In this document: positions 1-46,252 of the stretch, in pieces
How the letters are laid out: the number at the start of each line of letters is the position of its first letter
Position numbering within the stretch: position 1 is the stretch's first letter
DNA from: Deltaproteobacteria bacterium
Lineage (GTDB): Bacteria; Desulfobacterota; Binatia; UBA9968
Direction: 5' to 3'
Assembly: GCA_016180805.1 (NCBI GenBank)
Contig: JACPAM010000277.1
Coordinates: 1-46,252, forward strand
DNA length: 46,252 nt
Notes under the pieces: generated by a model
Told to the model about the DNA's origin: nothing
Database searches by the model: none
What the model saw: the letters and a program-made list of their open reading frames with translations, nothing else
Position numbers and translations under genes: made by a program

Positions 1-108
1 GGAAGTCTCTGCGAAGCCGAGGATAAGCAGCATCGATGTCTGAGCCCGCTTCTTCTGTCTTCAGCGGGCGAGTTTCGATGCTGCCCGAGGCAAGCAGCTA
101 AGACTTCC
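1..108. repeat. Long interrupted hairpin (REP/miniature-element-like), possibly truncated by the window edge
   Basis: Nested inverted repeats: 1-8 with 101-108 (ggaagtct/agacttcc), 27-36 with 75-84 (gcagcatcga/tcgatgctgc), 44-50 with 63-69. Confidence 0.65.
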
Positions 109-182
109 CGCCGACGAGACCCTGGAGCGAAGGGATTGGGAGTCCCGGCACGCTTTTTGAAGCAGAATCGCTGCTTGTTAAT

Positions 183-211
183 TTGACACCCTCGTCTGCC
201 CGCTGTAAAGT
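183..211 (+). promoter_or_regulatory. Sigma70-type promoter
   Basis: TTGACA-17 nt-TAAAGT just upstream of the RBS of the first operon. Confidence 0.55.
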
Positions 212-243
212 CCGGCGTTAAGAGTTGGGAGGCCTGCTTGTTT

Positions 244-1269
244 ATGAGTGAAAAACCGATACAGGAAATGGGACTGCGGGAGATCCGTGAGCTTGCGCGG
301 GCGAGAATGCCGCATGAGGCGTGGAAGCACTTCATGGGCGCGGCGGAGAGCCGCGCGACGTTCAGACGCAATCAGCGGGCCCTACAGCGGTTTCTTTTTC
401 GCCAGCGGATCTTTCACGACATCACCGACCCCGATGCCGCGGTCGAGCTGTTCGGCTACCGGCTTTCAACGCCCGCTTTCGTAGCCCCCGTCGGAAGCTT
501 CAGCCTGATCGGCGAAACCGCCGAGCGTGATGTCGCCCACGGCGCGGGCCGGGCCGGAACCATGCTCTTCGTGAGCCATGCCGCCGTCTCGAGCATGCGT
601 GACTGGAAGCAGGCAACCAGCGCCCCCATCGTCTTCATGGGCTATCTCACCCGGGGTCGGGAGGATGTTTTGCGCTGCGCCAAGCTCGCTGAGGAAGTCG
701 GTTTTGCGGCGGTTGGCTTGACCATGGATACGATCCAGCCGGTAAAGATCGGCGACCGGATCCCGCTTTCCAGAGTCGACGGCAAGCCGCGTATAGGGCA
801 TCCGGCCTCGCCGAAGGATATCGAGTGGCTCAAGCGGGAAGTTGCGCTTCCGATGGTCGTCAAAGGGATCATGGGGGCGGAGGATGCTCGGGTCGCCGTG
901 GAAGCGGGAGCGGATGCAGTGGTGGTATCCAACCACGGCGGCCGGATTTTAGATTATAATAGGGCGGCGGTGGAGGCGCTGCCGGAGGTGGTGGAGGTGG
1001 TGGGAGGGAAGGTCCCGGTATTGTTGGATAGTGGGGTACGCAATGGCGGAGACATCGTGAAGGCGTCGGCGCTGGGAGCGAAGGCGGTGTTGGTCGGGAG
1101 GCCGGTGGCATGGGGGGTGGCGGCGGCAGGGGTGGCGGGAGTGGAGCGCGTGATCCGGCTTTTTACGGATGAGCTAAAAAGAGTGATGATCATGACCGGC
1201 GTCGCGCGAATCGGGGACATCACAAGCGCCATCATCATGCGTGATGGGGAAGGAAGGGCGAAGCTATGA
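244..1269 (+). CDS. FMN-dependent alpha-hydroxy acid oxidase/dehydrogenase family protein
   Basis: SNHGGR catalytic motif, VVKGI, DSGVR, LGAKAVLVGRP; ggagg RBS; start could also be TTG 238. Confidence 0.9.
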   Translation: MSEKPIQEMGLREIRELARARMPHEAWKHFMGAAESRATFRRNQRALQRFLFRQRIFHDITDPDAAVELFGYRLSTPAFVAPVGSFSLIGETAERDVAHGAGRAGTMLFVSHAAVSSMRDWKQATSAPIVFMGYLTRGREDVLRCAKLAEEVGFAAVGLTMDTIQPVKIGDRIPLSRVDGKPRIGHPASPKDIEWLKREVALPMVVKGIMGAEDARVAVEAGADAVVVSNHGGRILDYNRAAVEALPEVVEVVGGKVPVLLDSGVRNGGDIVKASALGAKAVLVGRPVAWGVAAAGVAGVERVIRLFTDELKRVMIMTGVARIGDITSAIIMRDGEGRAKL

Positions 1270-1823
1270 GATGGATCGTTCTGGGCATATTGGTGTTGGG
1301 GGTCGTTTGGGTGACCTGGACGTATAATCTTCTGGTGAGCCTTCGACACCAGATCCAAAACGCATGGAAGCAGATCGACGTGCAGCTCAAGCGCCGCCAC
1401 GATCTGATTCCGAACCTGGTTGAAGCGGTCAAGGGATATATGAAGTACGAGCAGGACACCCTGGAGAAGGTCATGGAGGCGCGCGCCAAGGCCCTGAGGT
1501 CGAGCAGCATCAAGGAGAGCGCCGAGGCGGAGAATATTCTCACGCAGACTCTCGGCAGGATCTTCGCCCTGATGGAGAACTATCCGGACCTCAAGGCCAA
1601 CGAGAATGTCTTGCGGCTGCAAGAAGAGCTGACGACGACGGAGAACCAGATCGCCTTTTCCCGCCAGTACTATAACGACCTCGTCATGCGCTTTAATATG
1701 CGACAGGAGGTCTTCCCCTCCAGCCTGATCGCCAGGTTCTTCAACTTCCAGCCGAGCGAGTTTTTCTCCGTGGTGGAGACCGAAAAAGCGACGCCGCGGG
1801 TGGACCTCACGCTGCGCGCCTAA
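1266..1823 (+). CDS. lemA: LemA family protein
   Basis: N-terminal TM, YN..V, IDVQLKRRHDLIPNLV, ENYPDLKAN, SRQYYN. Confidence 0.95.
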   Translation: MRWIVLGILVLGVVWVTWTYNLLVSLRHQIQNAWKQIDVQLKRRHDLIPNLVEAVKGYMKYEQDTLEKVMEARAKALRSSSIKESAEAENILTQTLGRIFALMENYPDLKANENVLRLQEELTTTENQIAFSRQYYNDLVMRFNMRQEVFPSSLIARFFNFQPSEFFSVVETEKATPRVDLTLRA

Positions 1824-1826
1824 GCA

Positions 1827-2822
1827 ATGGCCGCGTGGCCAGATACGCGCGGGCCCGAAGACTTCCGGGACCGGCAATCCCGCAACCGCCGGCTCAGCGC
1901 ATGGATCGTCCTTATCTTCCTGCTCTTTTTCCTGGCGGTCGGGCTTGCGGTCGATTACATCTACCTCGGCGCGTTCACGCCCGGGGGTCCAGAATTTCCG
2001 TGGATGACGGTATTCGCGCTTGCTGCGGCGACGGCGATCGCGATGACTTCATACTACCACGGGAGCCAGATGATCTTGCGCGCTTTGGGCGCCGAGCCCC
2101 TGGACATCCACATCCCGGAGCATCGGGAGCTCCACAACGTCGTGACCGAGATGGCGCTCGCTTCGGGCTGCCCCATGCCGAAGGTATTCGTCATCTTCGA
2201 TCCCGCTCCGAACGCGCTGGCGACCGGACGAGATGAGGCGTCCGCCTCGGTTTGCGTGACCACCGGACTCTTGGCTCTGCTCAACCGGGAAGAGACCCAG
2301 GGAGTGATCGCCCACGAGGTTGCCCATATCCGCAATCAGGATATTCTTTTGATGACCCTGGTCAGCGTTCTTCTCGGCGGCGTGCTGCTGCTTTCGGACT
2401 GGGCGCAGCGCTCCCTTTCTCTGTCGCGCTCGCAGCGGCGGCCGATGGGACGGAACTCTGTTCTCGTGGTAGTCGGCCTTCTGCTGATCGTACTTTCCCC
2501 TGTCATCTCCCGACTTCTCGCCATGGCGGTTTCCCGGCAGCGGGAATATCTGGCGGACGCGACCGGCGTGGAGTATACGCGTAATCCGCTTGGTCTTGCC
2601 AAGGCTTTGGAGAAAATCCGTGATGCCGCAATGCCGTTTCACAAGGCGACCCGCGGGACGGCTCACCTTTTCTTCGTCAACCCTTTGCGGCGGCGCCTGG
2701 ATGATCGCGAAGGGCACTTGGCTGATTTGCTGAGCACGCATCCGCCGATCGCGCGGCGCATTCTCCTGCTTTACCGGATGGGGGGTCGGGTGGGCGGCGG
2801 CTCCCGCGGCGCCCTGGAGTAA
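1827..2822 (+). CDS. htpX: M48 family zinc metalloprotease HtpX
   Basis: PNALATG, HEVAH, REYLAD, STHPP; directly follows lemA. Confidence 0.92.
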   Translation: MAAWPDTRGPEDFRDRQSRNRRLSAWIVLIFLLFFLAVGLAVDYIYLGAFTPGGPEFPWMTVFALAAATAIAMTSYYHGSQMILRALGAEPLDIHIPEHRELHNVVTEMALASGCPMPKVFVIFDPAPNALATGRDEASASVCVTTGLLALLNREETQGVIAHEVAHIRNQDILLMTLVSVLLGGVLLLSDWAQRSLSLSRSQRRPMGRNSVLVVVGLLLIVLSPVISRLLAMAVSRQREYLADATGVEYTRNPLGLAKALEKIRDAAMPFHKATRGTAHLFFVNPLRRRLDDREGHLADLLSTHPPIARRILLLYRMGGRVGGGSRGALE

Positions 2823-2828
2823 CGGCTC

Positions 2829-3398
2829 ATGGCGCGCTGCCCCGTTTGCGACGTCGAGATGAAGGAGGCTTCGGCTCAGGCCAACCCGGGAATGCTCATC
2901 GTGCTGGACCAGTGCGGCAGGTGCGGCGGGATCTGGTGCGATAAGTGGGAACTCTTTCCGATTCTTCCTGACGAAGCTGATCGGCTCGACCCACTCAACG
3001 AAGATCTGCTTCAGCAGCCGATTGGGCTGCCGAAGAAAATTCTCTATTGCCCCCGGTGCGGGGATCAACTCCAGGTGCTGCGCGATCCTTTCTTGCCGCC
3101 CGAGATTCAGCTTCAGCGCTGTCGCCAGTGCGAGGGGATCTGGCTCAATCGCGGGCAGTTCGGCCGCTACAAGCGCCTCCAGAAAAAAACCCGAGCGGAG
3201 AAGTTGCACACGGAGAAGAGCATCCAGAAAGTCGTCAAGATCGCCCCGGACCCAGCCGCTTGGGTGACCACGGGCACGCGCGGGATCTTCGCTTATCCGC
3301 ACGCCGAGGAAGAGCCGGATCTCTCAGCCACAGCCACGCTGCGCGGCGCCTTCAGTCTGATCCTGCAAGCCCTGCTCCGGTTGGTATTGGGCTTTTAG
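2829..3398 (+). CDS. Tandem zf-TFIIB-like zinc-ribbon protein with a hydrophobic C-terminus
   Basis: Two CPxC...CxxCxG(I)W units (CPVC..CGRCGGIWCD; CPRC..CRQCEGIWLN). Confidence 0.8.
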   Translation: MARCPVCDVEMKEASAQANPGMLIVLDQCGRCGGIWCDKWELFPILPDEADRLDPLNEDLLQQPIGLPKKILYCPRCGDQLQVLRDPFLPPEIQLQRCRQCEGIWLNRGQFGRYKRLQKKTRAEKLHTEKSIQKVVKIAPDPAAWVTTGTRGIFAYPHAEEEPDLSATATLRGAFSLILQALLRLVLGF

Positions 3399-3970
3399 CG
3401 CGCCCGGATTGCCTGCGCGAGTCTCCCGCAGACCAGATGCAGAGTCCTGCCTTGTAACGGCGAGAAGCCGCGATTTCGGGAGGTACGCTAGGAAGACAAC
3501 CTTACCAGATCGAATTGTTGGAGAATTGTTGCTGCCTCTCCTACGGATGAGAGAATCCAGAGGAAATCTGCAAACACGATCAAACTGGCTATGACAGGCA
3601 GCGTTAACTTTTTCATAACTACTCTCCCTCTGAGGGACCGTTTCCTGTTCCCCTTGTTGGGACTCACGTCGCTAGGATATTGCCGCTAAGGTGAAGGGAG
3701 CTTTGACTTTTTTCTTGCGGTAGTACCGTAGTCCAGCCCTGACGGCATGTCAATATGCCAAACCAGGATCCTACAGGGGAGGTTTAGCTGGGCAATTGAC
3801 GCGCCGATTCGAGCCGATAGGAATTCGAGAGGGCCTCTGTCGCGGTAGCGTGGTCCGTGGCCGATGATTAATTCACGTGACTCCAGCCGTGGTATATAGC
3901 CTTCGAGCACATGAAAGCCATGATATCTTGGCCTGACTGGCCTTCTCGTGTAGCTCTCAGAATCTCTTGT

Positions 3971-4216
3971 TTACCCCACCTTCGAAATCTTCCGCTTCGT
4001 GGCCTTAAGTTTTATCGCTACGATTTCCTCCCCCCTGGCCTTTAGCTTATTTAACGTCCTTCTATTCTCTTTCTCCAAGGATGGATCTCCTTCTGGAAGA
4101 ATAACCAGCGAGGCATTGCGCGGTATCTGCTCAAGCACATTGGGCCGGTCAAAAGCATATTTCATAAACTCGTCTAAAAGATCCAAATTTTTCCTCACGG
4201 TGGTCTGTCTTTTCAT
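3971..4216 (-). CDS. Small hypothetical protein, DUF5647-like (putative antitoxin partner)
   Basis: MKRQTTVRKNLDLLDEFMKYAFDRPNVLEQIP...; start overlaps the upstream stop (ATGA); family call from recall. Confidence 0.65.
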   Translation of the reverse strand: MKRQTTVRKNLDLLDEFMKYAFDRPNVLEQIPRNASLVILPEGDPSLEKENRRTLNKLKARGEEIVAIKLKATKRKISKVG

Positions 4217-4533
4217 TTTTCCATCTCCTTTTCGTATCCGTACCGATACCACTGCCACAGGCTCTTGAGGTCCTGAATCGCAAAAGTGAAGGCGAGACTC
4301 AGGCTGGGAAAATCAAGAGGCTGTTTGTCAGAGGAGCCGTCCGGGTGCAGCACATCTCTATGGGCGAACCGGTGCGCAGTGTCGTACCGCACGATTGGTC
4401 TCCATTGGCCCTGTATGAAAGCTTCATATTGAACCACAAAACTCACAATTCTACCTCTGATTTTGTTTGCCTTTACCCTCAAGCGGTCTTCCAGTTCGGA
4501 GGATAGAGGATAAACAAAATCAATTTCATTCAC
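4213..4533 (-). CDS. Small hypothetical protein with RYDTAH.FAHRD motif (DUF7718/DUF6516-like, putative toxin)
   Basis: Open 106-aa ORF in an AT-rich patch, His-rich motif, coupled to the downstream gene. Confidence 0.7.
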   Translation of the reverse strand: MNEIDFVYPLSSELEDRLRVKANKIRGRIVSFVVQYEAFIQGQWRPIVRYDTAHRFAHRDVLHPDGSSDKQPLDFPSLSLAFTFAIQDLKSLWQWYRYGYEKEMEK

Positions 4534-4741
4534 TCACTTCTCCTGGATTTTCAAATTTACTCGATTTTATTCCCAAATGAGATGATTTAAAAGAGCTTTT
4601 AAGTCTCTCCAGAGGAGAAAGGGTGGCTAAGTCCAGTATCTTGGCCACGATTTAACTAAGCGACCCGGCAGTTTGATTGTTCCTCGGCGGGGTTCTGAAA
4701 CGCTCGCAATGGGCTGCTCGTCTAGCGAGGACTCGGGAGTG

Positions 4742-4859
4742 CAAGGATAAACTTGCGAGCGACTCTTCAACGAAAGTGGCGCCTGAATGCCCATCGGCGG
4801 CAGCGTTGCTTGAACTGCCCGTAATGATAGGGACCGAAAAAGTTCAAACAGAAGGCGTA
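4742..4859 (-). repeat. Direct repeat copy 1: displaced 3' end of the membrane-protein gene at 18803-19456 (att-like island boundary)
   Basis: Ungapped match to 18778-18895 (offset 14036, ~84% by hand count); encodes [24 protein letters not shown]. Confidence 0.88.
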
Positions 4860-5042
4860 AGACCTGCGTGGAGTAGCCAATCCTTTTCTTGAAATTCGGA
4901 AAAATTGAGCTGAAGTTTCTAAGTGCTGGGAGTAAATGGAGCAGGGAACGCCAGAGAAAGGCAAGGGCTCTTTCCCTCCAATGGATAGATAATAGATCGA
5001 CCAAAGCCGAATTGCGGCATCCGCTAACGAGGCTATTTTAGG

Positions 5043-5057
5043 TGGTACAGAATTTGC
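5043..5057 (+). promoter_or_regulatory. Putative sigma54 (-24/-12) promoter for the island cluster
   Basis: TGGTACAGAATTTGC vs consensus TGGCAC-N5-TTGC with exact GG-N10-GC spacing. Confidence 0.45.
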
Positions 5058-5364
5058 GTGCCTCCCCGGTAAATCATTAATACAAGTCAACGGCTACAGA
5101 CATTCCTGTTTCCCTCCACTAGCAGATACAAGGAGGAATGCCAGTTGGGTTTGTGCGGGCCTATTATCGAGGAGATCGTTTCCGGTTGTCGGTTGCCTCG
5201 ATTAGGGAACGTGGCAGCAGCCCGGCAGATTGGCGCCCTCCAACCTAAGTTTAATTGGCCTAAAAAGGGGGCGCTCGGCGCCTCGGCAAAGGCACGGGCT
5301 TACATCATGCTCAAAAGCAGAGAGTCCGTTCGCGGGGCACGGAAAAACGATTCCGGAGGCTGAA

Positions 5365-6417
5365 ATGGCGCAGAACCAAACGCAACTCGGCTTTGTCATT
5401 GACCTGAACAAGTGTATGGGTTGTCAGACCTGCACCGTGGCCTGCAAGCTCTTGTGGACCGACGCCAAAGGCATGGACCACATGTGGTGGATGAAAGTAA
5501 ACACCATGCCTGGGCACGGATACCCCAAAGACTGGCAGAAAATGGGGGGAGGTTACGATGGTGCGGAAAAGCTCGTCCTGGGCAAAAAGCCTGCCATGGA
5601 GGATTACGGCGGGGTCATGGAGTTCAATTACGAGCAGGTCTTCTACGGGGGCAAGGGACCGGAGGTACACCTGGGGCCCAAACAGAAGCCTAACTGGGGC
5701 CCCAACTGGGACGAGGACATCGGGGCGGGGGAGTATCCCAACGGCTACTACTTCTACCTCCCCCGCTTCTGCAATCACTGCTGGAAACCAGCCTGCGCCG
5801 AGGCCTGCCCTTTCCAAGCCATCGAGAAACGGGCGGAAGACGGTGTGGTACTCGTTGACGAGACGAAGTGCGCCCGGTGCGGGGACCCCGTCTGCATGGC
5901 GGGTTGTCCCTACAAGGAGATCTTCTTTAACGACTTTGCCCATGCCGGCCAGAAATGCAATGGCTGTCTCCCCCGGATCGAGCAGGGGGTGGCGCCCGCC
6001 TGCGTGCGGCAGTGTCCGGGGCGATGTATCTGGGTGAACTTCCTGGACGACGAGGAGGGAACCGTCCACAAGTTGGTGAAGCAATGGAAGGTCGCGCTGC
6101 CGTTGCACCCGGAGTTCAACACCGGGCCCAACGTATACTATGTTCCCCCTTTGGCCCGGGTCCGGCTGGATGAGAACGGAGACGTTGACGAAAGCAAGCC
6201 CCATATCCCCATCGAGTATCTGAGGTCGCTGTTTGGGCCCGGTGTGGACGAGGCGCTGGAGATCATAAAGCAGGAAATGGCCAAGCGAAGAAAGGAGCCC
6301 AAGGAGCCTTCGGAGCTGTTGGACCTGTTGATCGCCCGGCACTGGAAGGAGCTTCTGGGGCCCTTCGCCAAGGACCCCGGCGAGGTCAAGATCAGTTCAC
6401 AAGCGGCGAACGAATAG
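5365..6417 (+). CDS. Type II DMSO-reductase-family Fe-S beta subunit (EbdB/SerB/NarH-like)
   Basis: DLNKCMGCQTCTVACK, MWWMKVNT.PG.GYP, PNWDED.G.GEYPN, YLPRFCNHC, PLHPEFNT.PNVYYVPP; ggagg RBS before ATG 5365. Confidence 0.93.
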   Translation: MAQNQTQLGFVIDLNKCMGCQTCTVACKLLWTDAKGMDHMWWMKVNTMPGHGYPKDWQKMGGGYDGAEKLVLGKKPAMEDYGGVMEFNYEQVFYGGKGPEVHLGPKQKPNWGPNWDEDIGAGEYPNGYYFYLPRFCNHCWKPACAEACPFQAIEKRAEDGVVLVDETKCARCGDPVCMAGCPYKEIFFNDFAHAGQKCNGCLPRIEQGVAPACVRQCPGRCIWVNFLDDEEGTVHKLVKQWKVALPLHPEFNTGPNVYYVPPLARVRLDENGDVDESKPHIPIEYLRSLFGPGVDEALEIIKQEMAKRRKEPKEPSELLDLLIARHWKELLGPFAKDPGEVKISSQAANE

Positions 6418-6448
6418 ATGAAACGAGAGCGGTGATAGGGGGGACGGC

Positions 6449-7123
6449 ATGGAGGTGGTTTTGGAAAGACAGGATGCAGTATCAACAGGCGCCCGAAGCA
6501 AGCTTTACGCTCTGCTGGCGCATGGTTTTCGCTATCCCACGGCCTCCCTCTTTGAGGCGGTCAGGGGTGGGCAGTTCCTTTCGGAGGTGAAAGCCGCCGC
6601 CTCCCAGCTACCTTACCCGTTTACCGTGGAGGGGACGTTGGGCTCGCGGCTTTCCTGGGATCGTCAGCAATTCGAAAACCAGTTCATTTGGCTGTTCGAT
6701 GTAGGAGGGCCGAACCCCAACACAGGGGAGTGGGAAGTGCCCTGCTTCCTGTGCGAAGGGGAGTACGGCGGGGGAAGGCTGAAAGTGATGCAGGACGCCC
6801 TGCGCTTCTACCACCACTTCGGGCTGAGTCTTTCGCAGGAGAAGGGGGAACGGGACCGACCGGACCACCTTTCCGCGGAGTTGGAGTTCCTGCACGCGTT
6901 GACCTTCAAGGAGGCGGAGCTTTGGCAGCAGGGGAAAGGGGAGGAGGCATTACGTCCCTATCGGGGTGCGGAGCGGGACTTTCTGCTGTTCCATCTGGCG
7001 GACTTCCTGCCTCAGGTGGCCGCGAAGGTGGTACACCGAAACATTTCCTTTTACTCGGACCTTGCCCGCCTGGGGGAGCACTTCTGCCAGGCGGAGCTGG
7101 CTTACCTGCAGCGTGGGGCTTAA
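6449..7123 (+). CDS. TorD/DmsD/EbdD-family molybdoenzyme maturation chaperone
   Basis: FY..FGL, RPDHLSAELEFLH, RDFL..HL, FY..LA. Confidence 0.9.
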   Translation: MEVVLERQDAVSTGARSKLYALLAHGFRYPTASLFEAVRGGQFLSEVKAAASQLPYPFTVEGTLGSRLSWDRQQFENQFIWLFDVGGPNPNTGEWEVPCFLCEGEYGGGRLKVMQDALRFYHHFGLSLSQEKGERDRPDHLSAELEFLHALTFKEAELWQQGKGEEALRPYRGAERDFLLFHLADFLPQVAAKVVHRNISFYSDLARLGEHFCQAELAYLQRGA

Positions 7124-7251
7124 GCGACCGATTTGCCGTCGGGGAGGATCAAGAGGATCAAATGGTCGGTTTGAACTTGAAGTTGGTGGGCGTAGCGTTC
7201 AAGGGGTGACGCCAAACAAATACAGTTTTTCGTAACCGCGGGAGGTCTGAC

Positions 7252-8904
7252 ATGAAGCGATGGCAAGTTTTATTCTCAGTGGCAGGCACTGTGATGGCAT
7301 TGATGTTGGTTGCCCGCAGCCTGACGCCAGCCGTGGTGGCCCCGAAGGGCCACTTACGCATGGCCCTTTCCTCTTTGGGCGCTGCCGAGAGGTTTCTTCC
7401 CTGGGCGGACCCTGGCTGCGAGCCTTTTATCTTGCAGCGGGTCGTCTACGATTTTCTGCTTTACTCGGACCTCGATACCGGGGAACTGCGACCAGGCCTG
7501 GCGGAGCGCTGGGTGGCTGAGGACGGGGCAAAGGCCTGGCGGTTTTACCTGCGTAAGGGGGTCCAGTTCCAGCAGGGCTACGGAGAGATGACGGCTGAGG
7601 ATGTCAAGTTCACTTTTGAGCGCTTGATCTCCAAGGATTCGCTCGCGTCTTGGGGGAAACCGCTTGCCCGTGACCTGGACCGGATTGAAATAGTGAACCC
7701 TTACGAGATTGTTTTCCGTCTGAAGAAACCTGATGTAACCTTTCCTGCCAACACGGTGGAGGTGCGTTGCCAAGTAGTCATCGTGTCGAAAAAGTATGTG
7801 GAGTCTGTTGGCGAGGCTCAGGCGGCGGAAAAGCCCGTGGGCAGTGGGCCCTTCCGATTGGTGGAGCATCGTCGTCGAGTGACAGCCCGGTTTGAGGCCA
7901 GCGTCCCCCATTGGAGAAAGAGCCCTGGCTTTGCCAGTATGACCCTTTATCGGGTTGAGGAGCCAGCAGCGCGGCTCGCGATGTTGAGAGCCGGCGAGGT
8001 GGACGTAGCCGAGATCCCGTACAAGTTGCTGAAAGAGGCCGAGGTGGCTGGATTCGCCTTCGCCCGCAGCAAAGCAGCCAGCGTCTATCATATACATCTC
8101 GGGGGCATGATTAACCCCAAGAACAAGCACTTCAACCCCAATATCCCCTGGGTGGTCAACGCGGCGGATCCGAGCAGTGCGAAGAGGGCTCTCACGGTGC
8201 GTAAAGCCCTCAACCTGGCGGTAAACAAACAGGAGATCGTTGACTCCATCTTCTCGGGGAAGGGCGAGCCGTCGATCTTCGCCTTTCTGCCTCCGGGCTC
8301 GGTGTTTGCTCCTGCCGGTCTTAAGCCCTATCCCTATGACCCGGAACAGGCCCGCAAACTGCTGGCAGAAGCTGGCTATCCGGGCGGACGGGGCTTTCCT
8401 ACTGTAACCGCGCGGCTGGTACCCTTCCCTGGCCGGGCCGAGCAGGTGGATGTGGCTGAGGCTGTAGCGGGCTACTGGGAGAAAAACCTGGGTCTCAAGG
8501 TAAAACGAGAGGTAATGGATTGGCCAGCCCTGGCGGCAAAACTGAAGGTCCGGGATGAGGCGGGGATCATCTGGGCGTATGGCACTATTCCTCGCCCGCT
8601 TGGCGAGCCCTTGGTGACTATGATGTCCTGGGTCCACAGTGGGGCCATGTATAGCGCCATTGGGGAGATTCCGGAGGTGGATCGGCTCTATGAGGCGGTC
8701 ATGAAAGAGGTCGATCCTGAGAAGCGGAAACTGCGGTACCGTGATCTGGCGCGCTATATCTATGATAATTACCTCGTGGTGCCCATCGGTTCTGTCGATG
8801 CGCAGTATGCGGTGAACCCCAAGGTGGTGGATGTAAAAAAGTGGCGCTTAGTGCCAGGCGAAACTTACATTCACAACTACGAATTTATCGAACCAGTCAG
8901 GTAG
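7252..8904 (+). CDS. Peptide/nickel-type ABC transporter substrate-binding protein (family 5)
   Basis: Signal-like N-terminus, PGLAERW, LRKGVQF, TAEDVKFTF, PVGSGPF, VRKALNLAVN, YPYDPEQARKLL. Confidence 0.93.
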   Translation: MKRWQVLFSVAGTVMALMLVARSLTPAVVAPKGHLRMALSSLGAAERFLPWADPGCEPFILQRVVYDFLLYSDLDTGELRPGLAERWVAEDGAKAWRFYLRKGVQFQQGYGEMTAEDVKFTFERLISKDSLASWGKPLARDLDRIEIVNPYEIVFRLKKPDVTFPANTVEVRCQVVIVSKKYVESVGEAQAAEKPVGSGPFRLVEHRRRVTARFEASVPHWRKSPGFASMTLYRVEEPAARLAMLRAGEVDVAEIPYKLLKEAEVAGFAFARSKAASVYHIHLGGMINPKNKHFNPNIPWVVNAADPSSAKRALTVRKALNLAVNKQEIVDSIFSGKGEPSIFAFLPPGSVFAPAGLKPYPYDPEQARKLLAEAGYPGGRGFPTVTARLVPFPGRAEQVDVAEAVAGYWEKNLGLKVKREVMDWPALAAKLKVRDEAGIIWAYGTIPRPLGEPLVTMMSWVHSGAMYSAIGEIPEVDRLYEAVMKEVDPEKRKLRYRDLARYIYDNYLVVPIGSVDAQYAVNPKVVDVKKWRLVPGETYIHNYEFIEPVR

Positions 8905-8959
8905 CCCTATCGGACATGGTTCACCTTATCGAGCGGCCTGAAAGGTAGTTATCTCGGAC

Positions 8960-9883
8960 ATGGGTCGGTATATCCTGGGTCACATAGTCCAAGCGGTGTT
9001 CACTATGTGGATAGTGGTCACCCTTGTTTTTGGACTCGTAAGGTTGGCAGGAAGCCCGGTTGACATCCTGGCGGGGGAGTTAGCTTCCCGTGAGCAGGTA
9101 GAAGCCCTGAAGCAACGTTTTGGCCTCGATAAACCCCTGCACGTCCAATACGGAATGTATCTGTGGGGCATCCTGCGCGGGGACTTCGGGGAATCTGTTA
9201 TTACCCGTGAGCCAGCCATGGCCGAGGTTCTCCAACGGTCTTGGGCGTCTGTGCAGCTGGGTGCTGTTGCCATGGTGTTTACACTGGCTATGGCTTTACC
9301 CATTGGAGTATATGCTGCTGTATACAGGGGACGCCGTCTGGACAGGCTCGCTAGCGCCTTTGGCATTCTCGGCCAGGCTGTCCCTCCCTTCTGGTTAGGC
9401 ATCCTGCTCATCTGGCTCTTTGCCGGGCAACTACGCTGGTTGCCGGCGGCAGGTAAGAGTGGACCAGCATCCTTCGTTATGCCGGTAATAGTAATAAGCT
9501 GGTATGCAGTAGCGGGTATTATGCGCTTGACTCGATCTACGATGCTCGATGTGCTGGATAGCGAGTATATCAAACTCGCCAGAATCAAGGGGCTCCCGGA
9601 ACACTCGGTCATCTGGAAACACGGCTTAAAAAATGCCGCTATACCGGTCATCACCTACGGGGCGCTTATCTTTGTGGGCCTCTTCCTGGTGGGTTCTGTG
9701 GTGGCGGAAACGATATTTACCTGGCCAGGGGTAGGCCGTCTTATCATTCTCCAGTCAGTGCGCTTCCGTGACTTCCCCGTGGTACAGGCTGCCGTTATCT
9801 TTATCTGCTTCCTGTACGTGACGGTTAACCTATTCGTAGACATCCTCTATAGCTACCTCGATCCCAGAATCAGGCGAGCCTAG
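8960..9883 (+). CDS. Peptide-type ABC permease, DppB/OppB-like
   Basis: GLDKPLHVQY, GDFGES, EYIKLARIKGL, LDPRI. Confidence 0.93.
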   Translation: MGRYILGHIVQAVFTMWIVVTLVFGLVRLAGSPVDILAGELASREQVEALKQRFGLDKPLHVQYGMYLWGILRGDFGESVITREPAMAEVLQRSWASVQLGAVAMVFTLAMALPIGVYAAVYRGRRLDRLASAFGILGQAVPPFWLGILLIWLFAGQLRWLPAAGKSGPASFVMPVIVISWYAVAGIMRLTRSTMLDVLDSEYIKLARIKGLPEHSVIWKHGLKNAAIPVITYGALIFVGLFLVGSVVAETIFTWPGVGRLIILQSVRFRDFPVVQAAVIFICFLYVTVNLFVDILYSYLDPRIRRA

Positions 9884-10762
9884 ATGCAAATAGCGATCAG
9901 AGTTCCGGCAGCGCGAGTCAAGAGACTGGTGGTCCCATTAAGGCAAGTGCCAGTCCTTCCACTGGCTATCCTGTTGCTGTTGGTCCTTACTGCCCTCCTG
10001 GCTCCCGTCCTCGCTCCCGGGTCCCCTACAGAGCAGAATCTAGGCAAACGGCTTCTACCCCCTGCCTGGGTCGGAGGTGGATCCTGGGACTACCCTCTGG
10101 GAACCGACCTATTCGGCCGAGATATTCTGAGCCGAGTGATCTACGGCGCTCGCATCTCGCTCATGATCTCTATGACGGCCATAGGAGTCGGGGGGTTATT
10201 TGGGATCCTCGTAGCCCTGCCGGCTGGCTACTTAGGAGGCAGGGTGGATATGTTGTTAATGAGGGCTGTAGACGTGGCTCTGTCTATCCCCACCATTTTG
10301 ATCGGGATTGTTCTGGCAGTGACTCTGGGGCCCAGCTATGAAGCCGTTATCTCTGTTATCGTCCTCTTTGTCTGGCCGAGATATGCTCGACAGGTCAGGG
10401 GCGAAACGCTTGCCATTAAGCAAAGAGATTTCATCGCCCTGGCGAAGATTGCCGGTAGCTCTCGGGCCAGGATCCTGATCGTCCATATTTTTCCGAACCT
10501 GGTGCCTACACTGCTCGTCCTAAGCAGCCTCCAAGTCGGGGCAGCCATTATCATGGAGGCCACCTTGAGCTTTCTCGGTGTGGGGATTCCACCGCCAGCC
10601 CCGGCATGGGGGGTGATGGTGGCCGATGGCAAGGATCTGGTGGTATCTGCCTGGTGGGTATCTCTATTCCCGGGCATCGCCATCCTCCTTACCGTCCTTA
10701 GCCTTAACCTTCTGGGGGACTGGCTCCGAGACCGCCTCGACCCTAAGCTGAGGCAGGTGTAG
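9884..10762 (+). CDS. Peptide-type ABC permease, DppC/OppC-like
   Basis: LGTDLFGRDILSRVIYGARISL, EATLSFLGVG, NLLGDWLRDRLDP. Confidence 0.93.
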   Translation: MQIAIRVPAARVKRLVVPLRQVPVLPLAILLLLVLTALLAPVLAPGSPTEQNLGKRLLPPAWVGGGSWDYPLGTDLFGRDILSRVIYGARISLMISMTAIGVGGLFGILVALPAGYLGGRVDMLLMRAVDVALSIPTILIGIVLAVTLGPSYEAVISVIVLFVWPRYARQVRGETLAIKQRDFIALAKIAGSSRARILIVHIFPNLVPTLLVLSSLQVGAAIIMEATLSFLGVGIPPPAPAWGVMVADGKDLVVSAWWVSLFPGIAILLTVLSLNLLGDWLRDRLDPKLRQV

Positions 10763-10774
10763 ACGGAAAGGACA

Positions 10775-11743
10775 ATGACCCAGCCGTTGTTGCAGGTGGA
10801 GAACTTGCGAACTTACTTCTTGAGCCGTTGGGGAACGGTTAAGGCCGTGGACGGTGTGAGTTTCAGCGTGCACCCAGGAGAGACCCTCGGGCTGGTCGGC
10901 GAATCCGGCTGTGGCAAGAGCGTGACTTGTCTATCCATCCTCCGGCTGGTCCCACAACCGGCGGGAAAGATTGTGGGAGGGAGAGTCCTTTGGGAGGGGG
11001 AGGACTTGCTAAAGAAGAGCGAGGTCGAGATGCGCCGTATCCGGGGCGGTTGCATCTCTATGATCCTTCAGGACCCCATGACCTCTCTTAATCCGGTTTT
11101 TTCTATCGGTGATCAGGTCGCCGAAGGGATCGCAATCCATCGGAGACTAAAGGGAAAGACGCTTTGGCAAAAGACCGCCGAGGTCCTGGGTCTGGTCCGT
11201 ATTTCATCGGCGAAGGCTCGGCTTCGCGACTACCCCCATCAGTTCAGCGGCGGGATGCGGCAGCGCGTGGTGGGAGCCATATCCCTTGCGTGCGAGCCTC
11301 GCCTCCTCATTGCGGATGAGCCGACGACCTCGCTGGACGTGACTATCCAGTTGCAATATTTGAACCTGCTGAAGGAAATTCAGAGGCGATCCGGAGTAGC
11401 CATGATCTTTGTCACCCATGATTTTGGCATCGTGGCCAAGACATGCGACCGCGTGGCCGTCATGTACGCCGGCAGGATCGTAGAGATCGCAAGCGTTCGA
11501 GACCTGTTTAGCAGACCTGCGCATCCCTATACTCGGGCCCTCCTCGACTCTATCCCCAACCTGGAGGAGCAGGTAGATCGGCTCTACTCTATCGAAGGGC
11601 AGCCGCCTGCGCTCCACAGCCTTCCACCAGGTTGCGCCTTCGCCCCTAGATGCCCCTATGCTACGCGCCGTTGCGACCATGAATATCCTCCCGAGGTATC
11701 CCTAAACTCGGGCCATATGGCGCTGTGCTGGAGGGTCGCCTAA
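10775..11743 (+). CDS. Peptide-type ABC ATPase, DppD/OppD-like
   Basis: [36 protein letters not shown]. Confidence 0.95.
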
Positions 11744-12762
11744 TGACAGAGGTGCTGCTGGAAGCCCAGAGCCTGAAAAAGCACTTTCCAGTAACCGCGG
11801 GCTTTATTCTGGCGCGGACCGTGAGCTCAATTAAAGCGGTTGACGGAGTTTCCTTTATTATCCGGCAGGGGGAGACTCTGAGCCTAGTCGGAGAATCTGG
11901 GTGCGGCAAGACCACCACCGCGAAGATGATTCTGTTGTTGGAGGATCCCACCATGGGGAGCATTCTCTTCCGTGGCAAGGATCTTCAACGCCTTACCCCC
12001 GCGGAGATGAAGGAGTACCGCGCCTCGGTGCAGGCAGTGTTCCAGGACCCGTGGAGTTCCCTCAACCCCCGCCTGCGGGTGGGCTCTATCATCGGCGAGC
12101 CTTTGGTGGTGAATCGGGCCTTGCCAAGCAAGGCGATCCAGGAGCAGGTTAGGGAACTCCTGCTCCAAGTGGGGTTGCGCCCGGACCACGACGACCTGTA
12201 CCCGCACGAGTTCAGCGGCGGGCAGCGACAGCGGATCGCCATAGCCCGAGCGTTGTCTCTCAAGCCAGCCCTGATCGTGCTTGACGAGCCGGTCTCGGCC
12301 CTAGACGTCTCTATTCGAGCCCAGATCATGAACCTGCTGAAGGACCTGCAACATCAATATGGCCTCGGCTACCTTCTCATCGCCCACAATTTGGCCACCG
12401 TGCGCTACATGAGCCACCGGGTAGCAGTGATGTATTTGGGCAAGATTGTGGAGACGGCCCAGACAAAGCAACTTTTCTCTCACCCTCAGCATCCGTACAC
12501 ACGGGCCTTGATCTCGGCCGCCCTTCGCTCCCGCCCCGATACCCAGGATGAAGAGATCGTGCTTCCCGGAGAGGTACCGTCCCCGTTGGATCCGCCGCCG
12601 GGCTGCTCCTTTCACCCCCGATGCTCAAATGCATTGCCCCTGTGCTCCAAGACAACGCCTGTTCCCCGAGAGCAAGAGAGGGGACATTGGGTAGCGTGCC
12701 ATCTTGCCGAGACTCTGACCGTCGCAACCCGTGCCACAATTTCTGCGGAGGAGCGACCATGA
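11743..12762 (+). CDS. Peptide-type ABC ATPase, DppF/OppF-like
   Basis: [31 protein letters not shown]; TAATG coupling to the previous gene. Confidence 0.95.
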
Positions 12763-12771
12763 TTCCCTCGA

Positions 12772-12925
12772 AAGCTCCTCGGGGGCCGAGCCATCAGGCC
12801 GCGGCCGATGGACTAAGCTCCCTCGGGGAAGTCGTACCGTCTGTAATCGGACGTCCGCAGCCTCGCTCGTGCACCCCCTCGGTCGCGGACAAGGACGGCC
12901 GCGGCCTTCCTTCTCGTCCCCCTCG
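12772..12925 (+). repeat. Modular palindromic interspersed repeat, copy A
   Basis: Contains gcggccgatgg, aagctccctcggg and gtctgtaatcggacgtccgcagcctcgctcg..cccctcggtcgc shared with copies B-E. Confidence 0.85.
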
Positions 12926-13045
12926 GGCTTCAAAGTGAAAGTGTGTCGGTGCAGGGGGCGGCTCGGGCCTTTCATATGCAAGGGCGAAGCTGCCGAAATC
13001 TTTACAGACGCGATTCAAATGAGGACGAGAGGAGGGAGGTAGCCA

Positions 13046-13285
13046 ATGGTCATGGAAATGCGCTTGCCCCAGTTCGACATGCTGGATGCAGATGCGACGA
13101 TCCTTCAGTGGCTCAAGAGGGAGGGAGATCACATCAGCGAGGGTGAGCATGTGGTAGAGATAGAAACGGCCAAGGCGGCGGGAGCGTTGGAGGCCCCGGT
13201 CTCCGGGGTTCTGGTTCGTATCCAGGCGCCAGTAGGGGCGACGGTAACCTCGGGCGCGGTTTTGGCCCTCATTGAGGAAGCCTAA
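13046..13285 (+). CDS. Stand-alone lipoyl-domain carrier protein
   Basis: WLKREGD..EGE..VEIETAKA...EAPVSG; lipoyl Lys retained; own RBS and stop, no E2 core. Confidence 0.9.
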   Translation: MVMEMRLPQFDMLDADATILQWLKREGDHISEGEHVVEIETAKAAGALEAPVSGVLVRIQAPVGATVTSGAVLALIEEA

Positions 13286-13327
13286 CAGCAGGGAGAGGCG
13301 GCGACATCAATCAAAGGAGGCAATGTC

Positions 13328-14371
13328 ATGGAGCGTGCCACTATGCTGCGTAGCGAACTGGATGCGGAAGTTTGTCTTCAGATGTATCGGAAGATGGTGA
13401 CGATCCGCCACTTTGAGGAGGTTTCGGGGGGGGCCTACCGGCGGGGGGAGTTCTGGGGGCCCACTCATTCCTCTGCAGGGGAAGAGGCGGTGGATGTGGG
13501 CGTGTGTACTGCCCTGGAACCGAGTGACAAGATCGTGGGCTATCATCGAAGCCACGGCCTATTCATAGCGAAGGGGTCAGAAATCAAAGCCCTCATGGCT
13601 GAACTCTTTGGCAAGATCACCGGCGCGAGCAAGGGCAAGGGCGGCTCCATGCACTTAGCCGACCGTGCCGTTGGCGGTGTGTGCTCGGGCGGCGTCCTGG
13701 CCTCCTCGGTCCCCGTTGCGGTAGGCGTGGCCCTAGCCCTCAAGAAAGAAAGAAAAAATCAGGTGTGCGTGGTCGGCGTAGGAGACGGCTCCTTCGAGGA
13801 GGGCCATGTCGGTGAATCCATGAACCTGGCTTCACTGTGGAAAGTGCCCCTGATTTTCCTGCTCTACAACAACAAGTATTTTCAGTTGATTAGTGCCCGG
13901 AGTCGTTCTTCGGCGACCCTCCTCTCGGATCGGGCCATCGGCTATAACATCCCGAGGACCGTGGTGGACGGTCAGGATGTGGTAGAGGTCTACCGAGCGA
14001 CCAAGGAAGCGGTGGACCGGGCCCGCTGCGGGGAAGGGCCTAGCCTGATCGAAGCCATGACGTATCGTTACCAGGCACAGGCAGCCCGGGCTGGTTTGGG
14101 TGGCGAGGAAGACTTCCGCCCGCAGGACGAAAGGGAGTACTGGTTCAACCGGGATCCCATAAAGCTGTTTCGGGCCTGTTTGCTGGCTGCCAAGATGGCT
14201 AATCCCGAGGAGTTGGAAGCTGTCGAGCACGAAGTGAAAGCGGCTGTTCAGGAGGCCCTTCACTACGCTCGGAAGAGCCCGTACCCAGATGTGGGCGAGA
14301 TGTTTACCGATATGTACTCCCAGCCGGTCCATCCGGCGTGGTATTTATCTCAGGAGGTGGTGCGGAAATGA
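13328..14371 (+). CDS. ThDP-dependent 2-oxoacid/acetoin dehydrogenase E1 alpha-like subunit
   Basis: GEEA, HRSHG, GKGGSMH, GDG..EG...NN ThDP motif, VDGQDV, DPI. Confidence 0.93.
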   Translation: MERATMLRSELDAEVCLQMYRKMVTIRHFEEVSGGAYRRGEFWGPTHSSAGEEAVDVGVCTALEPSDKIVGYHRSHGLFIAKGSEIKALMAELFGKITGASKGKGGSMHLADRAVGGVCSGGVLASSVPVAVGVALALKKERKNQVCVVGVGDGSFEEGHVGESMNLASLWKVPLIFLLYNNKYFQLISARSRSSATLLSDRAIGYNIPRTVVDGQDVVEVYRATKEAVDRARCGEGPSLIEAMTYRYQAQAARAGLGGEEDFRPQDEREYWFNRDPIKLFRACLLAAKMANPEELEAVEHEVKAAVQEALHYARKSPYPDVGEMFTDMYSQPVHPAWYLSQEVVRK

Positions 14372-15375
14372 CTGCGCAAACGGGTACTCACCCTGTAACC
14401 TACGGGGAAGCGGTTTTGGAGGCATTGCGGGAGGAGGCGCGTCGGGACTCCCGGATCTTCGTGATCGGTTACTACCTGCCTAATATGATCTTCGGCTACT
14501 ATGGCGCCGAGCCTCTGATGGGAGAGCTGGGGGAAGACCGATTCATGTCGTCCCCTGTCACCGAATGCTCCATGGCGGGGGCGGCCGTGGGCGCTGCCAT
14601 GATGGGCCTCCGCCCTGTAGTGGACTTGATGGCCCCTAACTTTGCCTATTATGCCACGGATCAACTGATTAACCAGGCGGCCAAGCAACGTTACACGTCC
14701 GGAGGGCAGTTCTCCGTGCCGGCGGTGTTTGTTCTCCACTACGGGGCTAGGCGAAGTGGCACCCACCATAACGACCGTTCCCATCCGATGTACGTGCAGG
14801 TTCCCGGGTTGCAGGTGCTTGCACCCTGCACGCCCTACGACGCTAAGGGGCTCTTCAAGAGCGCCCTAAGGTCGGAGGACCCGGTCATCTTTTTCCTCGA
14901 CAACATCCCGGGGGAACGGTTCGGAGGCCGACATCAACAGATCCCCGATGAGGAATACCTGGTGCCCATTGGCTCGGCGGTGGTCCGGCGGGAAGGGAAA
15001 GATATCACTGTTGTCCCGATCTGCTGGCTGCACCAGACGATGGAGGCCGTGACGCAGTTGGAGCAGGAAGGGATCTCCGCGGAAGTGGTCGAGCCGAGGA
15101 CCCTGAAACCACTCGATGTCGCCAGCATCATAAGATCGGTGGCGAAGACGGGAAGACTGGTCGTTGTGGACTCGGCTTCTCCTCACAGTGGCACGGCCTC
15201 GGAGGTGGCGGCCGTGGTAACTGAGGAGGCTTTCTCCTATTTGAAGGCGCCTATCCTACGGGTGACGGCGCCGGACGTTCATGTGGGCTTTAGTGCCGCT
15301 TTAGACGACGCCGCGTGGCCGTCCAAAGAGCGAATTGTAGCCGCGATCAAACGGTGCCTGTCCTACCAACGCTAG
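14368..15375 (+). CDS. ThDP-dependent dehydrogenase E1 beta-like subunit
   Basis: SPVTE (catalytic Glu), GLRPVV, DQLINQAAK, PYDAKGL, RTLKPLD, KTGRLVVV; ATGA overlap with E1 alpha. Confidence 0.93.
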   Translation: MTAQTGTHPVTYGEAVLEALREEARRDSRIFVIGYYLPNMIFGYYGAEPLMGELGEDRFMSSPVTECSMAGAAVGAAMMGLRPVVDLMAPNFAYYATDQLINQAAKQRYTSGGQFSVPAVFVLHYGARRSGTHHNDRSHPMYVQVPGLQVLAPCTPYDAKGLFKSALRSEDPVIFFLDNIPGERFGGRHQQIPDEEYLVPIGSAVVRREGKDITVVPICWLHQTMEAVTQLEQEGISAEVVEPRTLKPLDVASIIRSVAKTGRLVVVDSASPHSGTASEVAAVVTEEAFSYLKAPILRVTAPDVHVGFSAALDDAAWPSKERIVAAIKRCLSYQR

Positions 15376-15401
15376 GAAAAACGGCAGTGAAGGAGGAGAC
15401 G

Positions 15402-18227
15402 ATGGCCCAACTGAGTCTGGAGTTACAGCATCTAAAGGCCAAACAGGCTGGCTCGCTCCCCGAAGTATCGCAATACGACCTTCGGCAGCTTCGCAACGCT
15501 CTCTGGGATTGGGATAAGGTGACCAAGGCGTCCCACCCTCGCGGGTGTGCATGGCAACAGTTTTGTAGCTTCAATGTATTCTCCAAGGATGGCGTAATGC
15601 TCAGAGAGGAGCAGGTGGCCGGATATCCTGCCCGCAACGATCCTATGGTCCCCGATCTGAACCCTCGGGGTTGCCAGAAAGGGGCCTCTTATGTTCGCCG
15701 GATTTATGCGCCCGATCGCCTCAAGTATCCCTTAGAACGGGTGGGGGAGCGAGGTGAGGGCAAATGGCGACGAATCAGTTGGGAGGAGGCGCTCACGAAG
15801 ATCGCCGACACGATCGTCGATGTCCTGGCCAAGGATGGTCCCGAGGCCGTCGTTAACAGCATAGGCACAGGGGCCGGCCAGAGCTACGCTTCCGCCGGGA
15901 TCAACAGTTTCCTTAATGCTATGGGAGCTCCGCTCCCTTCCCAAACCACCGAAATCGGGGATTTCTGGCCCGGCACCGCCTTGACTTTCGGCAAGATCTA
16001 TCTTGGCGATTCGGCAGACAACTGGTTCTACGCCGATATCATTTTGATCTGGGGAGGCAACCCCGCTTTCACCCACATCCCGAACTACCACTACCTCGCC
16101 GAGGCCCGCTACCACGGCGCCGAGATCATCGTCATCTCCCCCGATGCCAACGCCTCAACGGTCCACGCCGATCTCTGGGTGCCTGTGAATCAGGGAGGCG
16201 ACGCCGCCCTGGCCCTTTCCTTGGCGCAAGTCATCCTGAGCGAGGGCCTGCATAAGGAGGAGTTCCTCAGGGAGCAGACCGACCTTCCTTTGTTGGTGAG
16301 ACCGGACACCGGAAAGTTCCTCCGCGAGGAGGATTTGAAGCGAGGGGGCGGAGAAGGCGTCTTCTATTTCTATGACTTGAACAGCCGGAGGGTGGTCGAG
16401 GCTCCCCGTAGGAGCTTGGCCCTGGAGGGGATGCTGCCCGCTCTGGACGGGGAGTATGAAGTGAACACCCGCCAGGGAAAGGTCAAAGTAACCCCGGTTA
16501 TGGCGCTGCTCAGAGAGAAGCTCGATCGGGAATACACCCCGGAGCAAGCCTCCCCGCTCTGCGGGGTATCCCCGCAGATGATCCGCAGGCTTGCCCGGCG
16601 GATTGCTCAGGCCAAGGGAGTGGTCAATATATCCACCTCCCTGTGGGGCAAGTACTATCACGGCGACCTGATCGAGCGGGCGATGATTCTCGTGTTTGCC
16701 CTGTGCGGCCACATAGGCCGAAAAGGGGCCTCTTACAACGCCTTCCCGGTGCTCTCCCTGGATACGGCGGTGGGAACCATGCTGCGACGAGGGGGCCAAG
16801 TCATCCTCTCGGCTGCATCGGCGGACCCACGCTACCCAGGGTGGAAGGAAAAGGGTTTCACCGACGAGATGATCCTCTACGAGTATGCCCAAGAGTCTTT
16901 CAGGTCCCTTACTCCTATGTCGTTGTTCTATCAAGTGCACGGGGGGCTCCTCAAATTAATCGAGGAAAATAATAGCTGGGATCCCGACTTGAAGCGCCCG
17001 CTGGCAGACTATATACGGGAATCACGCGAGAAGGGCTGGCAATTTCAAAGTCGTGCCCTGGCTATCGAGCCCCGGGTCATATTTGCCGTAGGTAGCGATT
17101 TCTTCCGAAGAGTTCGGGGAACCGGTCATCTCCTCCAGCACCTGTTGCCCAAGCTCAGGCTGTTGGTAACCATCGACTGGCGCATGAGCGCCACCGCTCT
17201 GTACTCCGACATCGTGCTGCCCGCTGCTACTTGGTACGAGGCCACCGCCGTTCTCCTTACGGCCAGGCCGATAACGCCCTATCTCCATGTAAACGAGCAG
17301 GCGGCAGAGCCTCTATACGAGGCCAAGACTGAATGGGAGATGTTCGTACTCCTTACCCGGAAGATCGAAGAGCAGGCCAGGCGCAGGGGCTTGGCGAGCT
17401 ATCGCGATGCTCCGGGGAATGAGAGACGTTTTGATCAGCTAGTGGACAAGATGACCGCGGGAGGGCTTTATGCCGAAGACGGCGCAGAGGATTTAGCTAG
17501 GGACATCTACTACAACGCGGCCAACGTAGAGGTAACGGACTGGGAGGAGTTCAAGCAGCGAGGGATAGCCCCTTTTACAGGCATCGGCAACGTGGGAGGG
17601 CCGATGGGCTCCATGGGCAACGCTTGCGATCTCCGGGAGGGGGAGCCCATGGTCCCTCTGGTCTGGCATACCGAAAGGAAGCAGCCTTACCCCACTCTCA
17701 CTCGGCGCATCCAGTTCTACATCGACCACGATTGGTTTATGGAGCTGGGGGAAGCCCTGCCTACTCACAAAGATTCCCCTCGGGCCGGTGGCGACTATCC
17801 CCTTCAACTGACCGGGGGCCATGCGCGCTGGAGCATCCACAGCGACTGGATTGACGACGCTATGATTTTGCGGTTGCAGCGGGGCCAACCGGTGCTGTTC
17901 ATGAGCCAACACGACGCCAGCGCCCGGGACATCGAGGACGGGGACGAGGTGGAAGCCCATAATGATCTGACCTCCTTTCGTATCCAGGCGGTCGTTACCC
18001 CTTGCATAAGGCCCGGGCAGGCGATTGTCTACCACCCGTGGATCAACTACCAGTTTCCGGGATGGCGACATTTTAAAGGGGTCATGCCGTCCCCCTTGAA
18101 CCCTACTCTCCTTGCCGGGAACTCTGGGGGCGAGTCCCACCTGAAGGCCCGAGCGGATGCTTTCCACCCCGGCAATAACGACCGCGATACGAGGGTGGAA
18201 GTCAGGAAGGCAGAGAAGCGCGTTTAA
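15402..18227 (+). CDS. Type II DMSO-reductase-family molybdo-bis-PGD catalytic alpha subunit (EbdA/steroid C25 dehydrogenase/SerA-like), no Tat signal
   Basis: WDKV..SH...C.....C, NPRGCQKG, RLKYPLERVGERGEGKW, GD ligand motif, TLTRRIQFYIDH, HARWSIHS, NDRDTRVEV; aggagg RBS before ATG 15402. Confidence 0.93.
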   Translation: MAQLSLELQHLKAKQAGSLPEVSQYDLRQLRNALWDWDKVTKASHPRGCAWQQFCSFNVFSKDGVMLREEQVAGYPARNDPMVPDLNPRGCQKGASYVRRIYAPDRLKYPLERVGERGEGKWRRISWEEALTKIADTIVDVLAKDGPEAVVNSIGTGAGQSYASAGINSFLNAMGAPLPSQTTEIGDFWPGTALTFGKIYLGDSADNWFYADIILIWGGNPAFTHIPNYHYLAEARYHGAEIIVISPDANASTVHADLWVPVNQGGDAALALSLAQVILSEGLHKEEFLREQTDLPLLVRPDTGKFLREEDLKRGGGEGVFYFYDLNSRRVVEAPRRSLALEGMLPALDGEYEVNTRQGKVKVTPVMALLREKLDREYTPEQASPLCGVSPQMIRRLARRIAQAKGVVNISTSLWGKYYHGDLIERAMILVFALCGHIGRKGASYNAFPVLSLDTAVGTMLRRGGQVILSAASADPRYPGWKEKGFTDEMILYEYAQESFRSLTPMSLFYQVHGGLLKLIEENNSWDPDLKRPLADYIRESREKGWQFQSRALAIEPRVIFAVGSDFFRRVRGTGHLLQHLLPKLRLLVTIDWRMSATALYSDIVLPAATWYEATAVLLTARPITPYLHVNEQAAEPLYEAKTEWEMFVLLTRKIEEQARRRGLASYRDAPGNERRFDQLVDKMTAGGLYAEDGAEDLARDIYYNAANVEVTDWEEFKQRGIAPFTGIGNVGGPMGSMGNACDLREGEPMVPLVWHTERKQPYPTLTRRIQFYIDHDWFMELGEALPTHKDSPRAGGDYPLQLTGGHARWSIHSDWIDDAMILRLQRGQPVLFMSQHDASARDIEDGDEVEAHNDLTSFRIQAVVTPCIRPGQAIVYHPWINYQFPGWRHFKGVMPSPLNPTLLAGNSGGESHLKARADAFHPGNNDRDTRVEVRKAEKRV

Positions 18228-18364
18228 ATAGGATCAGATTCGACTGTTTGTCAACAAAAGACTTGACCCGTCCCCACAAGAAGCCACGAGCGAGCGTGGC
18301 ATCCGCGTTGCCGAATATTGTCTCGAATCAATCAGTGGCATGTGGCTTTATGGCTCCGGGGAGA

Positions 18365-18392
18365 CCTGTCTGCGTGCGGACACGCACAGGCA
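18365..18392. repeat. Short REP-like hairpin
   Basis: ctgtc-tgcgtg-cgga-cacgca-ca-ggcag. Confidence 0.45.
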
Positions 18393-18540
18393 GATAGACT
18401 GCGCTCCGAGGTCATGCTGTGGGTTACGTGAAAAGACCCCTTTGCTCTTTGAGAGGTCGTCAAGATCAGGGGATGAATGTTCTGAACTTTCCCGAGGGGC
18501 AGCGCCACAAGGCACGGGACGTAAGTCCGTGGTACGGGGT

Positions 18541-18765
18541 TTACTTGTAAAAGATGTCCTTCAGCTTCCCTATCAGAGCAGTATCCAGTTTGAAAAAGTC
18601 GTTGATGATTTCTTCTACTTCTTTGCCACCCACTGGATCCACTTCGAGCCTGAACTTTTTCATTTCGGCGAAAAACTCTCTGTCTCCCATGGTATCCACA
18701 AATGCCCTGCGCAGCATGCCGACCCGGTCTTTGGGTGTTCCCGGAGGCAACGCATAGGTGAGCGC
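18541..18765 (-). pseudogene. C-terminal fragment of a Bug/TctC tripartite tricarboxylate-binding protein
   Basis: YALPPGTPKDRV..LRRAF..T..D.EF..E.KK..LEV.P..G.E typical of the TctC C-terminus; the N-terminal ~250 aa are absent. Confidence 0.75.
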
Positions 18766-18777
18766 AACAAAAAAGCT

Positions 18778-18895
18778 CAAGGGCAAACCTGAGAGCGACC
18801 CTTCAGCGAAAATGGCGCCTGAATGCCCACCGGCGGTAGCGTTGCTTCAACTGCCCGTAATGGTAGGGGCCGAAGAAGATCAAGTAGTTGGCATA
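18778..18895 (-). repeat. Direct repeat copy 2 (3' end of the intact membrane-protein gene)
   Basis: Matches 4742-4859. Confidence 0.88.
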
Positions 18896-19456
18896 GATGG
18901 CCAAAAGGTAAAGCCGCTCGAGCCAGGAGCCGGTGACGAACCGCCAGCCGACATAGGCAGCGGTCAGCCATGCCAGCCATACAATCTTTACCGGCAGGAA
19001 CATGAAGAGAAGAATCTGTTGCTCGGGGGCAATCGCGGCCGCGGCGAGAAAGAGTGTCGATTCCAGGTCTCTAACGGAGGTGATCGGAACCCGAAAGGCC
19101 AAAGAAAAACCAATGGTCAACGTGATCGAGATCAAGACATAGAAGGTGGTCTTGAATGCTCCCCAGCTATTTTCGATGCCGTCGACGATGAAGTAGAGAA
19201 ACCACAGGACAAAAATCATCCAAACCGGGCTCAGCGAAAGGGGCAACGCGAGGAAGGTGATGAGCCGCCACAGCTCTCCCTGAAATACCAACTCGGGAAT
19301 GAGTGCCAGACGCCACCACCAGCGCGGATCGGAAAAAACCAGCGCGAAGCCGATCACCTGAAGGCCAACCAAAAAGCCCGCGATGTTGGGAATCGCAAGC
19401 CAGTGGAGCCGACGCTCAATCCTCTCAAGCCATGTCGGGTCCTGTCCGTAAAGCAT
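18803..19456 (-). CDS. Conserved multi-pass membrane protein (rhomboid/derlin-like fold)
   Basis: [37 protein letters not shown]...Y-like segment, FLPVKI.WLAW; no clear catalytic GxSG. Confidence 0.75.
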
Positions 19457-19658
19457 GGGTTTTTCTGAGTAGAAAATTGAATAAGTTTTCCAGCACTTGC
19501 CGGGTCTGAGCGGCGGTTCCTCCTTCGACCAGGTTTCCGGTTTTCGGGTCGAGAGCGATCTGACCCGCCGTGAATAGAAACCCGCCCGCGCGAATGGCCT
19601 GCTCGTAGGGCCCAATCGCCTTCGGCGCGCCATCGGTTCGCACCGCTTCTGCTTCCAT
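19425..19658 (-). pseudogene. ridA: RidA family protein, C-terminal half missing
   Basis: [27 protein letters not shown]...QTRQVLENL, then homology stops abruptly near 19482. Confidence 0.8.
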
Positions 19659-19819
19659 TACGGAACGGCTCCTTTTTTCGGGCGATTTTCGGCATCCTAT
19701 AATAGGAATCTCCTAGTAGGCAACCCGGGGAGACGAAAGACGATTGAGGAGCGTAGCTAATTCTTTCTTGCATTTTTTCTTCGCTCCGTCTTATGATTCG
19801 GTCGCTGAGGAGGGAAGCT

Positions 19820-21253
19820 ATGGTCGTAGCAACGATCAGTTTTGGCTTGGCTATGTTTTCGTTTGCAGGGGTTGCCTGGGCCGATGTCGGCCACGGGGCT
19901 CATGCGCCGACGATCAGTGCTCCGCTTTGGGTTTGGATCCTTGGACTTGGCCTTGTGACCCTCATCGTCCTTGTCCTCATCCAGCAGGCGCGTAAGGGGA
20001 AACTGTGGCGCGAGAGATTGGGTGGATTTAGCCGAAACGCGCGCCTGCTACTGATTCGCAGCCCTTTCAGCGGCCTTTCCGTTAGCCTGCTTCGGTTTCT
20101 CTTTAACCTCTACCTTCTTGCGGTTGGCTTCGACCTGCTCTTTGTAGCCAAGTTCACCGCTATCAACTGGACCTTCCATGGCCTTTCCGTTATTCCGTCA
20201 GGCATACTTTCGGACCTCTTTGGCCGGCGGCGCGTATTTTTGATCGCCTATAGCGCTAACCTTTTGGCCACGACAGCGATTATCTTCGTCACCGATCCCA
20301 CCTGGCTCCTCGTTCTGGCGGCACTAACGGGTCTTTTCGAAGGAGGCCATGCCATTGTCGGTCCTCCTTTCATGATCGAGCAGAGTCGTGCGGACGAACG
20401 CGTTCATCTGTTTAGCCTCAACGGTGGAATCCAGGTTGGGGCGGCTAGCCTTGGCAATTTGGCGGCAGGCGTGCTTCCGTTTGTGTTTGCCTATGCGTTC
20501 GGCATCGGGCCGGAGAGCGCGTGGGCGCGGCGCGCCGCCTTGCTCTGCGCCGTGCCGGTCATGGTCCTTTCGGCGATTCCCATCTATCTCATCCGGGAGG
20601 AGTGGAAGCCTATCGATGTTCGCCGTTGGGTCGAGGGCATTGAAAACTACGGACGGATCGGCATGCTCGCGCTGACGGAGGGGTTAGTTGCGTTCGGTAT
20701 GGGCTTCTCAGCCCCCTTTTTTAATATCTTCTTCGAGCAAAACCTCAAAGCTTCGACGGACCAAATCGGTGTCATCTTCGCTCTCGCCTCGCTCCTGACA
20801 GCCATTGTCATGCTTTTCGTTCCGATCCTTGTCCAGCGTTTGGGTCGTGTGCGCACGGTCACTCTTGTCAAGCTTCTGGGTGTCCCGTGTCTTCTCCTTC
20901 TGGGAATGTCTCACAGCGTCTTGTGGGCAGGAGCCTTCTATATCTTGACCATTCTTTTAATCGGTGGGCCCTTTCCCAACCGGGGGATTTCTGATCCCAT
21001 CTACAGCCTCTTCGCGATGGAGGTCGTAAAGGAGAGGGAGCGCGGGACGACCAACGGAATTATGCATGCCTTCTCCGAGTTCCCAATGGGTATGGGTGCT
21101 GTCATAGCAGGCCAGTTTATGGCAGTCGGGGACTGGCAGACGCCCTATGTGATCGGTGGGGCTATTTTTACCGTGGGCTTTATTCTCTACTACCTGTATT
21201 TTGCTCGAATCGATGCACGGGAACCTGCTCTTCAGCCGGCAACCGCAAGCTGA
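19820..21253 (+). CDS. MFS transporter with an extra N-terminal signal/TM extension
   Basis: GILSDLFGRRR motif A, ~12 TMs, RLGRVR second loop; gaggag RBS. Confidence 0.88.
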   Translation: MVVATISFGLAMFSFAGVAWADVGHGAHAPTISAPLWVWILGLGLVTLIVLVLIQQARKGKLWRERLGGFSRNARLLLIRSPFSGLSVSLLRFLFNLYLLAVGFDLLFVAKFTAINWTFHGLSVIPSGILSDLFGRRRVFLIAYSANLLATTAIIFVTDPTWLLVLAALTGLFEGGHAIVGPPFMIEQSRADERVHLFSLNGGIQVGAASLGNLAAGVLPFVFAYAFGIGPESAWARRAALLCAVPVMVLSAIPIYLIREEWKPIDVRRWVEGIENYGRIGMLALTEGLVAFGMGFSAPFFNIFFEQNLKASTDQIGVIFALASLLTAIVMLFVPILVQRLGRVRTVTLVKLLGVPCLLLLGMSHSVLWAGAFYILTILLIGGPFPNRGISDPIYSLFAMEVVKERERGTTNGIMHAFSEFPMGMGAVIAGQFMAVGDWQTPYVIGGAIFTVGFILYYLYFARIDAREPALQPATAS

Positions 21254-21296
21254 TTGACGGGCTGCGTGAAGAGTCGGTTTTGATCCGGGGTATGCC

Positions 21297-21488
21297 GTGA
21301 CCCTTCTTACGGCCCATAAAATTCTCATCACCACGGCGGTGGTCTTCTTCTTTGGCTTCGCCCTGTGGGAGGCGCGCAACTATTTCGCGGGCGAGAGTTT
21401 GTGGGCGTTGCTCCGAAGCCTAATCTACTTTTTGGTCTCTGTGGGGTTTGGGGTTTATTTGAGATCACTGCGGCGTTGGTTGAAGTAG
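21297..21488 (+). CDS. Small two-TM hypothetical protein
   Basis: 63 aa, two hydrophobic helices, basic tail, in operon-like spacing. Confidence 0.6.
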   Translation: MTLLTAHKILITTAVVFFFGFALWEARNYFAGESLWALLRSLIYFLVSVGFGVYLRSLRRWLK

Positions 21489-21513
21489 CAGGGGCGGGCG
21501 GCTAAGAAAAACC

Positions 21514-21789
21514 ATGGATCCCAAGCCCTTTCTGGTGCCGGTCAGCGAAGCGGAGATCCGGCGCGAGCGGCACAAGGCCCGCGCACTCCGCTCCAGCCAG
21601 TGGTGGAAGCGAAAACGGGCCAAGGGAATCTGCTATCATTGCGGTCAGAAGTTCCCGCCCAAAGAGCTCACCATGGATCATCTGATCCCGATCATCCGCG
21701 GCGGCAAGTCCACCAAAGGAAATCTCGTGCCGAGCTGCAAGAAGTGCAATACGGAGAAAAAGTATAAGCTCCCCATCGAACAGGAATGA
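21514..21789 (+). CDS. Stand-alone HNH endonuclease domain protein
   Basis: CYHC..LTMDHLIP..RGGKSTKGNLVPSCKKCN. Confidence 0.9.
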   Translation: MDPKPFLVPVSEAEIRRERHKARALRSSQWWKRKRAKGICYHCGQKFPPKELTMDHLIPIIRGGKSTKGNLVPSCKKCNTEKKYKLPIEQE

Positions 21790-21797
21790 GCCAACCC

Positions 21798-22559
21798 TCA
21801 ATGCATGATGCCGCCGCCCTCGACGACCACAAGCTGCCCGGTGATAAAGTCGCTGTCGGAGCTAGCTAAAAAGAGCGCGGTGCCGGTGATGTCCTCGGGC
21901 GTTTCGATCCGACTGAAAACGCGGTGATCGATTCCGGCCTGGCGCCGCTTGCGGACCTCTTCGGTCACGACCTCCTCGCTCATGGTGGAGCCCGGTGTCA
22001 TGCAGTTCACGTTGATGTTCCAGGGCCCGAGCTGCCTCGCCAGCACCCGCGTCAGGGCAACTACCCCGCCTTTTGAGGTGGTGTAGTGGGGCATGTTGCC
22101 GCTGCCGCTGAAAAAAGTTCCGGAAGCGATGTTGATAATCTTGCCGCCTTTTTGCCGCTTCATGACCGGAATGGTCGCCCGGCAGCAGAGAAACACCCCT
22201 TTGAGGTTCACCGCCATGACCCGGTCCCACTCCTCCAAAGGGAGTTCCTCGAGCGATCCCTTCCAAAGCGGCTCGCTGACGTAAATGGCGGCGTTGTTGA
22301 GCAGCACGTCGATCCGCCCGAAACGACTGACGGTTTCCTGCACGAGGCCTTCGACGCTCTCGTACTTGGTGACGTCGGTAGGGCGCGCCCAGGCCGATCG
22401 GCCCTCTCTGCGAATGGCTTCGGCCACCGATTCTCCGGCAGGCTCGTCGATTTCGGCAATCACGATGTGCGCGCCTTCTTCGGCGAACCTTCGGGCATAA
22501 GCCTTCCCGATCCCGTGCCCGGCACCGGTGATGATCGTGACCTTGTCTTCGAGTCTCAT
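21798..22559 (-). CDS. Short-chain dehydrogenase/reductase (SDR)
   Basis: TGAGHGIG, NNAA, YTTSK. Confidence 0.93.
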   Translation of the reverse strand: MRLEDKVTIITGAGHGIGKAYARRFAEEGAHIVIAEIDEPAGESVAEAIRREGRSAWARPTDVTKYESVEGLVQETVSRFGRIDVLLNNAAIYVSEPLWKGSLEELPLEEWDRVMAVNLKGVFLCCRATIPVMKRQKGGKIINIASGTFFSGSGNMPHYTTSKGGVVALTRVLARQLGPWNINVNCMTPGSTMSEEVVTEEVRKRRQAGIDHRVFSRIETPEDITGTALFLASSDSDFITGQLVVVEGGGIMH

Positions 22560-22573
22560 TGCGCGTGTTAGAA

Positions 22574-22936
22574 TCAGGCCTTCTGGTACTTTCCCCTGTC
22601 GGTACGTTTGATTTTTTTCTGTTTCCCCCACCGGACAAGTACCTGGCGCAGGTAGAGGCGCGATTTCCGTCTCGCGCCGCCCTTCTTTGCCAGGTCATCG
22701 ATGGTGAAATTATTGGGCAGCGATTTGAACACGCCGTTCCAGTCTACGGTCGCCCGCCTTCTCGTTCTTCCCCGGGCTCTCCCCCTTCCTGCCTGGTTGC
22801 CGCCGAGGAGCTTGAAGACCCGCAGGTGCTTCTTAAGGTCACCCTTTAAGGAAGCGAGTTCCGAAGTCTTGCGATTGATTTCCCGCCTCAGTCGGCTGAC
22901 CCCCCTCTGTACGGATGTTCTTAGATCTACAGCCAT
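22574..22936 (-). CDS. Highly basic hypothetical protein (coiled coil plus possible winged helix)
   Basis: aggagg RBS, K/R-rich 120 aa, ends IKRTDRGKY. Confidence 0.7.
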   Translation of the reverse strand: MAVDLRTSVQRGVSRLRREINRKTSELASLKGDLKKHLRVFKLLGGNQAGRGRARGRTRRRATVDWNGVFKSLPNNFTIDDLAKKGGARRKSRLYLRQVLVRWGKQKKIKRTDRGKYQKA

Positions 22937-22978
22937 AAATCCTCCTGTTCTGGCATTTGGTTTTCCCCGTCCACAGCT

Positions 22979-23626
22979 TTACTCCTCCCAGCCGTAAGTT
23001 CCAACTAGTTTTACGAAATGACACTCCCCCAGGTAATCCTCTTTGAGCCCTTCGCTGGTTTTACGAATGCGCACCAAAGTCTGGAGTTCTTCTTCGCCCA
23101 TGGGCACGACGAGACAGCCGCCCGGTCCAAGTTGATCGAGAAGCGGCCGGGGAAGACACGGGGCAGCCGCGGAGATCACCACGGCGTCATAAGGCGCATG
23201 CTTCGCCAAACCCAAGGTCCCATCGCCGGTGAAAATGAAAACGTTCCGGTAACCCAAGCTCGCTATCACGGAACGGGCCCTGACCGCAAGCCTTTCCAAG
23301 CGCTCCACGGAATACACCTCGGCGCAAAGCTCCGCCAGAACCGCGGTCTCATAGCCGGATCCCGTGCCGACTTCCAGGACGCGCTCCTTGCCGCTGAGAC
23401 CCATGGCCTCCACCATAAGCGCAACCATATAAGGCTGAGAGATGGTTTGATCCTGCCCGATCGGTAGCGGGCGGTCCTCGTAGGCTCGGTCCCTAAGCTC
23501 TTCCGGAATAAAGAGATGGCGCGGAACCCTGGCCATGGCCTGAAGCACTCTGGGGTCTTTAATATCGCGGCTTTGGAGCTGGTCCTGGACCATTCTCTCT
23601 CGCGCTGTTTCGTAGCGGCCTGTCAT
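22979..23626 (-). CDS. pcm: Protein-L-isoaspartate O-methyltransferase
   Basis: VPRHLF, AYEDRPLPIG..QTISQP, VLEVGTGSGY, GDGTLG, APYD. Confidence 0.95.
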   Translation of the reverse strand: MTGRYETARERMVQDQLQSRDIKDPRVLQAMARVPRHLFIPEELRDRAYEDRPLPIGQDQTISQPYMVALMVEAMGLSGKERVLEVGTGSGYETAVLAELCAEVYSVERLERLAVRARSVIASLGYRNVFIFTGDGTLGLAKHAPYDAVVISAAAPCLPRPLLDQLGPGGCLVVPMGEEELQTLVRIRKTSEGLKEDYLGECHFVKLVGTYGWEE

Positions 23627-23702
23627 AGAAGGGGACCGATGTAGACACACCAATTCATGCTAACGGAACCCATAGACTGGCGCAACGATCCTTACCGCTC
23701 CC

Positions 23703-23873
23703 TTAGCTCTTTTTGGAAGTCTGCACCTGAAAGGCCGATATTCGCTTTGCGACCTTTCTGCTGCCGCACTTGGTGCATTTGACCGCTTTTATCTTGCGCT
23801 CGTATTCCGCGATCGACCAGGTCACCTCGAACGGCTTCGAGCACTTCTGACAGAAAAACTCGTACGTTGGCAT
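23703..23873 (-). CDS. FmdB-family zinc-ribbon protein (56 aa, absent from the ORF track)
   Basis: MPTYEFFCQKCSKPFEV...VKCTKCGSRKV...QTSKKS*; gaggt RBS. Confidence 0.88.
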   Translation of the reverse strand: MPTYEFFCQKCSKPFEVTWSIAEYERKIKAVKCTKCGSRKVAKRISAFQVQTSKKS

Positions 23874-23959
23874 GTTGCTACCTCTCGGTCGTTTTCGCAG
23901 CGCCCAGGGTTAAGAACTCCGTTAGAATGGCCCATTCTTCTTCGATCAAGTTGTGTATG

Positions 23960-23974
23960 TCAAGCGCCGTGCCA
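23960..23974 (-). promoter_or_regulatory. Possible sigma54-like promoter for the FmdB-like gene
   Basis: TGGCACGGCGCTTGA (perfect -24, -12 reads GA rather than GC). Confidence 0.3.
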
Positions 23975-24097
23975 ATAGCTTGTGTCGGACATAAACGACG
24001 GTTTCGCGAAAGACCGCGGGGCTTACAATGAGGGTGAATTTTTTGTAGCCTCTGGAGGTAGTGGGTTCGGTTTCCAAGTTGGAGTTAGGAGGGCGTT

Positions 24098-24638
24098 ATG
24101 GAGGAGCTCAGGCGCTTTGTCAAAGGGCGGGTCGTGGTCAAGGTCGGGGACATCACTAAGGAGGATACTGAGGCTATCGTCAACGCGGCGAACAGCTCGC
24201 TGATGGGCGGGGGCGGCGTTGATGGGGCGATCCACCGGGCCGGCGGCCCTGTGCGAGCGGATTCGCGAGACTCGGTACCCTGACGGATTGCCGACGGGAG
24301 AGGCGGTAATGACTACGGCGGGAAAGATGGCGGCCAAACATGTCATCCACACCGTCGGGCCGGTCTATGGACAAGGGGGGAAGGAGAAGGCGGAGCAGTT
24401 GGCGTCGTGTTACCGGAACTGTCTCAAGCTTGCTGTAACCAAAGGGCTAAAGACGGTTGCCTTTCCCGCCATCTCCACCGGCGTATACGGCTACCCACAG
24501 GTTGAGGCGGCCAGGGTCTCCTCCGAGGCGATCGAGAAGTTTCTCGAATCCAACTCCTCCATCGAGGAGGTAAGGCTGGTCTTTTTCAGCCGTGCTGATG
24601 CCGAGACGTTTCTGAGAAATCACTCCTTCACCTCTTAG
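24098..24638 (+). pseudogene. ymdB: Macro-domain O-acetyl-ADP-ribose deacetylase (YmdB-like), frameshifted by a short deletion near 24250
   Basis: [30 protein letters not shown] in one frame; G.A..T.AG...AKHVIHTVGP, AFPAISTGVYGYP in another. Confidence 0.85.
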
Positions 24639-24816
24639 TCAGGACTGCTCTCTTGATAAAGCCTGCTGCCGCCCCTCTTGCCGCCGCCTGCCAGTTGACA
24701 TAGCGCCGCCTTATCGGATACCCTCCGGCTCAAAATGGCCACGCGGACCCGCCTCAGAGGAGAAAAGCCCTCTCGATCCCACTAAGCCTGTCGCGGAAGC
24801 TGGCTCGACGAGGCAA

Positions 24817-24846
24817 CTTTTGGGTTCTCAGCGGCTGAGCCCAAAA
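24817..24846. terminator. Bidirectional-type hairpin
   Basis: ttttggg-ttctcagc-g-gctgag-cccaaaaa with T and A tracts at the ends. Confidence 0.4.
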
Positions 24847-24963
24847 AGCAACTTCTTGTCAGTTTTGCATCGGTTAGGCGGTTCTGTTTTGCAGGGAGCT
24901 AGGCTTTGAGGTACAATTTGGGCAGTTGTCACCGATTAGGACGGTTCCGATAGGGAACATGAT

Positions 24964-25167
24964 ATGTCGAAAACATTAAGGGCGATCATCCGAGAGGGGA
25001 AAATCGAGCCGTTGGAGCAAGTAGACCTTCCTGAAGGTTCAAGAGTCTTGGTGACGCTCCTGGCCGATGACGAGGCCGAGTTCTGGCTCCAGGCGAGTGA
25101 GGCTTCGCTCCATAGGATTTGGGATAACCCAGAGGATGATGTGTATGCCCAGCTCCTCAAAGAATGA
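24964..25167 (+). CDS. Antitoxin-like protein (DUF104/AF2212-like)
   Basis: RAIIREGKIEPLEQVDLPEGSRVLV, acidic tail WDNPEDDVY; overlaps the toxin start. Confidence 0.8.
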   Translation: MSKTLRAIIREGKIEPLEQVDLPEGSRVLVTLLADDEAEFWLQASEASLHRIWDNPEDDVYAQLLKE

Positions 25168-25477
25168 CATCATCCTGGTTCGCTACCCTTTTTCCGACCT
25201 CTCCGGCGCAAAGGTTAGACCCGCAGTAGTCGTCAGCGCGCCACATGTCTCCCAAGATATCTTTATCGTTCCCCTGACCAGTAAGACTACCTCCTTTATT
25301 GCTGGCGAGTTTCCGCTTGCTGACTGGACAAGAGCTGGCCTGAACGTGCCGACAGCCGTCAAGCGTGGCCTCTACACGGTACATCAGGATTTGGTCGTGA
25401 AAACTGTTGGTCGGCTGAGCCAGCCCGACGCTGATCGACTCGACCGTTCGTTACGGGACTGGCTGGGATTTTCCTAG
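25145..25477 (+). CDS. PemK/MazF family toxin
   Basis: DIILVRYPFSDLSGAKVRPAVVVS, IVPLTS. Confidence 0.9.
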   Translation: MPSSSKNDIILVRYPFSDLSGAKVRPAVVVSAPHVSQDIFIVPLTSKTTSFIAGEFPLADWTRAGLNVPTAVKRGLYTVHQDLVVKTVGRLSQPDADRLDRSLRDWLGFS

Positions 25478-25606
25478 CGCTGAAGGCGTCAAGAGCCATC
25501 CTGGTTGTAATTTCCTCAATGCGTTTACCTTCTTTAAGTCGTAGAATAAAATAAAAAAGCAGCTCATCAGGTCCAATCAAACGCGCATGTGGGACCGCAA
25601 GGCTCT

Positions 25607-26611
25607 TTATTTCCGGTATAGGCTCTTGATAAATCCCGAATCCTCTAGCTCTTTCACAAAACGGTTATCGACGAAATCTCTGGCACTGGCTTGAGCCGCC
25701 TTTGGGTTTGTAGGGGCCAGATCCTGCAATATGGTCTGATAACCATCCACGGGGGCATAGGGCGCCTCGGGAATGTAGCGCGCATGCCAGTCCCAGGACT
25801 CCTCCACCGGCCCGCGGTCTGCCACCCGGGAATATTTGTGCATGATCTTCATGCTCTCTTCCTTGCGCGTCTTGAAAAAATGGATCGCCTCCACGTAGGC
25901 CTTCACGTATCTCCGCACAATGTCGGGACGCTCTCTGATAAGCCTGGTGGATGTATAGATCCCGTTTTGAGGAAACGGAATTTCCAACGTGGCCATATCC
26001 ACCAAGATGGGAAAGCCCAGCTTCTCCGCCATTGCCTTCCCGGCTTCCGTGACTACGGTGAAGTTAACGATGCCCTTTTGCAGGGCCACCATCCGGTCTA
26101 TAGAGCCACCGATCACCCGGAGGTTCACGTCCTTCATCGGGTCCAGGCCCATCTTCTTGAGCGCGACTCGCAGGGCGAACTCAGCCGTCGTTCCTGCTAT
26201 GTGGTTGCCGCCTATCTTCCCCCTTAGATCCTCGGCTCTTTTGATGCTCGGCTGGACGGCCAAATAGTAGGGTAAGACATTGACATTTCCCGCAATCGCG
26301 ATGACATCCCCGCCGGCAAGGCGTGCGGTTGTCAGGCTCGGCCCACCGCCCTCTCCGATCGGGATCTCGCCTGCCAGAATGGCCTGGATCCCGCGGACGC
26401 TGCCAGAGATAAAAATCACTGCGGCATCGAAGCCGTTTTTCTCAAAGAACCGAGCATCCTTGGTCACCCAGATGATCGCCGACGAGGAAGGCGCCACAGA
26501 GATGTAAGAGGTGTTGATCTTGTCGGCGGCTGCTGCCGAAGGCGCGCCGGCGAGAAAAACCAACCCGAAGAGCAGAAGCACGACAGTAATCCGTCTCGTT
26601 TCTATTCCCAT
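25607..26611 (-). CDS. NitT/TauT (NMT1/THI5-like) ABC substrate-binding protein, orphan
   Basis: Signal peptide, FFEKNG, IKRAEDLRGK.G, GLDP.KDV, FVD.RFVKELEDSGFI. Confidence 0.88.
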   Translation of the reverse strand: MGIETRRITVVLLLFGLVFLAGAPSAAAADKINTSYISVAPSSSAIIWVTKDARFFEKNGFDAAVIFISGSVRGIQAILAGEIPIGEGGGPSLTTARLAGGDVIAIAGNVNVLPYYLAVQPSIKRAEDLRGKIGGNHIAGTTAEFALRVALKKMGLDPMKDVNLRVIGGSIDRMVALQKGIVNFTVVTEAGKAMAEKLGFPILVDMATLEIPFPQNGIYTSTRLIRERPDIVRRYVKAYVEAIHFFKTRKEESMKIMHKYSRVADRGPVEESWDWHARYIPEAPYAPVDGYQTILQDLAPTNPKAAQASARDFVDNRFVKELEDSGFIKSLYRK

Positions 26612-26692
26612 GACGCTCTCCTTTCCGAAACCATGCGCCCATGCTAGCACTTTCTCCGTGCCCGTGGAACAGGAAACACGAAGGCTGTTTCA

Positions 26693-26721
26693 TTGACAGG
26701 TCCCGGCCCGGCGTCTATCTT
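26693..26721 (+). promoter_or_regulatory. Sigma70-type promoter
   Basis: TTGACA-17 nt-TATCTT. Confidence 0.5.
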
Positions 26722-26756
26722 CGTAGAAGACTCTCAGATGATAAGGAGGAGAAAGT

Positions 26757-27155
26757 ATGGCTGCGAGCATACCTGATAACTATAAAGACCTCTTCAAGAA
26801 AAAGGCCTTCGCCCATTTGGGCACCGTAATGCCGGACGGCAGCCCTCAGGTTACCCCGGTCTGGTGCGATTTCGACGGCACGCACATCCGGATCAATTCA
26901 GCCAAAGGGCGCGTCAAAGACAAAAACATGCGGCGGAACAAGAAGGTCGCCATGGCCATTATGGACCCGGATAACTCTTACCGCTACCTCGGGGTGCGCG
27001 GGGTAGTGGAAGAAATCACGGAGCAAGGGGCTGACGCGCACATCGACAGCCTGGCCAAGAAGTATCTGGGCCAGGACAAGTACCCCTATCGCAGGCCCGG
27101 AGAGGTCCGGGTCATTTACAGAATCCGGCCTGACCGGATCGCCACGATGGGTTAA
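26757..27155 (+). CDS. PPOX-class (pyridoxamine 5'-phosphate oxidase-like) putative F420-dependent oxidoreductase
   Basis: LGT.MPDGSPQVTPVW, GRVKDKNMRR, HID.LAKKYLG. Confidence 0.9.
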   Translation: MAASIPDNYKDLFKKKAFAHLGTVMPDGSPQVTPVWCDFDGTHIRINSAKGRVKDKNMRRNKKVAMAIMDPDNSYRYLGVRGVVEEITEQGADAHIDSLAKKYLGQDKYPYRRPGEVRVIYRIRPDRIATMG

Positions 27156-27181
27156 GTCTCTGTCGCGAGCTTGTTAACGGC

Positions 27182-27757
27182 TCAGTCGAAAGCAGAGGAA
27201 GCTTTTTTCGCCCAATCGCTCTTGGGATACGTCTCCATCAGACGTCCCCATATGGCTTTGCGGTCGTCGGCGGTCCCGCCGCTGATCCGATTTTTCGCGA
27301 TACCCAGACAGTAAAGGGCCTCCGGGACCACCTCGCTCGCCCCATGGCGGTCGATGACAGTCTGAAAAAATCTCACTGCGGTGGCATAATCTTTTTGCTC
27401 AAGGGCGGTGTGGCCGAGGGCGAGGGTCAAGTGGGCCACAAAGTCCGGCGGGGGAAGATAACCGATATCGCGGTAGTGCTCCGTGCCGTCGGGATCGAGA
27501 ACGATAAAGGTTGGGGTCCAGGCGACGCGATACTTGGCGCACAGCTCGGGATGCGCATCCGTATGAATCCGCACCGGGACAAAGTAGTCATGGACGAAAG
27601 CGACTATCTGATCCTGTGGATACGTCACGGCATCCATCTTCCGGCACCCGCTTCAGGATGGAGCGTGGTTGAACTCCACGAGCACGCCCTTGCCGCTCGA
27701 TTTAGCCTCTTTCAACGAGGCATCGATCTCCGCTTTCCATGCGATCTCCTTGGCCAT
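27182..27757 (-). CDS. Thioredoxin-fold/TPR selenoprotein with UxxC motif (Sec codon TGA at 27653-27655)
   Basis: aaggaggt RBS, ATG 27757, MAKEIAW...VLVEFNHAPS-U-SGC-RKMDAVTYP, in frame with the 151-aa ORF; WTPT cis-Pro loop; TPR-like C-terminus. Confidence 0.85.
27618..27635 (-). promoter_or_regulatory. Candidate bacterial SECIS hairpin
   Basis: GGAUGC-CGUGAC-GUAUCC; apical loop begins 23 nt after UGA and has GU near its 5' side. Confidence 0.55.
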
Positions 27758-27856
27758 AGGACCTCCTTCGGGAAAATTTCTGGATCGAACTTAGCGCAGG
27801 CCTAGGCTACAGTCAACCCGTCAGATTGAGCCGATCACGATCCGAAGCTATGCCGC

Positions 27857-28729
27857 TCAACGGGCAGCGGCGAGCTTGACCAGTCCTGTTGTCAGCGCTG
27901 TGCCGAAGAGAATAATGGCCGTCCCTGCGAGCATGTGACCCGTGACGGGTTCGTGCAGGAATAGCCATCCCCACAGCATGCCAAAGACGGGAATCAAAAA
28001 GGTCACTGCGATGGCCCCGATCGCGCCTATGTTCCGGATCAAGTGGAAGTACAGGATGTACGCGATTCCGGTGGATAGCACACCGAGCGCAATGGCCGAT
28101 GACCAGGCGGTGAAACTTGGTGCCGTCAAAGGTACAGCCCACAACGCGAAAGGCAGGAGGATGAGCGCAGCACTTATCTGGCTTCCCGCTGCGACCACCG
28201 GCGGATGGACGTCACGAAGGCGCTGATTGGCATAGTTTGCGCCTATGCCGTAAAGCAGCGCCGCAGTCAGAGCCGTCACGACCGCTAGACCGCTCCCCTC
28301 CGCTTTGAACGCTACTTTGTCCCACACGAGCACCATCACCCCTGTAAAGCCGAGCAAGAGCCCTATAACCCGAGTCACGCCCAGCCGATCTTTCAGCCAC
28401 AGCCAGCCGACGATCGCGGCAAAGAGCGGCGAAGTGGAGTTAAGGATCGAGGTAAATCCGGCAGTTAAGCTCAACGTGGAGTAGGCGAGCAGCGAGAACG
28501 GAATGGCCGAATGGATGATGCCGAGAAGAAATATCTGTTTCGCATTTTCCTTGATGTCAGCCAGCCGGTATCTCAGCCACAGTGCCGGGAGGAGAAAGAG
28601 ACCTGCAATAGCGACGCGAAGCTCGACGAGCGGAAGCGGGCCGAATTCGGGGACGGCGATGCGCAAGAAGAGAAAGGAGCCGCCCCAGAGCGCGGCCAGG
28701 ATGACGAGTCGGAGCAGATTACCGAGCAT
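27857..28729 (-). CDS. EamA/DMT family transporter
   Basis: LWGGSFLFLR, 10 TMs, two EamA repeats, FLIPVFGMLWG.LFLHE. Confidence 0.93.
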   Translation of the reverse strand: MLGNLLRLVILAALWGGSFLFLRIAVPEFGPLPLVELRVAIAGLFLLPALWLRYRLADIKENAKQIFLLGIIHSAIPFSLLAYSTLSLTAGFTSILNSTSPLFAAIVGWLWLKDRLGVTRVIGLLLGFTGVMVLVWDKVAFKAEGSGLAVVTALTAALLYGIGANYANQRLRDVHPPVVAAGSQISAALILLPFALWAVPLTAPSFTAWSSAIALGVLSTGIAYILYFHLIRNIGAIGAIAVTFLIPVFGMLWGWLFLHEPVTGHMLAGTAIILFGTALTTGLVKLAAAR

Positions 28730-28735
28730 CAGAAA

Positions 28736-29410
28736 CTAAGCCGGGGTGAGCCGTTGTTCCAGATAGCGCGCATAGCGGGACATGCCGTAGGCGCAGAACC
28801 AGTAGACGACCGCTATGAAAAGGTAGAGCTCGAAGGGGCGGATTTCGCGGTTGTTGACGATTTGCGCGGCCTTGGTGAGGTCGACGTAACCGATGATCGA
28901 GGCGAGCGAGGTATCTTTGAGCAGGACGATGAACTGGGTCACCAGGGCCGGGATCATGTTCTTTAAGGCTTGCGGCAGAACGACGCAGCGCATGGTTTGC
29001 CCGTGCGTCAGGCCCGTGGCGGTCGCCGCCTCGACCTGTCCCTTGGCAACGGACTGGATCCCGGCGCGGACGATTTCGCCGAGGTAGGCGGCTTCGAAGA
29101 AGACGAAGGCTGCCAGGGCGACGCCGTACTCCGGTATGGGGAGGCGCAGGAGCACCGGAATGATGAACCAGAACCAGAAGATCACCATGACGAGCGGCAC
29201 GCCGCGGAAAAACTCCACGTAGAGCGTTGCGGGAACGCGAACCCATCGGGAGCGAGCAAGCCTTCCGATGCCGATGAAGATTCCTAAAAGGAAACCCAGG
29301 ACGATGGCGGGGATCGCCAGCCGAAGCGTGCCGCCCGTGAAGCTTCCGATGCCCAAGAAGCCTTGTGCCAGGAGAAATTGGGAGTTGTTGAGGATGACGC
29401 CGAAGTCCAT
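28736..29410 (-). CDS. Polar amino acid ABC permease
   Basis: YVEFFRGVPL, EIVRAGIQSV.KGQ.EAA, LLKDTSLA. Confidence 0.93.
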   Translation of the reverse strand: MDFGVILNNSQFLLAQGFLGIGSFTGGTLRLAIPAIVLGFLLGIFIGIGRLARSRWVRVPATLYVEFFRGVPLVMVIFWFWFIIPVLLRLPIPEYGVALAAFVFFEAAYLGEIVRAGIQSVAKGQVEAATATGLTHGQTMRCVVLPQALKNMIPALVTQFIVLLKDTSLASIIGYVDLTKAAQIVNNREIRPFELYLFIAVVYWFCAYGMSRYARYLEQRLTPA

Positions 29411-29416
29411 GCTCAG

Positions 29417-29527
29417 CCCCGATCCGAAAAGGACCCCGTATTGGAGCGACGGAAATCATCTATGGGTGCCATCCTTACTGCTCGGCATGAGATCGGCGGG
29501 TGCATCGCGATATCCATCGGATCGGGG
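29417..29527. mobile_element. 111-bp MITE-like insertion
   Basis: Perfect 11-bp terminal IR CCCCGATCCGA/TCGGATCGGGG; TCAG direct repeat on both sides (29413-16, 29528-31). Confidence 0.7.
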
Positions 29528-30253
29528 TCAGTGCTCCGCGGGGCTGACTCTCGCGATCATCCCCGGAATGGCGACTCGACGCTCGACCCGCGCCATGATG
29601 GCGGCGATAGTGAGGCAGAGAACAAGGTAGATCAGGGTTCCGGCGGTGAGCGCCTCGAAGGCCTTTGCCGTGTAGGCTTCGATCTGGCGTGTTTGGAAGG
29701 TGAGCTCGGCGACGCTGATGGTGAGCGCTACGGAGGAGTTTTTGAGCAAGTTGAGAGATTCATTGGTCGCCGGAGGGATGATCAGCCGAAGCGCGATTGG
29801 AACGATGACGAGACGGTAGGTTTGGGCAGTCGTGAGACCCGTGGAAAGGGCTGCCTCGAACTGGGTTTTCGGAATCGATTGAATTCCGGAGCGGATCGTC
29901 TCGGAAAAGCGAGCGCCGTGGTAGATGCCCAGGGCAAACATGCCGGCGAGGAACTCAACCCCATGAACGTAAAGCCAGTCCTGGACCGGCCTGGGGAGCA
30001 TAGGAGGGACGGCGAAGTACCAAAAGAACATCCAGACCAGGAGTGGCACATTGCGGAAGAACTCGACATAAAAGGCGGCAAGCGCGGCGAGCGGCTTAAA
30101 TGCGACCGTCCGCAGCGCGCCGGACACGATCCCCAGGGCAGCCGCGAGCGTCCAGGCGAGGGCTGAAATGTTGAGCGTAGTAAGAAGGCCCTGGAGCAGC
30201 CAGTGGCCGGATTGACCGGTCCACAGAACGCTCCAGTCGAAAGTGTAGCTCAT
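29528..30253 (-). CDS. Polar amino acid ABC permease
   Basis: MSYTFDW, YVEFFRNVPLLV, IRSGIQSIPKTQFEAA, LLKNSS. Confidence 0.93.
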   Translation of the reverse strand: MSYTFDWSVLWTGQSGHWLLQGLLTTLNISALAWTLAAALGIVSGALRTVAFKPLAALAAFYVEFFRNVPLLVWMFFWYFAVPPMLPRPVQDWLYVHGVEFLAGMFALGIYHGARFSETIRSGIQSIPKTQFEAALSTGLTTAQTYRLVIVPIALRLIIPPATNESLNLLKNSSVALTISVAELTFQTRQIEAYTAKAFEALTAGTLIYLVLCLTIAAIMARVERRVAIPGMIARVSPAEH

Positions 30254-30254
30254 T

Positions 30255-31118
30255 TTAGAAAAGAGGCGCGAGGCGAGAGGCTTTAGGCAACAGCCATACG
30301 GGGAGAAGACCGGGTTTACTGTTGCCTTTCGGGCCGAACCATTTGTCGTAGAGCTCAAAGTATTTCCCCGACTCGATGGCCTCCATCAGCCCGACATTGA
30401 CCAGGTGGCGGAAATCGGACTCGTTTTTCCTCATCGCCATGCCGTACGGCTCGTAGGAGTAGAAATCGCCGACGATCTGCCATTCGTTCGGGTTCGGGGC
30501 CTTGGCCTTGAGGCCGGCCAGCTGAATGCCATCGTTCGTGTAAGTGTCCACCTGACCCTGGGCAAGCGCCTGGAAGGCGGCGGGCTGGTCGGGGAACTCG
30601 CGCAGGATGGCTTTGGGAACGGTCTCGCGGACGATCCTCGCGTTGGTCGAGCCCTGCTGGGCGGCCACGCGCTTCCCGGCGATCCCTTTGATGCTTTTGA
30701 TGGGGCTCCCTTTTTTCACCAGAAACTGCGCGCCGGTGACAAAGAAGGTGAGGCTAAAATCGACGCTCTCGCGCCGCGGGCGGGTGTCGGTCATCGTCTC
30801 CGCGATCAGGTCGACGGCGTTGGACGTAAGCAGCGGGATGCGGGTTGCGTGAGCGGACTCCTTCTTCTCCACCTTGATGGGCTGGCCGATCTTCCGCGAC
30901 AGAACCGGAGCGATCGCCTGCTCCACCAGGTCGATGGAGAATCCGACCCACTCGTTCTGTTTGTTAATGAAGGCGAACGGGGGAGAGCCGGTCCGAGTGC
31001 CGATGGTGAGAACACCGGTGCGGGAGACCTTCTCCAGCGTGGTCTCCGCATGGGCCGAAACCGCGACGGCAAGAACCACCGCGAATGTCATAACAAGACG
31101 CATCAGGGGTTTCATCAC
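30255..31118 (-). CDS. Polar amino acid ABC substrate-binding protein (family 3)
   Basis: Signal peptide, PPFAF, GFSIDL, RIPLL, VDFS, EPYG..MRK, YDKWF; C-terminal tail looks atypical. Confidence 0.88.
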   Translation of the reverse strand: MMKPLMRLVMTFAVVLAVAVSAHAETTLEKVSRTGVLTIGTRTGSPPFAFINKQNEWVGFSIDLVEQAIAPVLSRKIGQPIKVEKKESAHATRIPLLTSNAVDLIAETMTDTRPRRESVDFSLTFFVTGAQFLVKKGSPIKSIKGIAGKRVAAQQGSTNARIVRETVPKAILREFPDQPAAFQALAQGQVDTYTNDGIQLAGLKAKAPNPNEWQIVGDFYSYEPYGMAMRKNESDFRHLVNVGLMEAIESGKYFELYDKWFGPKGNSKPGLLPVWLLPKASRLAPLF

Positions 31119-31124
31119 TCCTCC

Positions 31125-31788
<664 letters not shown>

Positions 31789-31875
31789 GGGTGTGAAGCC
31801 AGCCCGTCCGGCCGATTGCAAAATACCGGATCGCATACTATATGATCAATGGCTTTTTGCAAGGTTCAGAGGCGT

Positions 31876-32334
31876 ATGGATTTTTATTTGGTCCGGCATA
31901 GCCAGGCGAAGCCCGAGGCGGAAGATCCGCGCCGGCCGTTGAGCGATGAGGGGCGCAGGGAGGCGGAGAAGGTGGCGCGTGCCGCCGCTGCCAGAGGAGT
32001 ACGGGTTTCCGCCATCCTTCATTCGGACAAGCTCAGGGCTCGACAGACGGCGGAGATCTTCCGGCAATTTCTCGCTCCAGCGGGAGGGACCCGGGAGGCG
32101 CGGGGGCTGGCACCGGACGACGACCCCATGGTAGCCAGGGCCGAGCTGGAGGAGGCCGCCGAGCCGTTAATGCTGGTGGGGCATCTGCCCCATCTCGGGC
32201 GGCTCACCTCTCTTCTAGTGGCGGGAGATCCGGAAAGGGTCGTGGTCGACTTTCCGAGCGCGGCGCTGGTTTGCGTCTCGCTTGCGGAAGGACGGTGGCG
32301 GCTTCAGTGGACGCTCACGCCGCAAACCGCGTGA
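31876..32334 (+). CDS. sixA: Phosphohistidine phosphatase SixA
   Basis: YLVRH, RPLS..G, HSDKLRARQTAE, LVGHLP. Confidence 0.9.
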   Translation: MDFYLVRHSQAKPEAEDPRRPLSDEGRREAEKVARAAAARGVRVSAILHSDKLRARQTAEIFRQFLAPAGGTREARGLAPDDDPMVARAELEEAAEPLMLVGHLPHLGRLTSLLVAGDPERVVVDFPSAALVCVSLAEGRWRLQWTLTPQTA

Positions 32335-32433
32335 GCCACAGTTGACCCCGGAAGAAGGATGGTCTAATTAAAAGGGTGGGGCAAACACCAAGGCGCACAG
32401 TCCTGGTCACAGGGCGGAGAGAAGGTAATCCTT

Positions 32434-33723
32434 ATGACTTCGGAGACTCTGACAGTCATCGATAATCGGACCGGTAAGAAATACGAAATCCCGATCCATG
32501 ACGGGGCGATCAATGCCACGGATCTGCGCCAGATCAGGATCGGAGAGGACGACGTCGGCCTGGTGAGCTACGACCCGGCCTTCATGAACACGGCGTCCTG
32601 CCAAAGCAGGATCACGTTCATCGACGGAGATAAAGGGATTCTGCGCTACCGCGGCTATCCGATCGAGCAGTTGGCCGAGAAGAGCACCTATCTGGAGACC
32701 GCCTATCTGGTCCTCTATGGCGAGCTTCCCACTGAGTCCGAGTTAGATGAGTGGTCCTACAATATCACTCATCACTCCATCCTCCATGAGAACATCAAGA
32801 AGTTTATCGACGGGTTTCATCACGACGCGCACCCGATGGGCATGGTCGTGAGCGCGGTGGGGGCGCTTTCCACGTTTTATACCGACGCCAAGAACATCTT
32901 TGATGTCGAGTCGCGAAAAAAGCAAACCCATCGGCTGATCGCCAAGATGCCGACCCTGGCGGCTTTTGCGTATCGCCACAGCATCGGCATGCCCTATTCC
33001 TACCCGGATAACGACCTGAGCTACACGGGAAATTTCCTCAACATGCTGTTTAAGATGACCGAGCTCAAGTACAAGCCCAATCCGGTTTTGGAAAAGGCCA
33101 TGGACGTACTCTTCATCCTGCACGCGGACCACGAGCAGAATTGCAGCACCAATGCGATGCGGAGCGTGGGGAGCTCGCACGCGGATCCCTACTGCGCGGT
33201 CGCGGCCGCGACCGCGGCGCTCTATGGCCCGCTGCACGGCGGGGCCAACGAGGCCGTGTTGCGGATGCTCATGGAGATCGGCTCCAAGAGCAAGGTCCCT
33301 GAATTCATCAAGAAGGTTAAGGAAGGGCAGGGGCGGCTGATGGGCTTCGGGCACCGGATATACAAGAATTACGATCCGCGGGCCAAGCTCATCAAGCAAA
33401 TCGCCGACCAGGTCTTCGAGGTCAGAGGAAGAAACCCGTTATTGGTTATCGCGCTCGAACTCGAGCGCATCGCTCTGGAGGACGACTATTTCATCAAGCG
33501 AAAGCTCTATCCCAACGTCGATTTCTATACCGGGCTGATCTATCAGTCCATCGGTTTCCCCACCGATATGTTTGCCGTCCTGTTCGCGATCCCTCGGACA
33601 TCCGGCTGGGTGGCCCAGTGGGAGGAGATGCTGCTCGATTCCGATCAGAAAATCGCGCGCCCCCGCCAGCTCTATAAGGGACCGGACAAGCGCGATTACG
33701 TGCCTATGGAGCGGCGAAGGTAA
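32434..33723 (+). CDS. gltA: Citrate synthase
   Basis: ILHADHEQNCST, GPLHGGANE, LMGFGHR.YKNYDPRA, YPNVDFY. Confidence 0.97.
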   Translation: MTSETLTVIDNRTGKKYEIPIHDGAINATDLRQIRIGEDDVGLVSYDPAFMNTASCQSRITFIDGDKGILRYRGYPIEQLAEKSTYLETAYLVLYGELPTESELDEWSYNITHHSILHENIKKFIDGFHHDAHPMGMVVSAVGALSTFYTDAKNIFDVESRKKQTHRLIAKMPTLAAFAYRHSIGMPYSYPDNDLSYTGNFLNMLFKMTELKYKPNPVLEKAMDVLFILHADHEQNCSTNAMRSVGSSHADPYCAVAAATAALYGPLHGGANEAVLRMLMEIGSKSKVPEFIKKVKEGQGRLMGFGHRIYKNYDPRAKLIKQIADQVFEVRGRNPLLVIALELERIALEDDYFIKRKLYPNVDFYTGLIYQSIGFPTDMFAVLFAIPRTSGWVAQWEEMLLDSDQKIARPRQLYKGPDKRDYVPMERRR

Positions 33724-33728
33724 CGGCG

Positions 33729-34040
33729 TTACGTCTTAAAATCGGGGTAGCCGATCTTTGCGGTCTTCTCCTTGTAATCTCTGACAAGCTCTTCCCTGGA
33801 TATCTCGTGTGCCCAGACCGCTTCGGTCCAGCTCCAAAGCGTGAACGGGTGGGCGCCGAGGCCGTAGAGCTTGGCGTAATCCCGGTTGCAGAGAGCCTCG
33901 CGCTCCTCCGGGGTGAACTTCAGCTTCTCGCCTTTCTCCCACTTCGCCACGAAGGCTCGGGGAGCGGTCTTATATTCCTTTTCCGCCGCCTCGTTCATGT
34001 TTACGTAATGGATGAACTTGTTCATCAGGTATTTGCTCAT
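33729..34040 (-). CDS. LigA-like small subunit of a class III extradiol dioxygenase
   Basis: MSKYLMNKFI, FTPEEREAL..RDYAKLY.LGAHPF; coupled to the LigB-like gene. Confidence 0.78.
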   Translation of the reverse strand: MSKYLMNKFIHYVNMNEAAEKEYKTAPRAFVAKWEKGEKLKFTPEEREALCNRDYAKLYGLGAHPFTLWSWTEAVWAHEISREELVRDYKEKTAKIGYPDFKT

Positions 34041-34894
34041 ACCGACGCCCCCTCCTTCGCGTCCCAGGAGAAGAACGGAACGGCTGGGAATCCCGCATCC
34101 ACGCCTTCGGCGTGGGAAGCCCGGGATGCATTGGCCACCCCCATCATCATGAGGAAGTTCAAAAAGCCGTGGGTCATGTTGCCCGATTTCTTGAGCTGAT
34201 TGAATGAGCAGTTGTTCACGGCCCCCTGGGCGTCGCCATTGGCGATCCAGCCTATGGCCTTTGCGTCAAACTCCGGATCCATCAGGCGTCCCTCAAACTG
34301 CCTGGGGCCGCCTATCTCCAGGGACAGATGACCGCTGACAAGGACGCCGATTCGTTTGTTCGTCGGCAACGCGTCAACGACTGCGCGAATGGCTCGCCCG
34401 ACCTCGTAGAAGCGCTTGGGTCGCGGCAGCGGCGGGGCGATGCAGTTGGTCAGGATCGGGACGATCGGAATGTCCGTCTCCGGCCGGACGAACATCAGCG
34501 GAACGACGATGGAGTGATCGATGGTGAGCTCGTTGGAGTACGCAAGGTCCACCCCTTGGTCAAAGAGCCCTTCCATGATCTGGTCGGAAAGCTCGACGTC
34601 GCCGGGAAGCCGGCAGGGGGGAAGCCCGAACTCGCGGATTTCGTCGTAAAAGGTCCCGTCGTACGCGTCCATCTTCCCGATGAGAAAAGGCGGCATGTTA
34701 TCCATGAAGAACTGGTGCAGGTGGTCGTTGCCGATGGCGATGAGAACATCCGGCTGTGCCTGCTTGAGTTTTTCCCGCATCAGGTCGATCCGCTCGATGA
34801 CCTTGGCGCAGCCGGGCGGCCGGTTCGGCCGGCCGAAGAGCCGCGGCATGAAAGGATTGTGGGTGATGCCGATGATGGTGACGATCCGGGCCAT
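34037..34894 (-). CDS. Class III extradiol ring-cleavage dioxygenase large subunit (LigB-like)
   Basis: THNP, NDHLHQFF.DNMP, IDHS..VP, SGHLSLEIGG. Confidence 0.88.
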   Translation of the reverse strand: MARIVTIIGITHNPFMPRLFGRPNRPPGCAKVIERIDLMREKLKQAQPDVLIAIGNDHLHQFFMDNMPPFLIGKMDAYDGTFYDEIREFGLPPCRLPGDVELSDQIMEGLFDQGVDLAYSNELTIDHSIVVPLMFVRPETDIPIVPILTNCIAPPLPRPKRFYEVGRAIRAVVDALPTNKRIGVLVSGHLSLEIGGPRQFEGRLMDPEFDAKAIGWIANGDAQGAVNNCSFNQLKKSGNMTHGFLNFLMMMGVANASRASHAEGVDAGFPAVPFFSWDAKEGASV

Positions 34895-34947
34895 GTTCCT
34901 TCCTCCGTGGAAAAATTTTCGCGGGTGTTGTCTTGAAGGTGTGCTTG

Positions 34948-34990
34948 CCGTCGCTACCTCTAGCAAAGCCACCCGGCTTTTGCAACTCTG
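34948..34990 (-). promoter_or_regulatory. Conserved promoter/operator motif, copy 1
   Basis: TTGCAA-17-TAGAGG with TG; 33/43 identical to 38372-38414. Confidence 0.6.
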
Positions 34991-35079
34991 AATAAGCTTT
35001 GTTCTCCGGCCATACTGATACAAACGACTTGACTCGTGTTACGTTTTCTCAGGGGGCAAGCCTTCCGGCCGCGGCTGGA

Positions 35080-35112
35080 GGGGACTGGCTCCGCGAAGCG
35101 GTGCCTGTCCCC
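35080..35112. repeat. REP-like hairpin GGGGAC...GTCCCC
   Basis: ggggactggctccgcgaagcggtgcctgtcccc. Confidence 0.55.
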
Positions 35113-35203
35113 GGCTCCCTCGGGAAGCCCGCTCTCGGCTGCGGCCGATGGGTTCGTGCCATGAGTCGTGCCGTCTGTAATCGGACGTCCGCAGCCTCGC
35201 TCG
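35113..35203 (+). repeat. Modular palindromic repeat, copy B
   Basis: 6 differences in 91 nt from the reverse complement of copy C. Confidence 0.9.
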
Positions 35204-35265
35204 CCCCGTGGAGTGCGGTCTTGACCAAGAGGGTGGTTCCTCGACCGCGCAGTTACTCAACGGGG
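35204..35265. repeat. 62-bp CCCCG...CGGGG palindromic element nested in repeat B
   Basis: ccccgtggagt/actcaacgggg (10/11 IR), inner gcggtc/gaccgc, ctcg on both flanks. Confidence 0.6.
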
Positions 35266-35368
35266 CTCGGTCTGCGTCCTTTGGTCTCGCCCCCTTCGGG
35301 AGCTGTTGTCGTATCAGAGGAGAAGTTGTAACCATTTTTATTTCGTTTGTATTAAGAGCATCGGGTGC

Positions 35369-35397
35369 TTGACAAAGTTCGGCCGCTGGCCTAGCAT
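35369..35397 (+). promoter_or_regulatory. Sigma70-type promoter
   Basis: TTGACA-17 nt-TAGCAT. Confidence 0.5.
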
Positions 35398-35479
35398 TTC
35401 GCGCCACAGCGGGTGTTGACCGAAGATAGTCGGAGCGCTGAAAAGATTCTCTATTAACCGCTTAACAGGAGGTTTTGTC

Positions 35480-36514
35480 ATGCGTAAAGGAAGATTTTTA
35501 ATGGTCGGTTTGGCGCTCGTTCTGGGGTTGACCCTCGGCGCGGGACAAACGATCGGCGCCCCGGTCGATGATCTGGTGGCTGCCGCCAAGAAAGAAGGCG
35601 TGATCGAAATGCTTGCTCCCTCCACGCTGACGCCGAAAGGGGGGCAGGCGCTGATAGATGCCCTGAACCAACGCTACGGCCTTAACATTAAGCTCAGCTA
35701 TCACCCTTCAGCCAACATGACCGGCGATGTGGCGAAAGTGATAGGTCGCGCAGCGTCGGGAGTTTCTCCCGAATGGGACATCATGATTGTCACCGATTCC
35801 CACCACGGCTCCTTATGGCTGAGAAAGCAACACACGATCTACGACTACAAAAAACTCGGCATCGATCCGCAATTGGTTCACTATGACAGCGGCGCGGTCT
35901 CCTTCGCCAATCAGATCATCCTTCCCGCCTACAATCAGAAGATCTTGCCCGCGAAAGATGTCCCAAAGAGGTGGGAGGATATCCTTGATCCTAAGTGGAA
36001 GGCGAAGATTGGGGTGCCCCACTCCGTACATCACTTCGCGCGTTTAGCCGCTGGACCTTGGGGTGAAGAGAAGACAACGCAGTTCGTAAAGAGGCTGGCT
36101 GCGCTTGAACCCTTCATCGGTACACCGGCCCAGATGTATACCCGACTTCAATTGGGCGAGATTCTTCTCGTATCGAACATCCAGGATAGCTTTATCCATC
36201 AGGCGGTAAGGAAGGGAGCGCCTCTTGCCCAGGCCCATGGGATTGAGCCGGTGCCGTCGCCCGCTTACCATGTGGGCGTGCTCAAGGGAGCGCCTCACCC
36301 CAACGTGGGGCACCTTTTCGCTGCCTTTATGACCACGCCCGAAGCACAGAAGCTCTGGGAGAAGTACTCCGGCCACACTTCAGCCTTTGTGCCGGGAACG
36401 GAAGTCTACAATTATGCCCAGAAACACAAGATGGTCTTTATGACCCAGGACCAGGCGGAGATGGTCGATAAGCTGACCGCCGCTTACGTCAAGATCATGG
36501 GCTTTACGCGGTAG
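35480..36514 (+). CDS. Orphan ABC solute-binding protein (AfuA/FbpA-like fold), paralog 1
   Basis: Signal peptide, AAAKKEG, PAYN, PKRWEDILDPKWK.KI, APHPN..HLF..F. Confidence 0.88.
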   Translation: MRKGRFLMVGLALVLGLTLGAGQTIGAPVDDLVAAAKKEGVIEMLAPSTLTPKGGQALIDALNQRYGLNIKLSYHPSANMTGDVAKVIGRAASGVSPEWDIMIVTDSHHGSLWLRKQHTIYDYKKLGIDPQLVHYDSGAVSFANQIILPAYNQKILPAKDVPKRWEDILDPKWKAKIGVPHSVHHFARLAAGPWGEEKTTQFVKRLAALEPFIGTPAQMYTRLQLGEILLVSNIQDSFIHQAVRKGAPLAQAHGIEPVPSPAYHVGVLKGAPHPNVGHLFAAFMTTPEAQKLWEKYSGHTSAFVPGTEVYNYAQKHKMVFMTQDQAEMVDKLTAAYVKIMGFTR

Positions 36515-36592
36515 GAGAACCGAAATACAGCGGGGATCCAATGGGCCAGAAGGGCGAGACGGCTCTCTGAGCGGAACATGGACGGAGCAGCA

Positions 36593-36703
36593 GGGGCGAC
36601 CGAGAGGAGTGCGAGCGAGGCTGCGGACGTCCGATTACGAATGGCACGACTCATGGCACGAACCCATCGGCCGCAGCCGAGCGCGCGCTTCCTGAGGGAG
36701 CTT
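36593..36703 (-). repeat. Modular palindromic repeat, copy C (inverted)
   Basis: Reverse complement reads aagctccctcaggaagcgcgcgctcggctgcggccgatggg...gtccgcagcctcgctcgcactcctctcggtcgc. Confidence 0.9.
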
Positions 36704-36797
36704 GCCAAGCAAGTCCCGGAAGGGTCGATGCGGGAGGCCGTGGAGCGAAGGGAGCCGCGAAGCCCCCAAACTTTGGGTGCAAACTTAGGCTCGCGCC

Positions 36798-37778
36798 TCA
36801 CAAAAGGGGCATGACCTTCTTGGCCCAGGCCTCAACCATCTCGTTGTAAATCCTTTCGGGCGGGGTGAGCATAAAGCGGCTCATCCCGGCCCGCTCAATT
36901 TCCTTGACGCGCGCTGCGCATTCTTCGGGTGTGCCGGCGATGGAGAAGCGGCGGACCAAATAGTCGGTAATGTAGCTCGGGTCAAGCCTGTCTTCCAGCG
37001 GCCTCGTGATATCGAAAGCCTCCATGAACTTTTTCACCCCCGCTAGCTCCTCGGGCGGCACCGTCTCCAGAGTGAAGCGGAAGTTATGATGGGCGCGGTT
37101 GGCCAGGCGCGCGCGCACGGTAGCGCGGGCCCGATCGCCGTCTTTATCCACGCAGATCATGCCCGCCGCGACGAGCTCAATCTCGCCTGGCGAGCGCCCT
37201 ACCTCAGCGGCGCCTTGGGCGATTTTTTCTTTCGCCCATTGGAGCACTCGCAGGTCGAAGCCGCTTCCCAGGATCACGCCGTCGGCGACCTTGCCGGCTA
37301 CCCGCAGGCCCCGGGGACCCTCCGCGGAAATATAAAGGGGCACGGGTAATTTCCCAATCTTGAGACCCAGCTTGCCAGTGGGGAACTCGGCGGGATTGCC
37401 CTGAAGCAGCTCCCGGATGGTCTTGAGACCCTCCTCGAACTTTGCGATTGGCGTAGCTTTTCTTGCCAGGCTGTATACCGGACCGTCGCCGGTTCCCATG
37501 CCCAGGATTGCCCGACCCTCGGAGATCTCGTTCAAGGTAGCCGCCGAGCCCGCCAGCACTGTCGGGTCGCGGTAAACCATGTTGGTGACGGCGGTTGCCA
37601 GGCGCAAGCGTTTCGTGTGACCCGCGCACACGGCCAGGGCCTGGAACGGGTCCAGGCAGTTCAATTGGGCATCGGCGGTGAAGATGCCCTCAAAGCCCAA
37701 CTCTTCTGCCTGTTTCGCTCTTTGAATTCCCTGGGAAACATTTCTGATGGAGCCATGCAGGTTGAAACGGACTGCCAT
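36798..37778 (-). CDS. LLM-class (luciferase-like/Mer-like) flavin- or F420-dependent oxidoreductase
   Basis: AEELGF, RLATAVTN..YRDP, SEGRAILGMGTGD, GPRGLRVAG.VADG, AGTPEEC. Confidence 0.9.
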   Translation of the reverse strand: MAVRFNLHGSIRNVSQGIQRAKQAEELGFEGIFTADAQLNCLDPFQALAVCAGHTKRLRLATAVTNMVYRDPTVLAGSAATLNEISEGRAILGMGTGDGPVYSLARKATPIAKFEEGLKTIRELLQGNPAEFPTGKLGLKIGKLPVPLYISAEGPRGLRVAGKVADGVILGSGFDLRVLQWAKEKIAQGAAEVGRSPGEIELVAAGMICVDKDGDRARATVRARLANRAHHNFRFTLETVPPEELAGVKKFMEAFDITRPLEDRLDPSYITDYLVRRFSIAGTPEECAARVKEIERAGMSRFMLTPPERIYNEMVEAWAKKVMPLL

Positions 37779-37782
37779 GGGA

Positions 37783-38310
37783 TTATTCCTCCGTGGTTGG
37801 TTTGACTAGGCTCCCTCGGGGAGGCCGCTTCAGCCTGAGGCTGATCCGCCTCTGGCGGACGCGGCTGCGGCCGATGGGCTGTCGTCGCTTCGCTCCGAAT
37901 CTCAGATTGCAGATCTCATATCTCAGATTTTGAGATTTGAAATTTGCCATTTGCAATCCCGAAGGGCTTGTCCGCAGAGGGCGGCCGTAGGGTCTGATCT
38001 TCGAGTTGTAGAAATCCACCAGGGCGCGGAAATTTGGAAACTCCGGCTCCAGGACAGGAAGCATCATGGTCCAGAGCAGAAAGCCGTGCGCGCCCATCGC
38101 ATAGAGCTTCTCGAAGTCGCGCTCCGCCAGCGCCTTTCTCTCTTCGTCGGTAAACTTGTGACCGCTGGTCGTTTCGGACTCGTTGAGCTTGTTGGCCTCT
38201 TCTTTTTCCCACCTGGCCACGAAGCCGGCGGGGTCGGCCATGTAGGCCTTCAGCATCCCCTCGTTTCGATCGACCCGGTAGATGAATTTGTCCACCAGAT
38301 AACGGCTCAT
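37783..38310 (-). CDS. Second LigA-like small subunit whose C-terminus reads through into repeat D
   Basis: First ~112 aa paralogous to 33729-34040 (MSRYLVDKFIY..FTDEERKALAERDFEKLYAMGAH..YGRP); the remainder is translated repeat. Confidence 0.75.
   Translation of the reverse strand: MSRYLVDKFIYRVDRNEGMLKAYMADPAGFVARWEKEEANKLNESETTSGHKFTDEERKALAERDFEKLYAMGAHGFLLWTMMLPVLEPEFPNFRALVDFYNSKIRPYGRPLRTSPSGLQMANFKSQNLRYEICNLRFGAKRRQPIGRSRVRQRRISLRLKRPPRGSLVKPTTEE
37809..37977 (+). repeat. Modular palindromic repeat, copy D (heptamer core, right end truncated)
   Basis: Near-identical core to copy E; nested double hairpin tcagcctgaggctga-tccgcctctggcgga. Confidence 0.9.
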
Positions 38311-38371
38311 CTTTGTCCTCCTTGACTCATGAGCTCACTGATACGGATAGCAAAGAGAATTATTTTTCGGA

Positions 38372-38414
38372 CCGGCGCTACCTGTAACAGAGCCGCCAGA
38401 TTTTTGCAAACCTG
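38372..38414 (-). promoter_or_regulatory. Conserved promoter/operator motif, copy 2
   Basis: TTGCAA-17-TACAGG with TG; matches 34948-34990. Confidence 0.6.
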
Positions 38415-38534
38415 TAGCACTCGTTAGCGAGCTTTGTTCAGCTTGACAGGGAAGGAGGGTTGACATAGTTTCGGTCCCGAGGTTCTCACGATCATGCAGC
38501 GCGAAGCCGCGACGCAACGATAACCCAGGAGGCG

Positions 38535-39566
38535 ATGATGGTCTGGATGAAATTTTTGCTCGCGGGTCTTTTCCTCCCCTTGATTTGTGCTTGGACGCCG
38601 AACGGGGTTTACGCCGCCTCGATGGAGCAGGTGGTCGCGGCGGCGAAGCAGGAAGGAGCCATGAGCTTTTACGCGCCCAGTACATTGACGCCCGCGGGTG
38701 GCAAAGCCCTGGCACAGGCATTTAACAAAAAGTTCAACACCAATATCGAGGTCAATTATCTTCCCTCGGGAAGTATGACCGCGGATGTAGGCAAGCTCGT
38801 CGCTCAAGCGGCGACCGGGGTAGGTCCTGAATGGGACCTGATGGTTATCATCGACGCTCTTCACGGCCCGCTGTGGCAGAAAAAACTCCATATCCCTTAC
38901 GACTACGGACAGCTAGGCGTCGATTCTAGAGCCGTCCACTACGATAGCGGGACCGTATCGATAGCCAATCAGATCGTTCTGCCCGCGTATAACCCGAAGA
39001 TCTTGCCTGCCAGGGACGTGCCCAAACGGTGGGAGGATCTCCTTGATGCTAAGTGGAAAGGGAAGATCGGAGTCCCCACGGCCACGGGGCAGTTCGACTT
39101 TCTGGCGATTGCGTGGGGCGAAGAAAAATTCCTCGATTTCGTTCGTGCTCTCGCCAAGCAGGAACCCATTCCCGGAAAGCTGGCGGAGCTCGCGACCAGG
39201 CTCGAGCTGGGCGAGATTCTCCTGGCCACAACCCTTACCGACAGCTTTATTCATCGCGCCCGCAAGACCGGCGGCTCGTTGGAGCATGCGCAGGTCCAGC
39301 CGGTGGTCTCCCCGGCGTACCATGCCGGGGTGCTTAAAGGGTCGCGCCATCCCAACGCGGCTCGCCTCTTCGCCGCGTTCCTGACCAGCCTGGAAGCCCA
39401 GCAGATCTGGGAAAAGTACGGTGGTCAGAGCTCAGCGTTTGTCCCTGGAACCAAGGTGCACGGCTATGTGCAGGGGAAAACCGTTATCTATTTGACGCAG
39501 AAGGACGTGTCGTTGGTCAATCGGGTGGTTGCTGAAATCGGCAAGATCCTCGGATTTCGTCGCTGA
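38535..39566 (+). CDS. Orphan ABC solute-binding protein, paralog 2
   Basis: Colinear with 35480-36514 (APSTLTP.GG.AL, VHYDSG.VS.ANQI.LPAYN, SPAYH.GVLKG). Confidence 0.88.
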   Translation: MMVWMKFLLAGLFLPLICAWTPNGVYAASMEQVVAAAKQEGAMSFYAPSTLTPAGGKALAQAFNKKFNTNIEVNYLPSGSMTADVGKLVAQAATGVGPEWDLMVIIDALHGPLWQKKLHIPYDYGQLGVDSRAVHYDSGTVSIANQIVLPAYNPKILPARDVPKRWEDLLDAKWKGKIGVPTATGQFDFLAIAWGEEKFLDFVRALAKQEPIPGKLAELATRLELGEILLATTLTDSFIHRARKTGGSLEHAQVQPVVSPAYHAGVLKGSRHPNAARLFAAFLTSLEAQQIWEKYGGQSSAFVPGTKVHGYVQGKTVIYLTQKDVSLVNRVVAEIGKILGFRR

Positions 39567-39674
39567 GACAGACAGGAGCAATCGTGGGGGTTGCCCGCCG
39601 TAAGGTCCAGGTCCCCGGGCTCATCCTCGCGAAGCACCGATCGAGTATCTGAATGAAAGACAAGGAAAGCTAAG

Positions 39675-40088
39675 ATGGCTAAGAAAACGCTCAACCCGCA
39701 GGGGATGCCCGTGCCGCGCGGAAGTTACTCCCAGGTGGCCATAGCTAGCCCTGGCCGCCTGGTTTTTATCGCCGGTAATACCGCCAGCGATCCGGAGGGT
39801 AACGTGGTGGGGATTGGCGACGTTCGGGCCCAAACCAAATACGCGCTCGAGAAAATCAAACGGGGCGTGGAGGCTGCCGGTGGAACGCTGCAAGATATCG
39901 TGTCCTTGACCGTATTCACGACGGATGCGCGCTACCATCCCGCCGTAAACGAGGTCAGGCGGGAATTTTTAGGCTCGGATTTCCCGACCAGCACGATGGT
40001 CCAGATCGTCGCCTTGGCGCGGCCCGAGTTGCTGGTCGAGATCAACGCTGTCGCGGTCGTGCCGGAATCGACCGTTAAGGATGACTAA
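39675..40088 (+). CDS. RidA/YjgF/UK114 family protein
   Basis: YSQV, FIAG, AQT...E.IK, FPTSTMVQI..LARPELLVEI.AVAV. Confidence 0.9.
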   Translation: MAKKTLNPQGMPVPRGSYSQVAIASPGRLVFIAGNTASDPEGNVVGIGDVRAQTKYALEKIKRGVEAAGGTLQDIVSLTVFTTDARYHPAVNEVRREFLGSDFPTSTMVQIVALARPELLVEINAVAVVPESTVKDD

Positions 40089-40114
40089 ACATCAAGGTAA
40101 GGAGCGAGACAACT

Positions 40115-41311
40115 ATGCAGCAGAACATCAAGGACATACAAGCGAGAAGCGAGAGCTGGAACGTGCGGTTGGTCGGGCACCATGACCTGAACGGTCATGG
40201 CGACGGGATGCAGCTTCTGAAAAACGGCCGGTACGTGTACGTGGCCCATCTGGGCACTTCGCCCATGGCCATGACGATCGTGGATGCCACGGATCCCGCG
40301 GATGTGCGCGTCGTTCGTCAAATGCCGCATCCGCCGAATACCCATGCGCATAAGGTTCAGATCGCGGGCGATATCCTCATCCAAAACCAGGAGCGCCCCT
40401 ATTTCGGAAAAGTCGACCCCAGCGTACCCAATGAGGCCGGTGTTCGGGTCTACGAAATCTCCGATCCGACGAATCCCAAAGAGATCGGCTATCTTCGGGT
40501 CCCTGGCAAAGGCGTCCATCGCATGTGGTTCAGCGGCGGAAAATACGCTCACGTCTCCGCCACGGTGAGCGGCTTTAAAGAACGCGTCTATCTGATCGTT
40601 GATCTTTCGGATCCCGCCAGGCCGAAAGAGGCCGGGGTCTGGTGGATACCAGGGACGCGCGAAGGCGAGGAGGAAGCTCCCGGGTGGACGCCTTTTCCCG
40701 GCGAGCACTTCTACGTTCACGGGATCATCCCGCTTAACAACCGGGCATACGTTGCCATGGTGGATGCGGGCATGGCGATCGTCGACATTTCGGATATTAG
40801 TTCACCCAAACTCGTCAGCCGAGTTGACTGGAGCCCTCCCTACGGCGGGTACACTCACACGACGCTGCCGCTGCCGGGCCGCAAGTTGGTGGTGGCCACC
40901 GATGAGTCGGTAAAGAACGAGTGTCAGGAGGGAGAGAAGCGGGTTTGGGTGATCGATATTCGCGAGGAGAGAAATCCCGTTGTCATCAGCACCTTTCCCG
41001 TGCCCCAGGGGGATTTTTGCAAGCGGGGGCTTCGCTTCGGGCCGCACAACGTGCACGAGAACCGGCCCGGCTCATTTCAGAGCGAGAATCTCATCTTCGT
41101 CACCTATTATAATGCCGGGCTTCGCGTCGTGGACATCAGGAATCAATACCGGCCCGAGGAAGTGGGCTATTTTATTCCGCCGCCGCCGGACGGACAGCAG
41201 GCGCCCATGTTCAATGACTTGTTCGTGGACAGCGATGGGCTGATCTACGTGACCGACCGGATCAAAGGCGGGCTCTATATTCTGGAATACACGGGCCCGA
41301 AGATACACTGA
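40115..41311 (+). CDS. LVIVD-repeat beta-propeller protein, paralog 1
   Basis: Repeated (M/L)xIVDxSDP units; NTHAHK, GVHRMWF, YTHT, RFGPHN, YYNAGLRVVD. Confidence 0.88.
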   Translation: MQQNIKDIQARSESWNVRLVGHHDLNGHGDGMQLLKNGRYVYVAHLGTSPMAMTIVDATDPADVRVVRQMPHPPNTHAHKVQIAGDILIQNQERPYFGKVDPSVPNEAGVRVYEISDPTNPKEIGYLRVPGKGVHRMWFSGGKYAHVSATVSGFKERVYLIVDLSDPARPKEAGVWWIPGTREGEEEAPGWTPFPGEHFYVHGIIPLNNRAYVAMVDAGMAIVDISDISSPKLVSRVDWSPPYGGYTHTTLPLPGRKLVVATDESVKNECQEGEKRVWVIDIREERNPVVISTFPVPQGDFCKRGLRFGPHNVHENRPGSFQSENLIFVTYYNAGLRVVDIRNQYRPEEVGYFIPPPPDGQQAPMFNDLFVDSDGLIYVTDRIKGGLYILEYTGPKIH

Positions 41312-41502
41312 GGGGTACGAGGAGGAAGGCCGCGGTCGACGGGGGAAGCTCCCTCGGGAAGCGCGCTCTCGGCTGCGGCCGATGGGCTGTCCTCGCCCGG
41401 CTCGGAATCTCAGATTGTAGATCTCATATCTCAGATTTGAAATTTGCCATTTGAAATCCCGAAGGGCTTGTCCGCAGCCTCGCTCGCGCTCCCCTCGGTC
41501 GC
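41310..41502 (+). repeat. Modular palindromic repeat, copy E (heptamer core), filling the gap between convergent LVIVD genes
   Basis: Full left and right modules; head 41310-41335 is the reverse complement of the tail of copy A. Confidence 0.9.
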
Positions 41503-41515
41503 CGCCTCTTTGGCT

Positions 41516-42754
41516 TTATTCCGGGCGGTACGGCCAGACCTCTTTCAGCCGAAGAATGTAGATGCCCTGGTTTTTCTGGCTGATGTAGATAAAGCCGCGT
41601 CGGTCCACTAACACGTCTTCGGTTTGCACGACCAGACGGCTCGGTCTGGTCCCGATTCTCTCGGCCGGGTCAGGCGGGACAAAGTAGGCGATTTCTTTCG
41701 GGGTGCGGGCGTCGCGGATATCGTACACCCTGAGACCGGCGTTGAAATAAGTCAGGTAAGCGATGTCGTCTCGGTCCTCCAGGCAGGGTTGGTGGTTGGG
41801 ATGATGGTGGTTGTGGGGGCCGAATCGGCCGCGCTTCTCGAAAAAGTTCTTGAGGCCGGATTCGGGTGGAGGGAGCGGTTGGGGAAAGAGCGACAGCAGG
41901 CGCGGCGCCTTTTGATCCCTGACGTCAACAATCCCCGCCACGTTCAGGTTTTCGTCGCCGTCTTCGTTGATGGCCTCGTCGTTGACCAGGGCCAGGCCGC
42001 GCCGCGGCAGCGGGAGAAACGTGTGGATGCCATGGTGATTCGAGATGCCGCGAAATCGGAGCTGGCCTGCGAGCCGCGGGCGCGCGGGATCCGAGATGTC
42101 CACAATGATCGCTCCTCCCGAACCGTAGGAGAGATAGGCGCGACTCCCCTCCACGTGCGCCGGGCCGTGGAAAGAGTACCAGCCCCCGTCAGGGTTTTTC
42201 CCGGGCTCCTGCTCGGGCAGCCAGAAGCGAGAAACTTCTTTTGGCCTGGCGGGATCCGATATATCAACGATCTGGTAGATTTTTTTCTCGAGGCCTGGGG
42301 CGCCGCCGGCCGCATGAACCAGATGACCGCCGTCAAAAAAGTTGCGGTGTGTTCCCGTGCTGTTGGTTTTGTACTGGCCCAGTTGTCTTGGCTTTCTTGG
42401 CTCGGAAACATCCCAGGTGTAAAACCCCTCGGCCTCGGGAGGCTTGCCTTCGACTCCTCCCCATCCCGGCGCGATTCGCTCGAGCGCCGTGATCATTTTT
42501 CCCTCGGCCACCTGGACCTGGATCGTCCAGGTATTCTCGGGACCGGGCATGAAGGCCACGAGCTCGGGGGAGGTGGGGTCCGTGACCTCAAGGATCGACC
42601 AGCCGCGATGCCACAGGTGCCCCATGTAGAGATACCATCTGCCCGCCACTTCTTGCATGGCCAGCTTAAACGCGGGCCTCCCTCCCAGGTCGTGGTAAGC
42701 TACGAGATCGATATTGTCCGCGTGATACGAGGATTCAACTCCGGGCGTCCCCAT
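41516..42754 (-). CDS. LVIVD-repeat beta-propeller protein, paralog 2
   Basis: IVDISDPARP units, GTHRNFF, FHGP, GIHT, RFGPHN, YFNAGLRVYD. Confidence 0.88.
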   Translation of the reverse strand: MGTPGVESSYHADNIDLVAYHDLGGRPAFKLAMQEVAGRWYLYMGHLWHRGWSILEVTDPTSPELVAFMPGPENTWTIQVQVAEGKMITALERIAPGWGGVEGKPPEAEGFYTWDVSEPRKPRQLGQYKTNSTGTHRNFFDGGHLVHAAGGAPGLEKKIYQIVDISDPARPKEVSRFWLPEQEPGKNPDGGWYSFHGPAHVEGSRAYLSYGSGGAIIVDISDPARPRLAGQLRFRGISNHHGIHTFLPLPRRGLALVNDEAINEDGDENLNVAGIVDVRDQKAPRLLSLFPQPLPPPESGLKNFFEKRGRFGPHNHHHPNHQPCLEDRDDIAYLTYFNAGLRVYDIRDARTPKEIAYFVPPDPAERIGTRPSRLVVQTEDVLVDRRGFIYISQKNQGIYILRLKEVWPYRPE

Positions 42755-43017
42755 CTCGTCCCTTGCCCTCCTTGGACTTCCCTCGCAGGCCAAAATAACC
42801 ACGGTGGATTCATCCTGTCAAATTCAATTTGAGGCCGTAGAACGCGGTCACGAGATAAGAAAGCATGACCCCGCTCAAGGGTACAAAAGATCCTCATCTC
42901 TGATATAATGACGACCAAGAGTCGGCCTTCCAAAGCGTGAGAGTTGAATCTGATTGAGCACTCAATCCTTCCTGAATTGGGACCTCCACCATCTGACAGT
43001 ACGGAGCCAAACAAGAA

Positions 43018-44958
43018 ATGTCTAAACCTATGCTAAGGTCCAACGCGGTGACGGCCGAGACCCAACCCCCCAAGGTAAAGGCCACCGTATCCGCGGCCGA
43101 GATGGGGGCTCGGCAGCGGGAGATCTCCGTTTCCGAGTTCTTTACCAAGAACCGTCACTTACTGGGCTTCGACAATCCGAGAAAGGCGCTGCTCACCTGC
43201 GTGAAGGAGGCCGTCGATAATGCGCTTGACGCGTGCGAGGAAGCGGGGATCCTGCCTGAAGTCGTTGTTAAGCTCGAAGTAGCTTCGAACGGAGACGCTC
43301 AGCCGCCTCCGAGCCAGGCGAACCGCTTCCGGATTACGGTGATCGACTACGGCCCCGGCATCGTCCGCCAACAGATTCCGCCGATATTCGCGAAGCTTCT
43401 CTATGGGTCCAAATTCCATCGCCTGCGCATGAGCCGCGGGCAGCAGGGAATCGGCATATCGGCCGCCGGCATGTATGCGCAACTGACAACCGGCAAACCG
43501 GTGCAGATCATCTCTCGCACCAGCGCGCGGGCGCCCGCCCACTACTTCGAGGTCCAGATCGATACCAAGAAAAACGAGCCGCGTATTTTTGAGAACAAGA
43601 AGATCGACTGGGAGAACCATCGTGGAACCCAGGTGACCCTGGAAATCGAGGGTCGCTACCAGAAGGGGCGGGCCTCCGTGGACGAATATCTCGAGCAGGT
43701 CGCTATTGCCAACCCGCACGTCAAGCTCGTCTACGATAGCCCGGAGGGAGAGAGCAAAGAATATCCCCGGACCATTCACGAGCTGCCGCCGCAGCCACGT
43801 GAGATCAAGCCGCACCCCTACGGCATCGAGTTCGGGATGTTGCTCAAAATGCTGCACGATAGCAAGAGCCACTCGCTCTCGGGGTTCCTGTCGAGCGATT
43901 TCAGCCGGGTCTCCTCCAAGGTCGCTCAGGAGATCTGCAAGGCTGCGAAGATTTCGCCGCAGACGCGGCCACGTAACGTTCACGGAGAAACCGCCGAGAC
44001 GCTCTATAGGGTGATCCAATCCACCAAGATCATGGCGCCGCCGTCGAACTGCATCTCGCCCATCGGCGAAAAGGCGATCCTCCATGGCCTGTATATGCAA
44101 ATCAAGGGAGACTTCTACACCGCGGTGACCCGGCCGCCGGCGGTCTATCGTGGCAATCCCTTCGGGCCGGAACAGGCGGCGGATAAATCGGAACGTCCGA
44201 AGATCCCGCTCGCCGAAGGCGAGCAGCAGAGCGACGACGACGAATTGGCCCGCGTGATTCGCTATGCCAACCGCGTGCCCCTTCTCTACCAGCAGTCTGC
44301 CTGCGCGACGTTCAAGGCCGTGCTCGACACCACCTGGCGCAACTACGGCGTTCCCCAATCCAGGGGCGCTCTTCCATCCGGTCCGATGGTGATTTTCGTC
44401 CACATGGCCTCGGTCTGGGTCCCTTTCACGAGCGAGTCTAAAGAAGCGATCGCCGATTACGACGAGATTCGGAAGGAGATCAAGCTCGCCCTGCAAGAGT
44501 GCGGGCGGCGGCTAGGAGTCTTTTTGAGACGACGGGAGCGGGCCAAGAGCGAGTTCCGCCGGCGCAATATCTTCGAGCTCTACATCGAGGAAGTCGTCGA
44601 GGCGTGCAGCCGCCTCAAGGGCGGAAAGCTACCCAAGGAAAAACTCAGGCTCCAGCTTCAGAAGATCGCCATGAAACGGACCGGCGGCGAGAAAACCGAT
44701 GAATTACTCGGCAGCGATGGAAGCGGCCCGGAAGGTCTCCCCCACTCGATCATCGTCACCGCCGAGGGAGCCGAAGGAGAGGCGCCGGATATAATCGGCG
44801 AGAATGACGCCGCACCACCGGAAGAAGCTCCGGGAGAAGACGAGCAGTCCGCGGCGGCGCGGCCGAAGGGAAACGCTGAGTCTACAATAAAGGGTGGGAA
44901 GCAAACGGCTCGGCGCTCTGAAAAGGCCAGGACAAGCGCAATGCGCAGGAGGAGATAG
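43018..44958 (+). CDS. top6B: DNA topoisomerase VI subunit B
   Basis: EISVSEFF.KN, KEAVDNALDACE, D.GPGI, LLYGSKFH, SRGQQGIGIS (GHKL), IKPHP, RYANRVPLLY, VPFTSESKEAIA. Confidence 0.95.
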   Translation: MSKPMLRSNAVTAETQPPKVKATVSAAEMGARQREISVSEFFTKNRHLLGFDNPRKALLTCVKEAVDNALDACEEAGILPEVVVKLEVASNGDAQPPPSQANRFRITVIDYGPGIVRQQIPPIFAKLLYGSKFHRLRMSRGQQGIGISAAGMYAQLTTGKPVQIISRTSARAPAHYFEVQIDTKKNEPRIFENKKIDWENHRGTQVTLEIEGRYQKGRASVDEYLEQVAIANPHVKLVYDSPEGESKEYPRTIHELPPQPREIKPHPYGIEFGMLLKMLHDSKSHSLSGFLSSDFSRVSSKVAQEICKAAKISPQTRPRNVHGETAETLYRVIQSTKIMAPPSNCISPIGEKAILHGLYMQIKGDFYTAVTRPPAVYRGNPFGPEQAADKSERPKIPLAEGEQQSDDDELARVIRYANRVPLLYQQSACATFKAVLDTTWRNYGVPQSRGALPSGPMVIFVHMASVWVPFTSESKEAIADYDEIRKEIKLALQECGRRLGVFLRRRERAKSEFRRRNIFELYIEEVVEACSRLKGGKLPKEKLRLQLQKIAMKRTGGEKTDELLGSDGSGPEGLPHSIIVTAEGAEGEAPDIIGENDAAPPEEAPGEDEQSAAARPKGNAESTIKGGKQTARRSEKARTSAMRRRR

Positions 44959-44966
44959 AAAAAGAG

Positions 44967-46073
44967 ATGGCGCGAAAAAGAATCAAGAAGACCGGAGCGG
45001 TCGAGAAGAAGCTCGTCGGCGTGGCCGACGTCGTCATTACCGCCGCAGAGCGGAGCAAGGACCCCGCGCTTTCGATTCCCGTGCGCAGCCTCGCAAACGT
45101 CACCTTCAACGAGAAACGGGGCATCATCGAGATGGGTCGAAGAAAGCAGGCGCGCTCGTTTTTCAACGTCGGGATGGCCAAGAAGTTCATGCAGACGGTG
45201 CTCGTGGCCGATGCCCTTGCCGAGCTGCAGCGAGCGGACCTTACGACCTCTCTCCGGGAGATCTACTACCGCACCAAGCACACGATCAAGAGCTCGCACG
45301 AAAACACGTTCGACGGCCAGAACGAATCCGACCCGCTCATCGAGGACCTTGAAGTGACCCTGGAAGCCCTGCGGGAAGAGCTCCACGTGCGCGCAGAGAA
45401 CGCCGGTAGCGTCGTGGGACCGCTGGTGTTGATCGACGACGGCGACCGGGTGGACTGCGCCCGGCTGGGGAAGGGCGGTTATTCGGTTCCCTCGATTGTC
45501 GAGCCGGAATACATTCAGATCCGAAAATGCACGGCGGACTTCGTGCTCCTCGTCAAGAAAGGTACCCAGTGGAACCGCCTCTCGGAAGATAAATTTTGGC
45601 GCAGGTACAACTGTATCCTCCTTACGGGAAACGGCCAGCCGCCCCGCGGCGTCAGGCGCCTGGCGCACAGGCTGCACGAGGAACACGATCTTGCCGTCTA
45701 TGTCCTGGTGGACAACGATCCGTGGGGCTACTACATCTACTCGGTCGTCAAACAGGGATCGATCAATCTCGCTTTTGAAAGCCAGCGCATGGCCATTCCC
45801 AAGACCAAGTTCATCGGGCTCTCCAGCGCGGATCCCGATCGCTACGGGCTCCCGCGCAACGTCGGCATCAAGCTCAACGACAAGGACGTCAACCGGGCGC
45901 GCGAGCTGCTCAAGTATCGGTGGTTTCAGAAGAAGGACTGGCAGAATGAAATCAAGCGGATGCTCTCGACTGGTCTCAAGTACGAGCTCGACGCCCTCGC
46001 CAACAAGGACTTTCGCTACCTCACCAAGACCTACCTTCCCAGAAAGCTCAAAGAGAAAGATTGGTTGGATTAG
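44967..46073 (+). CDS. top6A: DNA topoisomerase VI subunit A (Spo11 homologue)
   Basis: SLREIYY catalytic Tyr, Q.ESD..IEDLE, REEL, G.GQP, DNDPWG.YIY, K.ELDAL. Confidence 0.95.
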   Translation: MARKRIKKTGAVEKKLVGVADVVITAAERSKDPALSIPVRSLANVTFNEKRGIIEMGRRKQARSFFNVGMAKKFMQTVLVADALAELQRADLTTSLREIYYRTKHTIKSSHENTFDGQNESDPLIEDLEVTLEALREELHVRAENAGSVVGPLVLIDDGDRVDCARLGKGGYSVPSIVEPEYIQIRKCTADFVLLVKKGTQWNRLSEDKFWRRYNCILLTGNGQPPRGVRRLAHRLHEEHDLAVYVLVDNDPWGYYIYSVVKQGSINLAFESQRMAIPKTKFIGLSSADPDRYGLPRNVGIKLNDKDVNRARELLKYRWFQKKDWQNEIKRMLSTGLKYELDALANKDFRYLTKTYLPRKLKEKDWLD

Positions 46074-46098
46074 CTTTGTCCCGCCGCGCGAACGCCCT

Positions 46099-46128
46099 TC
46101 CACGTTTCCGGAAGTCCGGAAACGTGGA
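46099..46128. terminator. Perfect hairpin downstream of top6A
   Basis: tccacgtttccgga-ag-tccggaaacgtgga; no U-tract, so the terminator role is uncertain. Confidence 0.45.
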
Positions 46129-46252
46129 TAGAACCCATTGTTGTCTCAACACGCTTCGCGGCAGCGAGTTGACTCGACACCCTTCTATTTTCGTGAAGTG
46201 CTTTCTTCCCGAGTTGAGTGAAAAGTTTTCTCGACCGCCCCTTTCACCAGTT

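Follow-up and report, generated by a model that had tools for sequence, protein, structure and literature searches.

We describe an 11-gene cluster in an uncultured groundwater bacterium, in which genes for subunits of a molybdenum (Mo) enzyme resembling ethylbenzene dehydrogenase (EBDH) lie on either side of genes for an ABC importer, a lipoyl protein, and a ThDP-dependent E1 enzyme. Comparison with relatives supports treating the Mo alpha, beta, and chaperone genes together with the lipoyl-E1 genes as a single conserved unit, and the cluster probably specifies an oxygen-independent route that oxidizes and then cleaves an organic acid. On the more specific reading, that the locus is a self-contained catabolic unit in which a Mo-dependent oxidation with water would come first and a ThDP-dependent step would then decarboxylate or cleave the product onto the lipoyl carrier, our judgment is evenly balanced.

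Layout of the cluster

Domain and profile matches confirm the gene content that an earlier note had read from the window (the whole 46,252-nucleotide stretch of contig JACPAM010000277.1 that was analyzed): 11 genes on the plus strand, in the order beta, chaperone, solute-binding protein (SBP), permease 1, permease 2, ATPase 1, ATPase 2, lipoyl, E1 alpha, E1 beta, and Mo alpha (Table 1). The arrangement recurs in five other sources and so goes beyond chance. The earlier note did not recognize this combination of Mo enzyme, lipoyl protein, E1, and importer, and no description of it was found in the literature searched.

The genes are conserved as a group, and their packing suits co-translation. 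The E1 alpha stop and E1 beta start overlap as ATGA, with the ATG at 14368 as the likely E1 beta start (the longest open reading frame begins at 14338), and E1 beta is separated from alpha by a 26-nt spacer with a strong ribosome-binding site. A sigma-54 promoter ahead of beta probably drives expression: a motif that we take to represent the sigma-54 -24/-12 consensus lies 308 nt upstream of this gene, the sole match in the 46-kb window (0.13 expected), and in the orthologous cluster of the related genome G011 the sole match, where 0.01 would be expected, precedes beta by 208 nt. The genome encodes 18 sigma-54 activators, none of them on the cluster's contig. An FMN_dh gene (238-1269) lies 4 kb off the cluster.

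Table 1. Features of the cluster and its upstream region (window coordinates)
Feature	Position	Strand	Basis
Sigma-54-type -24/-12 promoter-like motif (TGGTAC-N5-TTGC)	5043..5057	+	Motif match
Fe-S beta subunit (EbdB-like), cluster-dedicated type	5365..6417	+	TIGR03478, PDB matches
NarJ/EbdD-type assembly chaperone (delta)	6449..7123	+	PF02613 (Nitrate_red_del), TIGR03482
Periplasmic solute-binding protein, family 5 (SBP_bac_5; Opp/Dpp/Nik type)	7252..8904	+	PF00496
ABC permease 1	8960..9883	+	BPD_transp_1, 140.7 bits
ABC permease 2	9884..10762	+	BPD_transp_1, 100.3 bits, and OppC_N
ABC ATPase 1	10775..11743	+	ABC_tran and oligo_HPY
ABC ATPase 2, start codon uncertain	11725..12762	+	ABC_tran and oligo_HPY
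High-copy interspersed repeat, one copy	12763..12990	.	blastn against own genome
Free-standing 79-aa lipoyl(/biotinyl)-attachment domain protein	13046..13285	+	PF00364, 57.1 bits
ThDP-dependent E1 alpha subunit	13328..14371	+	PF00676, 225.8 bits
E1 beta subunit	14368..15375	+	Transket_pyr and Transketolase_C
Mo-bisPGD catalytic alpha subunit (EbdA-like), without Tat signal	15402..18227	+	PDB 2ivf_A

The molybdenum enzyme

By structure and profile matches, the Mo subunits are members of the type II DMSO reductase family, as the earlier note proposed, and lie nearest to EBDH. EbdA is the best alpha match and aligns end to end (E 3.8e-183), and in this alignment alpha retains the FS0 motif H-x3-C-x5-C...C, the Mo-ligand Asp at EbdA D223, and the Lys at K450. 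Beta matches PDB 2ivf_B and 4ydd_B (E 2e-110), and 15 of its Cys residues are invariant in nine aligned sequences. NCBIfam scores fall under the cut-offs for alpha (TIGR03479, 865.6 bits against 984.75), beta (450.7 against 480.7), and the chaperone (124.5 against 152.3; PF02613, 39.8 bits), whose orthologues in L022 and L057 are 85-86% identical. Where EbdA has His192, alpha has Gly; the reaction may therefore not proceed as in EBDH, and this counts against the proposed reading.

The alpha-beta enzyme is predicted to be cytoplasmic, with its own beta and chaperone and neither Tat signal nor haem-b gamma. The earlier note's placement of alpha in the cytoplasm is upheld by an N-terminus free of a twin-arginine motif; a Tat motif following the start codon is absent from all 21 alphas of this clade, most of which have in common a conserved N-terminal L-x-L-E-L-x-G-L-like peptide, and all eight outgroup alphas (33-35% identity) carry RRxF[LV]. 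EB_dh (PF09459, haem-b gamma) has no match on the cluster's contig, the genome's matches being on C302 and C223 only. Genomes G000 and G011 both contain a cluster-type beta gene plus a second, generic array-type one; the two cluster-type betas are 88% identical, and the window's beta is 70% identical to the generic one.

The composition of the enzyme, alpha-beta with neither Tat signal nor gamma, together with the Gly at the His192 position, could also suit a net non-redox reaction, a hydroxyl transfer or hydration like that of the cytoplasmic alpha-beta pyrogallol-phloroglucinol transhydroxylase or of acetylene hydratase, with E1 acting on the rearranged product. Such a reaction would account for the missing electron acceptor, but alpha is far nearer to EbdA (614 bits) than to acetylene hydratase (90.8 bits) or transhydroxylase (29.8 bits), and FS0 and the full Cys set of beta are conserved; of the alternatives considered here, we give this one the smallest chance.

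The E1 enzyme and its lipoyl carrier

As judged from domains and motifs, the E1 of the cluster is ThDP dependent and of the heterotetramer type, and its lipoyl carrier is free-standing. E1 alpha shows the GDG-x26-NN ThDP motif in its translation, matches the human PDH E1 alpha structure (E 2e-53), and scores 297.6 bits with TIGR03182 (cut-off 393.85); E1 beta matches PDB 1um9_B (E 5e-69). The lipoyl protein has its best NCBIfam matches in the N-terminal lipoyl domains of E2 proteins, and the Lys of its ET[A/G]KA motif is invariant across five orthologues. The earlier note's description of the system as lacking E2 and E3 holds for the cluster's contig, where neither PF00198 (E2) nor lipoamide dehydrogenase (E3) finds a match; elsewhere the genome carries five E2 genes and one E3 gene above cut-off, and lipoyl-ligase-family genes are also encoded in trans. 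The genome has about nine further E1 alpha paralogues, and other E1 pairs have a full E2 on the same contig (C269, C233, C157, and C124); only the cluster E1 lacks an adjacent E2 and has a lone lipoyl protein instead.

The substrate class of E1 bears on the version of the pathway that the earlier note favored, in which the Mo enzyme would hydroxylate next to a carbonyl or form a vicinal diol or dione, and an acetoin-dehydrogenase-like E1 would split the C-C bond, possibly within a ring, without decarboxylation. Among NCBIfam models, the N terminus of acetoin dehydrogenase E2 matches the lipoyl protein best (1.5e-16), and E1 alpha homologues at 46-48% identity are labeled pyruvate or acetoin E1 alpha by their sources. 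Set against this, E1 alpha is best matched by PDH-type models and by PDH and branched-chain E1 structures, and the EBDH mechanism does not readily accommodate a carbocation beside a carbonyl. A precedent for the earlier note's version is the resorcinol pathway, which ends with ring cleavage by BqdLMS (PMC10084136). The evidence does not separate this version from the 2-oxo-acid version, and we regard it as rather improbable.

The absence of gamma, membrane anchor, E3, or other acceptor genes from the cluster raises a further alternative, a closed redox loop in which the lipoyl protein would pass electrons from E1 to a gamma-less Mo reductase or dehydroxylase, making the pathway redox neutral and dispensing with both E3 and a respiratory acceptor. 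The confinement of the lone lipoyl protein to this alpha branch and the 15 invariant Cys of beta, sufficient for a full Fe-S chain, are consistent with it. However, the other ~10 alpha paralogues are likewise without gamma, and without a lipoyl partner, which makes the acceptor problem a general one; an E2-like activity would still be required to unload the acyl group from the carrier; and we know of no dithiol-to-Fe-S interface in this Mo enzyme family. We consider such a loop very unlikely.

Conservation of the module and the importer

Two related genomes and three contigs from metagenomes share the module of dedicated beta and chaperone, lipoyl protein, E1 alpha and beta, and Mo alpha, with identities of 74-92%. 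L057 has all 11 genes in identical order (81-92% identity). L076 covers permease 1 through alpha, and L089 has E1 beta followed by alpha; G020:C257 carries permease 2, both ATPases, lipoyl, E1 alpha, and E1 beta; and G011:C256 carries beta, chaperone, lipoyl, E1 alpha, and E1 beta. E1 beta lies immediately 5' of alpha in four of the five alpha orthologues with visible upstream DNA. In G011:C499, a frameshift-split alpha orthologue (85-89% identical) has other genes beside it and no E1 genes upstream, which counts against the proposed reading.

The genome has about 11 alpha genes and two beta genes, with similar ratios in relatives, and the array layout in this lineage is beta-chaperone-(alpha)n. 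In the alpha tree, the window's alpha and that of L057 form their own clade (support 100). Tree and gene neighborhood place the cluster alpha in a radiation specific to this lineage, as its only branch with E1 and lipoyl genes; E1/lipoyl matches were found at 0 of 49 other loci with paralogous or distant alphas. Genes for a peptidase_U32 protein, a TctC-family protein, a second Mo protein, and UbiD lie between alphas in arrays of the same genome. The earlier note argued for one functional unit from the enclosure of transport and ThDP genes between subunits of one enzyme; the layout is as described, but the argument is weakened because the lineage routinely inserts unrelated genes into such arrays.

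The importer fares differently from the E1 genes. The SBP (PF00496, 211 bits) has an N-terminal signal-like hydrophobic stretch, its best NCBIfam match is NikA at 139.7 bits, far under the cut-off of 393, and its PDB matches are peptide, nickel, and agrocinopine binders (E 1e-27 or weaker). This family is atypical for aromatic-acid binding, which counts against the proposed reading. The importer is absent from the orthologous G011 cluster, which has a TctC-like binding protein upstream of beta, and no SBP orthologue was found in that 94%-complete genome. From this comparison the importer is an optional part of the unit, because one related genome has beta, chaperone, lipoyl, and E1 without it, and the term "dedicated" used in the earlier note is not supported. 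A repeat fills most of the gap between importer and lipoyl gene; a blastn search of the genome gives 437 HSPs for it, which collapse into 297 loci spread over 172 of the 339 contigs, and a coverage spike appears at this point when contigs of other runs are aligned to the window. Apart from a ribosome-binding site, the gap is unconserved among five orthologous loci.

The dispensable importer and the alpha without E1 genes in G011:C499 both speak for an explanation in which the genes are simply juxtaposed, an ordinary 2-oxo-acid or acetoin E1 having landed in an array next to a Mo enzyme of separate function and an importer of peptides or a metal chelate. The unrelated genes between alphas elsewhere and the many other E1 alpha paralogues fit this explanation, and all conserved copies are close relatives, so that common ancestry alone could preserve gene order. 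Against it, the cluster's own beta and chaperone type stays with the E1 genes whether the importer is present or absent, the close E1 beta-alpha adjacency recurs, and no other E1 in the genome is paired with a lone lipoyl protein. We consider juxtaposition without metabolic coupling unlikely, though worth weighing. The single functional unit of the earlier note is supported for the Mo and lipoyl-E1 genes, by this adjacency, the own beta and chaperone type, and the tight spacing and overlap, but not for the importer.

Proposed function

For the catabolic unit favored here, we propose that the Mo enzyme would take oxygen from water to oxidize an activated C-H bond, either a benzylic one or one adjacent to a carboxyl or carbonyl. 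The product of further oxidation would be a 2-oxo acid, the alternative being an acyloin or diketone. E1 would then decarboxylate or cleave this product and load the acyl group on the lipoyl carrier, from which one of the five E2 proteins encoded elsewhere could transfer it to CoA, dihydrolipoyl being reoxidized by the E3 encoded elsewhere. The net result would be an oxygen-independent alpha-oxidation, with uptake through whichever transporter adjoins the module, the Opp/Nik-type ABC importer here and the TctC-like binding protein in G011.

The genome carries BamA/Oah, a marker of the anaerobic benzoyl-CoA pathway (520.6 bits; cut-off 464), and UbiD, a PaaK-like ligase, a TctC-family protein, and amidohydrolase_2 are encoded beside paralogous or orthologous alphas; together these suggest an aromatic-acid context, which we count in favor of the proposal. 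The pad genes (PMC4453571) and the resorcinol pathway (PMC10084136) are further points in its favor, as known cases in which a ThDP reaction comes after a Mo oxidation. Counting against it, the cluster contains no gene for a 2-hydroxy-acid dehydrogenase, CoA ligase, or E2, nor one for an electron acceptor, though both proposed steps release electrons.

Comparison with known systems

The cluster resembles 2-oxo-acid and acetoin dehydrogenase complexes in its E1 alpha and beta domains, intact ThDP motif, and lipoyl domain with conserved Lys, and differs in having no E2 catalytic domain, peripheral-subunit-binding domain, or E3. Known hydroxylating type II members are periplasmic, according to a review (PMC10100899). 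EbdABCD (PDB 2ivf) is matched in alpha, beta, and the EbdD-type chaperone, whereas the cluster is without Tat signal and haem-b gamma, has the order beta-chaperone-...-alpha and Gly at the His192 position, and scores throughout under NCBIfam equivalog or subfamily cut-offs.

The steroid C25 dehydrogenases of Sterolibacterium denitrificans share beta and gamma subunits among alphas. They form a paralogue set with several alphas, as outlined in PMC7411048, and the present lineage is similar in having many alphas and few betas. Here, in contrast, the enzymes are predicted to be cytoplasmic and without gamma, tandem alphas follow beta and chaperone, and in one branch alpha is linked with E1 and lipoyl genes.

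BqdLMS, the last enzyme of anaerobic resorcinol degradation, resembles pyruvate dehydrogenase. The pathway of Aromatoleum anaerobium (RehLS, BtdLS, and BqdLMS, in sigma-54-dependent operons) is similar to the cluster, as described in PMC10084136, in that a Mo hydroxylase working without oxygen acts first and a dehydrogenase of several subunits then cleaves what it forms; BqdLMS has three subunits, whereas here there are only E1 and a lone lipoyl domain. The earlier note's assignment of RehLS to a different subfamily agrees with the low score of the transhydroxylase-like PDB match to alpha.

A parallel in logic is the Pad pathway (PadJ, PadBCD, and PadEFGHI) for anaerobic alpha-oxidation of phenylacetate in denitrifiers, in which, according to PMC4453571, a Mo-Fe-S enzyme, PadBCD, oxidizes phenylacetyl-CoA to phenylglyoxylate and a ThDP-dependent step yields benzoyl-CoA. 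In both, a CH2 group beside a carboxyl or thioester would be converted to a 2-oxo acid by a Mo enzyme, and ThDP-dependent oxidative decarboxylation would give an acyl thioester. The enzyme families differ, PadBCD being membrane bound (PMC4453571) and PadEFGHI no E1/lipoyl system, and by this description the likeness is one of logic rather than of membership.

Composition of the cluster

The earlier note had described eleven genes on one strand, in the order beta, chaperone, substrate-binding protein (SBP), two permeases, two ATPases, lipoyl protein, E1 alpha, E1 beta and alpha. Our annotation agrees with it in every respect, with all of them on the plus strand.

Features of the window and their coordinates
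Feature	Position (nt)	Strand	Remark
Gene of the FMN-dependent alpha-hydroxy-acid dehydrogenase family	238-1269	+	PF01070, 303 bits; 4 kb 5' of beta
Beta (type II DMSO-reductase-family Fe-S subunit)	5365-6417	+	
EbdD/NarJ-type chaperone		+	Directly after beta
Importer: family-5 binding protein, two permeases, two oligo_HPY ATPases		+	After chaperone
Interspersed repeat, copy	12763 to ~12990		
Lipoyl-domain protein, 79 aa	13046-13285	+	283-nt gap upstream; followed by E1 alpha, E1 beta
Alpha (type II DMSO-reductase-family Mo subunit)	15402-18227	+	
Second, lower-copy repeat	~18290-18440		Just 3' of alpha stop
LigB-type extradiol dioxygenase, weak LigA-like and luciferase-like monooxygenase genes	34037-35023 and 36798-38310		
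Interspersed repeat, partial copies	35164-35203 and 36612-36638		
Topoisomerase VI subunit B and A genes, adjacent	43018-46073		Topo-VIb_trans, TP6A_N, Toprim

The Mo subunits are closest to ethylbenzene dehydrogenase (EBDH), the nearest solved relatives of beta and alpha being EbdB (E 2e-110) and EbdA (E 3.8e-183); in the structure ranking, perchlorate reductase comes next and NarGH is far behind. Alpha scores 865.6 bits against TIGR03479 (cut-off 984.75) and beta 450.7 bits against TIGR03478, slightly under 480.7, while the EBDH equivalogs NF042978, NF042979 and NF042981 are not reached by alpha (654.2 vs. 2000), beta (383.9 vs. 740) or delta, the chaperone (80.5 vs. 360). All NCBIfam scores are below equivalog or subfamily cut-offs, and the cluster proteins are therefore divergent family members. 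Beta also matches Fer4_11 (89.8 bits), and 15 of its Cys are invariant in all nine sequences aligned, as many as three [4Fe-4S] clusters plus one [3Fe-4S] cluster, bound by four Cys groups, would require. In HMMER alignments, the alpha FS0 motif H-x3-C-x5-C and a distal Cys line up with those of EbdA, the Asp of an IGD motif with D223 and a Lys with K450, and Gly stands at the position of His192. We take D223 to be the protein ligand of Mo, and the functional roles of D223, K450 and His192 to be as known from the EBDH literature. Asp is given as the Mo ligand for this clade in an excerpt of PMC10100899.

E1 alpha has an E1_dh domain with a GDG...NN ThDP motif, and E1 beta has Transket_pyr and Transketolase_C domains. 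Among models and structures alike, they match PDH and branched-chain E1 proteins best, at scores under the PDH equivalog cut-offs (297.6 vs. 393.85 and 299.2 vs. 321). The lipoyl protein (PF00364, 57.1 bits) shows the Biotin_lipoyl fold with a modifiable Lys at the hairpin tip, and the Lys of ET[A/G]KA, a putative attachment site, is invariant in all five orthologues. That this E1 comes without E2 and E3, as first supposed, is true of the window contig, where neither PF00198 nor TIGR01350 finds a match; matches to the E2 catalytic domain (PF00198) and to E3 (TIGR01350) are present elsewhere in the genome. No other E1 in the genome is accompanied by a lone lipoyl protein; the pairs on contigs C269, C233, C157 and C124 each have a full E2 on the same contig. 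The E1 alpha and E1 beta genes overlap by ATGA, and a 26-nt spacer with a strong ribosome-binding site leads into alpha.

Away from the cluster, the topoisomerase VI genes are of note as part of a bacterial genome. The LigB-type, LigA-like and luciferase-like families are oxygen using, and the same genome has markers of anaerobic aromatic degradation.

Conservation of the module

The unit is a conserved and closely packed set of defined parts. One metagenome contig, L057, has the full set of 11 genes in unchanged order, at 81-92% identity. Two further metagenome contigs hold permease 1 through alpha (L076) and E1 beta (80%) followed by alpha (74%) (L089), and contig C257 of the related genome G020 runs from permease 2 through both ATPases, lipoyl and E1 alpha to E1 beta at the contig end. 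On contig C256 of another relative, G011, beta and chaperone are followed by lipoyl, E1 alpha and E1 beta, again to the contig end, with the importer absent. The order lipoyl-E1 alpha-E1 beta is thus found in all five loci that extend that far, and E1 beta lies immediately 5' of alpha in four of the five alpha orthologues for which upstream sequence is available. Contig C499 of G011 holds the fifth, an alpha 85-89% identical that is not linked to E1 genes; it is split (6414-9237 of locus L024) into two overlapping frames of 351 and 598 aa, a frameshift or assembly error, and its divergently oriented neighbors encode an NMT1-type binding protein, OCD, a PaaK-like ligase and UbiD. In four DNA runs, the contigs that align to the window are short pieces, with just 30 nt on one side of the E1 beta/alpha junction.

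Distribution of the E1 is narrow. No E1 or lipoyl match accompanies a paralogous or distant alpha at any of 49 other loci (flanks down to 1.5 kb in eight), and E1 beta orthologues occur in 3 of 90 family genomes and 2 of 401 sampled class genomes. E1 alpha sequence clusters stand at 99, 83, 83, 76 and 68% identity, the next one being at 50%; a search among 123 genomes of the order for the holder of the 76% homologue (P0006) gave matches only in the window's own genome, G011 and G020. Both the own genome and G011 have two betas, a generic type 70% identical to the window's and a cluster type 88% identical between the two genomes; beta and chaperone thus come as parts of the module itself.

One explanation of this arrangement is that the genes are unrelated neighbors, juxtaposed with no metabolic coupling. 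All known copies are from fairly close relatives, so conserved gene order is limited as proof of coupling, and the alpha on C499 stands apart from E1 genes. The stronger argument for linking the E1 and lipoyl genes to the Mo enzyme is that the core stays constant with or without the importer, and we regard chance adjacency as improbable, if still the one to be taken most seriously among the alternatives discussed here.

An ABC importer dedicated to the pathway, as the earlier note proposed, is not supported: the importer is facultative, as the G011 cluster lacks it, and a search of G011 (94% complete) at E 1e-60 turned up no orthologue of the family-5 binding protein. The importer is an Opp/Dpp/Nik-type set, comprising a family-5 SBP, two permeases and two ATPases with oligo_HPY. 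The SBP scores under ligand-specific equivalog cut-offs (NikA, 139.7 vs. 393; DppA, 91.9 vs. 1005), and NCBIfam, PDB and Atlas narrowed down no ligand class for it. Upstream of the G011 beta, a gene (1-990 of locus L022) resembles the TctC-family protein of C71, the contig of the own genome with the main alpha array. Its family is very large: tblastn finds dozens of matches at 30-36% identity on many contigs of the own genome, one of them the C71 protein named TctC by Pfam, and tripartite-tricarboxylate-type binding proteins have thus expanded here.

Repeats and promoter

The gap 5' of the lipoyl gene does not mark an old operon boundary. It contains a copy of an interspersed repeat of ~170-230 nt with a long imperfect palindrome; by blastn, the own genome yields 437 HSPs for it, which merge into 297 loci on 172 of the 339 contigs, 128 of them covering at least 140 nt. 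Because this high-copy repeat sits there, contigs of other groundwater runs produce a depth spike of 340- to 1480-fold. Orthologous loci do not conserve the gap, and its RNA fold does not stand out (z -1.1). Rfam at the gathering threshold has no match in the whole window, leaving no riboswitch in the gap and no Rfam family for the repeat. The second repeat has matches on six other contigs, three of them close together on C33, and shows a depth spike of up to 533-fold in other runs.

A sigma-54-type -24/-12 motif, TGGTAC-N5-TTGC, lies 308 nt 5' of beta and is the sole match in the window (0.13 expected); the pattern ending in W gave no match in the scan and the same pattern minus its last letter gave this one site. 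The G011 cluster likewise has a single match, 208 nt 5' of beta (0.01 expected). None of the 18 sigma-54 activator genes of the own genome is on the window contig. A sigma-70/terminator scan returned 6 promoter-like sites against 6.2 expected.

A predicted cytoplasmic enzyme and its radiation

We compared 57 full-length relatives of alpha. RRxF[LV] followed by a hydrophobic stretch is present in all eight outgroup alphas (gammaproteobacterial or metagenomic, 33-35% identity) and in two Chloroflexota alphas. The window's alpha lacks a twin-arginine motif downstream of its start codon, and an RR-type motif is found there in none of the 21 alphas of its clade. Most of the 21 open with a conserved L-x-L-E-L-x-G-L-like peptide, which, by analogy with NarG/NarJ, may be a leftover chaperone-binding tail. 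Matches to the haem-b gamma subunit (EB_dh, PF09459) in the own genome are limited to contigs C302 and C223, with none on the window contig or C71. As there is no Tat motif, no gamma at the locus and a complete Cys set in beta, we predict a cytoplasmic alpha-beta protein whose electron wire is intact but ends at no encoded partner. A respiratory oxyanion reductase was set aside as the main reading, since export signal, membrane anchor and gamma subunit are all missing.

Within its 4.46 Mb (339 contigs, 91% complete), the own genome contains ~11 genes or fragments that belong to the window's alpha clade and are 51-62% identical: a tandem of six on C71 and others on C299, C16, C187 and C185. Beta and chaperone genes number just two each, located on the window contig and C71. 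On C71, beta and chaperone are followed by successive alphas, interspersed with peptidase_U32, the TctC-family binding protein, a further molybdopterin protein and UbiD; alphas elsewhere adjoin OCD/mu-crystallin, methyltransferase, PrpD, amidohydrolase_2 and isochorismatase-Dabb genes. Upstream on the opposite strand, C71 (loci L011 and L012) has two more Mo/Fe-S enzyme gene sets. Alpha matches likewise outnumber beta genes in the related genomes G011 (12 to 2), G002 (8 to 1), G020 (7 to 1) and G001 (9 to 1). The spread of the clade is patchy, with a match in 9 of 41 related genomes and 8 of 24 within the family, and alphas of Dehalococcoidia and Chloroflexota genomes that are 37-42% identical also form multi-alpha arrays with beta and chaperone genes. 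FastTree, run on the 57 alphas, puts the window's alpha and that of L057 on a branch of their own (support 100) within the 21-row clade (support 100).

Proposed reaction

We favor alpha-oxidation of a carboxylic acid. The Mo enzyme would oxidize an activated C-H with water as the oxygen source, and the product, once further oxidized, would be a 2-oxo acid (or an acyloin). E1 would then decarboxylate or cleave it, acylating the lipoyl carrier, and E2 and E3 encoded elsewhere would complete the cycle. This reading is favored because the E1 is most like PDH and branched-chain E1 proteins, because the own genome has BamA/Oah above its cut-off, because aromatic-acid enzymes and carboxylate-type binding proteins surround the alpha radiation, and because denitrifiers treat phenylacetate by the same logic. 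Against it, the cluster has neither a 2-hydroxy-acid dehydrogenase nor a CoA ligase, both steps yield electrons for which no acceptor is encoded, and the EbdA His192 position is not kept. The FMN-dependent dehydrogenase family gene upstream, separated from beta by LemA, M48 peptidase and zinc-ribbon genes, could, from its family, be a source of the step from 2-hydroxy to 2-oxo acid.

Were the intermediate an acyloin, cleavage by E1 would take the place of decarboxylation; the missing dehydrogenase and ligase weigh against the 2-oxo acid route, the PDH-like matches of the E1 weigh for it, and we hold acyloin cleavage to be distinctly unlikely. The unpaired electron wire and the lone lipoyl protein also bring in a redox relay, in which a cytoplasmic EBDH-type Mo enzyme without gamma would have the free lipoyl protein as its redox partner: E1 would reduce the lipoyl disulfide while cleaving the intermediate, and the beta Fe-S chain would re-oxidize the dithiol, driving Mo-dependent reduction or dehydroxylation. 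Complex prediction for beta and the lipoyl protein scored 0.00 in two runs without controls, which weighs neither way. We give the relay very little credence. If true, it would be an E3-independent, redox-neutral ThDP-lipoyl-molybdenum system with no described precedent. A non-redox, transhydroxylase-like reaction of the Mo enzyme would call for no electron acceptor, and none is encoded; beta retains its full set of Cys, and this seems to us the least probable of the alternatives.

About 11 catalytic subunits on two Fe-S subunits in the own genome point to a modular set of tools for oxidizing many organic substrates anaerobically. Predicted cytoplasmic, gamma-less relatives have radiated in uncultured groundwater bacteria, and Chloroflexota have a sister radiation. 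Of all these, the E1-lipoyl branch offers the easiest way in, being a defined unit of beta, chaperone, lipoyl, E1 alpha/beta and alpha; it may reveal lipoyl-dependent anaerobic alpha-oxidation or show a free lipoyl carrier in a new role.

Comparison with known systems

To our knowledge, O2-independent C-H hydroxylation by EBDH-type enzymes is confined to a few periplasmic, haem-containing enzymes of denitrifiers. EbdA, CmdA and S25dA are given as periplasmic in an excerpt of the review PMC10100899. Such periplasmic hydroxylases have a Tat signal on alpha and a gamma encoded with alpha-beta, whereas the window's cluster has neither. In denitrifiers, phenylacetate is handled by PadBCD, a Mo-Fe-S enzyme by its cited title, and then by the phenylglyoxylate oxidoreductase PadEFGHI, according to excerpts of PMC4453571 and PMC9765128. 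The likeness to the cluster is one of logic, the only sequence match seen being a weak one between beta and the ferredoxin domain of PadI (1.7e-9). The anaerobic resorcinol pathway, which the earlier note had named and an excerpt of PMC10084136 describes, is a second precedent for this logic.

The earlier note did not recognize the combination as described, and a search of the open-access literature yielded no paper on it, nor one on cytoplasmic gamma-less EBDH-like enzymes. Every part of the cluster is from a known family. What appears new in the literature searched is the predicted cytoplasmic, gamma-less architecture, the radiation of alphas on common beta subunits and the joining of one alpha branch to an E1 and a free lipoyl carrier.
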